Assembly: GCF_018350175.1 (NCBI RefSeq)
Contig: NC_058368.1
Coordinates: 109,990,001-110,054,000, forward strand
Length of the DNA stretch: 64,000 nt
Direction: 5' to 3'
Source: Felis catus
Taxonomy: Eukaryota
Shown here: one piece after another, positions 1 through 64,000 of the stretch
Position numbering within the stretch: position 1 is the stretch's first letter
How the letters are laid out: each line of letters begins with the position of its first letter
The notes under the pieces: generated by a model
Seen by the model: the letters and a program-made list of their open reading frames with translations, nothing else
Databases searched by the model: none
Told to the model about the DNA's origin: nothing
Made by a program: the position numbers and the translations under genes

Positions 1-1585
1 CAAGAAGTAGGGGGTCCCCGGTGATGGAAAGCAAAGCACACCATCTATCCCTGCCCTTTGCTTGCCTGGGAGCTGGGCATGTTCCCTTCTGGAGCAGGCC
101 CAGGACCCTCGAATGGTCAGCCTGTGGCAGCCGAAGTCATAGTGGTGGTGGTGGTGGGGGGTCGCTGGTGCAGAGTAATGGCTAGAGGAAGGCCATGACC
201 TTGCTCACCCCCGCAGGAATGAGAAAGGGGTGGGCGTGTCACCTCCCCCAGTGCCCTTGGAGAGCATGGAAACTGCCATAAGTCCCAAAGGTGAAGGGTT
301 TGATCCGCTGGCTGGGCAGGGTGAGTTCCTGTCCTTGCATTGGCTCTAGCCCTGGGGTCTCTGTGACCCCATTGCAGGACCACTGTCCTTGGAAGATGGA
401 CAGTAGTAGCAGGAAACCCGGTGATTCTGGTTCAACAGGTCCTGCTAGGGAGGGGCGGGAAAGGAGTGAAAGGCAAGGGGGCAGGTGTGGAGGAGAACAG
501 GCTTAGGTACCCCAGAGCTTAACGGAGTGGCTGACAGGGCCTCTCCCAGGCCAGGCTCCAGAGGGCCACAGGCCAGGTGATAATGCTGCACCGCAGAGCA
601 TCTCCACACCCATAGCCATGTCAGCCCCATGAAGGGGCTGGTAGGGAGCACATGCTTATCTCACAGGGGAGGTAGCTGAGGCCAAAAGAGGAGCTACTAC
701 TTGGAAAAGGTTTCAGAGTAGATCCTCTCCCTGACGCTTCAGCCAATCAGCACAAGGGAGGCAGCAGGGCCGCAGCGAGGCCTCGGGCACCTGTGGTCGG
801 GCAGGGCTCTCCTGCCAACAGATGTCTGAGTCTATCACTGAAGGCTCGCTTCACAGTTGAAGTGAGCCTGGGAAAGTAAAGCCTACCATGGCTATCAGTC
901 ATTAACACTCAGGATGCTGCTAGATTACTTCTAGCCGGTGGGGGCATGGTTTGCTTGGGGCAGGGGAGGGGGTCCAGAGAACAGAATGGAAGCTTCCAGG
1001 AAGGTCACTAGACACAGGAGATGCCTTCCCAAACCTTCAAACTTCACTGGCTTGGCTGGGGTGCGAAGGGCTGGGGCTCCTTAGGGCAAGCACGTGCAAC
1101 CACGACTCCTGGGGAGGGTAGCTCACACCCCACACTTGTGCCAATGGGCACCTCAAGCCCCGTGAGCCAGGTGTTCCGGGCTGTGGAACCCCAAACGCAG
1201 CTCCAAATGATGTCAGGGGTATTTGCTTTTCTAGATTAGGTCCCGGCCTCTCGAAGCTTTGCCTGTATTTCTAAAAGCTATCTTTGTTTGCTGACTGTTG
1301 TAAACCACCCGATAGAATGTTTGAATTCAATCAAAACATGCTCTAACCCTCCAGAAAGCACCTGCATGGCTCCAACATGTGTGTCTCAGAGGCTCTCCTT
1401 ACTGTTGTAAAGGTCATGGTGCACAGTCCTAACTCACTGGCCAGCTCACCTGCCCTCTCTGCAGCCACCCGCAGCTGTGCAAACTGACGGGGCCACACTG
1501 AGAGGCCAGGCACTCGAGGCAGGAGACAAAGCTGGCTGGGCCAGGCGAGGCCTTCCCCTCCACTAACCAAACCAGCAGGCCCAAC

Positions 1586-1586
<1 letters not shown>

Positions 1587-1625
<39 letters not shown>
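1587..1625. repeat. (GT)19 microsatellite
   Basis: Perfect GT run. Confidence 0.95.
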
Positions 1626-1629
<4 letters not shown>

Positions 1630-2027
1630 CTTTTCCTTTAGTCTGAAATTATTTCCTTTCTAACTTACACCTTTTTATGAGGCTTTGGTAATAGTAAAAG
1701 CTACTTGTCCTTACTTGGCCAAATGAAAAAGTGGCAACCCTAAAGTAGGTCTCAGGGTTATTTTTTTAATTAAAATAATTAAGAATACATTATTATTTTT
1801 TTAATTAAGAAAGTTGGTTTGTGAAACCTGGACTGTAGGTGTTGGTATGACACTGGGACACCAGCATTCACCTCTTGGTCAGCTCACTGTGCCTTCGGTG
1901 GCAGGGATGGCCAGTGGTTCAACGTGTGCACCAAACTGCATTGTGTTGAGAAGGCGTCTGGACCACACCCAGGCCCAGAACAAAAGAACATTGTCAGTGA
2001 TATGCTGTGTCTGCCAGCTATGTGGGC

Positions 2028-2051
2028 GGGGGGGGGGGGGGGGGGGGGGGG
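2028..2051. repeat. G24 homopolymer followed by further G-runs
   Basis: Read directly from the sequence. Confidence 0.9.
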
Positions 2052-4336
2052 AGTGGGGGAGGGGGACTTCTTTTCACTAGGACCAACTGTCTAGTTGAGA
2101 GCGAACAAGTTTGCATTAAAAAAAAAGCACCAAAATCAGTTCAGTGGACTCAAATCAAATCTTAGTCAATACGCAGCAGTTTCTGACAAATCCAGTTGGT
2201 CCTAAGTCAAGTTTTTTAAAGGGGGCTTTGCTTTGGGAACAGATGCCAGAGACACTGGTATTGATAATCAGGTGATCAGAACAAAAGGGTATTTCAGGAA
2301 AAATCCACTCAATGGGCCTTAGAACGAGCACAGTTTACCAAGAATGGAGGCTGGATTCACTGTTCCTGCGAGTTTCATCTGCTGTGGCCTGAGCTCTGGG
2401 CTGTGAGATCATCAAGCTACAGCGCAGAAAATGGATTTTAAACACAGAGCCGGTCAAAGCTGTGCCTTCCCTACACCACGTGGAGGTTGACAATCAGCTG
2501 GATGCCCTGGTCCAAGCCGTCCCTAGAAGTCAGGCCTTTGCCCTGATGGACCTCATAACACCATTTGCCCGAGAGCTGCCTTTGGGGTCTGCAGAGTTCT
2601 ATAAGGCACAGTGGTTCCTCTCCCATCTTGCTAGGCTGCTGGCTGCAGAGGGGGAGTGCAGCTTGGATGTTTATAAATAGTGGCTTGGTGAACACTGTGC
2701 TTGTAAAGCTGAAGGAGAAAGGAGGCTGCATTTGATGCCATCAGTCACTCACTAGCGACTTCGGGACGGAAATCTCACTGCCCACACACCTGGTCTTCTT
2801 CTCTCTCTCCTTCCCTCTCCAAGTCTTTAAATCAGGTCAACCTTCCTTGCAAGCGCCCAACTCAACAGAGCGTGCACGCCTCACATGGCCCTTCCTGCAG
2901 GGTTCCACTTCATTATCTCCGTGATCCAACATGGATGTGGGGAGGAAGAACGCGGACACTCTCTGAGTGATTTAACAGGATGCTTTAATGATGTATTGAA
3001 AATGAACATTGACCCCAGGTAAGAGGTGCTAAACGGATACTTTAAAAGCCCACCATCCATTTCACTCTGATGGGCTCTCCTCCTTAAATCACTGTGTTGT
3101 CATTTTTACGACGCAGACCTAGCTGTGGAGGCTACGGGACTGTGAAATGTCATATAAAAAGCCAATAAGAAAAAAATAAAATTAAGTTGCGGGGAGCGTG
3201 CATTAGCATTTCAAAAATGTTCTGTTGCATTATGCTACATTCTTCTCTCTCTGTCAAGGGGCACCAGGATCCTGTCCTCCCCATAAAGAGACTATGCCGC
3301 AGAATGTATTAGTGCTCCATTCCTGAAACCGTGTGGCAGCTGAAGGGCATAGTTACGATAATGGCGAAATACATTCTGGACTAAATTTGATAGGACACTG
3401 GGGCCGTCTGCCTCCTCTGATGAGAAAGTCTTGATTGCTTCTCTCCTTGTTGGCTCAGGTCCGTAGCTTTCAGAGTTTTGACAAATTAATGTTTTCAGCA
3501 TCTCTGCCCCGGAGAAAAGTAAGGAATGAAATCTGTTGAGGTGAGGGTGTGACTCTTGCACTTGAGGTGACGATGGGGTCGCCTGGCATTCTGTGAGGCA
3601 AGGGAACCACCACCCCAAACTCCCCTGCCTGGCAGCCCGTAAAATACCCCAAATTACCCAACGCCCAGACTACCTGAATGGCTGGATCTGGGATTGGGTA
3701 GGTGTGGCCCGCTGTGCCATCTGGAAAGTACGAGTTTAGGAATGCACCCTGGGCCTGGGTCTTCAGGGAGCCTCTGGAGAAACTGAAACCCTTAGCACTC
3801 TGAGGGGTGTCTTAAATTCTAACTTGGAGTCTGGTTGGCGCTGTTTTGTGAACTGGGCTTTCAGATCTGAGCTGGGCCAGATGGAGGGATGGTGGCTGCA
3901 GAGGGAGGAAGCCTTGCCAGTATTGGCCTCGAAGAGCCCCCTGGTCTCCCGGGTCATTATGGGAATGCGATTCCTTTCTAGGGCTCAGAATTTGCCAAAT
4001 TGGGGAAGATAAATCCAGCGCCCCTAATAGTCGATGACGCTAAGCCATTGAAACAATTGCAGTGCTTTATCTGGAACTTTTCAGAAAGCTGACTTGTTCG
4101 TTAGGAGCCATCCACTTGATAGAATTCCACTGTATTGTTTTCTAGCGCGATGTGCTGCAGAACGGGTTTGGTCAGCACTTTGGCTCGGGGAATATATTTT
4201 CATTTGAGAAGATGCTTCTGCTGGGCTTCTTGCAACATCGCATTAGGAAGTACTGGACTCTGAGCCCCGCTGAGGGAAGGAGCCTGGGGGATGCCGCCAC
4301 GGCATTGCAGGGTGTGGGCAAGCACAGAGTGGTATG

Positions 4337-4482
4337 TTTTCTTCTTCTTCTTCTTCTTCTTCTTCTTCTTCTTCTTCTTCTTCTTCTTCTTCTTCTTCTC
4401 CTCCTCCTCCTCCTCCTCCTCCTCCTCCTCCTCCTCCTCCCCCTCCCCCTCCTCTTCCCCCCCCTCCTTCTTCTTCTTTTTT
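4337..4482. repeat. Compound (TTC)20(TCC)14 microsatellite in a 146-nt pure pyrimidine tract
   Basis: TTC 4339-4398, TCC 4399-4440, degenerate C/T tail to 4482. Confidence 0.95.
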
Positions 4483-6089
4483 AAAATATATTCATCATCA
4501 AGTCCAGCCCATGAGAACCTGATCTGAATTGAATTTTACCCCTAATGAGATGCCATGTCCCTTCTGTTCTCTCAAAAAGAGACCTTGAGAGTTTGTATTA
4601 GAGAGCGAAACAAAACTTTTCACTGTTTTCATGTTTCCTAATAACAGCCTGAGTCATAACCTGAATTTTTATGCAACTAATTATGAGTGCGACTCGGGCA
4701 TGAAAGATTTATATGATCAGAAAAGAAATTACCTGCGTTATCTCTGGGCAGGCGGGGGATGAGTCGACGAGGTGAGTTAATCAGTTTTCTAGGTCATGCC
4801 GAAGGCACCTGCACGGTGCTGGCTGGCCGGTCTGTCCTTTCACCAAGCTGAGTGAGGGAAGGACTGGGAGACATCCTCCTGGGACACTCCCAGAGCTTCC
4901 CATTCCCCCTCCAGCCTGGGAACATCCAGCTTTGGCCATGGGGCCTCTGCAATCAGCATTTCCTCCCAATATGACATTCCTATCCTCTGCTTCCTGAGAC
5001 CAACGTGCCCAACTAACCTAACAGTCCCGGGGAAACAAAATCAAAGCCCGAGAGGGGACTGGCTTAACAGGAAATGAGAGACACGTACAACAGGGAGACG
5101 GTCCGGGAGGTTGATTCCTATGATCAGAATGGAAGCTGGAATTCTATCCGTTGTTTGCTCCTTAAAGTTTCATTTGTTACAGAGACTGAAAATTAATTAC
5201 AGGTCCGTACCTTGAAGCAGGCGACCAAAGGAATAAGTATTTGCCAAGAAGCAATAGCTCTTACAGCCATCATGCTCACTAAATTACCCTCATATTGTTT
5301 ATCTGTGAAAGGAGCGGCTGGCCCAGCGTGGCGGTAAGGAGTGCATGATGGAGAGCCAGTGCGGGGCGAGCGGGAAGTCATGCGTGTTTAGGGCTGTAAT
5401 GCGCATTTAGTTACACGGCCATTTGCTGAGGCCCACCACTGATTAATATACACAGGCTTGTTCATTTACTCAGCATTACGTTTAATCATTTAATTTTCGT
5501 GAGAGTTTTCGGATCTTTTAATCATCCTAATATTCTTCTTATTGCAACATATTACTAAGCTGTTAGTTCAATTCAATTAAAAAGTGTCATCTCCAAAAGT
5601 AATTTATTCCATGTGCATCGTTAAGCGGATACCCCAGATATGTCTGCATTTTAAAGGAATAATAACTCTTCCGATTTATTAGTCTGCAAACCACTGCGCT
5701 GCGTTAGCACTAAAGACGATGCCGCGAGTGGTCAATGTCTGTGGGTGCTGGTGGGGTGGTGGCAGATCTGTGACTGTTTCTCCAGATTTTGTACTAAGGC
5801 TCAGAAGCGAGTAGGAAAGTGTGGGCCATCTGTTAGTAGTTGGGTGGCCCCCGAAAACCCAGTGTAACTTTCTGATCCTGATAGTGTTTGTAATAGCGTG
5901 GCCTCGGAGTTCCCCCTTTGGGGGCCCCTTGGCAGAAGTTTCTATCTCCACCGCCTCTTACTTCAAGCAGGTGCTATAGGAAGCACCTGCTGTGGGTCTG
6001 CTAGGGGAGAGTTTAGTGTCTTCTCTCCTTGTCAGGATTCTGGATCTTCCTGGTTGACTTTTGAGTTCCTTCCTCTGTTCTCTCTGGAG

Positions 6090-6420
6090 CAGCGCTATCC
6101 AGGAGAAATGTGAGGCAAGGAAACGCCAGTGTGATACAATGTAATACAAGCCACATATCTGGTTTAAATTTCCTAATAGCCACAGAAAGTAAAAAGAAAC
6201 AGGTGACACTGATTCTAATAATATACTTTAACTCCACGGATCCAAAATATCATTTCAGCATGTAATCAATGTAAAAGTCAGTCAATGAGATATTTGTACT
6301 TTCTTTCATTTTTCCATTGAAGGCGTCCAAATCTAGTGTGCGCATCTCACTCCAGAGTAGCCTCATTTCAGGGGCTCCGTGGCCACACACAGCTACTGGC
6401 TACTGCCTTGGACCGGGCAG
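6090..6420. mobile_element. MER33-like hAT-Charlie non-autonomous DNA transposon
   Basis: Ends CAGCGCTATCCA...TTGGACCGGGCAG. Internal motifs AGCCACATAT, AGTAAAAAGAAACAGGTGA, CATGTAATCAAT and GCTACTGGCTAC fit the remembered MER33 consensus. Confidence 0.8.
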
Positions 6421-7818
6421 CTCCAGTACCTTGAAGCCCGGGCCCCGTGCAACCAGGCTGTGGCTTCCCTGAGCCTGTGGCTCCCCTGAACTGAGGACAG
6501 AACTGCTTGGGGTCAGGATTAGCTGGGGGTCTGTCTGCAGAAGTTGGTGATGCTCCCACAGGGGACAGATGCTCTCACAGGGGACAGTAGCCACTGATGA
6601 CCTCTGAGGCTCATCTTACCCTGAGGTTGCAGGAACCCAGCAGGCCCAGGAAGGGTGACTGGTGGGAAGAAACAGCTTCCCCTGACCACATGAACTTGTC
6701 CCTGGGCCTTTGTGTGGCCAAAGGGAAACCCAGGTTTGTGGGTGGAAGGAAGAGAACCACGTTAGGGCTTGTGGACAGGGAAGGATCCACATCGACTTTT
6801 TAGCCCCTGTGCCTGGCCAAGCATGAGCCCAGGTGCATACAAGGGGAGCCCCTCCCAGGGGAGTCCCCCTGCCGAAGGAGCAAGCCTTGTCCTCAGCCTG
6901 CTGTGTCCCACAGGAGAGATTTACTTTCCCTGGGGAACAAAGTCCTCCATGATGATGCCACTTAGGATATTAATGCCTGCGCTCCAAGGCCTAAGTGTTC
7001 CTCTTTCTTTGGCAGACTCCTCACGGCCAGGGCGGTGAACAGGTGCCGACAGAGTGTTGTTTTCAGAGATGTGCTCTGGACAGGCGGGATGTTACTTGAG
7101 TCTTGTGACAGCAGTCAAGTGCCATTTCCACATGCTAGAACCTTGAGCAGTTAATCCCCTGGGTCTGTCCCTTATATGAGCCAGCCGAGGAGCCTTGAGA
7201 AGTCAGGGACAAATAGAGAGACGGTGCAACGTCTTAACGCCCTTTCCTGTTCTTGCAGAATGCTGTGATTATTAATATCTCTCTCTCAGAAAAGGGCTAT
7301 GTGTGCTGTTTTTTTAGGAGAACAGCAATAAAAAAGGGAAATTAAATTAGCAACTCGGTGTGAACCTCTAATCCATTAAAGTGTCTTCAGCTCCATAACC
7401 TGTTACCTTAAACTCTGGCTCCCTCCTTAAGTGGTTGCAGGGAAATAGCAGTATGCTGCCTGGCCCCATTTTGTACCCGTTATGATAGAAGTGATTGAAT
7501 GTCAGCAAAGCCTGGGCTTCTGTTCCTGGGCGAGAGGGCTCTGCACGGGGTTGGTATGCTCAGACTGCACGTGACCAAGGATGCAAATGCTCCCTGTCGA
7601 GACACCCGTGCCCTCACCCCAGCATGCACACGGAGCTCCGAGAATTAACCAAACACACATACCCCCTGTCTCCAATCCGTACTAAATAATGTGAAGATGA
7701 AACTGGCTTTGGAGGAAAATGTCACGAAGAAACTGAACACAGTAACAAGCTCAGGGCACCGATAATAGCAGCTAGCGGGTACTGAGTGCCAACAGTGTGC
7801 CTCGTTCTATGCTGTGAC

Positions 7819-7982
7819 GAGGTCCTGCTACATCATTTGGGGGCCCAGTGCGAAATGAAGACGCAGCCCCTTGTTCACAAAAGCACTAAGGATTCCAAGA
7901 TGGTGATGGCAGGGCATGAAAGCAACGCAGCTCTACCGAGCAGAGAGGCCTGCCTAGGTCACCTGCCCCGCGGCCAGCCCCG
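7819..7982. mobile_element. MER45A-like hAT-Tip100 MITE, apparently inserted in a MIR
   Basis: GCTACATCATTTGGGGGCCCAGTGCGAAATGAAG...CCCCTTGTTCA...TTCCAAGATGGTGA fits the remembered MER45A consensus. MIR-like sequence lies on both sides (TACAGATGAGCAGACAGAGGCTCA). Confidence 0.7.
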
Positions 7983-9039
7983 AGCCGTGTGCTGTCTGTA
8001 TACGAACTGGCAGTAACCTCTCGACAAACACTACTGCTCTCTCCATGCTACAGATGAGCAGACAGAGGCTCAAAGAGGTCCGGAGACTACCAGGACTGAC
8101 ACAGGTTTCGAGGTGGTCTGAAGGGAGGGCTCAGTCGTGACCCAGCACTGGGTGAAGCAGCAGAAAACACCAGAGAAGGGCAGCAGGCTACCCCAGAATC
8201 ATGCTGTGAGCGCTGATGTGGTTTCAGGAACACAATGTCATTTGTGCCATTAAATTAATGTAGTTAATTTGAAGTGTATTGGCTTTGCAGTTTGTTTTTA
8301 TTTCATTTATAAATTTGTTTTGGCTTTATGGTTGTAAAAGAGCCCTACACATAAGGGACGTGTACCTAGTTTTATGTTTGTACGTATTTAACTAACGTTA
8401 TACTAAACGTAATTTAAGTCAGCAGAGAGAAACCACAACATCTCCCCCTCGAAGTGGGGTCTGTGCATCCCTCCAGCAGGGAAACGCATCTCTTGTCCCC
8501 CGAGGGAGGAGGCACAGAAGGTGTTCCCAGCCCTGCCCCTTCAGTGCTGCCAACAAAGCCCATCCAGGATGGATGCTGGACCCCAGGGGACAGGGAGGGG
8601 AGGGAAGGCAGGTACAGGGGACAGGAGGGCAGGTGGCACCCACAAGCAGGTAGCTGACTAAAGGCTGGCAGTTGAAGGCCCCAGAGCTCAGTCTGAGCCT
8701 GGCTCCCCTCCTGGCTCCTGCTCCACATCCCTTTGCCTGGTTCCCAGAGAACTGTCACATTTACGATACAGATTCCAGGAGAGTGGCCCTGGCCCCAAGG
8801 CAGGGAGAGGCCTGTAGGAACACCCAGGGTCTCCTCAGGGGCCATTGTGTGGGGGTGTGGGAACAGTAATGACCCCTGTAGGCTGTGTCCTGGCTGACCC
8901 TGAACAGGTGCCTTGGGTTAAAGCCAGCCTCCCCGCATCTAAGTCCCTAACGTCACAGCAGGAGCACATTTCAGACTAGCAGGTCCTTTTAGTTTATGCA
9001 GGCAGCAACTTTACACCACGATGTATTTCCAACAGAAGG

Positions 9040-9480
9040 CATGTCAAAGACTTACACAAGAATGCTCACAGAAGCAGTCTTCCTAATTATCCCAAACCGG
9101 AAGCAACCCAGGTATGTCAGCTGTGGCATATTCGTACAATGGAATATTAGATGCCAGTGAAAGGGTAAGATCTCTGCTGTAGGTGAAATTACAATGGAGG
9201 AAACTCACCAACAGAGTTTGGAGGAAGTAGACCATTACAAAAGGGTCATGCTAGATGCGTCTACTGATAAAAAATTAAAAAACAGGCAAAATGGCTTTAG
9301 GGTGTTAGAAAGACAGGTTAATAGTTACACGTCGGGGGAGGATGTCCGGGCTGTGATGCTCCTTTTGTTTCTGGGAATAGTAGTCAATTGGGCTGTCCAT
9401 GGCTACTGCACCAAACTTGTGCACTTAGGATTCGTGCACATTCTGTGTGGAGCATGCCGATTACAGTGGGAAAAAAAAAC
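9040..9480 (+). mobile_element. Old L1 (L1ME-like) 3' fragment
   Basis: Motifs ACAAGAATGCTCACAG, GGAAGCAACCCA, GTGGCATATTCGTACAATGGAATATTA and AAAAACAGGCAAAA. Boundaries approximate. Confidence 0.65.
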
Positions 9481-9512
9481 CCCGACAGAAACTTTACCAC
9501 ATGAATCAGTAA

Positions 9513-9586
9513 ATATAATATATAAAGAGGAAAAACATACTGTTTTATATATATATATAATATATAAAGAGGAAAAATATACTGTT
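9513..9586. repeat. 32-bp direct duplication with a 10-nt TA spacer
   Basis: ATATAATATATAAAGAGGAAAAA(C/T)ATACTGTT at 9513-9544 and 9555-9586, one mismatch. Confidence 0.9.
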
Positions 9587-10345
9587 ACTCTCTGCCAGCT
9601 GCCACCTACCTTCCCCTGGGAAAGTCCTGAGAGGAGCCTGCATGGAGGTGAGGACCCTCCGGTGCCTGACTTGTCCTTGGGGTGAACTCCAGTGTTCTGG
9701 GTAAAGCAGCCCATGAACATGGCTGAGTCCCTGGAGGGTTCTAGAGACTGTGACTGAGTGAAGCCCTGTTATGAACTGTTACTCGCGGTTTGTACCAAGG
9801 ACGCTTGGTGCTCTGTGAAGCAAAAGATGGACAGCCAGCCTGGGTAAGGCAGGGCCCTCTTTGCGAAGATGCCAATGTGACAAGAGATTTCATTACCCCC
9901 CGCTCATCCCCGTGACCAGACCTGTGCACCCCCCTGAGCTCAGTCCCATGGCCGAGACCACATGGCCCTCCACAACAGTGGGAAGGTGTGTCTATTTTAC
10001 AGACGGGAAAACTCTTTCCAGGGACCTTAAGAGATTTGCGTGGCTCCCCCGGGACATCCCCAGCATATGGGAGGAGACCTGGTCTCACAATCTGTCCAAA
10101 GTGCCGCTGGGCTGATGCCATTAGTGCAGTGATGTCCAGAAGCATTGAGAGGTCTCCATCTGCTGGCTACAAGGTGGCAGTCCACCGGAGGGTCAGGCGC
10201 ACACACCCTGTCCAAAGGTCTGCCCCCCTGAGCTCCGGGGTCTGACATGTCATGTGTGTTTGGAGCAAAAGGGATTTTGTAACTCTGTGTAACTCTTGCA
10301 CTGGTTCCCGCCCCCCACCCCGGCTCACCAGGACTTCTGCGATGC

Positions 10346-10527
10346 CTCAGCAGTAATCTTGGCTCTAGTTCCCAGCCCCACCTGCCTGCCAGCCACATGG
10401 GCAGTCTCTCTGTTCGCAGGTGTTCCAGGAGGGCTCTGCCTCTACTGGAACCTTCTTCCCCACATTCCATCAAGGCTGGCACAAGCTTATCCTCCCTGCG
10501 TTGTCACAATTCACATGTGTTTTAATG
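10346..10527 (+). repeat. Left arm of a long inverted duplication
   Basis: 10353-10527 matches the reverse complement of 12283-12457 with 5 mismatches in 175 nt and no gaps (manual alignment). The match extends 7 nt outward with 2 more mismatches. Confidence 0.95.
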
Positions 10528-11444
10528 ACGCCTTGCCTCCAATACAGTCTAAGGGAAGCCCGGACCTGTTCTCCTGTCTGTCCTAGGAGGCCATCCAGCA
10601 GAGGTGGCATCAGGAGCCACCTGGGGAACATCAGAAATATGAGGAAGTTCTTAGGAAAAGGCTGGGTCCTAAGTGTGGGGCTCAGAGGGGCATGCTGCAG
10701 AGGAGTGGCCCTCCCTGGCAGGTGGTTCTGACAGGTCTGTGGGTCACTCTGACCTTGAAAACACAAATGATCCCCTGACAGCTGGGCAAGGGCACTGCTA
10801 CACTGTAGACTCAGGACCATGAGGGAGGGAAATGCCCTTGAACGCCACCTGGCCCCCTGCTCTTCTGATGGATAAGTAAAACAAGGGATCCTCAGGTATA
10901 CAGGGCACCAAGAGCCTTGCTGAGCCTGAGATTCAGGTCTCTGGGCTCCCAGACCAGGGAGGAGGTGCCGGGCACTGTCTCCTGAAGATGTAGCCATACA
11001 AGGGTCTGACCCCCATGGGCCATGAGGCCCTTCGGCAGCTCTGGCCAACCCACTCATACTGTGTGGGTGTAATTCAAGTGCTGCCGTGATCCTGGGGGTT
11101 CATGCAGAAAGGTGCTAACTTCTGTGGAGATGTTCTTTAGGGCTGTGTGTTCTCTGGACTTCCAGTATCCTAAACTGTAACCACCACTTGGCTTCCTATG
11201 AGCCTGGTGAGGAGGTGTAGAGTGAATGTGGGTAGGTGGCCACATCACACATTTCCTAGGAAGTCTGGGGGGGCCCCTGCATGGACCCAATATGGAGGCA
11301 GAGTGGGAGCCACAGAGCATAGGAGTGGTCAGCGGTGAGGCTAGCCTGTATGGCTAGCATGGCTAGCATGTATCTGTGAGGGCCAAACTGGCCCACGGCA
11401 CGCATCCCACACCAGCTCTCTGCCACGGGCATCGTCCTTGGGGC

Positions 11445-11878
11445 CAGAGTGGGATGATAGTGTCCTCCCCAAATTCACATCCACTGGAACCTCAGAAGAT
11501 AACCTTATTTGAGAATTGGATCTTTGCAGATATAACTACTTGATGATCTCGAGATGACATCATCCTGGATTTAAGGTGGGCTCTAAATCAAGTGACTGGT
11601 GTCCTTATAAGAAGAGGACGTGGAAAAAGTAGGAAAAAGGCCGTGCAAGGATGGAGGTAGAGACTGGAGTTCTACTGCTATGATCCAAGGAGCGGCAGGA
11701 GGCAGCAGAAGCTGGAAGAGGCAAGAGAGGGTCCTGTCTTCGAGCCTTTACAGGGAGCATGGCCCTCCAGACACCTCGAATGCTGACTTCTGGCCTCCTG
11801 GACTATGAGAAAGTAAATTTACATCATCTCGAGCCACATTGCAGGAGTTTGTCATGAGAGTCCTATGAGACTTCTACA
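11445..11878 (+). mobile_element. MaLR solo LTR (MLT1B/C-like)
   Basis: GTGTCCTCCCCAAATTCACAT, ACCTTATTTG...TCTTTGCAGAT, GACTGGTGTCCTTATAAGAAGAGGAC, AGAAGCTGGAAGAGGCAAG and GACTTCTGGCCTCC...ACTATGAGA are typical MLT1 motifs. Ends in ...TACA. Confidence 0.85.
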
Positions 11879-12282
11879 GGGCCTGTGTTGAGTTCAGGGG
11901 GCAAATCAAGCCGCGACACCTTCCAGGCCTGTATGTAGCCACAGGCTCTGAGCCCTGGCCAATCATTTCCTTGCCCTCTCGGCCTCCGGCGGCCACATGA
12001 CCTACAGTGGCACAGGTGGGAAGTGGCAAGCGTGCCTGGGGAGAACGCACAGGAAGGAGACCTTGAACTCTCAAGACACTGGCTCAGTCCAGCCACTCAG
12101 TGCAGATGCAGTTAGCTCACAGGTCTCTAGGTTGGAGCCCAGACATGACTATTCATGAGCCACGTTCCTGAAAGCACCCCAAACTCCCAGCCACGGCCCA
12201 TGCCACTCAGAAGGTGAACTGAGCCCGGTGGTACAAACAAGACATGAAAGTCATCCTCCACCTGCTGTGAAAACTCCAGAAA

Positions 12283-12464
12283 CATTAAAACACATGTGAA
12301 TTGTGATAAAGCAGGGAGGATAAGCTTGTGCCAGCCTTGATGGTATGTGGGGAAGAAGGTTCCAGTAGAGGCAGAGCCCTCCTGGAACACCTGCAAACAG
12401 AAAGACTGCCCATGTGGCTGGCAGGCAGGTGGGGCTGGGAACTAGAGCCAAGATTACAGCCGAG
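12283..12464 (-). repeat. Right arm of a long inverted duplication
   Basis: Reverse complement of 10346-10527. The ORF track shows the same peptides on opposite strands (e.g. FQEGSASTGTFFPT...GWHKLILPALSQFTCVLM). Confidence 0.95.
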
Positions 12465-15400
12465 CCCCCAGCCCCCAAGGAGAACTCCAAGACAGTCCCC
12501 ATTAGGTGGGAGGCTCCCCAGGGCAGGGACCTCAGCTGCCTGGTCTCACAGGGCCTGGCACCTTACACTCCCACTTAATAAGCAGCTGGCCACTGCAGGC
12601 GGAGTAAAATCTACCCTCCTTGCTTCCCCGATGACAGCTCCCCTCAGCACCACGTTCCAGCCGTGAGGGCCTGCCTGAGTCTCCCAGAGCGCGGCAAGAT
12701 TATCCTACCTCTGGGGTCTTCGTGAGAGGTGTGTCCTTTCCCCAGGACTCACAGCTGGCTCCTTCCTTCAGCTCTCTTCTCTTATGTTATGCTTTACGGG
12801 GGCGCCCCCCCTCCCCACAACTGCCCCACTTCGAGGGGATCGCCACTGTTTTCCTGTTTCTCTCCTCAAAGACTGTAAGTTCCCTGAGGGCAGGAATCAC
12901 ATATGGTTTTGCTCACCACTGGATCCCAGCAGCCTGCCCTGTGTGTGGCACATGGAATGTGCTGGGAAAACCCTTGGCGGATGAGCAGTGAGGCCTGCAC
13001 ACCGGATACTTCAGGGATGCTCTGAAGGGGGGGACATCACTTGCGCCCTGCTTCTTCCACCAGCCCCTCCTGCCCTTCTCCCCCACTCTAAAGCCTTGAG
13101 CCAGCCAGTGCTCCCATTTGCCTGGTGTTGGTGAGCTGTGTTCACGGCCCTGAGGGCCACTGAAAGCCATGAGTTCAGTGTCTCCAAACAACCCCTGTTG
13201 ACTGTTGGGTGGACTCTCCTTTCCAGGAAAACACTCCCAAATAGGTTGGATCCAGGAGGCCAATATTGGTAATAATAAAAGCTATTATCCCTGAGCGTTC
13301 TATCTTGCGCTTGGCTAAGCCCTTCACACACAATTCCCTGACCCCTCAGAACAATCTTACCAAGCAGGTGCTCTTATGACTCCCACTGTACAGACAAGAA
13401 AACCAAGGCTCAGAGAGGACCGGAAAACCCGCTCCACAGGACTCCCCATCTGAGCTCCCTAAAGGCTGCTGCAGACCCGTTCCAGGGCTCTCCCGAGGGT
13501 TGAGCTGAATGACTGTAACAACACTATAAGATTGAAGGAGCGTGTTGGGCCTGAAGACTGAGGGGGAAATGGTTAGGGAGGAGTTTTCTTTCTCATGGGA
13601 GACTAAGAGCAGTGAGGAAACACAGGCAGGGCATCTGTTCTGTGTATTCAGAGGCTACTTTGAGCAGGGGACAACCGAGCTGAGTCTTAAAGGAGTTTGA
13701 CCAGAGGATGGGGGAGAGCGGGGCCAGGGGAGGGGTTCCAAGCAGAGGAAACAGTATGTGCAAAGGCCCAGTGCTTTGCTATGAGTGTAGAAGAGCAGTG
13801 GCAGGAGCACCAAGCCATGTGCTGAGGGCAAGGTGGACATTCCTTAAATATCTCGGGCCCAAGAGATGTTGCCTGATGCATCCGTGCATGTCCCGGGGCA
13901 GGGAACTCATAGCCGTCGGGAGAGAAGCTGCCATTTCTGATTTTCTGCCAACTCACAGTTGCATTGTCAAGTTCCAATTAACATTCATGGAATAACTGAA
14001 ATATGTAATTGGAAAACTCATAATGCGTTTTAACCCCATTAGCAGCAGGTGTGTTTTCTCCTCATATGACTCCTCTTGTGAGAGAAGACTGGAGGCTCAG
14101 CAGTGGTTCCCAACAGGCAGAAATAGAGCCTTCTAACCAGGTGACGTCCCCCCTTCACGCCCCAGGGCTAGGGCAGCCCTGTGGTCCCCCAAGCAGACAC
14201 GTGGGTCACTTGGCCCATGGGTGCAGCCTGCTGATTCTGCCCGGTCGGCGGGGTCAGCCCTGAACCCTCACCTGGGCTCAGCCTACTGAATCGGGCATCT
14301 GTCACACTCACTCAGGTCCTCTGGGGCCCTGCATCTTGCTCTGGAAGGCTCCATACTGATCTAGTTACCACACAGAATAGCCCCTTTGCTAGTTAGATAA
14401 TTGTCTTTAAATAAACACCACGGTCTTGCCAGGCTCATCTGACATTTGCCTCTTCTCAAAGAGACAGCTGATGACACTCATCAAGTTCTGAGAAGTAATT
14501 AGGGAGCAGAGGGGCATGGAATGCCTATTAGCACAAGCTTGGGGCCCTGGGTGGGTGAGGTGCACCCCGTCAAAGCAAAGGTGCCATATTCTCACCTGCC
14601 ACCTGCCTCTGAGGACCGCTCCCCGTCGACAGATGTTGAAGGAGGGGTTAAAAATCCCAAACCGTTTCCCCCCTAAAGGCGTGTCCCACTTGCCTTTCCT
14701 GGAGGCCTTTGGACCCTGAGCCCAGCTTGTGGGGTTGTGCGTGTGTATGAGGGAGTTCTTGAAGGCCCTAACAGGGCAATGGGGTGCCCTGAAGATCCAG
14801 CTGTGGGGCTGGCCCTTGGCTGTCCTGGTGGTAGACAGCAATGTAGGCTCTGTCTTGGAAAGCTGTGGCCGGTGGGAAGGGATGCATAAGACAGACAAGC
14901 CACAGCAGCTCCACGTGAGAGAACCCTACTGTAAACTCCGGATCCAGGCAGGCAGCCTGCCTCCAACTTCCCTCTCCGCTCCTCGCTCAAATGATGTCAG
15001 ATGTCACGCGGCCCATACAGACCCCGGGTGACAGATGATCGGGCGAGCAAATTCTAGGTGTTGCTGGGAGGGAAATGAGAGGAGGCCTTTGAGGTGTTTG
15101 GCCAGAGGGTGCGGAGCGGAGCCGGTAGACATTCGTGCAGACTACTGCAGAGACTGTGCACGAGGCAGGGGGGCCGGGGGTGCTGGCTCACGGCGCTGTA
15201 TGAGCACGTCTGTGCGAGTCCCATCTGCACGGCAGTGGCGGAGGCCACGGGTGATGGCCTGTGTCCTACCCTGATCCACTCGCATCCTGGGGGAGACCAT
15301 CTGCGCCTGCTGCACTTCAAGCACACTTTGGGTCCATGCTCCCAGGTCAGGCCGCTGCTAATCAAAGTGTTGTTTCCTTTAATTAGAACAGACTCAAACA

Positions 15401-16299
15401 ATTAAAAAGACCACTCTTCCATTGTTGGGGTGTGACATTCCCTCTTGATCCTAAGACTTGTATCTCTTGGGGCAGAAGCTGGGGGAAGGATGGGGGGAGT
15501 GGGCGCTGTGAGATGAGCAGACCTGCTTTTGGAGGGTGCGGCTGAAGTCCCCGCAGATCTGCAGGGCTGCCCACCCGTTGGACCTCCCCCTGCCACTCTG
15601 CCTGGCCTGTGCAGACACAGCACCGGGCATGGTTCTGCCTGGCATGTATGGCTCTATAACCATACAGAGTCGGGGTCCTGACTCTACTTTGGGCACAAGA
15701 TCTTTTTCTAAGTCCTTGGCCCGTGCTCTTGGAGAAGACTCAGGCATCCAACACCTGGATAAGCCCCCCACCCACCAATCTCCATCCCTCTGCCTGCTTT
15801 GAAATGATTAATAAAGTAACACTTAAAATCTGAGAGGCTGTCCAGTGTCAGATGCAAGGGAGACAACTAAATCAGACACAGTTCCTTCCGTTGAACAAGT
15901 AAGCTTTTCTTGGGCGGGTGCCAGAGGGGATGCAAAAAGACCGATGGGAAAGACATAGGCTGAGGAGAGTCAGAGCACTGCGAACAGAGCTGCCTGGGGC
16001 ATGAGACCCAAGAAGCAGGCAGAGGCGTTCAGACTCAGTGAGGCAGGAAAAAGGGAGCCATTGAAGGCTCTGGAGTGGGTGAGTGCAAGGTGATGGGTGA
16101 TGCTTGGGGAGCCCTGCCAGGGAGCCGTGGGAGTGTTCAGAGCACGGCACCTCGATGCTGCCCCCCGCCATGCCAACCAGACATGGTGGGACAGGGAGGT
16201 CTGTGTGGGTTCTTGTGCCCTCTTATTATAAACAGGAAGAGCTCTGAGAGAAGAGAGACAAACCAAGAAACACTTATGAATGAAAGAAATGAGAAAACA

Positions 16300-16514
16300 G
16301 GGGCACCTGCGTGGCTCAGTTGGTTAAGTGTCCGACTTCGGCTCGGGTCATGATCTTGCGGTTTGTTGGTTTGTAGGCCTGGGCCAGGTTCTGTGCTGAC
16401 AGCTTAGAGCCTGGATCCTGCTTCAGATTCTGCGTCTCCCTCTCTGCCTCTGCCCCTCCCTCCCTCCCTCTCTCTCTCTCTCTCTCAAAAATAAACAGTA
16501 AAAAAAAAAAAAAA
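16300..16514 (+). mobile_element. CAN-SINE (SINEC_Fc-type) with 17-bp TSD
   Basis: GGGGCACCTGCGTGGCTCAGTTGGTTAAG head, (CT)n, A-tail. TSD AAAGAAATGAGAAAACA at 16283-16299 and 16515-16531. Confidence 0.95.
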
Positions 16515-17259
16515 AAAGAAATGAGAAAACAAAAGAGTGCTCATGATGGAGATGGGATTGAGTTAAATCCTGCAATGGGGAGTATTTCAGTTTTGAACAG
16601 TGTCTTGGCAAAATGAGGGGAAATGAGTAAGGTTCAGGTCACGTCCAGCCAGGGGTCAGCCTCCAGCCCTTTCCCCAAAGCTGTCACTAGCACCATGGTC
16701 TCTCGCCGACCCGGGCAGGAGAGACGCGCCCCCTTCGCTGGCTGTGAAACGTCATCCTTAGAACTACCACGGGGTGGGGTCTTGAACTCTCCCACTTCCC
16801 CCTCCGTGGCTCCAAAGGAATCATTTCCCAGTGTCCCCCAAGTCCCAGGGATGCATGTGCTGTCACTGCAGGGAGCCACCCTGACCTCCAGCTCATCTGG
16901 TCTCTCTCCTCCAGACAGGGCCTGGCTGGTTGGAGCTCAGCACCACTGGACACAGCTTGGGGCTGGGACGCCCCTGGGGCAGCAGAAACAGGAAGTGACA
17001 ACAGGCTTTCCACAGACCCTGGGATGGCCCGTGGGTACAGCTACGTCCAAGAGCAGACTCTGTGAAGACCTGGCTTGAGTTCTCAGGGCTGACAGCGTTG
17101 ATCACCAGCACAGTGGCTGCATCACCCCAGGCACCAATAAATCCACTCTGCCCCAGGCCCTCTCCTGGTGCTAGGGCACAGCAGAACGCACCCTGCCCGC
17201 CTACACGGAGCCTGCAGCCTGCGGATGTGTGTGACAAGGTCATTAATGAGGCCGACTGC

Positions 17260-17490
17260 TGAGTGTCCTAGGGTGTGGGCTCAAGCAGTCCTTTGGAGCC
17301 TGAGTTCTAATCCCAGCTCTACCATTTGCTGACTCTGCGACCTTGGACGGATTCCTTTACCTCTCTGGCCCTTGGTTTCCTCTTCTAAGAAATGGGAATC
17401 GGAGTGGGATCTGCCTCAGACATCCTGTGAGGGTTTACCATGTGAAAAGTAGTGAGCATTGTGCCAGGCTCGTGGTGCACACCTGTTAGC
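17260..17490 (+). mobile_element. MIR SINE
   Basis: CCTGAGTTCTAATCCCAGCTCTACCATTTGCTG...GACCTTGGAC...GTTTCCTCTTCTAAGAAATGGG core. Boundaries approximate. Confidence 0.7.
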
Positions 17491-17764
17491 TTGTATGGCC
17501 GTCACAGAGGAACAGCAGACCCTAGAGCTCTGGGAGACCTTCCCAGGTCTCCAAAGTCACGTACGTAAAGACACATGTTACTGAGGTCCGGTGTTTTCCC
17601 AAAGAGATCTCGTTTCTATGAAGCACATTCTAGATACATATCCACCCACTACCAATTAATCCCCTCTTCAGTCTTGACAGAAAACTTTCTTACCCATAGG
17701 TAGGCCATGATTCAAAAGGGCTTTTTAATTTTTTCTATTAAAAAAAAATCAACTCAGAGAAGCT

Positions 17765-17771
<7 letters not shown>

Positions 17772-17803
<32 letters not shown>

Positions 17804-18013
17804 TTTTTTTTTTAATGTTTATTTATTTTTGAGACAGAGAGAGACAGAGCATGAATGGGGGAGGGGCAGAGAGAGAGGGAAACAGAATCGGAAGCAGGCT
17901 CCAGGCTCTGAGCCATCAGCCCAGAGCCCGACGCGGGGCTCGAACTCACGGACCGCGAGATCGTGACCTGGCTGAAGTCGGAGGCTTAACCGACTGCGCC
18001 ACCCAGGCGCCCC
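17772..18013 (-). mobile_element. Young CAN-SINE (SINEC_Fc) with long A-tail and TSD
   Basis: CpG-intact body and ~50-nt T-rich tail on the + strand. TSD GAGAAGCTGCTTTTT at 17757-17771 and 18014-18028. Confidence 0.95.
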
Positions 18014-19104
18014 GAGAAGCTGCTTTTTGTGCGGAAAGAGAAACACAGACTGGTGAGTTATGGCTGCAGGAGGTAAAGCCGTGTGGCTGCTCTGGGGCCT
18101 GGAGACAGTGTCCCAGCTCAAGGCCGTGTCACGGCACTGGGGATGAGATCAAAGCAAGGAAGGGCGAGAGAGAGGCCACTGAGGGACATCTCCTTGGAGG
18201 ATATGACATTTGAGCTGGCCCACGGTGACTGGGCAGATCCTAACGAGCAGGTGGGCCTTCTTGGCTGCTTTGTAGAAGCAATTGTGGTTCTCTTGGTTTT
18301 TACTCAAAGTGTCTGTGAGCGTCTGGAAGTTATAAGACACACTAATCACCTTGATGCTGCCCACAGACCACATTCCTCCTCTGGGCTTCGGTGGAGCATT
18401 TTTAATCCTATAAAAGGAAAACCTAATTCCAGAAGTATTGATTTTAAATTTCTTTCCATCTCTTTCACTTAAAAACAATCCCTCGACTCTGGGCAGCCCC
18501 CACTTTTCCAGGTTGTGTCGACTGGCAATCACATCTTCACATGCACGAGGCCAAACACCAGGGCTTCTCAGTCAGAAACCCTCAGCTTCAAGTGCATGGA
18601 GGCTTTACAGAGTAACTGTTTTGCAGAGGAAGGGATCAGTGCTGCAGGGGTTGGAGACTTAACAAACCCAACCACCTTCCTTAAATCAGTGTTGGCTGGG
18701 AGATGCTACGGGGGCCCCAGCCTATGATGGGGGAAGCTGTGTGGCTCATTTCCTTTTCTCAGACATGGCACAGGAGGCCACCCGGCTCAGCCCTCACCCG
18801 GCTTCTCTTCTGCCCAGAGCTTTGGATGGCTTTCCCTGGCCTGGTACTCGAGACCCGTATGCCCTGGCTGACCTCACCGCTATGACTCCCACCGCCCCCT
18901 ACGGCCTGCATCCTGCGCTCCAGGATACGTCAGGGAACGCGTTCTGTGCCCGCTAGCCTCCCTGTCTTTGCTCACACTGTTCTGCCTGCCATTTACTTCA
19001 GTCACACATATCTTCTGGAGCCATTCAAATGCCAAATGGCACCTCTTCCAAGGAGCCTTCCGTGACTGCCACACCACAAGCACTCTGGGTCTCTCCCTGG
19101 GAAG

Positions 19105-19310
19105 CAGAATAGCGTAGTGTAAAGCCCTGTGTTGTGGAGTTGGATTTGCTTAGTTTTAGTGCCACCTCTGCTACAGCCTGACCGCAGTTGCCTCATCTGT
19201 AAAATGGGGTTAACAACAGTACCTGTCCGCGGTATGAACAACATAAAACGTATGAAGTATTTAGTGTAGTGCCTGGCACAGAGGAATGGCTCAGTAAAGA
19301 AGAGTTATTG
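19105..19310 (+). mobile_element. MIR SINE
   Basis: CCTCATCTGTAAAATGGGGTTAACAACAGTACCT...TTAGTGTAGTGCCTGGCACAGAG...GCTCAGTAAA. Confidence 0.7.
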
Positions 19311-19684
19311 CCCTTTTCGAAAATCACTGACATACGTTCAGTATCCCAGCTCCACCTCTCACTGGCTGCATAGCCCTGAGAACAAGTGACTTCGCCTCTC
19401 TGAGGCTGGAGCCTTGTGGAGTCTGTGGACCCTAAATGAGAGTCTTGGGGACAGGTACCTCTGGGGAGCGGCACTGCCTGCCCCTCCCAGGGCCCATCTG
19501 AGTCTGCCCAAGCCCCACTCCGGCCTACTCCCTATAGAGAGCTGTCCATGGCAATGCTGTTGCTTCTCTGGAAATTGGCTCATTTAGTATTCACAAGACC
19601 AAACACAGAAACTGTCCAGCCAGGAGACGCTTAAAACCTGGCTCAGAGCCCCGTAGCGAGAAACTTAAAACAAAGCAGGCTTTT

Positions 19685-19898
19685 GGGGCGCCTGTGTGGC
19701 TCAGTCAGTTAAGCATCCGACTTCAGCTCAGGTCACGATCTCACGGTTCATGAGTTCGAGCCCCGTGTCGGGCTCTGTGCTGACAGCTCAGAGCCTAGAG
19801 CCTGCTTTGGATTCTGTGTCCCCTTCTCTCTCCGCCCCACCCTTGCTTGTGCTCTGTCTCTCTCTGTCTTTCAAAAATGAATAAACATAAAAAAAAAA
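19685..19898 (+). mobile_element. CAN-SINE (SINEC_Fc-type)
   Basis: GGGGCGCCTGTGTGGCTCAGTCAGTTAAG head and A-tail. TSD AAAGCAGG(C/T)TTTT. Confidence 0.95.
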
Positions 19899-22724
19899 AA
19901 AGCAGGTTTTTGACAAGCCCCTACCTTGTGCCCTATGGCCCTGGATGCTGGGACAGAAGCTTCTTGGAGGGTCCCTTGTTCGTGAAGAGCTAAGGTGCAC
20001 CCAAGGTCTGGTGGTATCTATGGGAAGGACTGTGGCCCAGCTCTGCTGACTTACCCACGCAGCATCCGCATCAGGACAGCTAGACAGCACTGAAGGAGGC
20101 ATCTGAGGACTGAGGGGCACCCAGCCTCTCTGGGTCTCATTGCCAACTAGCTAATAGCGCCCTGCCCTCCCTCCAAAGACAAATATGAGGTCCTGCAGCA
20201 GCTGCTCTCCATGTCTGAGAGGTGGTGTTTTGCCCTCCCCTTCCGTCCCAGAAGCCTGGGCTCAGGGAAGCGTACCAAGGCCTGGAAGAGGCCCTTTGCT
20301 CAAGGGAGCTCCAGGTACTACCCCTTTTTGAGGGAGCACCCGACAGGACAATGTCAGGTCAGTGGCACTGGCCTTCCTGCTATTCTGCCAACACGTTGAT
20401 GGTCCCAGAAGGCCCAGCACAGTCAGCCATGGGACACCCAGCTCCCTCTCTGCCCATGGGGCGAGCACACCCTCTGCCACCTTGGGGCCTGGGGTCACAG
20501 TGGGGACCTTGGAGGCTGCCAGCTCCGGAGCTCCAGGGTAGAGTAGGGCAGAGATGGAGGCTGGCCCAGCCTGGCCTTGGAGGCCCAGCTCCGACTGTCC
20601 CACCACAGAGCTGCCCAGCTTCAGTCCTGCATCACGGAGGCCGGGAACACGGTAAGCACTCGATTAACATTCAATATATATTCTTCAACCCTGTCTCCTA
20701 ATGCCTCCTCTGAACCTTTCTCTCACCTCAAGGAAGAGCCCTTTCCTTCTCTCTCTAGTCACATCTACCTCATCTGCATTCATCAAGCCCATCCTCTTCC
20801 AGGAAGTCAGCTGATCTTCAAGATATTCCAAAGCACCTAGCACTCAGACCCCGTGGTTTTGCATTCTACACTCCTGCACTTCCTTCTGCCCATGGGCCTC
20901 ATCTCCACAGCTGGGGTGGGAGGTCCAAAGTGCAGGGCCCTGTACCATCACTTCCTCCCCTCCCAAATGAATGACTGGGCATGGCTCCCTTCCCCAGAAT
21001 CTCTCCTAGAGGAAAAGCCCTCTAAGACTGTGTTTTAGACTCCAGGAATGAGTGAGAGACCACAGGGTGGTGGGGCAGGTGTCCCACAGCTGGGGACACC
21101 TGTCTCCTGGCTTTCCCAACTCCTGGGCCATCCAAAAGCCTGTCCTGGTGCACATATAGTCCAAGTCTGCTGTTCCGCCTCCAGAGCTGCCCAAAGCTCA
21201 GCACCAGCCATAGGCTGGTAAGGCAACATGACCACAGTACGGCGTGGGGGACTTAGTTCACCTGCATGCTGAGCACAGGTTTGTTTATTCCTACACTCCT
21301 TGGCCATCAGTTCACTCGATGAGAAACACAAATGGAGCAATGGCTTCTGAAACAAGAAGAATTTTGTCTCCACTGCATTTGTATTCAAATGGGCAAAATA
21401 AATTTCAGTGTTTTCCGAGGGTTCCAAGAGCCGGGCCTGCGTACCTAGGGGTGATGATGGCGTTCCTTCCCCGAGAGAGCAGCCAGGATGAAAAATGAGG
21501 CCTAAAACAAACCTTTGCAGTCAATCTGTTAGCAGTGGCACAGGCGCAGCATTGGCCGGGGGGGACCTGTCCTCTGGGCCGGGTGTGCCCCCTCGCAAAG
21601 GCAGCTCAGTGATTAATTATCACATGCCCCAGCCCGGAATTGTGAGGAGCAGGGTGAATGAGTAAGACAGAATTTTATCTCTGAACGCATGGGGTGGGAA
21701 GCCGGTCAAAGTATGTGGTGCTCTAAATGAACGGAATGTTTAGAGCTGCATCAATCAGAGGGCATGTTCTACGCCTACACCTGCCACTTAACTCCTCCTG
21801 CACCAGCATCCAGCTGAGCTCCTGCAAAGCCTTTGGGAAGCCTACTGCCTTCTTCTATGTGGAAACAGAAAAAAGCCTCAAGCCTGAATCTTCTCTGAGC
21901 CCAACACCCAGGCTTCCTGGCAAGTCGGTAGCCCTGGGAGAGGAGGGCCCTCAAGGGATCTTGATGTGGATATCTGAATTTCAGCAGCAGACATTATGGC
22001 TGGGCCTCGGTCACATTGGCTCACTGGGGTGAGGCAAGGCACAAACCACAGGAAGGGTGGCCTGTGGCTTTAAACAGTCCTCCCTGGAGCACTCACAGAT
22101 GGCTCAGAGAAGCAGGGACCATCACACCTGAGATGGGCAGGCCGTGAGAGGCGCCCACGGCTCCAGGATACGCGCCCTTCACCTGTCTTGCTTGAGCCTG
22201 GCAAATGCGTTCAAGGACTTCTTTTCCTTCAACACGACTCTGTGGAACCCCGTGGAGATGCCCAGACCCTGGCTTGTTGGTTGGCTTCAGCAGCCACCAG
22301 GAAGCAGCCGGGCCCGGCAAACCCTGCTTCTCACTCTAGTGCCATGTGTCCCTGCACGTCAGTCTCTCCGCCGGGCCCTCGGTCTCCCCTCCGCCTCCAA
22401 ACCTTCTCCCACTGACTCACAGTGCAGCCTCTCAGAGACCTGGCCAACCCACTCCGCGGCACGTAGCAATCATGTCACAGATGAGGTGGGTTTAAGGGAG
22501 AAGGTGAGTGTGCTTGAGGAAGAGAGGTGAGAGGTGAGAGGGGGGGTGGGCTTGGGGGAGGACAGAGAGTTTGGGCACACTCAGAGTATGATGTCCGCAG
22601 GGAGTGACCAGGAGGACAAGAGGGCTGCTGAAGCGGGGTCTGGAGGTGTGGCTGGGACAAGACCTCCTGCCCCTCTACCCCCCACCGGGGGGCATGTGAC
22701 TGAAGAGAGAAGCTCAGGTAAGCG

Positions 22725-22872
22725 TCTGTGCAAAGTTTTGCTGTAACCCGACCACACTCCTTGGTCTACGGCTGCTTCTACGCCACAATGTCAGCATTCA
22801 GCAGTTGGGGGAGAGACTGTAGGTACTGCATGGCTACAATACCTGCTACCTGGCCCTCTACAGAAAAGGTTC
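22725..22872. mobile_element. MER58A-like hAT-Charlie fragment
   Basis: AAAGTTTTGCTGTAAC...GTCTACGGCTGCTTCTACGCCACAATG...AGAGACTGTA...CTGGCCCTCTACAGAAAAGGTT. Confidence 0.65.
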
Positions 22873-23811
22873 AAGGGGCTGGCGGAGCACAGGAACGCAG
22901 GGGGGAGATGGTGAAGAGGTGGCTGAAGAGGGGGAAGGCAAATGAATGTGTCAAAGACAGGTCAGCAGGGCCTGATGGAGCAGAGAGGCCAAATCTGCTG
23001 AAGACTGAGGCATATCCATTGGATATGTCACGGTAACCTTTAGCAGCCTCAGTTTCCTCGTCTGTACATGTGTGTGGGGGAAGTGCTGAGGGAACTAGAA
23101 AAGCTGCAGGAGGGCCAGGAGTGGGGCCATAGTGTTGATGAGAGAGAGAAGGCCCCTTTAAGGTGATTGGCTGCTTCAGTGAGGAGAGGGGGCCCGCAGG
23201 GAGTAGGGTGCCTGGGGCCATCAGCAAACCCTTGTATCTCAGACCCCAGCCTTGAAAACTTCTCCGAAATACCCGAGTCTGCTTTCCTACGTTGGTTACA
23301 ACGGCCCAGCCCCCTTCCCAGATGCAGCCTTGCCGGGCCTTGTAGTCCCCGCGCAGGCCCGTGGAAATGAGAGATGGAGGGCAGAGCGAGGAGAGAAGCA
23401 GACCGAACGAACGCTGCAGGTTCTGCCGTCCTGGCACTTGCTTGGGTCAGCTCGATGCTTCTTTCCCCATCGCTCACCCCTTTTCCGCACCAGGACCCAG
23501 AAGACAAGTGCACATGGTGGAGGCTTTGCATGCAGGGTTTTCTGACCTGTGGCTCCCATCCTTTCCTCCCAGGGCTGTGCTGGCTTCTGGGTTCTCTGCG
23601 TGACCCAGGAGCTTAGCCTGCAGGGCCTCAGCCCAGCTCCCCACCTCTAGCCCTTCCCTCCGAAGGCTGTGCCTGCCTGCACCACATGGGCTCTGGGGTC
23701 TCCGGGTGCCTGGCGCAGGAGGGGTCGAGCTGCCTGCCGGCCGTCTGGAACATGCCATCGTGATTCATCACAATGGTGCCACAGCCAGGCCTGGGGGCCA
23801 GCGTGTGAATC

Positions 23812-23812
<1 letters not shown>

Positions 23813-23842
<30 letters not shown>
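23813..23842. repeat. Isolated ~A30 tract
   Basis: Read directly. No SINE body is adjacent. Confidence 0.9.
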
Positions 23843-23847
<5 letters not shown>

Positions 23848-24727
23848 GAGTGTGAAGTTAAGTAGCAAACTCATCACTGAAACTCTCACGTTTCCCGAGA
23901 TGAGATGATTCCCATTAACAAAACACCTTCATTTTCAGAGAATCCATGTTCACAGCTTGCTCTGTAGAGCCTGCCCCCACAAGTTATGATTTATATTTTA
24001 TTACAAGGTGAAAAGAGACAAAAAAAATCCTCACAAGGGGGAAAAAAAAAAAAGCCCGCTGACTTTTTACAGCAACTCCCAGGGCATTTGATTTAAAGGG
24101 ACATTGTCATCTTTAATGTTTTCATCCAGAGGAATTAGAGAGCACCACCACGATAATTTAGAGGCTCCTGATTTAAGGGGCAGCCGCCGTGGTCTGGCTT
24201 CACTGTATTTCCCTTTTTATGGTTCCAGAGAGTATTTTCTGAGAGATAATAATGTTGGGTGATATTTCTCCTTTGTCATATGGAGGCCCAAGAAGAAAAT
24301 TAAAATAGGTCCTTTTGTCCCCTCTCTCTGAGGCCAGGCGTGGATCCAGGAGGACTGTCATGGGCCACCTACAGCCACTTTATCTTCCCAGGGCTGGGGC
24401 CTGCCTTTCGGTGCCCCGGTTGTGGTGATGGGGAAGCAGGAGGCCATGCTGGCCCCGCCGGGAAGCATCTGAGCGATCTTTCACGGGTCAGCCCCTTTGC
24501 GCCCCAGACACCCTCCCCAGCGAGAGGTCACAGCGGCCTCTCAACAGCAACCCTTTCTGCTCCCAGTCCTGCCTCCTAGTACACCTATTGCCTTGAGAGT
24601 TCTCTAGTCTGCAGTCTCCCCTGTGGGCGTCCTTCTCAAGCCGGCTTTGATCATGGTCCTCCCTGCCTCCCTAGTTTCCATGACTTCCGTGACAAGCCCA
24701 AACTCTAGGGCCTGGATCTGGGGGCCT

Positions 24728-25176
24728 ATGGCAGGAACTGCTCTGTGTTCACTGAACTGGATTCTTTTCCCAGCTGCAGACATAGCTCGATTACATTTTC
24801 CAGCTGGCCCTGCCATCAGGGGTGGCCATGTGACTGAGTTCTGGCCCATGCAAGATGTCAGAAGGAACGCTCACCAATCCTGGCTGTCCCTCCCCCCCCC
24901 CCCCACCAAAAAAATTCCTACACAATTTGCCCTCTACTCTCTCTGTCCTTCTATATTGATCAGGTACAGGGCATCCAGGAAAAGAATCTGAGGCCCTACG
25001 AGATGACAGAACCACAAAGCTGAAGATGCCTGGGCCCCTGTGTCACTGTGTGGCCTGTGGCCATAACCGAGCCTCAGCACTCCACCGTTACGTGGAGGGG
25101 AATAAATCTGTATCATGTTAAGGCCCTGAGATCTGGGGTGTGTCTGTGACTGCATTTAGCTTCCCTGACCAACACA
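24728..25176 (+). mobile_element. Old MaLR solo LTR (MLT1H/I/J-like)
   Basis: TGGCCATGTGACTGAGTTCTGGCCCA and the 3' end AATAAATCTGTATCATGTTAAGGCCCTGAGATCTGGGG...CTGACCAACACA. Confidence 0.7.
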
Positions 25177-26839
25177 CGTCTTTGCTGCTCTGGTTCTAAC
25201 CTTTCCTTCCAGCATCATCTTCTGCTTCTCTCTTGCTCCTCTGTGATACAAGGGAGAAACTGGCCATGCTAGGTGGCCCGGGGCCTTCCCATGTCTGGCT
25301 GGGATGTCTTTCCCTACTCCCATATCTGCCTATGACAGCCCAGCCAGCCTTCTCGGAAGACTTGTGGCATTTTTGTGATTACAGGTGTTAACACCCTTCT
25401 CACTTTCTAAGATAGCTTTTCGGCCTGTCTTTGCACATGTATTCATTTCCCGTAGGAGAGTGAACCCCCTGGGGCACAGGCCACACCTCACTCATATCCA
25501 ACCTGCTGACATTGGAGGGTCTGCCATGCGGTGGCCAGGGTGCCAACTCTGGAGGCCCATCCCCTGATTTGAGTTTCAGCTCTACCTCCCTTACCGACTC
25601 TTTGGTACCTCAGTTCCTCGTCCATAAAACAAGGATAAAGACAGGACAGCACCTCAAAGAACCTGCTCCCAGAGAGAGGCGGAAACACCCTTGCATGCTC
25701 CATGGACCACCCACCATCCCTCTTTGCTGCAGTCGACTGGCCATTTCAGAGGGCTGTGGCCCCCGGCTGACAATAGCCTATCCGATGCTCCTGTTGTGTT
25801 AACACCAGGGGTTGTAAACATCCGAGTTGATTACACCACCAACTCTCCACCTCATCTGCCCTCACTCCCATGACTGTCCTGGAATCTAGACATTGTCCTT
25901 ACAATAACAGCAGCCTGAAACATCTTATCTTCAGGCACCCTGCTCTCTGATCACTTCCCGCCTCTTCTAGTTTATTCCTTTGGTGTCCAGACTCCAAAAA
26001 TTTCTCAATTCCACTGGGACCCACAATCTACTGACCAACTGAACTGTCCATCACCCCCTTCCTGATGTCACTTCCTTCTCGCCAGCTTTAATTCCATGGA
26101 ATTTAAACCACTGGAACCATACATTGCCCACACCCTCAGTTCCCTGCCTGCCCTTGGCACTACCCCGGCCCTGGATAAACCTATCTGCCTACTTTGTGCT
26201 TTGTGCATCCGTGTGGGCAAGCATGGCTGGGGAAAGCACATGTCCTGCTCACTGGTTTCCCTTTAATTCATGACTATGAGCCACAAAGGGGCCTTTCACG
26301 TTGCCAGGGGCCATACAACCTTCTCTCCATCTGTTCAGCCTCCCACTGTCCTTGACAATTGTTCCACGCTTTCCTTCTCCTCAAACCGCTTCCCAATGCA
26401 CTGAGAAAACAGACATCTACACACATTCCCATCACATCCACCTACCTGTACCTGTGCTCACATGCCCAGGCTTTTCTCCTATTAATATGGACCTACTAGC
26501 CACTCTCTGAGGCTCCCCTCCACCTGGGCACTAGATTGCACCTGCCCTGCTCACTCAAGAAACCCGATCCAGGCATATCACCTCTTCCTTCCACAGCATC
26601 AATATTCCCCTTTCTACTTGATTATTTCCAGCAACATACAAATATGCTGTCACCACCCCTACCTTACTGTTCCTCCAGCTACCACCCTATTCCTCTGTTC
26701 TTTGCCACAGCAAAACTCCTCAGAAGAGTGCTCTGTACCTTGTTTCTCCAGTTTCTCTCTTCCCACGTGCTCTTGCAACCTTCCCCCACCACTCCATGGA
26801 GACTGCTCTGCACCATTCCCACAGATCTCCAAACTAACG

Positions 26840-27313
26840 CAGGTACGCCTCATTTTCTTGTGTTTTGCTTTATTATTTTGTAGATGCTGTATTTTTTTTT
26901 GGTACAAACTGAAGATTTGTGGCAACCTGTGCCAAGCAAGCCTACTGGCACCATTTTTCCAACTGCATTTGCTCACTTTGTGTCTCTGGGTTACATATTG
27001 GTAATTCTTGCAATGTTTCAAGCTTTTTCATTATTGTATTTGCTCTGGTGATCTCTGAGCAGTGATTATGTCTTGCTGAAAACTCAGATGACGGTTGGCA
27101 TTTTTTTTTTAGCAATAAAGTATTTTTTAATTAAGGTATGTATCTTTTTTGGACATAATGCTATATAGCACATTTAATAGACTACAGTATAGTGTGAACA
27201 TAACTTTTATATATACTGGGAAACCAAAAAATTGCTTTGATTCACTTTGGTTGTGATAATCTCCTTCCTGTGGTAATCTGGAACCAATCCCCAGTGTCTC
27301 CAAGGTATACCTG
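26840..27313. mobile_element. Internally deleted Tigger1 (TcMar-Tigger) element with both ends
   Basis: TIRs CAGGTACGCCT... and ...AGGTATACCTG. The Tigger1 5' part (GAAGATTTGTGGCAACC, CCATTTTTCCAAC) is joined near 27070 to the 3' part (AGCAATAAAGTATTTT, TAGACTACAGTATAGTG, CTGGGAAACCAAAAAATT). Confidence 0.88.
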
Positions 27314-27328
27314 TTGTCCAGCAAGCTC

Positions 27329-27555
27329 TTTTTTTTTTTTTTTTAAGTTTGTTTACTTATTTTGAGAGAGACAGAGACAGCAAAAGCCAGGGAGGGGCAA
27401 ACAGAGAAGGAGAGAAAGAGAATCCCAAGCAGGCTCTGCACTGTGAGCACATAGCCCGATACAGGGCTCAAACCCATGAAGCCATGAAATCATGACCTGA
27501 ACCGAAACCAAGAGTTGGACGGACGCTTCATCAACTGAGCCATCCTGGTGCCCCC
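27329..27555 (-). mobile_element. Older CAN-SINE
   Basis: T-tail, GAGAGAGACAGAGA, GAATCCCAAGCAGGCTCTGCACTG, CATGACCTGA; head ...GGTGCCCC. Confidence 0.9.
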
Positions 27556-29729
27556 AGGGATGCATTTGGCACAACCCACCACTTCCTGACTTATTCTTCT
27601 CTTGGCTTCTAGGACATCACCTTGCCTGTTTTCCCTCCTCCCTCTCTAGCATCTTCTTACTCTCTTTGGCTAGCTTCCCTGGTCTACTGACCTCTTCACA
27701 CTGGAGACTCTTTGGGCTTAGTCTTGGATATCCTTCTCCACCTCCCCTTACCCACTCAGTGACCTCATCCGACCTCATGGCTGCCAACACTGTCAACATG
27801 CCGAGGACTTTTACGTTTTCATCTCTAGCCTGAACCTCTCCCCTGAACTCAGTCTTGTATGTCTAACTGCCTAGTCAACATCGCCACTTGGATGTCTGAC
27901 AGGCACCCCAAACTTGGTATGCTCCCATGTGAACTGCTGCTCTTCCCTGCCTAATCCTACATCACCCACAGTTAGTGGCAACCCTAGTCTTCCAGTTCCC
28001 ATACCAATCCCGCCCCCACCCTTTTTCTCATTAACACTTCCAGCCTCTCAGCAAATATCTTTGGTACTGCCCTTCAAAATATCCCTATAATCCGACCATT
28101 CTCACCACTGTCCTGCCCATCACCTCCACCCTAGCCACCGTATCTCCCTCCTGGATTGTTGCAACAGCCTCACTAACCTGTCTGCTTGCTTCTACCCTTG
28201 CCCTGCCAGTCTTTTCAAAGAACAGCAGCCAGAGTGATTCTTTTCAAATATAAAGTCACTCTTCAACTTCAACACCCCCCCCCCCCACCAAAGGCTTTCC
28301 ATTTCACCCAGGTAAAAACAGATCCTTATGCTAGCTTCTGGGGTCCCCCAGGATCTCTGACCTCACTTCCTCCTTCCCATGCCACCCCAGTCTCCAGACC
28401 TGTTCTTACCTGGGAGGGGCTAGGATGTGTCTTCTGCAGGTGACCTCATGCCTAGTATCCTCCCCACCCCCTCACCGCCCCCCCAACCCCCGAGTGAGGA
28501 TTTTTGTGTCTTTTGAAACCTGCAGAATCTGAATGGCCTAGAACAGTGTCTGCTGGGAAGTAGCTATTGTGTGAATGCGCTCTGCCTCTAGGGCTGAGCA
28601 TTTTTCACCTGCAGGCCAACCTTGGGGGCTAGGGGTGGTGGCGGTGTCATGCCAGCTCAGCTGTAGATTCTTCAGGGGCACCTCTGAGGCCACACGGGTG
28701 GGATGAGCCTGCCTGTCTCCACCATGGCAGGCTGCCCTCCTGAATCAGTAATTGCACCCTTTGATGGAAAACATTGTGGAAAAAAAAGGCTCTATACAAG
28801 AGACAAGAGTACAAGTTTTCATGCCAAACAGCATCACCAAAAACTGTTTTGCACTAATGTGTCCTATTCCACATGCCAGATCTCAAAAGCATTGTGCAAA
28901 ATGTCTTAATTGATTTTTATAACATCTCTGCCAGACAGAAGAGAAATCAGTCCCCTGATGAAAGAAAGAAAACTGAGTTTTTGTGGTTAAATTGGGCACA
29001 AAGACAGAGCGGGGGAGCCTCAGGTTGCCAGGAGTGGAGTTGGGGCCTCAAATCTGTCCTCAAGCCAAAGCGTCAACTCAGGTGCACGTGACTTTTTCAG
29101 AGATGTGCTGGTGGGGGGGGGGGGGGGGGCTAGAGCCAGAGTGCCTGGTTTTCAATTCCTGACCTACTGACTCCCAGGTGGGCGACTTGAGCTTTCTATG
29201 TCTCAGTTTCCTCAGCTCTAAAATGGGGATGAATAGTATTCTTTTCATTAGGACCATTGTCACTAGATACTGATGAACTGATTAACAAGAAATGTTATTA
29301 GTAATAACAAATGTCATAGCAGAGCCACTGGTCACAGTTTCTGACCGCCTGCCTCCTACATGTGACTACTGTGTGCCCCAATGGCCCCAGCTCCTTGTCC
29401 ACTCAGACCCACACAAGCCTGGGACTGGACACATGGAGCCTCAGAAAGTGCTTTCCAAATCAGTCCTGGCCCCACTGAGGTTTGGGCCCCTAAAGCCCCA
29501 CTGCAGGCCTGTGCAGACTCTGCTGGGTAGGGCAGACTCTATAAATAAGGATGCTTCTCATGGGCTGGCCTTTGTGGGCCGACAGTGTCCCCTTCTCTGG
29601 ATACACTCCCCCTCTCTAACCACCTGTACATGCAGGGCCAACACTGGCCCAATTTGAGATGCCACAGGGAGCCTGCTGAAGCATATGCTGGGGACCACAA
29701 ATGTCCCCACAAATGAGTGCCAGGATAGC

Positions 29730-29950
29730 TTAGTTTGGTTCCTAAAGCCAGACTCCCAGGTTCATATCCTGGACTGCAACTCTCAAGCTCTGACATGCAG
29801 GCAAATTACTCCAGCACTTGGTGCCTTTGGGTTTTTTCTGCGAAGAGGGGCTAATGACAGTTCCTCCTCCTAGACTGCTATAAGGATTAATGACTTCGCT
29901 TAGACGGCACCATGGCACATAGTAAGCACTCAGTACGTGTCAGCTATTAA
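29730..29950 (+). mobile_element. MIR SINE
   Basis: AGCCAGACTCCCAGGTTCATATCCTGG...TAAGGATTAA...TGGCACATAGTAAGCACTCAGTACGTGTCAGCTATTA. Confidence 0.65.
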
Positions 29951-32900
29951 TGCTCTTATAAGGCAAGATGAATCATGGCTTTAGAAGCAAGCTCTGCCCC
30001 ACATCGTGGGCCCTGTAATGCTCTGCTTTGAAGCCCCGTGCCTCTGCACCACATGCTGGCTGCCATAGCCTGCCCACACATCATGGGACGGCTTCCCTGT
30101 CACGAGGCCTCAGCTATTTCCTGAGTAAGCAACTTACAGACAAAGTAAGAGGGCCAGGCCTGTCAGGGTCACCACTGTGTTCCCAGAGTCCATCCCAGAA
30201 CTCACCTGGAGCAGGCACTAGGCATGAACGAAGACCTGAGAGCAAGCATTCGCCTGTTGCTTCAACGTGGGGCATTTCCTTAAACTCACGTTTCCTAAGA
30301 GTTTCCCAACCTGTTGGTTTTGTGACTTCCAATGCCAGGGCTGTTACATCTGAAAGCTTCCTCCAGTAACCGAAGCCACGGTACTGATGCATATGACACT
30401 TGCTGGGGTGGTGCGGTCCACTCTGGAAGGTTATTGTCCTCTGCAGGGATGGCAGGGGCAGCTGGTTGCCAGGCCACCCACCCTGCAAATGCCCGGGCAT
30501 TGGAGCTTCTCTGACCGAGCATCAGGAACATGCCTGCTAGGCCATCCCTGTACAGTGGCGAGACTGAGGCCTTGGCCAAGGCCCTCGTGGCTATGCTGTT
30601 GTAAGGACCATGCTGCTCTCCTGTGATAAAGGTCACCTCCCACACCCCAGGCACGCTGGCACACATTCTGTTTGCAGACATCACAGGGCCTCTGCTCTTC
30701 AAAGGGCCAGGCTTGGTGCAGCCAGTCTAGTCCAACACAAGCCTTTGAAAGTCAAATCACCTAGGCTCTGGGCTTGTGAATATTTCATCTACCCAACTGC
30801 CCAGCCAGGGCTGCCCACAGAGGGGCTGGGGCTGCCTTCTGGAGGCCAGGGATCATGGGCTGGGTCTGGGTCTGTGCCCTTCACCCCAAGCAAGATCCAA
30901 ACCCTCTCCTGACTTCAAAGGAAAACAGGCACACCAGTGCACAGGGATGGGTGGGTCCACATGGTTGGATAAGCCCGGCCCTCCTCCTATGTCCGTTTAA
31001 CCCTGGGTTCCTCCTCTTCTCTAAAACCACCACTGCCCAGAGCCATTAATCCTCAGCACGTCCAGCTGCTGTGACTGTTCCTTCCTCCTGTCTCTGCTTC
31101 CCCTTCTCAAGGGCTGCTTTTGAAATCTAACCAGGAGGTGGCTGGCAGGGGGTAGGCAGGGAGGCTGGGAGGCTGCTGGGAGTCTGGGCATGAATAATCC
31201 AAAGTGGACAATCAGCCTCTGAATGATGGAGAGCTGACTCCAGGGGTTTAGGAGCTCTGCTCAGCTCATACCTTCCTTGTTAACTTAAAGTATGCAAGAA
31301 ACACATCCAAAGTGGATGCACACTGACATGCCCCTCCAATTAGGTGCAGGTGACAACCACTTCTCTGTCCAGCAGAAACTGCCGCTGCCTTGAAGACTAT
31401 GCCACCAGCACCTGGACGGTCTCCCTGGCCCCCGCCCTGCCTCTCCTGGTGGGGAAGGTGTGTGCACATCCTTGACTGGCAGCCAGGGGAGGGAGGTGCT
31501 CGGTGACGGTGGGGCTGGGAAGTTGAGGTCCCAGGAAACGTGAACGGAACTCTGAGCCATGTAGGGCGCAGTCAGAACATCTACAGGGCAGATCTTTGCA
31601 TAGGTTAGGGCATACTGGTTGCCTCCAAGGTTCCTTTTAGGTGTTTCTGCTGCTGCTCTCTTTCCAAACCCCCATCTTCCTTGCAACCACCACCCCCCAC
31701 CCCGATGCTGGGGAACATTCCCATTTTCTGCCTCCTTCAGCTGAGCTCCATCAGGAAGTGCTAGCCATCAACTGTGCACTATTCTGCAGGATGAGGATTC
31801 TGTATATGCCCCATGCCCTCCATCATCCAGGGCCCCTGGGAGGACAGCTTCAGACATGGTCACAACACGGCAGGATGCCCGATTCAGCCCACATGTCACA
31901 TGCACCCCATTCTCTCCAGGTGGGGACATGGCGCAGGAGACAAGACAACCACCATCTCCATGGAGACTCTGGAGTGTCACTGGGTCTACTTGTCCACTCA
32001 GCATCTCCAGGTGTCAGGGGTTAGCTTGGGAACTTTCCTGATGCCCTTGTTTGATCTCTGGTTCCTCTGGGTCCAGCTCTCGACCCACTCTCATTTGTCA
32101 CATCTGAGCTAGCCATGGGTGGCCTCCATGGACCCGTTCAGTTCCCCCCATGCCCCGTGTGCTGAGTGATGGCATCCCCTCCAGGTGGACCGATGTGCCA
32201 CTGGCCGGAGAGTACTCAGCCTGGAGCTTCCTGCCAGCGGCTCCTTGGCTGTCAGCCTTCCGTGGCCTGTCAGTCGGTTTCCCTGAGCGAGGGGCGGTCT
32301 GAACACACACAAAAGGCACCGTGTGACTCCTGTTTCCAAGCCGTCCTCTCCCTGACTTTGAACCTGCTGTCAAGTGTCAGCGCATTTCTAAGCACTGTTG
32401 CACAGAGGCGGACTTTTGAAGTTGGGACCAACGCTAGGGCTGGATGGGGCTAAAAAGAGGAGTCTCTGGGAGTGCATTTATCTGTGAGAGCTGAGAAGGG
32501 ATGGGTGTTTGGTGGGCTTTGTGTTTAAGAGGAAAACATCCCTCCATGGGGGACCTGATCACTCAGGGAGCATGGGGATGCCTGTTCTGTGTGACAGGGA
32601 GGCTCCTGGGGGTCCTGTTTCCCTGCAGAGCTAAAGCTCACTGGTCCTAAGGGATCTGGGTCAATGTGTCTGAAACACCTGCGGCACACAGGCTTGGATG
32701 TGGGGACCCACACTGGGCATGCAGGTGCAGAGACCTTGGCCTCTGTAACAGCACAAGGTGAAGGCTTTCAGAGAGGGTTTTGCCTCAGTGATCCCGCACT
32801 CTGCCCTCCCCCTCAGTCACAGATGACTGTGGTCTCTCCGGAACTGGGGCTCTAGGGGAAGAAATGGAGACTCCAAAGGGTCCCGGTTACAGCAGGGTGT

Positions 32901-35900
32901 GTAGCCAGCACCCTGGAATTGGCAGGCCTCAGTCTCCCTCGGCCTCAGTTTCCTTACCTTTAGGACTCAGGGGATGAGGAGGGAGACCTGCCAGGTGCCT
33001 GGTGCAATGTCTGGCATGTGGCCAGCACTCAGCTCAGGAATGGCCCTGTCTGGAGGGCTTGAGAGCTTTTGGGAAGACAAGAGAACCCAGAGTAGCTACT
33101 CAGAGGAGCCACCTGCCAGCCCGCACTACCCCTCCTGCTACCCATGGAGGGGGCAGAGTCCTTTGGGCCCCATTTCCGTCCCACCCGGATGCGATTTGCA
33201 ATCCCGACAAGTGTACAAACAGTTGTTGCGCCCGAAGCACCTGTCTGAAGACAAAACGCCCATGCCATCTGGAGAAGAATGGCTCTCCAAGGGCCCAGCT
33301 TGCGGGCTGCCTGGGGCAGCTCACACACCAGGCTCCTTCCCACCTTCCCTGGGCAGATCACAAGTGTGGAGCTGGACGAGGAAAGGGACAGTGCCAGATG
33401 GCTAGAATCCCGGCCAAAGCTGGACGTGGGAAACCGTGACCAAGTAGCCCCGTGTTTTAAAGGGTGACAGTAAGGCCTCTTTGTGTGGCAGCCACACGTG
33501 GGGGTGGTCCTAGCTCATCCCCCGCCTCAGCCCCACAGGCAACAGAAGCTTCGGGATTCACGGGAGAGTCCGCACAGATGAGAATGAAACTGATTTTCCT
33601 TCCCGTGCCCCTGCTGAGTCCAGCCCAAGTTTAACCAACTAGTTATGCATGTTTGCTCGTCCCAGTACCAACCTGGATCCCACCGGGCCAAGGACGGCAG
33701 CAGCCTTCCTAAGCAGAGGCCCAAGTCTGCAGCCCCCAGCACCCTACCAAACCCTGTGAGAGCCAGAACAGGAACTCGGGGCTCTGAGCAGATGGCTGTC
33801 AGCAGACTTGCCTTCTACCCGGAATCGGAACGTGTCCTCCTTCTTCAGTGGACAACACCTCCCCTGTTCCTGATTTACTGCAAAGAGCATTTAAATCCCA
33901 GTCCCCGCTTTGGTCCTGGGACCCCTTACAGTGTCTAGCCTGGGAGCCTCTGGGAGGCATTTGGTGAGGGTTTGTCAGATGCCAGAGTTATAAGGGGATC
34001 TGAGGGTGGCTTGGCACGGTCAGGGGGAAGGCTAGCTTTTGGGGAGAGACAAGTCCCATCAGGACAGCAGTGAGTGGAAGGGAGCACGAGTGGGGGCCTT
34101 CCAGCCTGAGGGAGGGGCTGCAGATCACACAGCATATCTCTTTTCTCTGCCAACCCACCACCACTGTGGAGTCATGGGCAGCTAACCAGGTGTGGGGGAT
34201 AGGATGGCCTCTACCACCTGTCTGGGAACTGCTACAACCACTCTGAACCTTTTCTCTTTATTACCAGTAAAACAAACAAACAAACAAATAAATCCATCAT
34301 GGTCTTTAATTCTTTCCGCGAATGTTTATCAAGCACCTACTATATACCAGGCTGAACATCCACCTTCTGGAAAGCTCCAGGCTCCTCTCTCTCTCTTGCT
34401 CCTGCCTTGTTCTCCAGCTGGAACAAAATGCCTCAGGCAACAACTTCACCTTCTCTCAGACGCAGCCCTTCCTCTCCTTCCCTCTCTTCTGCCTCCTGGG
34501 TTTGGGGCTGTCCTGACCCTCCTGCTGCGATCTTTGCTCGGGAGCTTTTGGTCTTTTGGTGTCTGCCCATATTTCAACCGTCTACCATCTTTCCTGCCCA
34601 GAGGGAGAACCTGGGAGGGGCTGGGCCCTGGGCCAGGACGAGGCGCGGTCAGCCTTTGGGGCTGGAGGGTTGATGAGTAACAGTCACCATAAGGTAGGGA
34701 CCAACAAGCCAGCGGGTGTTGCTGACGCAGAAGAGACCCAAGGTGGGTCACTGGCTGTGGTCTGAGGTCTCCAACTAGCCCCTCGGTTGCCACTTGAAGG
34801 CCTGCTTCTGGCAGTCAGCAGCAGCGTGGGCATCTCCTGCCCTTTTTTCCTCTCCCGGAAGAAGACACCTCTCTCTGTCTCTCCAGGTCCTGCCTGTCAC
34901 CAGGGCCTAACTCTCCAGCTACGTCCTGCCAGGAGCCACCCTGGTGCTGGGGCTTGTGAGTAATCCCATGCCCGAGTGTGGGCCACATGCTGTTGACGCA
35001 CTCAGTCACTATGCACGTGTGAGCAGAGCCCTCACGCGCCCCTCCACTCCCCAGCATGGCTCATGAGCTGGGCCTGCATAGTGGTGGTGATAAAGGGTTT
35101 TGAGGAGCATCATCACAGAGCCTGAAAACAGGCGGCTAGAGAGAAGGGAAGCCAGAGGCAGAGGCCAAGGGATTTGTGCTCCAAGTGTACAGCCTTGGGG
35201 AGAGCCCTTTTTTCAGAAATACACGGGGTGAGCCTTCTCCACACCTCAGAGCACTAAGGGTCCCTGAGTGTTAAGAGAGCTTACACCTGCCACCCGGACC
35301 ACCCCCACACTGAGACTCCAGCGCAGATGGCAGGCCCAGGAGGCAGCAGGCTGGGATGCACCCCTGCATTGGCCTCAGCTTGCTATCTGGGCCCTTGCCT
35401 GGAGCCTGGGAAGAGGCCTCGGCATCCAAGGAGCCCCTCTGAGATCCAGGCTCTGGGCGGCTCAGCCATTCACACACATCCCTAGGCTTCTCCACACTCC
35501 AGTGCCATGGAGCAAGCTTAGAAATCGGTAATGTGACCTTGAGTGCTTAATTGCATGTTGAAGTCCTTTGAAGTCCTCGCAAACGCTTTGTAGAAACAGT
35601 GACATTTATGAGGACGATAGGGTGCTATCCTGGTAAGAAGCTGACATTAAAATTGTTCTCATTTTATATCTTTGTAATGAAATTCTTTGTTTCCTCTGCA
35701 GCCATTTCTGAGTATTTACTAACATTCAGAGAACTCTCTGTACCATGCAAAATTTCAGGTTTCTCTGTAGTGCCTAATGTCAGGCTGGGCTGTGTGACAG
35801 GAGGCCAGAGCCTGATATGCAGACCTGCTGGGAATTGTTACTCTGGGGCATGAGGAACATGTATCCAGCCATCTTGCCCCTGCCTCTTCCTCCAAGAGGA

Positions 35901-38900
35901 GGGTTTTTTTTTTTTTAAAGCACCAAAGTATCATGTTTTAATGAGTTTTCTTTGCAATTTGTATATAATAGATTTTCAATAACAACCTGTAATTAGTTCA
36001 TTTTCTACTATTCAATTGCTCTGCACTGAGGCCATTGACAGCTTCCAGCTGAGATCTTTAAAAATGGAAAGTGCTTGAAGACTCAGCTCCAGACAATGCA
36101 GGAAACTGCAGGCCGACAATGCAACTGGTAGGAGCAAACCTGAGCAAGAGGCGTCTGGGTTCCAAACTCCCAAGAGGCAGAAATTGGCCAGCAAACAGCA
36201 GTTCTGATTCAGAGCCGACTCTTCCAGGGCATGATGAGGGCGAGATGGCCCCACCCCAGAGCCCTGGTAGATGTACGGGGGTCCCCATTCCACCAGCCCC
36301 GCTCCCCAGGGAGGAGGCGCTCACTGAGCATCGCCCCCAGCCCAGCAGCTGCTGATGGCTTTTTGGGCACAGCTGGGGCAGAGGGAGGGCTGCTCATGTG
36401 CCCCCTGAGCAGAGGCACCTGGGAGGACAGAGCTCAGGCACTGGGGCAGCTCCTTACACAGCAGCCCTGCTTGCTTTTCTGTCCTGATCATCATTAGTGG
36501 AAAGGCTCTAGTGGCCACAGGGGTTTTCCAGGGCTGAGTGCATGGCTCTAGCTGATACTCAGGACCCTCCCTGGGGACTTGCTGGGCCAGCACACCTGCA
36601 GGTGCCTCACAGGCCGGGCGCCGGCTCGAAAGGCTTGCACAGGTTCAGGCCAGGTGGCCTCTCTCCTGTCCCGGCTCCTGCTTTATTTGCCGTGTGCCAG
36701 CCTGCAAGCTCCCTGAGGGCAAGGCCTGCTCGCAGCTATGTCGCCTGCCAGAGAGCAGGCTCTGTGCATGTTTCCCGACCTGATGCTTTCTTCCTCCTTC
36801 CCCTTCTGGTCTCTGCTTCTGAACCTGTCCTCATGTGTGGTCTTCCTGCCCTGGCCTGGTGCCCCTGAAATGTTCCAGTCAGCTGGCCTGCTCCTTATAT
36901 GGACACTGCCCTCCAACTGTGCCTGAGCGGAGAGAGTAGGCCTGCACCCCCGGCTCAGGTGCTGTCCCTCCTTTCCTGGAGCCCGGCCCACACCAGCTTC
37001 AGGGCACACTTGCCCTGTCTTCCCACAGTGATCCAGTCATAGTATTGCTTCCTTTGATATTTCTGGCATTCACCTGAGTCAGGGAACTTGGGTGTCTGTG
37101 CTCAGAGGTTTTGCTCAAGAGGCCTGCCCTCCTATTCTGCCAGGGCCCAGCTTCGGGGAGGCGGGGTCTCGAGAGGCCAGGGTCTCCAGTTTTCAGGAGG
37201 GCATGCTGTGTGGGTGTCGCCTTTGGCATTGTGATGTGGCCTCAGGAGGGAGGGAGGTGGCCCCGGGGGCCCAGCCGGGGCTGAGCTGGCGGGTCCTTCA
37301 GGTTCCCAGGAGCTACACTCAGAGGAAGTACAACCCCATGTTGTATGCTGATGAATTAAGTCCCAAGGTACATGGATTCGCACAGAGACGAGAGCCACTC
37401 TCCTGGTGGGAATGGCAGGAGCCAGAGGGCCTGTGCCTGGTCCTCTCACAGCCAGGGTGTGAGGGGGGTGGGGGTGGGGGTGTGGGCTGCAGGCTCCTGC
37501 CATGGCAGCCCTGAGCGGGAGCCCTTATCTCCACACACAGTTGTCAGAGGTAGAGGTAATTAAGCAGCGGGCAGGTAGCCTAACAGCCTAACAGAACACT
37601 TATCCTGAGGAGGGCTGAATGGCCAATTAGTGGCCCCAGGAGCAGGATGGGAGCTTTATGGGACAAGCAGCTTTCGTCTTCATTAAGGAAGCATTAGGCT
37701 CATGTGGGCATCAGGGCTCACCTCCCACCCCGGTCACTCATGCAGGTGATCAGAGATGTCTGGGGCTGCTAGGGAAGCCACAGGGGTGCCCTTGCTGGCT
37801 GGGTCCAACCTGGCTGGTGCTTCCCCAGTGGAGGTCCTGGCTGTGGGGCTCCAACAAGGTGCTTCCTCTGCTCCCCTGGAGACGTGCAAAGACCCTCTGG
37901 GACCTTTAGTGACAGTTACATTGTGTTTGGACCTCTGGCAAGCAGAGAGGTCCGCTTCATCCCCTCACTAAACAAACATGGGCCAAGGGTTTCCTGGGTG
38001 CCAGACCCCATGATAGGCATGGGGAGCAAAACAGCCTCTGGCATCCTGGAGCCTATACACTAATTTGGGGCAGGATAATAATGACAACGGCACAGGGTGA
38101 CAGGGCTGGGAGCAGTGGGGGCTGCGGGGAAAACACGCAAAAATCTTCACGTCCGTCCCTGACCTACTTGGTTCATGATTACTCAGCACTTAGCATTTAC
38201 TAGTGCTGAGTACACGTCTGTGATGGTCATGAAGCCATTTTACAGACGAGCAACGTGAAGCTCAGGTTTAGTTCTGGTAAAGGTCATGTAGCTAGTAAGC
38301 AGCGGAAGGAGGATTTGAACCAGCTTTGACACTGAACCATCAGGTCACAGCCTCGTTACTGTGGAGAGGTGAACTCAGGGATGTGAGCACACACAGGAAG
38401 ATGTGTGGGGCTCTGTGGAAGGAAGAGAAACCGAGGAAGACTTCCTAGAGGAGGAGAGCAGTGAGCTGAGACGTGAAATTTAGGGAAACACGCTGTGGGG
38501 ACAGTGAGACTCTCGTTACTGGAGAATGCCGAAGAGTTGTAAAGTGTGTGGAAATGCGCGAGGAGTTTCTGGAACTAGACATTTGCGTTCAATCATGGTT
38601 CTGCTGTGTGACTATGGGTTAGCCACATAAGTTCGCTGAGTTTTTGTCTCTTCATCTGTAAAACTGGGTCATAATACACAGTGCTGACACATGATTAATG
38701 TGAGGTGTCATTTTATAGGACTCGATGTTAAGAATCCACTATTAACTCTAGTGTTGTTAACAAGCAAAATCATTCAGATGGCACACTGGCTTTGGCTTCA
38801 GGGGCACATAGCAAGCTCACATGGAGGCCGTCTCTCTATGCCTGAGGGGAGGAGAAAGCACCCTCACCTCTGTCCTTGGGAGGGACACCTCTCAGCCCCT

Positions 38901-41736
38901 CTTGTCTCCCGATTTTCAATTCCTCCTTTGGCCGAGCCAGGTTAGCTACTTTATACCCTTGAGTGCAGGAGGGACCAAGGGCAGCGAATCCGATTTTTTG
39001 GACATGTGATTTGCAAGTCCTCTGTGAGGCAACCAGTTCCTCCCTTTGGGGTTAAGGGTGTCATGTCAACAGCGGTCTTGGCCTCCACTGGCACTGAGGC
39101 CCGTGCACAGGTATCTCTTGCTCTCCAAAGCCAACAATGAAAGAGATAAAGTTTTGCTCTCTGAAATGTTGGTACTCACTATTGAAAACTCAGGGACCAA
39201 ACGGAGGAGGGTAAAGCGGCATTCTCACCCTGTGAAGCGAGCCTGCACTCCCCTTACACAGATAAGGAGCCAGATGGATTTGGGTGTTTAGCTTTAGCAC
39301 CCAGCACGGGCTGGCTTGAGGGCTGCCTGACGTAGCGTGTCTGACACGGTGTCTGGCCTGTGCCGGGCATCCCTTTTTCCAGAGGATGAGGGCATGGAAG
39401 GTAAAGCTGCACCTTCCTTCCATTTTGTAGCAGTGACAGCAGAAACACAGCGGTAAATTCGCCAGGTGACCATCTCCTCTGTTTCACAGAGGTGCCCTGG
39501 ATACAGAGGTAGTGTGGTAATCTGATGAAACCACTGTGTTCCGTCTTGCTTGCCTGGAGTGCAGGGAGGGTGTCCTGCTCCCACACAGGCCTCTCCCTGC
39601 AGTTCTCCTCCGTGACACGGTGCATCTGTGACCCCAGAACATTAGCATGTGAAGCCCTGCATCCTGCCCGGCTCGCGGCTCAAACCCTTCCTTCCCAGCC
39701 GACACGTCTCCCTCACAGGATCAATGAAAAGGACAAGTATCTTTCCAAAAAGCACAAGAAGCTTGTAAAGAATTGAAAGCGAGAGAAAAATCCCCATTTA
39801 AACAATGTTTTCCCCACGATCCCAATCTAAACGTTCAGAAAAGTGCAGAAACGTGCATTATTGGAAAGCTTTTTAAACGAGCAACTTTGAGATTAATTTA
39901 TTGTGATGCATGGACATCTTGCTCACCAAGGACCCTGGGGCCTGGGCCTCTGCCTCAAGGAGAGGAGCGGTGGCTCTGTGGCTGGTGTGGCCGGGGAGAG
40001 GGAGGGGGTGGTGGTGCTGGGGAGGGTGGAGGGCACGTGGCGAGAGAACACTGTGCCCTTAGTTCCGAGATCAGGCCATGATATGGAAAGCCAAAAGCCA
40101 CTCGAAGAGAATGTTCAGGTGATAGATGGAGAGAGGGAGGCCACCCTTATATTTCATGCCCGCCAGTGTACAGAGACGGATGAGCAGGAGATTTAGCTCC
40201 ATCTGACAGTCAGGCACAGGACTGACTCCCATGGCTGAGGTACCTGGCCTCTGCCCTCCTCCCTGGGAGGGGTCACCTGTTCCGCAGAGACAGGAAGAGG
40301 GTGCAGCCCCAGCATGAACCACCTCAGCGGAGCACGGCAGCCACCAGCCTTGGGGTTCCTGGCAATGTCCCCAGCCAGCTGCAGACAATGGCACACACCG
40401 GCCGAGCCTGAGCTAAGCCAGCTGCATGGGAAGACGCAATTTAGGAGACCCCACCCCCCTCCACCAGCCCACTGCCCAACACAACACCAAAAACTTAATA
40501 CAACCCCCTTCTCGGGCAGAGGTCCTCCAGACCCATCCTTTAACAGAGTGACCAAGTCTTGCCAGGAGGTACCCCACAGACCCCGTCCTGCCTGGTGCCC
40601 AAGGACCCTGGCAAAAAAAGAAAAATATAATGTCAAAGTCTCAACCCATGCCAGCCCATTGGCTCCAGTTTTTAAATTAAATCCAAAATGTTGTTGCTGA
40701 AGTGTTTGAGATATTACTTTCTTAGTTTTAGTGAGGTTTCTTTAATGTCCACTGATTTCTGGGTAATAAGTTGTACCTATATGTCTCATTTCAATTACCT
40801 ATTTAACATTCACTGAACCATAAATTCATTCCCATAGCTATGGGAATTTCATATAGAGTCCCTATGACTTTGAAAAACCATTGATGCCTCATGCTCCGAG
40901 TGGCCGCGTGTCAGGCCTTTATGGCTGGGTTAACTCATTTTGTGGCTTCCTTAATGGCTGTGAGTTTACATTTTATTGCATATCTATTTTTGGGGCTGGG
41001 CTGTGATGAATGGTTTGGCTGCCTGGTTCAAAACAAGTCCAAGGCAACAGCAGATTCTAATTTGCTTTAAAAATGATGATTATAAAGCTTTTCAAATAAT
41101 AATCCAGGAACGAAGGAAACACATCCCACATTGCTCTGCATGAGACGTATGGCTGGAAGTGAAGTAATGACATCCCTCCTTTTCCACAGGTAGCTCATGT
41201 TTATAATGACCTTCATTAGGGAGGCCAGGGAGGCCTTTTTCATCATGGGCAATCAGCATGCTTGCATTTCCTCAAGAGTAAAGCCAGTTTTCTCCTTGGC
41301 CCCGACTGATTCTCAGAAACAGAACTCACGGAGCAGAGGCTTCTGCAGTACCAGGTACCAGGATTGTTCTAAGTGGTGCCATTCTCTGGTTAATGATGTC
41401 ATCGTGGGACATCTCAGTAGTGATGCCTGGTGCATCCTCCAAGTCCTTGAAGTCAAGTCTGGGTACCTGGCTGTATGCATTGACCTCTTCCTTCCTCCCA
41501 TCTTTTGCAGAGGGGCCGAGCACAGAAAGCATTGCTGGGAATGCCTCAGAGCTGTGCCCAGGACACTGGTTGCTCCTCTCCTGACATGCAGGGATGCTCT
41601 CCCTGTCATCTGCCTTGACCTCTGCTCTTTTCTTGTTCGTGTTCTATGAGATTAGAATCACCAGGGGGTCCCTATGTGGGGAAGGTGGGGAGAATATTGT
41701 AGGAGGGGACACTGAGGACAGGAGGGAGGGTCTTGT

Positions 41737-41945
41737 CCAGTGACGTGCAGGTCAGTGCTTAACAGTTGGCTCTCCAGAGGAAGAAAGTGCCCCCCCCTTT
41801 TGTAGCATTTGTGTGGTATGAATTTCTGTGGTGTAGATACTCCCACCATGGCTGATTTAAAGCTATCAAGTGTTTCCCTGCAAAATTGCTGAAAATCTAG
41901 TCATTGGCTCTCATGAGCTAGGTCTAGGGAGTTGCTGATACTGCC
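41737..41945. mobile_element. MER63-like hAT-Blackjack element
   Basis: TTAACAGTTGGCTCTCC...TTGTAGCATTTG...TTTCTGTGGTGTAGATACTCCCACCATGGCTGATTTAAAGCTA fits the remembered MER63 consensus. Confidence 0.7.
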
Positions 41946-41973
41946 ACACATTCTAAAATGTAGAGATTTATTT

Positions 41974-42195
41974 ATTAAAAAAGTATTTTTTTAATGTTTA
42001 TTTATTTTTGAGAGAGACAGACAGAACACGAGCAGGGGAGGAGCAGAGAGAGGGAGGCACAGAATCCGAAACAGGCTCTATCCAGGCTCTGAGCTGTCAT
42101 CACAGAGCCCGACATGGGGCTCGAACTCACAAACCGTGAGATCATGACCTGAGCCGAAGCCGGACACTCAACCGACTGAGCCACCCAGGTGCCCC
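41974..42195 (-). mobile_element. CAN-SINE (SINEC_Fc-type) with 20-bp TSD
   Basis: TSD TAAAATGTAGAGATTTATTT at 41954-41973 and 42196-42215; full SINE body between. Confidence 0.95.
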
Positions 42196-43199
42196 TAAAA
42201 TGTAGAGATTTATTTCAAGGCATAAACTTTTCTACAAGGCAAACACCTCCCACAGCAGGTTAAGCCTACCAGTCATTCACACCTTATTATGAACTACTGT
42301 ACGTCGATAGGAGTTTCAGTAGTGGGCAGGGAGAAGGACGATGGGTACCTATCACAGTACATCAGGCAGAGCCCTGTAATTGGGGGTTGGATTTTGAGCT
42401 TCGGCAACAGGGATGTTGTGAACCGGAAAGGCACCCTTCCCGCCCTCCCTGCCCCCGTGTCAAGTTCATGGACTTTCCACAGGGAAGAGTCCCACTCGTT
42501 TCTCTCCTCATGTCATATGAGTACCTCCTCTATCTGCCACAAGAGCCCTTCCTGCCAGTGAATCATGACTGCTTCTCAGGCCTTGTGAATGTTTGCATTA
42601 ACGGCATGAAATGCCAACACGAAGCAGGAATATTTTTCTGAGAAGCCGAACTCCAGGTAGAGGTTGAGGCTGGGGAGAGGATGTGAGGATCTGTGCTTGA
42701 GAGTACTCAATGCACCTTGGCGGTGGGTGGGTGGGGGGGTCTCACACCTATTCCCCAAATTCTAGGGCATGCTGGTAGGAGCAGTGAGCTTGTAGGTCAT
42801 GTCCAAGGGTGTCTCACACAGGATGCACATATCACCTGCTTTAAGCAGGGGCTGAATGTTTAAGAAACATAAAGGGGTTTCATCTCTTTGAGGCCAAGAA
42901 TGTTCCCTCTTGTCTCAAGTTTGGGGTCAGCACTGCCCTCCCCTCTCCTCCCTGCTGAATTCTGTGAGCTCTCTACCGGAGCTCATTCCTCCTGCCCGGC
43001 CAAGCCTCCAGAACGCTCCTGCAGAATCTGCCTCCTGGAGTCATAGACTCCCTCGGGTATCTGACAGTGCCCTCCCAGCCACACTTAAGTCACAGTCCTG
43101 GGTTCCTCCAGTGACACCAAGAAGGGCCTTTACCCAAAAGTAACAGAGCGTGCATTCCCTCTTCCCACCCACGCTCTTTTACCCTTTTCTTAAAGCTCA

Positions 43200-43523
<324 letters not shown>

Positions 43524-45429
43524 TCAGGGCTGTGGGCATGGCTGGAGCCAAGAGGGGCTGTGGTCACCGCCCAAGGGAGGGGTGAAGACTCCAGTGACAG
43601 CTCAGTGGGCCATGGGGAGCACCCAAAGCTCTTTGGTTTTGTCTTGCCTCACCCTCTCATTCTATAGATGAGAAAACTGAGGCTCAGGGAGGGCAGGGAC
43701 TTTCCCAGGGTCACACAATGGTCGGGTCAGAGTCAGGATGAGGGTTCAGGTGGACAGATCCCAGACGGTCTCAGTTGGGAATGATCTTTGCGGGTCCTGG
43801 TCTACCCCTTCATGCTACAGATGGGGAAACAGGGAGAAGAAGGGGCCTGATCAGATTAACTCAGCAAAGAAACAGTGGCTGAGTGCAGCCTAGTTTCTTA
43901 GAGCTGGAAGTTTCGTAGAGCTGGAAGGTCACTTCTCCATCAGTGCATGCCTGCCTGACCCCCCACACTCCAAAAGCCCTCACGGATCTCAGGGCAGCAC
44001 CTGCTAGTCACAGCACCCGTCCCCCCAGAAAGGGGCAGCTGCCATTCTACTGACTTGGCCTGAGCTCCATGGCTCTGCCTGCCTCGTTCTGCCAGGGGCA
44101 TAAACGTCTGCCTTTGGGATTCTGGCATGGTGCTACGGATGGGCCTTTATGAACTTTCCTCTGGCCACAGCCTCGCCAGCATGACCAGCCAGGTGCCAAA
44201 AGGTGACTAAGGGTGGAAATTCCAGGCACCCTCACTCAGCTGGAGCCAGAGGCTGGGTTTTCCGGGACTAAAGTCTTGCAAGGAAAATGCTGAGAACGAA
44301 ATCTCAGAAGAAAGGAAATGATTTCATTTTATTTTGTGGGGAGAGGGGGACAGAGACATTTTCTCTTTATTTAACAGTTTTAGCTTGGCCTGCTACGTTA
44401 AAGGCAATTTAATGTGATAACGTTAAAAAAAAATGACCCTTCACCTAGCAAGTAAGTGTTCAATAAAAGGGAGATCAACCAGAACGCCGGAAATCAATCT
44501 TCCAAAGATGGAAATTTCCCCTTGTCTATTTCTACATTGGAAATTGATTAACTTTTCATAGGACTGACAAGTTTTTCCCTGACACCTTTGATTCAGTGTC
44601 AAGGAAAGGCCCACTTTAGCTGGGCTCTGCTTGGCAGTTTTATGAAATGGACTTTAAATACATTAAGTTTTAAGGAGGAAATCATAATCCGATTACCATA
44701 CTTGTTAACGGCTTCAGGTGCCTCGGGGCATGTGCCTGCCAGGTTAGAGCAACATGCCTAGGAAGGTTCTGTTTACTTCTCAGCCACCTGGGAGCCACAT
44801 GGGGCTGGGGCGGTGAGAGCTCACAGGCACTTCTGTCTAAGACAAGCCAAATCCACCTGTTCTCAGTGCTCCCTGAACGGCCAGTAGTGCAGGGAACTGC
44901 CAGATGGTTGTTCTTGCAAGGTAACTGTAACTGACAGGACCTGGGCTTTTCCCAGAGTGGCTCGGGTCATCTGTGGGTGGCTGGCCCTGCTCCTTGGGGT
45001 CTTAGCCATAGCTGGGAGCCGAGTACTCCCGGAGATGGTCACATGATGGTTGGCAGGGCTGGGATGGTGTGTGCCCGGGAGGCCGTGGGCTGCAAGCCTC
45101 CTGGGAGGCAGGCTACGTACAGATGGACTGGCACGTGTTGCCCAGGAGAGTGAGCACAGCAGGGTTTTGCAATGCCTTACAATCTGTGCTTCACAACGTA
45201 CTCTCTGCAAGCAGCCTCTGGACTGGCTGGAGTAGAGGGCCTTGAGAGGGGGACCCTGCGTGGCAAAGCCTCCAGGTGACTGCTCTGTACTTGGATTTTG
45301 TGGGCACCTGCTGGCCTCACAGACCTTAGGAGAACAAAGTGGAGCCTTCTTATGGGAGCCATTCTCCCCCAGGGAGACCCTCATGCTGTGAGGAGAGTAG
45401 GTGCATATGCATCAGCCCACCTGGGTTTT

Positions 45430-45483
45430 TTTTTTTTTTTTTTTTTTTTTTTTGAGAGAGAGGGCACAAGTGAGTGAAGGGAA

Positions 45484-45534
<51 letters not shown>

Positions 45535-45672
45535 AGAGAGAGAATCTCATGAGGGGTGGGAAGGGGGGAGGGAAGCAGGACTCGTGCTCACCCAATGAGG
45601 GACTTGAACTCACGAACCGTGAGATGATGACCCGAGCTGAAGTCAGATGCTTCCGGGCCACCCAGCTGCCCC
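45430..45672 (-). mobile_element. CAN-SINE variant with expanded (GA)n and a short deletion in the head
   Basis: TSD AGCCCACCTGGGTTTT on both sides, T-tail, long (GA)n run. Head reads GGGGCAGCTGGGTGGCCCGGAAGCATCTGACTTCAGCTC. Confidence 0.9.
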
Positions 45673-46707
45673 AGCCCACCTGGGTTTTGCCTGAGTTCAT
45701 CATGTTCTTGACAGTGACCACAACTCAGGCAAGTTACTTGATTTCTTGGAACCTTGGTTTCCTCATCTAAAAATATCTGTAGAGTGGGGATAACAGGAGT
45801 ACCTCCCAGCTTAGAGGATGGCCAAAAGGTTGAAGGGGGAAATGATAATAACAAAGGCAGTGATGATGGCATGGATGTTGAGCACCTATCACCTACCGAG
45901 AGGATACCATGTGCTAGGCACCATGTCGAACACTTCATACGCCTTAGCTCCTTTCATCCACCTGCTGACGCTGTGATGGTCATGGACAAGAAACAGAAGC
46001 CCAGACAGGTGAGGTTTTCTCCTAAGAACCACTAGCTAGTAGATACAGGAGGCAAGGCTTGAACTCAGGAAGCTTGACCAGAATGTCTGAGTTCCTAGCT
46101 ACTACACTGCACACAAAGGGACTCTCTTATGTTTCTTATGTCATTAGTAAAGGGCCTTGCTTAGTGCCATGCACACAGTGGATGCACACAGAGTGCCAGG
46201 GCAGTCTGCAGCCCAGTCTTTCCTAGTGACCTGGCCGCAGCTTTGATAAGGTCATTGTGCCGTGTGAAGGATGTCTTTAAAGTGGCATCGAAGGTGGGGA
46301 CTCATCTATATTGTCTGTCCTCCGGGTGGGCACTCTGTGGGCTCTGAGGAACAGCTGCCCCCACCCCACCAGCCTACACGGAGAGGCTGACCTCACCCTC
46401 CTTGCATATCTCTGCACCTGCCCGGTGAGGCTCCAGGCCCTTCGAGGGAGACCAGCAGAGCGGGAGTAGGAACGCAGGCTCTTCTGGCCTACCTGACCTG
46501 CCTGTCTGCCACCAGCATCCTAGAGGCCCTCTCGGCAGCTGGCAGGGGCTGGTGCTCTGGGTTACTCCTTCACTTTCTGCTGCAGACAATAACTGCCCGG
46601 GCACCACCTCGGAGCTGGAGAAAGGGACATGTGTGCTGTGCTTGCGGAGGGAGGCAGGGCTTCCTGCAAAGCAAAGCAGGTCGGGCCCTGCAGAATGGCG
46701 AGGTCCT

Positions 46708-46913
46708 GGGGGCGCCCGGGTGGCTCAGTCGGTTAAACATCTGACTCTTGATTTCGCCTCAGGTCATGATCTCACAGCTCCTGGCATCGAGCCCCGTGCC
46801 GGGCTTTGCACTGACAGTGTGCAGCCTGCTTGGGATTCTCTCTTTTCCTTTCCCTCTGCCCCTCTCCCATTCTCTCTCTCTCTCAAAACAAATTAACAAA
46901 CTAAAAAATAAAA
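46708..46913 (+). mobile_element. Older CAN-SINE
   Basis: GGGGCGCCCGGGTGGCTCAGTCGGTTAAACATCTGACTCTTGATTTC head, CT-rich segment, A-rich tail. No clear TSD. Confidence 0.9.
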
Positions 46914-47161
46914 GCCACTTTTATCCTGTTTAAAAAAAAAAGAGCCCCCAAGCTGCTTGGTGGAAGCGAGACCTACTTCCTTTCAACATTCCCGCCAAGC
47001 AAAGTAGAGGATGCCAAGAAGACAAGACTTACATCCTGATGAAAACATTCAAGGCTAGCCCCTCGGAAGTATGTATTTTGCCAGCTAGCTGAGAGCGTTT
47101 TGAAGCTTGTTTGTAAATATTGGCTGAAGGTGGCGGGTGGGAAAACACTGAGAGATTCTCA

Positions 47162-47620
<459 letters not shown>

Positions 47621-48569
47621 TCACTGGGGGTCTTGGGCATTTAGCACGGGCAGTGCAGGCTGCACCTGGAGTACATGGGGCCTGTCTGTCCATCGGCCTG
47701 CCAATCCATCTCATCGATATACGAGTTCAGTGAAGCACTGAATATATGCTTTGCAGGATACCCATGCTAGAAGGAGCCGGTCTGCTCATCCCACAAATAT
47801 TTATTGAACACCTATTATATGCCAGACACGGAGCAACCGTGCCAGATACAACGGGGAAGCTGGGCTAGGGCAATTCACAGCGGCAGCCCCACAGCGGATT
47901 TAGGAAAACTGGCCCCAGTTCTATTTTGTAATAGCTCGTCTTTGCCTTAATCCTACCTTAAAGGCTGCTTTTGAATACTTGGCCTCATAGATTAGGGAAT
48001 TTTAGTTAACAGGACTAATAAGCCCCTGCTTAAGTTAATTAGGTACATTCCCAGAGCTGGATTACTTCAGAACAAACATGTGTACACAATCTATGACCAA
48101 GAAACAAAAGGGAGCTTTAAGAAATTATAACTGAAGCACACGGCCCATGACTCTTAGGTCTTGTATCTCAGGCATGCTTGCTGAACAGCATCAGAACCAC
48201 TCGGTGTTCTGGCAAATGAGGCCTGTGATGCACTGTGACAGGATGTAGTTTATCTTGTTGGGGATGGGCCCACTAGGGTGAACACCACGCAGGGCTCAGC
48301 CCATAGCTGAGGCGGTGGGGCTGTTTGCGGAGCAGGATGGCTCCTCGCGCTCCCACTTCCCCACCTCCCTGGGGAGGGAGCATTATGGCACTTGGCTTTG
48401 CTAAGTCCCGGGGAGTGAGTGTGGGCTTGGGCTCCTCACTGTCTACCCCATCGAAGGCCAGGCCAATGCGTGCTGCTCGGAAGGGACTGTTGGGCCTGGG
48501 GCTCTTCCCCTCAAGTCTAAGGCCAATTGAGGGCACCAGGTAACAGCTCAGGGTTGGAGAGTCAATATC

Positions 48570-48785
48570 AAGCAGTGCTGGAGAGCACTGGTTCCGGAGT
48601 CCACTGAGCGTGAGTCCTGGGTTTGCTGCTGCCTAAACATGTGCCTTGTGATTTCATCTGTGAGGTGGGGAGAACAGTGCCTTCCACATGGGGATGCTAT
48701 GAAGATTAAATAAGATACGCACATGAAGGGCTCAGCACTGGCTTGGCACCGAATAAGGGCTCACAAAATGATAGCTACTGTCCCT
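48570..48785 (+). mobile_element. MIR SINE
   Basis: TTTCATCTGTGAGGTGGGGAGAACAGTGCC...TATGAAGATTAAATAAGATA...CTCAGCACTGGCTTGGCAC...TAGCTACT. Confidence 0.65.
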
Positions 48786-51700
48786 TCCTCATGACCAAAA
48801 CCACATTTGCTGAAGAGCAACAAACAAGGAAGCTACTTGGTGCGGAAAGGCTCACAGGGAAATCCGTCTGTCTGTCTGTCCGTCTCCCTCCCTCCCTCAC
48901 TAGACAAGCTTCGATGGCCCCAACCACTTTTTCTCGTGCTTGTTTGCGTTTGTAGATTTTCTTCTAATTTGGGGTCAATTGATTCTCGTCAGAAACAGAT
49001 GCCTGTTACCATTTTCTCATGCATGTTTATTTAGAAAAAAATCAATTGCTGTGTTCAATATAATCAAATTTATTTGCTCTCTGGGAGTCTCCATGCTCTG
49101 ACGAGAATGGCTCTCCCAACCCCCTAACCTGGCTAGTATCTCTCTCTGGTCTGAGAGGAATATCCATTCCTGGGAGCTTTCAGGGCTCCCAGCTGGCAAA
49201 CCAGATTCTCAAGTCCACAGAAGTGCACGGTGTTGAAATCAGTGGCCTTGTCCCACTACAGAATCACTCCTGCCTGGGGGAAGACGTGGTAGCCTGCTGG
49301 GTTCTTCTTCCTGGGCCCGGATAAAAGTCGGTTTTGGGCACAGAGAAGAAGAGTTTGGGCCCAATCTTTTCCCCCCAAACCCCTAGCAGGGTTGAATGGA
49401 GCGGAAGTCAGGACACGGGACACGAGCAGCGTGGATGGGAAGGAGGTTGCTGTGTGGACGGTCTGTAGGGACCGTGCACAGCAGGGCCACCTGAGGGATG
49501 GGCCAGGCTGAGCAGGATGGGCAGGGGCATCTCATCCTTCCGGGTCCCTCCAACCTTCCTCACAGACCTCGGTGGGGCACAGATCTCCTGAGAATCACCT
49601 GCTGCCCTAGGCAGCCCGTGGCCCCCAGCAGGCCAGGGAAACTACTGAGGTGGGGCCCATCAGGTGGTCCACAGCAGGGTCTCTAGGCCCTGCTCCTCCT
49701 CCTCTGGCCGTACAGTTCACTGCGAGTTCAGAGGCTTCTGGCTTTTCCACCTTGGCACTGCCCCGCACACACCTCCTGCTCAGGATGGTAGCTACGTGTC
49801 TAGAAATGAACCTGGCCTAAGGGGTGGGGAAAGGTCCACTCCCGGAGCCCCCGGGCTTGCCCCCTGCCAGGGCCCACACAGGCCATGCCCTTCCCACCCT
49901 TTGTTGGCATTTATTTGCAAAGTCTGTGCCAGATGCCGCTGGCATGCTGGGACACAACGGGGCTTCCGGTCCTGGGTGTCAGAGGTGCCCTCAGACGGAG
50001 AGCTCACGGGGCTAGGGTGAAGGCAGCCTCCCTTGGGGAGGGATCTGCAGGATGAGCCCTGGAGGAGGAAGGACAGAAAGGAAGAAGACCATGCCAGGCA
50101 GCAGGGAACACAGGGCAGGGGCAAGTATCCGGAGGAAGCTGGTGTGGGGGCCAAGTGAACAGCAAGGGGGGAGGGAAGCGTGGGCTGAGGCAGGATGCCA
50201 GGCACTCCTTTGTCCTTCTGTCCTTACTGAGAGCCCTCACTGTGCCCGGGCTGTGGGGGACCGGGCTCTCAAGATGAAGTGGTGTGCTGCTGGGAGAGAA
50301 TCTTATCCTCCTTTACCCCAGAAGCAGTTGTCCTTGACATGAGTCTTAGCCTTGGATAACGAAACCATTGGCCCAATGTTCCCGAGCTCCTCTAGTGTCC
50401 CTAGAACTTTGAGGAGTTGTGAGAACCAGAGGGAAGATGCCCAATGGTGCCATTTTTGCACCCATGGAGATGGTCATTTTAGTTGAAGTCCAAGCCCTCT
50501 CACCGGGATGCCCTCTGACCCTCTATCTCCAGCAAGGACAGCCCCCTGGCAAGCTCCCCCCACCCTCGGCAGGCCTTGCTTTCCAGAATGCAGAGGCTAG
50601 CAAGGTCGGCAGGAGTGACAGCTTAGCAAGTCCCAGTTGTATTTGTTTTTCTTCCCGCCCCTGGTGTCACCATGGGAGCAGACAGGAGTGACTCACAGGG
50701 GGAGCCCCGGGCATTTGTGGATCTGCCAGACCTGGCCTTTAGCTAAAGGCTCCCCACCCTGCTGCCGGTTTTGAACAATTATCTTATTAGAAAAGAAATC
50801 ATGTGTCCATCAAAGAACGTCTGGAAAGTGCAGATGAATATAAAGAAAGGAAAGACATCCTCCAAATCTCCCTCCCAAGGGTTGGCAGGAGGTCAAGCAG
50901 GGCCCTCTGCAAAGGAGATGCTGAGCCCCGGGCTGGCCCACCTCTGCCTCACGGGGACCCCGAGGGCCTGGCCCACACAGCCTCTGTATTCTGACTTTCC
51001 TCTTCCTCTTACTCAGTTTGGACAAGAGAGGGCCAGTACTCAAGGGTTGGGTTCTTCTTCTCTTCAGCTGGGTCACCCCCGACCCCACCCAGCAAACCCA
51101 CGCAGGGGACATGAAGCAGTGGGGGTGTGGAGGGAGAGGACTGGACCCTACAGTGTGCTCCTGCCCAGGGCTCGGCATTCACCGCCCCCTCCATCTGGAA
51201 TGCTCTTGACCCAAATCTCCATGTGGCTTACTCTTCATTCAGGGCCCTGCAGAGACATCACTGAGTCTAAACTAGCATCCCTGCCCCTATTTGGAGTGGG
51301 CCTGGGTCCCAGGGGGAGAGAGGGATCACCTGCCCAGGCTTTATCTTTGGCTCCCTGGACGCTCGGCCCTTTGGAGAGAAGGTCTGTGGAGGGGGCATGG
51401 CTGAGGCCTGGGGACCACAACCTCCCTCTCTGGGTCCCTATGGGTGCTGGCCATGATGATGGTGAGAATGGCAATGGTCAGCCCTTCCTGGGAGCCTCGA
51501 ATCAGGGCTTGTGTGACTCAGCCCCGAGTAAAGTGAAGCTTCCTCACTAACAGATCCACGGCTGGTGGGATTTCCACTGAGAACTCTGGAGAGTGGGATG
51601 CTTGCACAGCCCCTGAGACAAGGATCTAGGGTGAGGAGTGTGTTTGGAGATGGCCCCAAGAACTGAGAGGAAGGAAGAGGGAGGTGAGCCTGGGGTGGGG

Positions 51701-54700
51701 GAAAGCCAACAAAGGGGGGGTGGCCACTGTGGGCAACCGGGGCGCAGTCCCACGGAACCCTGGAGAGACTACGTCCAGCAGGCCTCAGAGTCGCTCCGCT
51801 TAGGTCAGAGGGTGCGGGACACTCTTCCACCAACTTCCGTCCCTTGTTGGCTGAGGGTTGCTTTTGGGGGCATTAACTACTGCCCTGTCTGGCACTTCTG
51901 GACTTCCCAAATGAGGACTGAGCACACTCCTGAGGCCCGAAAGTGCCCTCAGGCTGACGATGCGGGTCCCCGAGGTTGGAGGCTATCAGCCAGCGTTATG
52001 GGCAATGGTCCACCAAAGCTTCACACGACCTGTAGGGTTGAATGAGGGAATCTGGATGGGGTGTTAAGCATCTGACATATCCCCTCCATGGGATGGCAAG
52101 TTCCAGGCAGGTAGGACCGGACTGGACACTTACACAGGCAACACTACAGTGCGAAATGCGTGGGGAATGAGTTACTTAGGGAATATGGCTGAGTACTGAG
52201 TCTTGTGGCTCCAGGGTAGACTGTCTCATAGAGAAGCCAGGGGTGATGGGACCACCCTGTAACAACCCTGCCCATGACTTCATCACAGGCTGCTGTGTCT
52301 ACCTGATACCAACCCCTGTTAATGATAATCACCACAAGACTGGACGGAGCACCGGACAGGGAGCCAGGAGACCATCTGGTTCTGCCTTGATGAGCTGTGA
52401 GACCCCAGGAAAGGCATTCATTCCCTTGCCCTTCCAGCCTCCACTTCCTACCTTAGAATGGGGGCAATGACAATCCCTCACTAGCTTCTGTGGCCCTGAG
52501 AGTTGCAAAGTCCCAAGGAGTCAGCCAGGCCTGAGGGCTTCTCTGGATGAAGTAGGGCTGATGCCCCAAGCGAGCCGGGCCGCGGCTCGTTTGTCATCAT
52601 CCCCTTCGCCAACGCCCAGTGCCTGGCACAGGTGGCCATGAACTTGGTATTTGTAGATAAACCTCCCTCCGTTTCCACTGCCCACAGACACTCCCAGTCT
52701 GGGCCCTCTCAGGGAGGGAGGCTCATGTCCTGGTTGGCCCGACACAGACGAACATCCTGACAGGCCGTTGGAAGGACCCAGCTACCTTCCTGCCAGCCTG
52801 GGTGCCCTCTGTGCGCAGTGGCCACCTGGGCACTGGTCTCGGGCTTCCTGCCAGCGCATGTGTACGGGGCTCCTCCTGCTGCTTTGGCAGATAAAATATT
52901 GATCAGCCTGCTGAGGAGCCCGGAGTGTGATCCTATTTTCATGTCAGAACTTGGTAATGAACTACATTTATCAAGCCCATTCTCCATGAGAAAGGTCAGC
53001 CACAGATCTAGCTAAGTTGTTATGACACCTCATTAATCTAGTTCCCTCAATAATTGTCCCTCTGTGAAGATTCTAATGTTCTCCCATCCCAGCCGCGCTC
53101 CCTCCACGCCGAGGGACATTATTATAGCAGGAGCACGGGCACATCCGCATTTAATTTTTTGAGCAAAGAGAGATAGGAAGCAGGTAGCAGCCTCTGGAAT
53201 TAAATGTCCATCAAAGGAACACTTTCTAGTGCAAAACAAAGGGAAGCAAGGGAGACATTGTGAATATTCCATTAGCCACATGTGCCCCTGCCGGACTGGG
53301 CCTCAAAGGATCCGTCTTCACTCTGAGGCAGGTGAGGCTTCACGTTCCAGATGTGGGTAGGGCTGGCGGCCCCCGAGAGGCAAGAGAGGGGGGTTTGTAT
53401 AGGAGGGCAGGGCGGAGATGCCATCTGGGCAGCGGGGAGCTCAGATTCTAATGGAGTGTGAGGCCGTGCACGGTCAAGACCCCTGCAGGAAGCCCAGGTT
53501 CTGGATACAGGAGGCACCTGCAGGCGGGCGAGGGGTGGGCTGGAGATACCAGGCACAGGGAAGGGCGGGTGGTGAGGGGCCATCCTGGGCTGTCTCTCCT
53601 TCTCCCTCACCCTCAGCCATCTCTTCATCGAGTCCTTTGGTCTGTCTCCCCAACACGCTGCTCTGGATATAGAGGTGCCCCACGGGCTGGTCCCCTTTCC
53701 CTACTGCTACACTTTGCCAGCCTCACTCTCTGCTCCTATTCACTCCCTGCTGACTGCCAGGTGGCCCTGTGGGACTGAAGGCCCCCCAAGGCCAGGGGCG
53801 GGCCTTGGTGCAGGTCTGGCATGTAGAAGGCACTGGCTGAATGTCTGCTCACTGGACAGCTGTGGAATCCTAGGTGGAGGGGGCGGCAGATGGGCTCAGA
53901 TGAAGGCTGTAGCCCTGCCCAAAGGAGGGGACAATCTCAGCTACTTTGAGCCACAGTGACCAAGGTCTGGAACTCTGGAGGGGGCTGGGAGGTGTGTCCT
54001 GACTCACGCCAGCTCCTGTGGAAGGACCGCGTGTGTGATGTGGGAGTGGCATGGGCAGCTCCAGCGTATGGCACGTGGGGTCACTGGGGGGCGTGGACCC
54101 TATCTCATCCACTGGGGTCCCCCCAAACCTGCAATGGTGGCCCCACAGAACGGAGTCTGGCATGGCCAGCCTTGGGGTGGGTGGTCAGGTGGTGAGCCAC
54201 AGGGGGTTGTTGCCCCTCTGGACACTAGGTTGCATAGATGTGGCTCCTCTGAGTCCCCTCTGGTGGGCACACACAGCTCCCTAGATACTGCCTCCGGAGA
54301 GGAGGAAAATGTGAGTGTCTGCCCTCTTGTTCTGCCACTGCTGGTCAGGACGGGCCTGGACAGCCCTGTGAAGAGGCCAGCAGGGCGGGGGAACCCATGC
54401 TTTGGAGCAGCAGCTCAGGTGGGGAGGCCTAGGGGTGAGTTCAGCCACAGCAGACTTTGGGAAGGATCCAATTCCACACTAGGGTTCTGGTCAGCAAATG
54501 AGCACAAAGCTGACACTGGGGACCCCGGTGGCTTGGCGGGTAGTGGTAGGTGGGGGCAATCCCAAGGCCACCATGAAGACCCCAATCCCTGATGGCCATC
54601 CCGCACGGTGGCAGCCCTGTACTCTGGGAGTCCCCAACAAAGCCCAAGTTTACTAGACAGGGGACTGCAGGACACAGATTACTGGACATGAAGGCCACTG

Positions 54701-57700
54701 CTCTGCTGCTGGCAGGAGCAATCCCTTTGGGGACGGGTGTGGGTTAAGGGACAGGGAGATGGGAAGGAAGCACTGGGGAGGGGCCTGGTGGGTCGTGCTC
54801 AGAGATGCCAGCGTGTGGGCTGTGACGTCTCCCTTCCAAAACCACACCTAGACCATCCCTTTAGAAACTGCGTGGCAGTCAATCATGCCCTTGAGCCACA
54901 CCCACTGGACTCCAGCCCTTCCCCCACCTGGCAGGGTGCCCCAGACCCTAGGCTCAGATCCTGACACCCTCACCCAGGAACCCCCCGAGGGGCCCAAGGG
55001 AGAGATTGGATGTGCCCACAAGCTCTTGGCCGCTGTTGGGTCTGCTCATGGGCAGACTCTCCCCCATCCCCAATGCAAACATTAGCAGCCCTAGTTCTCA
55101 CACTGTCCCCATCCCGCCTGATAAGTAATGTCACTGCTGTCCGATAAAGCTGCAATCTTTACCATCAAAGCAAAAACCTGGCTTAATTGTCTGGCACCGA
55201 CATCACAGCTGAACGTGGTTGTGTGACACGGGCCTCAGTTGCAATGTGTCATTCTGAGGTCTATTTGGAAACCACTAAGCTGTGCAAAGAGCAGGAAGCA
55301 TTTTACTCCCAGATCTAATTTATGAGCTGACATAACTTTACTGGAGTTTAGCTTAAGAGGAACAGATGTTTAACTTGATGTAAATTCATGAACATTAACA
55401 ATCTTTCTGCTGCCGTTTCTGAGAAAACTCAATTAACAATAAATGCCAAAATCAATGGGTTTATCTTCAGGACACTCTTTTGCTAACACGATGTAGTTTT
55501 GCTTTGACCAAGCCACAAAGCTCTGGAAAGTCTAGCAGACTGTGAAGCACACATGATACAGTCTCCTCACAATCCCCAACATGAACAGGTGTGCTCTAAG
55601 TCATGCCATGTGCTGACCCCCTCCTGGCTGTGACTGCTGAGCACATGGGTCATGGTCACCTGCACCCTAGCACCCTGGGGAGATCCTTCTGCCATGACCT
55701 AAGCTACATCTGCTGGCGACTCCCCTACCTTCCAGAAGCAGGCCTCCAGACTGTGCTCCCACGTACCCCCTTCCTGAAAAGCCCTTTCTCTAAATTTGGC
55801 TTTTCTGCCAAAGCCCACCTCTAAGGGGCTGCTTTTGTTTCTGCCCCAAGCCACACACTCTCGCCGTGTCCTCGTCCCCAGTCTGCCTCCTCCTTAGACG
55901 GCATTCCAGTGCCTCTGTGTCTTCTGGGTGAACGTCACTGTCTTAGAGAGCTTGGCCATGGCACCCCATGGTGGGCATGATCACTGGGCACGAGGTCACT
56001 GGTGAGCTGCCTGCTCGTGGTTTGGAGGCGCTCTGCAGGCCTCCTGTCCCTTTCATCACCCCAAACTTCACCTGGGTCTCCTCCTCACCCACTAGTCCCA
56101 ACTCCAGAATCAGCAATGGGCTTACCACATTCATAGCAACCCCTCATCCTTTCAGGCCCTAAAGGGGGCCTGGCATCACATTGGCCAACGGTCCTTGGTC
56201 AATATCCTCTCCTTTTCTCCGGAGTGCCCTATTAGTCATCCCAACTGCCTTTAAACATCATGGGTTCAAGGTACACGGCCCACTTTGGGTCCACAAACAG
56301 AATCTGCAGGTCTGAGACTGCCAATGGCCTTTGGCCCTGCCTGAGCTCGACCTACACACCAGGCAGACCATGGGGTTCCTTCCCCGGCCACTGCAGCAGC
56401 ACAGACCAAGCCCTCTCCAGCGCTAGGGAAGTACCCACTTCCATGCGTGCCTGAATTGTGGACAAAGCCTCATCCCAATTTTCGCCCCAGAATCAGGTAA
56501 TTTAAATTAACAAAACCACCCAGACCTTTGTTAGATAAATGGTACATTTCCTCATGAATGCCCGGTTCAATTGATGTTGCCATACAATCTGCTATTTGAC
56601 ATTTACAATCCTCTCTTCTATTCCTATTAAAGAAAGCAAAATTGGTTGGATTCCTGGGAGAGGGATCCACAGGCACTTTCTAGGGCTGACTGGCACATCT
56701 ATCAGGTGGCCCGGGAGTGAAAGAGTAACGTTTGAAAACTTGAATAAACGCTGGAGCCCTTCTGGCGTGAAGAGCTTGAGTTTTTACTCTTGGGTTAGTG
56801 AGAAACCCACACCCAACCTGGATCCTTAACAAGTCACCAATTCCTTCTGGAAGGACGACACTGACTCCCGACAGGCTCCAGGTCCCCCACAGCCCTGTCC
56901 AGAGCTCAGCGCCTGTGCACTCCCACCCCACCCCTCACATGCACCTAGAGGAGAAGCAGGACAGCTGAATGAGGCCACGGCCACCAGGCTGGAAATCTGG
57001 AGTGGACGAGGAGGAAGAGAGTGGGCATCACCCTTGGCCTGGGACAGTTCCATTTATTTGTTCCTGAGACTCCATCCCCCCAAACACCTAACCAAAGGGA
57101 AGGGTCCTGCTGTTGGGATGGCGAAAATGTAGCTTCTCTGGAGTCAGTGATGTCCAGGAATGTTGCTGCTTTGAGCTTTGAGATGCTATGGTCTTTGAGG
57201 GGTTACCAAGCTGAGGGGGACCTCAGCCCGGGACACGGCAGGGCCTGAGGCTGTCTCTGGCTCTCTCACTGGCCAGAACTAGGGCTGCATGCCGCAGAAG
57301 GAGTACTTTGCTCTCATGTGGACTCACAACGCATGCAGGGGGCTCCATCGGACATCTCAAGAGGGGCAGTGCTGTCCCTGGGAGGTGAGCTGGACTCTTG
57401 TAGGGAGCATCTTTGTTTTCACAATGACTGGGGGGCCTAAGCGGCCCTTCATGAGTGGGGCCATGGACCCTAGGGATCCTATCTATCATTTGGAGCAGAG
57501 TCCTGTACAACAAACTTCTGCGGGCCTGGCATCTCCTACACGTTTTCAAACGTCTCAGTGGACAGTCACTGAAGTGAGATATTCTATTACTAGAGGCCTA
57601 GAGTCTAAGGCAATGCTATTTATACAAACATTGCATATATTTATTGTATATAAAGTATTTTGCCCCCTGGGTTTGCAAGGATTTTCCAAGGAGGCAGCTA

Positions 57701-58200
57701 GGCTGGGTATTGTAAACTCTGTTTACAACTGTGTCAAGAAGTATTCACCATTTTGGAGAATTACACCTCCAAAAGCAACATCACTTAAGTATTCAAAGTG
57801 TTAACATAACATGCCCGTCACAGGGTCTGTCTGTAGCTGTTCACAGGATCCGTGGGTGGGTGCTGACATCTGACCACTATGACTCAGTATATGCAGCTGG
57901 TGTCCAAACATTTACATACTGAAAGGCAGACTTTATTGCTACTACTTCTCTTATATTTCTCCTTTACATCCCAGTTTGAATAAGACACATATTCATTTCA
58001 AAATTATATGGGGGTTCTACAAAATATTTGCTATGAAAAGGTGGCTTTGGGTCTAACAGGATTAAAATAAAGCCATCTATGTGACAACTAGAATCCGTGG
58101 CCTTCTTTTTTACCCATTTAGTTTTATCATGGTCAAATACACATAGTGTAAAATTTACTATCTTAACCATTAAATTTTTTTTCAGTGTTTGTTTATTTTT

Positions 58201-58416
58201 TTTATTTTTTTTTCAACGTTTATTTATTTTTGGGACAGAGAGAGACAGAGCATGAATGGGGGAGGGGCAGAGAGAGAGGGAGACACAGAATCGGAAACAG
58301 GCTCCAGGCTCTGAGCCATCAGCCCAGAGCCTGACGCGGGGCTCGAACTCACGGACCGCGAGATCGTGACCTGGCTGAAGTCGGACGCTCAACCGACTGC
58401 GCCACCCAGGCGCCCC
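58201..58416 (-). mobile_element. Young CAN-SINE (SINEC_Fc) inserted into the tail of an older SINE
   Basis: Nearly identical to the copy at 17772-18013. TSD AGTGTTTGTTTATTTTT at 58184-58200 and 58418-58434. Confidence 0.95.
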
Positions 58417-58619
58417 AAGTGTTTGTTTATTTTTGAGAGAGAGAGAGAGCGAGCGTGAGTGGGGGAGGGGCAGAGAGAGAGGGAGACAAGAATCGGAAGC
58501 AGGTTCCAGGCTCTGAGCTGTCAGCACAGAGCCCGACATGGGGCTCGAACCCGTGAATCATGAGATGATGACCTGAGCCGAAGTCGGAGGCTTAACCGAC
58601 TGAGCCACCTAGGCACCCC
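58417..58619 (-). mobile_element. Older CAN-SINE, host of the nested copy; its tail remnant is at ~58172-58200
   Basis: Body ends ...GACTGAGCCACCTAGGCACCCC. Degenerate TSD CTATCTTAACCATT / CTACCTTAGGCATT. Confidence 0.9.
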
Positions 58620-61600
58620 TCTACCTTAGGCATTTCTTTAAGTACACACTTCAGTGGCATTAAATATATTCATAATTTGGTGCAACTATCGCCACTATTC
58701 ATCGCCATAACTCTTTCCATCTTGTAAAAGTGAAACTCTGTACCCATGAAACAACAGCCCCTATTCTCTCCATCCACTGCCGGCAGCCACCACTGCACTT
58801 TCGGTCTCTATGATTTTGACTACTCTAAGTATGTCATGCAAGCGGAGTCCTGCAGGATCTTTCTGTGAGTGGTTTATTTCACTCAGCAGGATGGCTTCAG
58901 AGTTCAACCATGTTGTCACCTGTCGGAATTTCCTTCTTCTTTAAGCCTGAATAATATCTCCCTGTATGCATATACCACATTTTGCTTATTCATCCAATGG
59001 TCCACAGACCCCAGATGCTTCCAGGTTTTTAGCTATGACGAAGAACGCTGCTATAAACATGCATGTACAAATATCTCCTCAAGATCCAGCTTTCTTTCTT
59101 TTTTTTTTTTTTTTTTTTTTTTTGGTCTATATCTAGAAGTAGAATTGCCGGCTCATGTGGTAATTCTATTTTTATGTATTTATTTATGTATTTATTTATT
59201 TATTTATTTGAGGAACCCCCAAACCATTTGCCAAAGTGGCCTGTACCATTTTACATGTGCACCAACAAGGTACAAAGGTTCATATTTTTTTCACGCCTTG
59301 GTCGGCATTTATTATTTTCTGACAGGGTCCACCCTGGTCGGTGTAATAAAGTAGTGGTCTTCTTTTGAGCCTCCTCAGTCCCGGGAGTTTTAAGACACTG
59401 GGAATAGTATGGGGGGGCACCTGGGCGTATGTGGCCCTGTGGATATGCTTTGTACACGTGCATACCTGCGTGCAAGCCCAGCCTTTGAAGGCTAAGCATG
59501 GGGAGGCAGAAGGCCCAGAGACACACCCTTGGGCTCTAGAGCCCGCCTGGCCCCAGGAAGGCAGCTGGCAGCAGCCCCTGAGGAAGATGGTGGACGCCCC
59601 AATGAAGGAGTCAGGGACCAGGACCTGTGTCCCTCCCCCCTTCTGCAGAACTGGGCTCTTTTCTGTATCTATTCTTTCAGGACACCCCCGGACAGGGTAT
59701 GAGAGCTCTGGGCCGGCAGGTGAGGAGACGGGGGCAAGGGAGCATTCCGATCCCCTGTCTCACATGCCTGGTGAGGCCTGTGGTGTTTCTCTCACCGTGG
59801 TGTTGTCTCAGGGGTGTTTGCTCAGCCCCTGAGGCGAGCCAAAGAGCCACGGGGTTTTAGAGGCAGCAAGCGCAGATGGTCCTCTTCTGTAAGAGGGGCG
59901 TGTGGACTGCAAATCAATGCCACCGAGCGAAGGTCTCCAGGAAAGAACTGCTCAAATGTTAACACACTCCACATCTCTACCTGTAGAAGCTTCGCTGGGC
60001 TCGAGGGGACATTTACTTTAGAAGGAAAAGTATTACAGGAAAACTGCCTGAGAACGGTCTCAGAAAACAGGGTCTGCTCTAAGCCAGGGATTCGTGCCTT
60101 TACACAGGCTTGGCAGGAAATGGCATTTCAGAGAAGAATTGCCCGACCAGAGATTTTGAGACCTGAGATGACTCAGAGAAGTTTTCTGACATTTGAAGAT
60201 TTATCTGAACCCCTCTGACTAGTATGATTGGCAGTAAATCCCAGGTCAACACGAAACAAAACACAACAACTCTGAAGGAAAAGCACAGTCTTTGGGGTGG
60301 GGGGGGGAGTGTTTTGGATTATTTCCAGAGCTTGAGCTGCTGGGAGGAGAATGGGACGGCTCTTCCCTGCATCTGGTTCAGGGGATTAACCACACTGGAA
60401 ACTTATCAAAATTCAGGCGCTCCCTGTGGAGGGAACAGCAGAAACTCATCTTGATGAAAGCTGGCCCCAGGCTGGCTGAGTCTGAGCCGATGCGCGGAGG
60501 CCCTGGATCCGTGTCCGGAACCCAGAGCCCGGCAATGAGAGGAGCCAGGTGGGCGATGGACCCTAAGGGGAGACCAGGGTGTGGCCCTCAGAACACTCAG
60601 AAGGCCCCTCTGCCCGCAGCAAACTGACTCACTGCAGACACAGTTGAGCCTCATGGCTGGTGGTTGAGCTCAGTCTGCAGCATGCTGAGAGATGGGAATC
60701 TGTGGAGGTGCTGCATCTCATTAGATGCCCACTCTGGGAGATCGCTACGTCCTCTGTGCCCTCCTTATTCTTAAGTTCTCGGATCCCAGGAATGGCCTTG
60801 GCATTGCCTTGTCTGCCATGAAAATGGATTCACGTGCTTTCAGAGGGTTGGGGACCCACAGGGTATGGGAGCGACAGGAATCTCCCAAGGAGAATGTATA
60901 CAGCTGAGGGCACACCTGGGGGCGGGCAGGTGGGGCCAGCGGCCCACAGCTTGAGGCTCTCCTCCCTGAGACCTGAGCCCGGCTGTCACCTGCCTGGCAT
61001 GTTGTGCTCACACTCTTTGGGTGCCTTTCCTGCTCCTGCTCTGGCTCCTTTCTCTTCAAATTCTAGCCTTCCACTCTCGCAAAGAGCCCCCACAAGCCGT
61101 ATTCATGGAAAGAACAGGCTATTCTATAACATGCCCAGACGTGAGGGCCTCTTCCTGCCAGAAGCCTTGCCTAGAGACCCAGGGTCTGAGCTGATCCTCT
61201 CACCCAGTGCCAGGAAAAATAGGCAAGCCACAAAGATGGGGATTTCCAGGGACTCCAGCTGAGAGGGCTGACCGGCAGTCACTTCCCAGGGCCGGCATCC
61301 CTTCAAGGGGACCACAGCCACGCTCAGTAAGGGCATTTCCATGTGACCCAAAGCTGACCTAGGTCAGGAGGGGGCTGGTGCCTAAGCGTGATAGGAAAGA
61401 AAATCTAGAAAGATCTCATTGCAAGATGCTCTTCAGGACTCTCAGACACAGAGCTACCAGAGTCCAGCCGCTCTCAGGGAGGGCAGAGCGGCTGGACCCT
61501 GGCCTGAGGCAGCCCCACCTCTGACCTCTGGGGCAGAAAGAAGCCCGAAGGCCAATAGATCTTTATTTTCTACTCCACTAACAATTTCTACCGCTTTCAT

Positions 61601-61959
61601 TCCAAAGCCTCTTCTCCTTTCTGTGCAGAGTCTAGAAATGGTCCAAGCTCCAACCATTGCAACCATACCCTTCAATTCTTAGAGAGTGGCTTTGTGCTCC
61701 AAGTGCTGGGCTCAGATGCCAGTTGGCCTGTGCCTGCCACACCGACAAGGTCATTTCCTTCTACGCTCACGTGGAGCTTTTCTTAACCCACTGGTCTCCT
61801 CTCTCTTCTTCCAAAGTGTCCTCCCTCTTCTTGGGGCCTCCTGTAAGTGACCGTGATGGCTCTCGCCACCTCTCTGATTTGACACAACCTCTCCTCTTCC
61901 AAAAGGCAACCTGAACAGCAGTTACGCTTGCGTGGGGACTTGAGTGGGGCCGAGTGTGT

Positions 61960-62105
61960 GACACTCCCGGGTGCTGGTAAGATTCTCTTTCTTGCCCCGG
62001 GAGCCGGTCACAAGATGCGTTCTCTCTGGAAATGCACTGAGCTATACTCTTGTGATTTATTCATTTTCTGTGTGTGTTATACTTCAATAATATGTTTATT
62101 TAAAA
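61960..62105 (+). mobile_element. Old L1M 3'-terminal fragment
   Basis: GGGTGCTGGTAAGATTCTCTTTCTTG...CACTGAGCTATAC...TTTTCTGTGTGTGTTATACTTCAATAA. Confidence 0.6.
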
Positions 62106-64000
62106 GAGGCAGCCTGGTGCTTCTCAGCATCTGAAAGATATTAGTTGCTTTGGGTAGGAGCTTCGTCCTTGGCCAGGCCCAGGGCTGGGCACACAGAAGA
62201 GGGACTGGAGGGACTGGCAGTTCACAGGCAGGGGTCACTGACCTGGAGCAGCAGTGTGTCTGGTCTCTGGTCAAATCACCCTGGATTGGGCATCCTTTTG
62301 GCCAGGCACCAAGTCATCTATCTTCCCTGGGGATGCTGCTTGTTAGCTCAGACCTGGGTCGCTGGGGAGGAGGATGGGTGTAGGGTGTGCTTTGCTGAGC
62401 AGCTTGAGGAGAAGGAATGGAAGAGGCTGAGGGTCAGGGGGTCCTCGCTGGCCTAGGGTGTCCTGCCTCCCCTTCACACTCAGCTCCCGCGAGGTGTGTG
62501 ATGCATGCTGAGTCCAGAGCTAAGGTGCCCTCCTAGAAATGCCCTCTCATGGAACACTGCCCCATGTTGCAGGCCTGGCTGGCAGTGGGTGACTCTTGGC
62601 AAAGAGGTACTGGTGTGGAGGTAGCTGGCCAGTCGATGTGTTCTTGGTGAGAGTGTGCCATGGGCCCTGGCACCCAGGGGACCTCTGTGTAGCCCCAGGT
62701 ATCAGGGCCTGGGAGTAAGGTCCTAGAACCTCTCACGGACCATGCCCTGGCCTGTTCTGCCTCAGTTTTCTCTTCCTGCTCTCCCACGGTTGTGAGGACT
62801 GAAATGAGGGCTCAGGCCCAGGTGCAATTCAGACTCCATGGCCCTGGCTGCTTGGCTTGTGTGGCCCAGAAATGAGCATCAAGGGTCATGTGCTCAGAGG
62901 GGACAAGATGGACCCTTCTGCAGCCACACCTCATGCTCCAGTGATGCCTGACTGGCCAGCCAGGACAGACGGCAAAGTTGAGCCTGCAGGCCTTGCGGCC
63001 CATAACTCTGAACCGAAGCAGTGTCCTGGCCTATCCTTCTGGGCACAGCTCAATCGTGCACTCCTAGAAAGCCGTCCGCCTTTCTGTGGCAATTAGGGTC
63101 CAGACTCCGCACTTGATTTTCAACATTAACTGCCCTGTGGTGCTAACTTGCTTTCCAACATGTGGTACATGCCCGCCAAACAGAGGGGCCCTAATGTGCC
63201 AACAATAGGAGCCTCAGGGACAGGAAGCATGTGGACCTTTCCTGTGGTTACTACACCTGCCACGACCGCATTGTTACTCACACTGGGTGCCTGGGGATGG
63301 ACTAATTGATCCTAGGCGACCTGACTTTCGGATAACACACGGAAGGAGCGGAGGGCGTTTTACTCCAAGGCAGGAGATAATTTATAACCAGTCTGAACAC
63401 CTGGCTTGGCAGAGATGGGAGACTCTGAAGCTCACCCCTGCTCTGTGAACTCACAAGCGCATGAATTACTGCCAGGCTTACCGTAACTGTAGATCGCAGG
63501 ATGAACACAGGCCAAAGAGGCAGGGGGTGAAGAACTCCATCATCTGGAGGCTCCAGAAAACACACTTACAACCTCCCAACAAAGCTGGGCTGTCCAGCTG
63601 AGGGAGGAGGTGGGAATGGGGGGAGGGGGGAATGAGCACAGCCAGCCCCGAATGGTGCTTAGGTCCTATCCCCACTCACTCAGAAGAGGCGCGCTGACAC
63701 CTGATGTACTTGGGGGCGCAGGTGCAACAAGCCCTGGGCCAGGCATTGGGGCACAGAGCGGACAAGAGGCCAATCCTCCCGGGCATGAGAATGCGGGCAC
63801 TGCTAGGCTGTGTCCTTCCTTCCCTCTTGCAGCTGGAGCAGGCTTGCACTCAGGGAGGTGTGGGGTGGGGGGGCTCCAGGCCCACATTGCTCAGCTCTGG
63901 GAAGCGTCCTTCCCAGTATGTCCTAGAGCCTCCAGCCCACCCTTACTCGACTGTGAGGCTGGGATGGGCACACTGGGCTGTGTCTCTGGACTAGCTGTGC

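Follow-up and report, generated by a model that had tools for sequence, protein, structure and literature searches.

Background

Template switching, as in FoSTeS/MMBIR and polymerase-theta end joining, is a known source of local templated or inverted insertions. Among the templated sequence insertions described by Onozawa and Aplan 2016 (PMC5110952), class 2 comprises inserts (73-414 bp in experiments, with a median of 191) copied from a distant donor that lies in a transcribed region and remains intact, with bases added at the junctions and no poly(A), while class 1 comprises L1-mediated retrocopies with poly(A) 10-30 nt after a polyadenylation signal and a target-site duplication at TTTT/A. 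Inverted repeats are also known as substrates of inversion: in the human cases, repeats of more than 90% identity flank a unique spacer (PMC6748972, PMC3961182, bioRxiv 2021.12.20.472354), and they measure 654 bp to 24 kb in the main-text range for 24 cases (PMC6748972), at least 200 bp in 132 of 183 inversions, and at least 10 kb in 23 of the 32 recurrent ones (bioRxiv 2021.12.20.472354). In the staggered-break model of Ranz et al., inversions carry the hallmark of sharp-edged, non-repetitive arms, 46 bp to 1.9 kb in length (PMC1885836). At the level of RNA, inverted SINE/Alu pairs form long intronic stems edited by ADAR, the editability of Alu pairs dropping with a length scale of about 800 bp (PMC4066801), and a survey of mammalian inverted duplicates, limited to spacers of 1 kb, counted millions per genome (PMC5398296).

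The locus considered here is an inverted repeat in an intron of the cat FSTL4 gene. It shares with the class 2 insertions, as described in that report, an intact donor in a transcribed region, a similar insert length, apparently added bases at the junctions and the lack of poly(A). It departs from them in that the donor lies 1.75 kb away instead of being distant, in a possible short target duplication, which is a class 1 trait, and in that the copy is apparently common to all sampled data sets and is not a recent polymorphism. Unlike the class 1 TSIPs it lacks the poly(A) tract. Its candidate target duplication, a direct repeat of 10 nt, is imperfect and parted from the arm by fillers. The inverted copy of nearby DNA, the sharp edges and the putative short fold-back filler resemble the products of FoSTeS/MMBIR or polymerase-theta insertion; unlike in some templated insertions, no L1 sequence is attached to the cat copy. 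The similarity of the arms and their unique spacer recall the human repeat-mediated inversions, although the cat arms are only 182 nt long with a 55-nt perfect run, and an inverted allele is at most a candidate. Similarly, a long intronic pre-mRNA stem is predicted as in the edited SINE/Alu pairs, but the cat arms result from a local duplication and the window offers them no competing partners, and the spacer exceeds the limit of the inverted-duplicate survey.

Structure and genomic context of the inverted repeat

The window, i.e. the whole 64-kb stretch of cat DNA that was analysed, contains 289 listed inverted pairs of at least 25 nt, among which the present pair ranks first by length (self-BLAST of the arms: E 1.6e-80). 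Its arms of 182 nt are 96% complementary, with 7 mismatches and no gaps (Table 1). The original prediction had described the inner, ungapped core of 175 nt with 5 mismatches (10353-10527 and 12283-12457), with its 1755-nt spacing and abrupt inner edges, and this description holds; the remaining 2 mismatches lie in the outer 7 nt by which the repeat extends further. The outer edges are equally sharp, with anchored extension past 182 nt scoring 0, a value reached by 294 of 294 null pairs. Local alignment of the four 300-nt flanks found nothing above chance in the orientation expected of older homology (the 4 outer-outer and inner-inner tests out of 12, P 0.15-0.57), and no third copy of the arm was found within the window.

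Table 1. Coordinates of the inverted repeat and associated features in the window
Feature	Position	Strand	Basis or remark
Left arm	10346-10527	+	donor; ancestral copy of old intron sequence, still in its original setting
Longest perfect stretch	10353-10407 (55 nt), partner 12403-12457		arm-to-arm alignment
Spacer	10528-12282 (1755 nt)		left end in ancestral orientation, from arm-to-spacer continuity in P0125, P0126, P0127
Old LTR-like segment in spacer	11440-11880 (approximate limits)	+	read by eye; presumably MLT1-like
Direct repeat, copy 1 (imperfect, 10 nt; possible target-site duplication)	12269-12278	+	9/10 identical
Filler after direct-repeat copy 1 (4 nt)	12279-12282		
Right arm	12283-12464	-	derived inverted copy; its + strand is the FSTL4 pre-mRNA sense of the donor
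Filler after arm copy (15 nt)	12465-12479	+	12467-12475 matches 12431-12439 as its reverse complement (presumably fold-back templated)
Direct repeat, copy 2 (imperfect, 10 nt)	12480-12489	+	
FSTL4 exon opening the repeat-bearing intron	43358-43481	-	tblastn, 88-95% identity; splice sites
FSTL4 EF-hand exon	47357-47550	-	tblastn; splice sites

The physical reality of the structure was assessed with 260 sampled 31-letter words of 10100-12700, a measure that is blind to orientation. A share of 0.98 of these words is present in 14 of the 24 listed data sets (8 studies), including 7 (5 studies) that are not marked as a possible source. About 21 of the sampled words belong to one arm alone, so that the share would be only about 0.94 if an arm were false, and hence the inverted repeat is not an assembly artefact. 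A scan of metagenomes with arm 20-mers gave one match, a bare 20-mer without extension that is attributable to chance, and the same scan of viral contigs gave none. Rfam has no match in the window, and a literature search on FSTL4, inverted repeats and inversion returned no paper naming FSTL4 among the matches listed.

The predicted location in an FSTL4 intron was borne out, with the gene on the minus strand. The reading frame 47357-47551 matches follistatin-related protein 4 (the best named matches being cheetah at 94% and lynx at 92%), and tblastn with three felid and canid FSTL4 proteins recovers two exons with AG/GT ends; the ESM Atlas returned only generic EF-hand clusters. No further downstream FSTL4 exon was found by tblastn in 1-43300, which places the repeat deep in the intron, with the closest exon 31 kb off. 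Elsewhere in the window, AT-rich, TAAT-rich and repeat-poor stretches at about 5150-5700, 2950-3400, 7250-7500, 55100-55480 and 56480-56640 resemble conserved non-coding elements by eye, and a compound (TTC)n(TCC)n repeat occupies 4340-4480.

The left arm as the ancestral copy

Outgroups for this non-coding DNA were provided by spurious reading frames that gene callers had placed on other contigs (Logan protein sequences); in general, such accidental calls on mammalian intron contigs (P0121-P0130) are usable for this purpose. The frame 10369-10728 retrieved three proteins among 1.84 billion representatives (P0125, P0126 and P0127; E 3e-24, 6e-12 and 5e-5; 51-52% identity), which, judged by their divergence, appear to come from more distant mammals. 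All three are left-type; the query is itself left-type and the library holds one representative per 50% cluster, so that right-type relatives could be hidden. A protein search with a frame crossing both junctions scored none of 13 candidates, and an exact protein look-up of five window reading frames matched none of the five.

The flanks were compared by frameshift-aware alignment with the arm itself left out, the left flanks being 10146-10345 and 10528-10727. For the outer flank the distant sequences score 139 and 61 on the left versus 39 and 31 on the right, and for the inner flank 197, 247 and 45 versus 21, 31 and 18. The left flanks are thus favoured in all five tests, each left score being reached by 0 of 150 nulls, whereas the right-flank scores are reached by 3, 29, 140, 39 and 133 of 150; the right flanks are no better than chance in four tests and marginal in the fifth (39 versus 139 on the left). 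P0125 aligns over 10208-10739, across both junctions of the left arm. P0127 was ambiguous in a cruder single-frame test (F1 3/282, F2 4/282) and was resolved once frameshifts were allowed. These alignments indicate that the outer flank, the left arm and the start of the spacer form an ancient unit. Since the distant sequences align through both left-arm junctions, the left arm is the donor and the right arm the copy, and since the left arm is ancestral on both sides, the left end of the spacer has not been flipped. None of the three distant sequences spans the right-hand site, where the empty recipient site is inferred. The converse candidate, in which the left arm is an insert, had been suggested by a 7-nt repeat around it (null 5-15%) and was ruled out by the flank tests.

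Divergence and age of the duplication

A second query, the frame 10030-10503, retrieved a single cluster of four sequences. P0123 agrees with the window, from which P0121 departs at a single residue. P0122, probably another felid by its 4 flank changes over 241 non-synonymous sites (1.7%, 0.5-4.2%), has the residue of the right arm at the two outer differences and that of the left arm at both of the inner differences that are visible. Together with the distant proteins it polarises five of the seven arm differences, with the left arm derived at 10349, 10352 and 10408 and the right arm derived at 12395 and 12344. The position 10415/12395 is a CpG site at which the outgroups split into two left-type and one right-type. 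The mismatches are not clumped, a longest perfect run of 55 nt having a P of 0.58-0.78. Changes spread evenly over both arms are the expectation of independent drift after one copying event.

At a rate of 1.8e-9 per year, as given in a report that places the cat-tiger split at 10.8 My (PMC4643047), the core yields an age of 8.1 My (2.6-19) and the full arm one of 11 My (4.4-23). The duplication is therefore probably about 8-11 My old (95% range about 3-23 My), approximately as old as the modern cat family. Exchange between the arms, if the fourth cluster member (P0124, see below) reflects it, may make this age a minimum. The arms are as alike as the youngest SINE pair of the window, which at 97.1% is the top of 28 pairs. 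That pair (17775-18016 and 58175-58619) was compared over 139 nt of body, and its copy 58175-58419 adjoins an older SINE at 58420-58619.

Junctions of the right arm

The original prediction saw no target-site duplication, which is probably wrong for the right arm, as an imperfect direct repeat of 10 nt flanks it, 4 nt beyond one edge and 15 nt beyond the other, and starts in a short run of A. A score as high is obtained by 2.2% of 1500 random 182-nt segments, a post hoc and hence modest figure. The 9-nt fold-back match in the longer filler has a null frequency of 0.3% of 3000 and 0.8% of 5000, likewise post hoc and modest, and elsewhere within 9300-15500 this 9-mer occurs in the two arms only. 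No microhomology with the donor flanks is visible at the junctions. Poly(A) is absent after the copy, the longest A run being 2, and signal-like hexamers are found at its 5' end only. The direct repeat and the fillers are in keeping with a staggered break that was repaired using a patch templated nearby.

Each arm has a TTTT/AA hexamer 3 nt in from its inner edge (10520-10525 and 12285-12290), with a post hoc chance probability of about 1-2%, and the left copy of the hexamer reads as an ATTAAA hexamer on the transcribed strand. TTTT/AA is the L1 endonuclease consensus (PMC11702581). The hexamer belongs to the ancestral donor and may be a chance occurrence.

Possible transposon ancestry of the arms

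By eye the arm resembles what we take to be a decayed L2 3' region. Neither a MIR profile, built on 13 copies of the window, nor a small profile of the L2 end matched the arm, two by-eye MIR-like segments being also missed or barely scored. With L2 3' profiles from 8 and then 12 hand-picked seeds, the arm scores were reached by 100 and 149 of 200 shuffles; at the 5% level such a profile recovers 2 of 12 held-out seeds against shuffles and 8 of 12 against window segments. With profiles of such low power, the non-transposon nature that the original prediction suggested for the arms is at most provisional. L2 ancestry would name the origin of the donor and leave the mechanism unchanged, because the right flanks show no matching remnant. 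The 3' part of a long pyrimidine-rich remnant at about 25800-28570, presumably L2-like, was used as a profile seed; this remnant is interrupted by an insertion at about 27330-27555, which we take to be a SINE, and by another.

A recombinant sequence

The fourth cluster member, P0124, combines the left flank of the window and the derived outer alleles of the left arm with the derived residues of the right arm at both visible inner sites. Its switch point lies between 10352 and 10415, a region that contains the 55-nt perfect run, and it comes from a single contig of 1063 nt. Three readings are conceivable, namely an inverted allele, a conversion tract of at least 52 nt, and a short-read assembly chimera through the perfect run, of which we think the chimera the more likely. 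That the 182-nt arms still exchange in living cats, with P0124 a real allele produced by a flip of the 1.75-kb spacer or by replacement of 52 nt or more of the left arm with right-arm sequence, is on balance doubtful, though a real minority chance. As for the recurrent inversion of the spacer that the original prediction envisaged, it is unlikely by human standards, as the repeats are longer there, and the one recombinant sequence leaves it a possibility.

Folding of the transcribed repeat

As had been proposed, the arms fold in silico into a double-stranded RNA stem: the duplex on the transcribed strand has an energy of -376 kcal/mol, and 178 of the 182 arm positions are paired in the minimum-energy fold. 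Three of the seven mismatches become G-U wobbles and four break pairs, with none compensatory. Three SINEs of alternating orientation, presumably of cat type (16300-16534, 17775-18026 and 19672-19901), form inverted pairs about 1.25 and 1.65 kb apart that could serve as natural editing controls; duplex energies are -372 kcal/mol for 17802-18026 with 19672-19901 and -286 for 16300-16534 with 17779-18013. The formula for Alu pairs, whose transfer to the cat is assumed, gives 0.57% editability at 1755 nt as against a baseline of 0.25% and 2.8% at 100 nt. The predicted stem is plausible but not special; any editing would be weak at most, and there is no sign of a selected role. Four RNA-labelled data sets from two studies (X15, X16, X18 and X19) hold 45-85% of the words of 10100-12700, possibly as DNA carry-over; in X16 and X18 the share exceeds that expected from total size, which may reflect intron transcription or such carry-over, and these data sets are not counted as evidence of expression.

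Origin of the repeat and alternative explanations

Taken together, the evidence makes it probable that the repeat is a one-off local templated insertion of felid age and without function, most likely a known, harmless kind of event. In one germline accident, a 182-nt piece of old FSTL4 intron would have been copied, inverted, into a break 1.75 kb off. The broken end at about 12279 would have borrowed nearby sequence as a template, by a microhomology-mediated template switch or polymerase-theta-type repair, or alternatively with nascent RNA as the template. A short fold-back patch would then have been added and the ends rejoined, leaving the imperfect 10-nt duplication; since then, both arms would have drifted neutrally for about 8-11 My (3-23), with exchange between them rare, if it occurs. 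An RNA template is conceivable because the + strand of the copy has the sense of the donor pre-mRNA, but orientation alone is a coin toss, and we regard this route as rather unlikely. Of the two origins put forward in the original prediction, a template-switch duplication is thus upheld as to one-off copying, with the flank tests identifying donor and copy, and revised as to its date, as at probably 8-11 My it is not recent.

The other origin, an old inverted repeat kept alike by gene conversion, found no positive support. It would start, for instance, from two opposite decayed L2-type remnants whose 182-nt middle was homogenized, or once overwritten, by non-allelic conversion. P0124, with derived alleles of both arms, and the by-eye resemblance to an L2 3' region would be in keeping with it, but no residual homology survives at any edge, the distant sequences find no match in the right flanks, the evenly spread mismatches are derived on both arms, and the L2 profile gives no arm signal, though its power against shuffles was low. 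Long-term conversion is not needed, given the split of three left and two right differences and the absence of older homology beyond the edges, and we consider it improbable. The staggered-break inversion, in which the arm would be duplicated at both breakpoints and the spacer inverted relative to the ancestor, would account for the sharp-edged, non-repetitive arms, and the TTTT/AA hexamer near the inner edges might be cited for it. It needs one new junction per arm, however, and as both left-arm junctions are ancestral it would require a second flip; this largely refutes it and makes it exceedingly unlikely.

Selection for an RNA stem in the FSTL4 pre-mRNA, as an ADAR or small-RNA substrate or a splicing modulator, draws on the stable predicted duplex with its wobbles and on the words in RNA-labelled data sets. 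Yet a SINE pair in the same window reaches nearly the same energy, the closest exon is remote, Rfam is silent, the expected editability barely exceeds its baseline, and most mismatches break pairs with none compensated, so that this explanation appears very improbable. As hard to credit as the staggered break are an assembly artefact and the insertion of two ordinary copies of a multicopy element: the arm is colinear with its flanks in the distant sequences, the window holds no other copy, and words of both arms recur in many data sets.

Significance

Should the allele represented by P0124 be real, repeats shorter than those in catalogued human repeat-mediated inversions would be driving a micro-inversion or conversion that segregates; the locus would then test the minimum inverted-repeat length for mammalian germline recombination, with marker bases ready for a measurement of the rate. 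A functional role of the RNA stem is unlikely. If no more than a neutral repair scar, the repeat is of little consequence in itself; it illustrates a known mutational process in a clean and datable form, and its inverted copy might serve as a presence/absence marker in the cat family tree.
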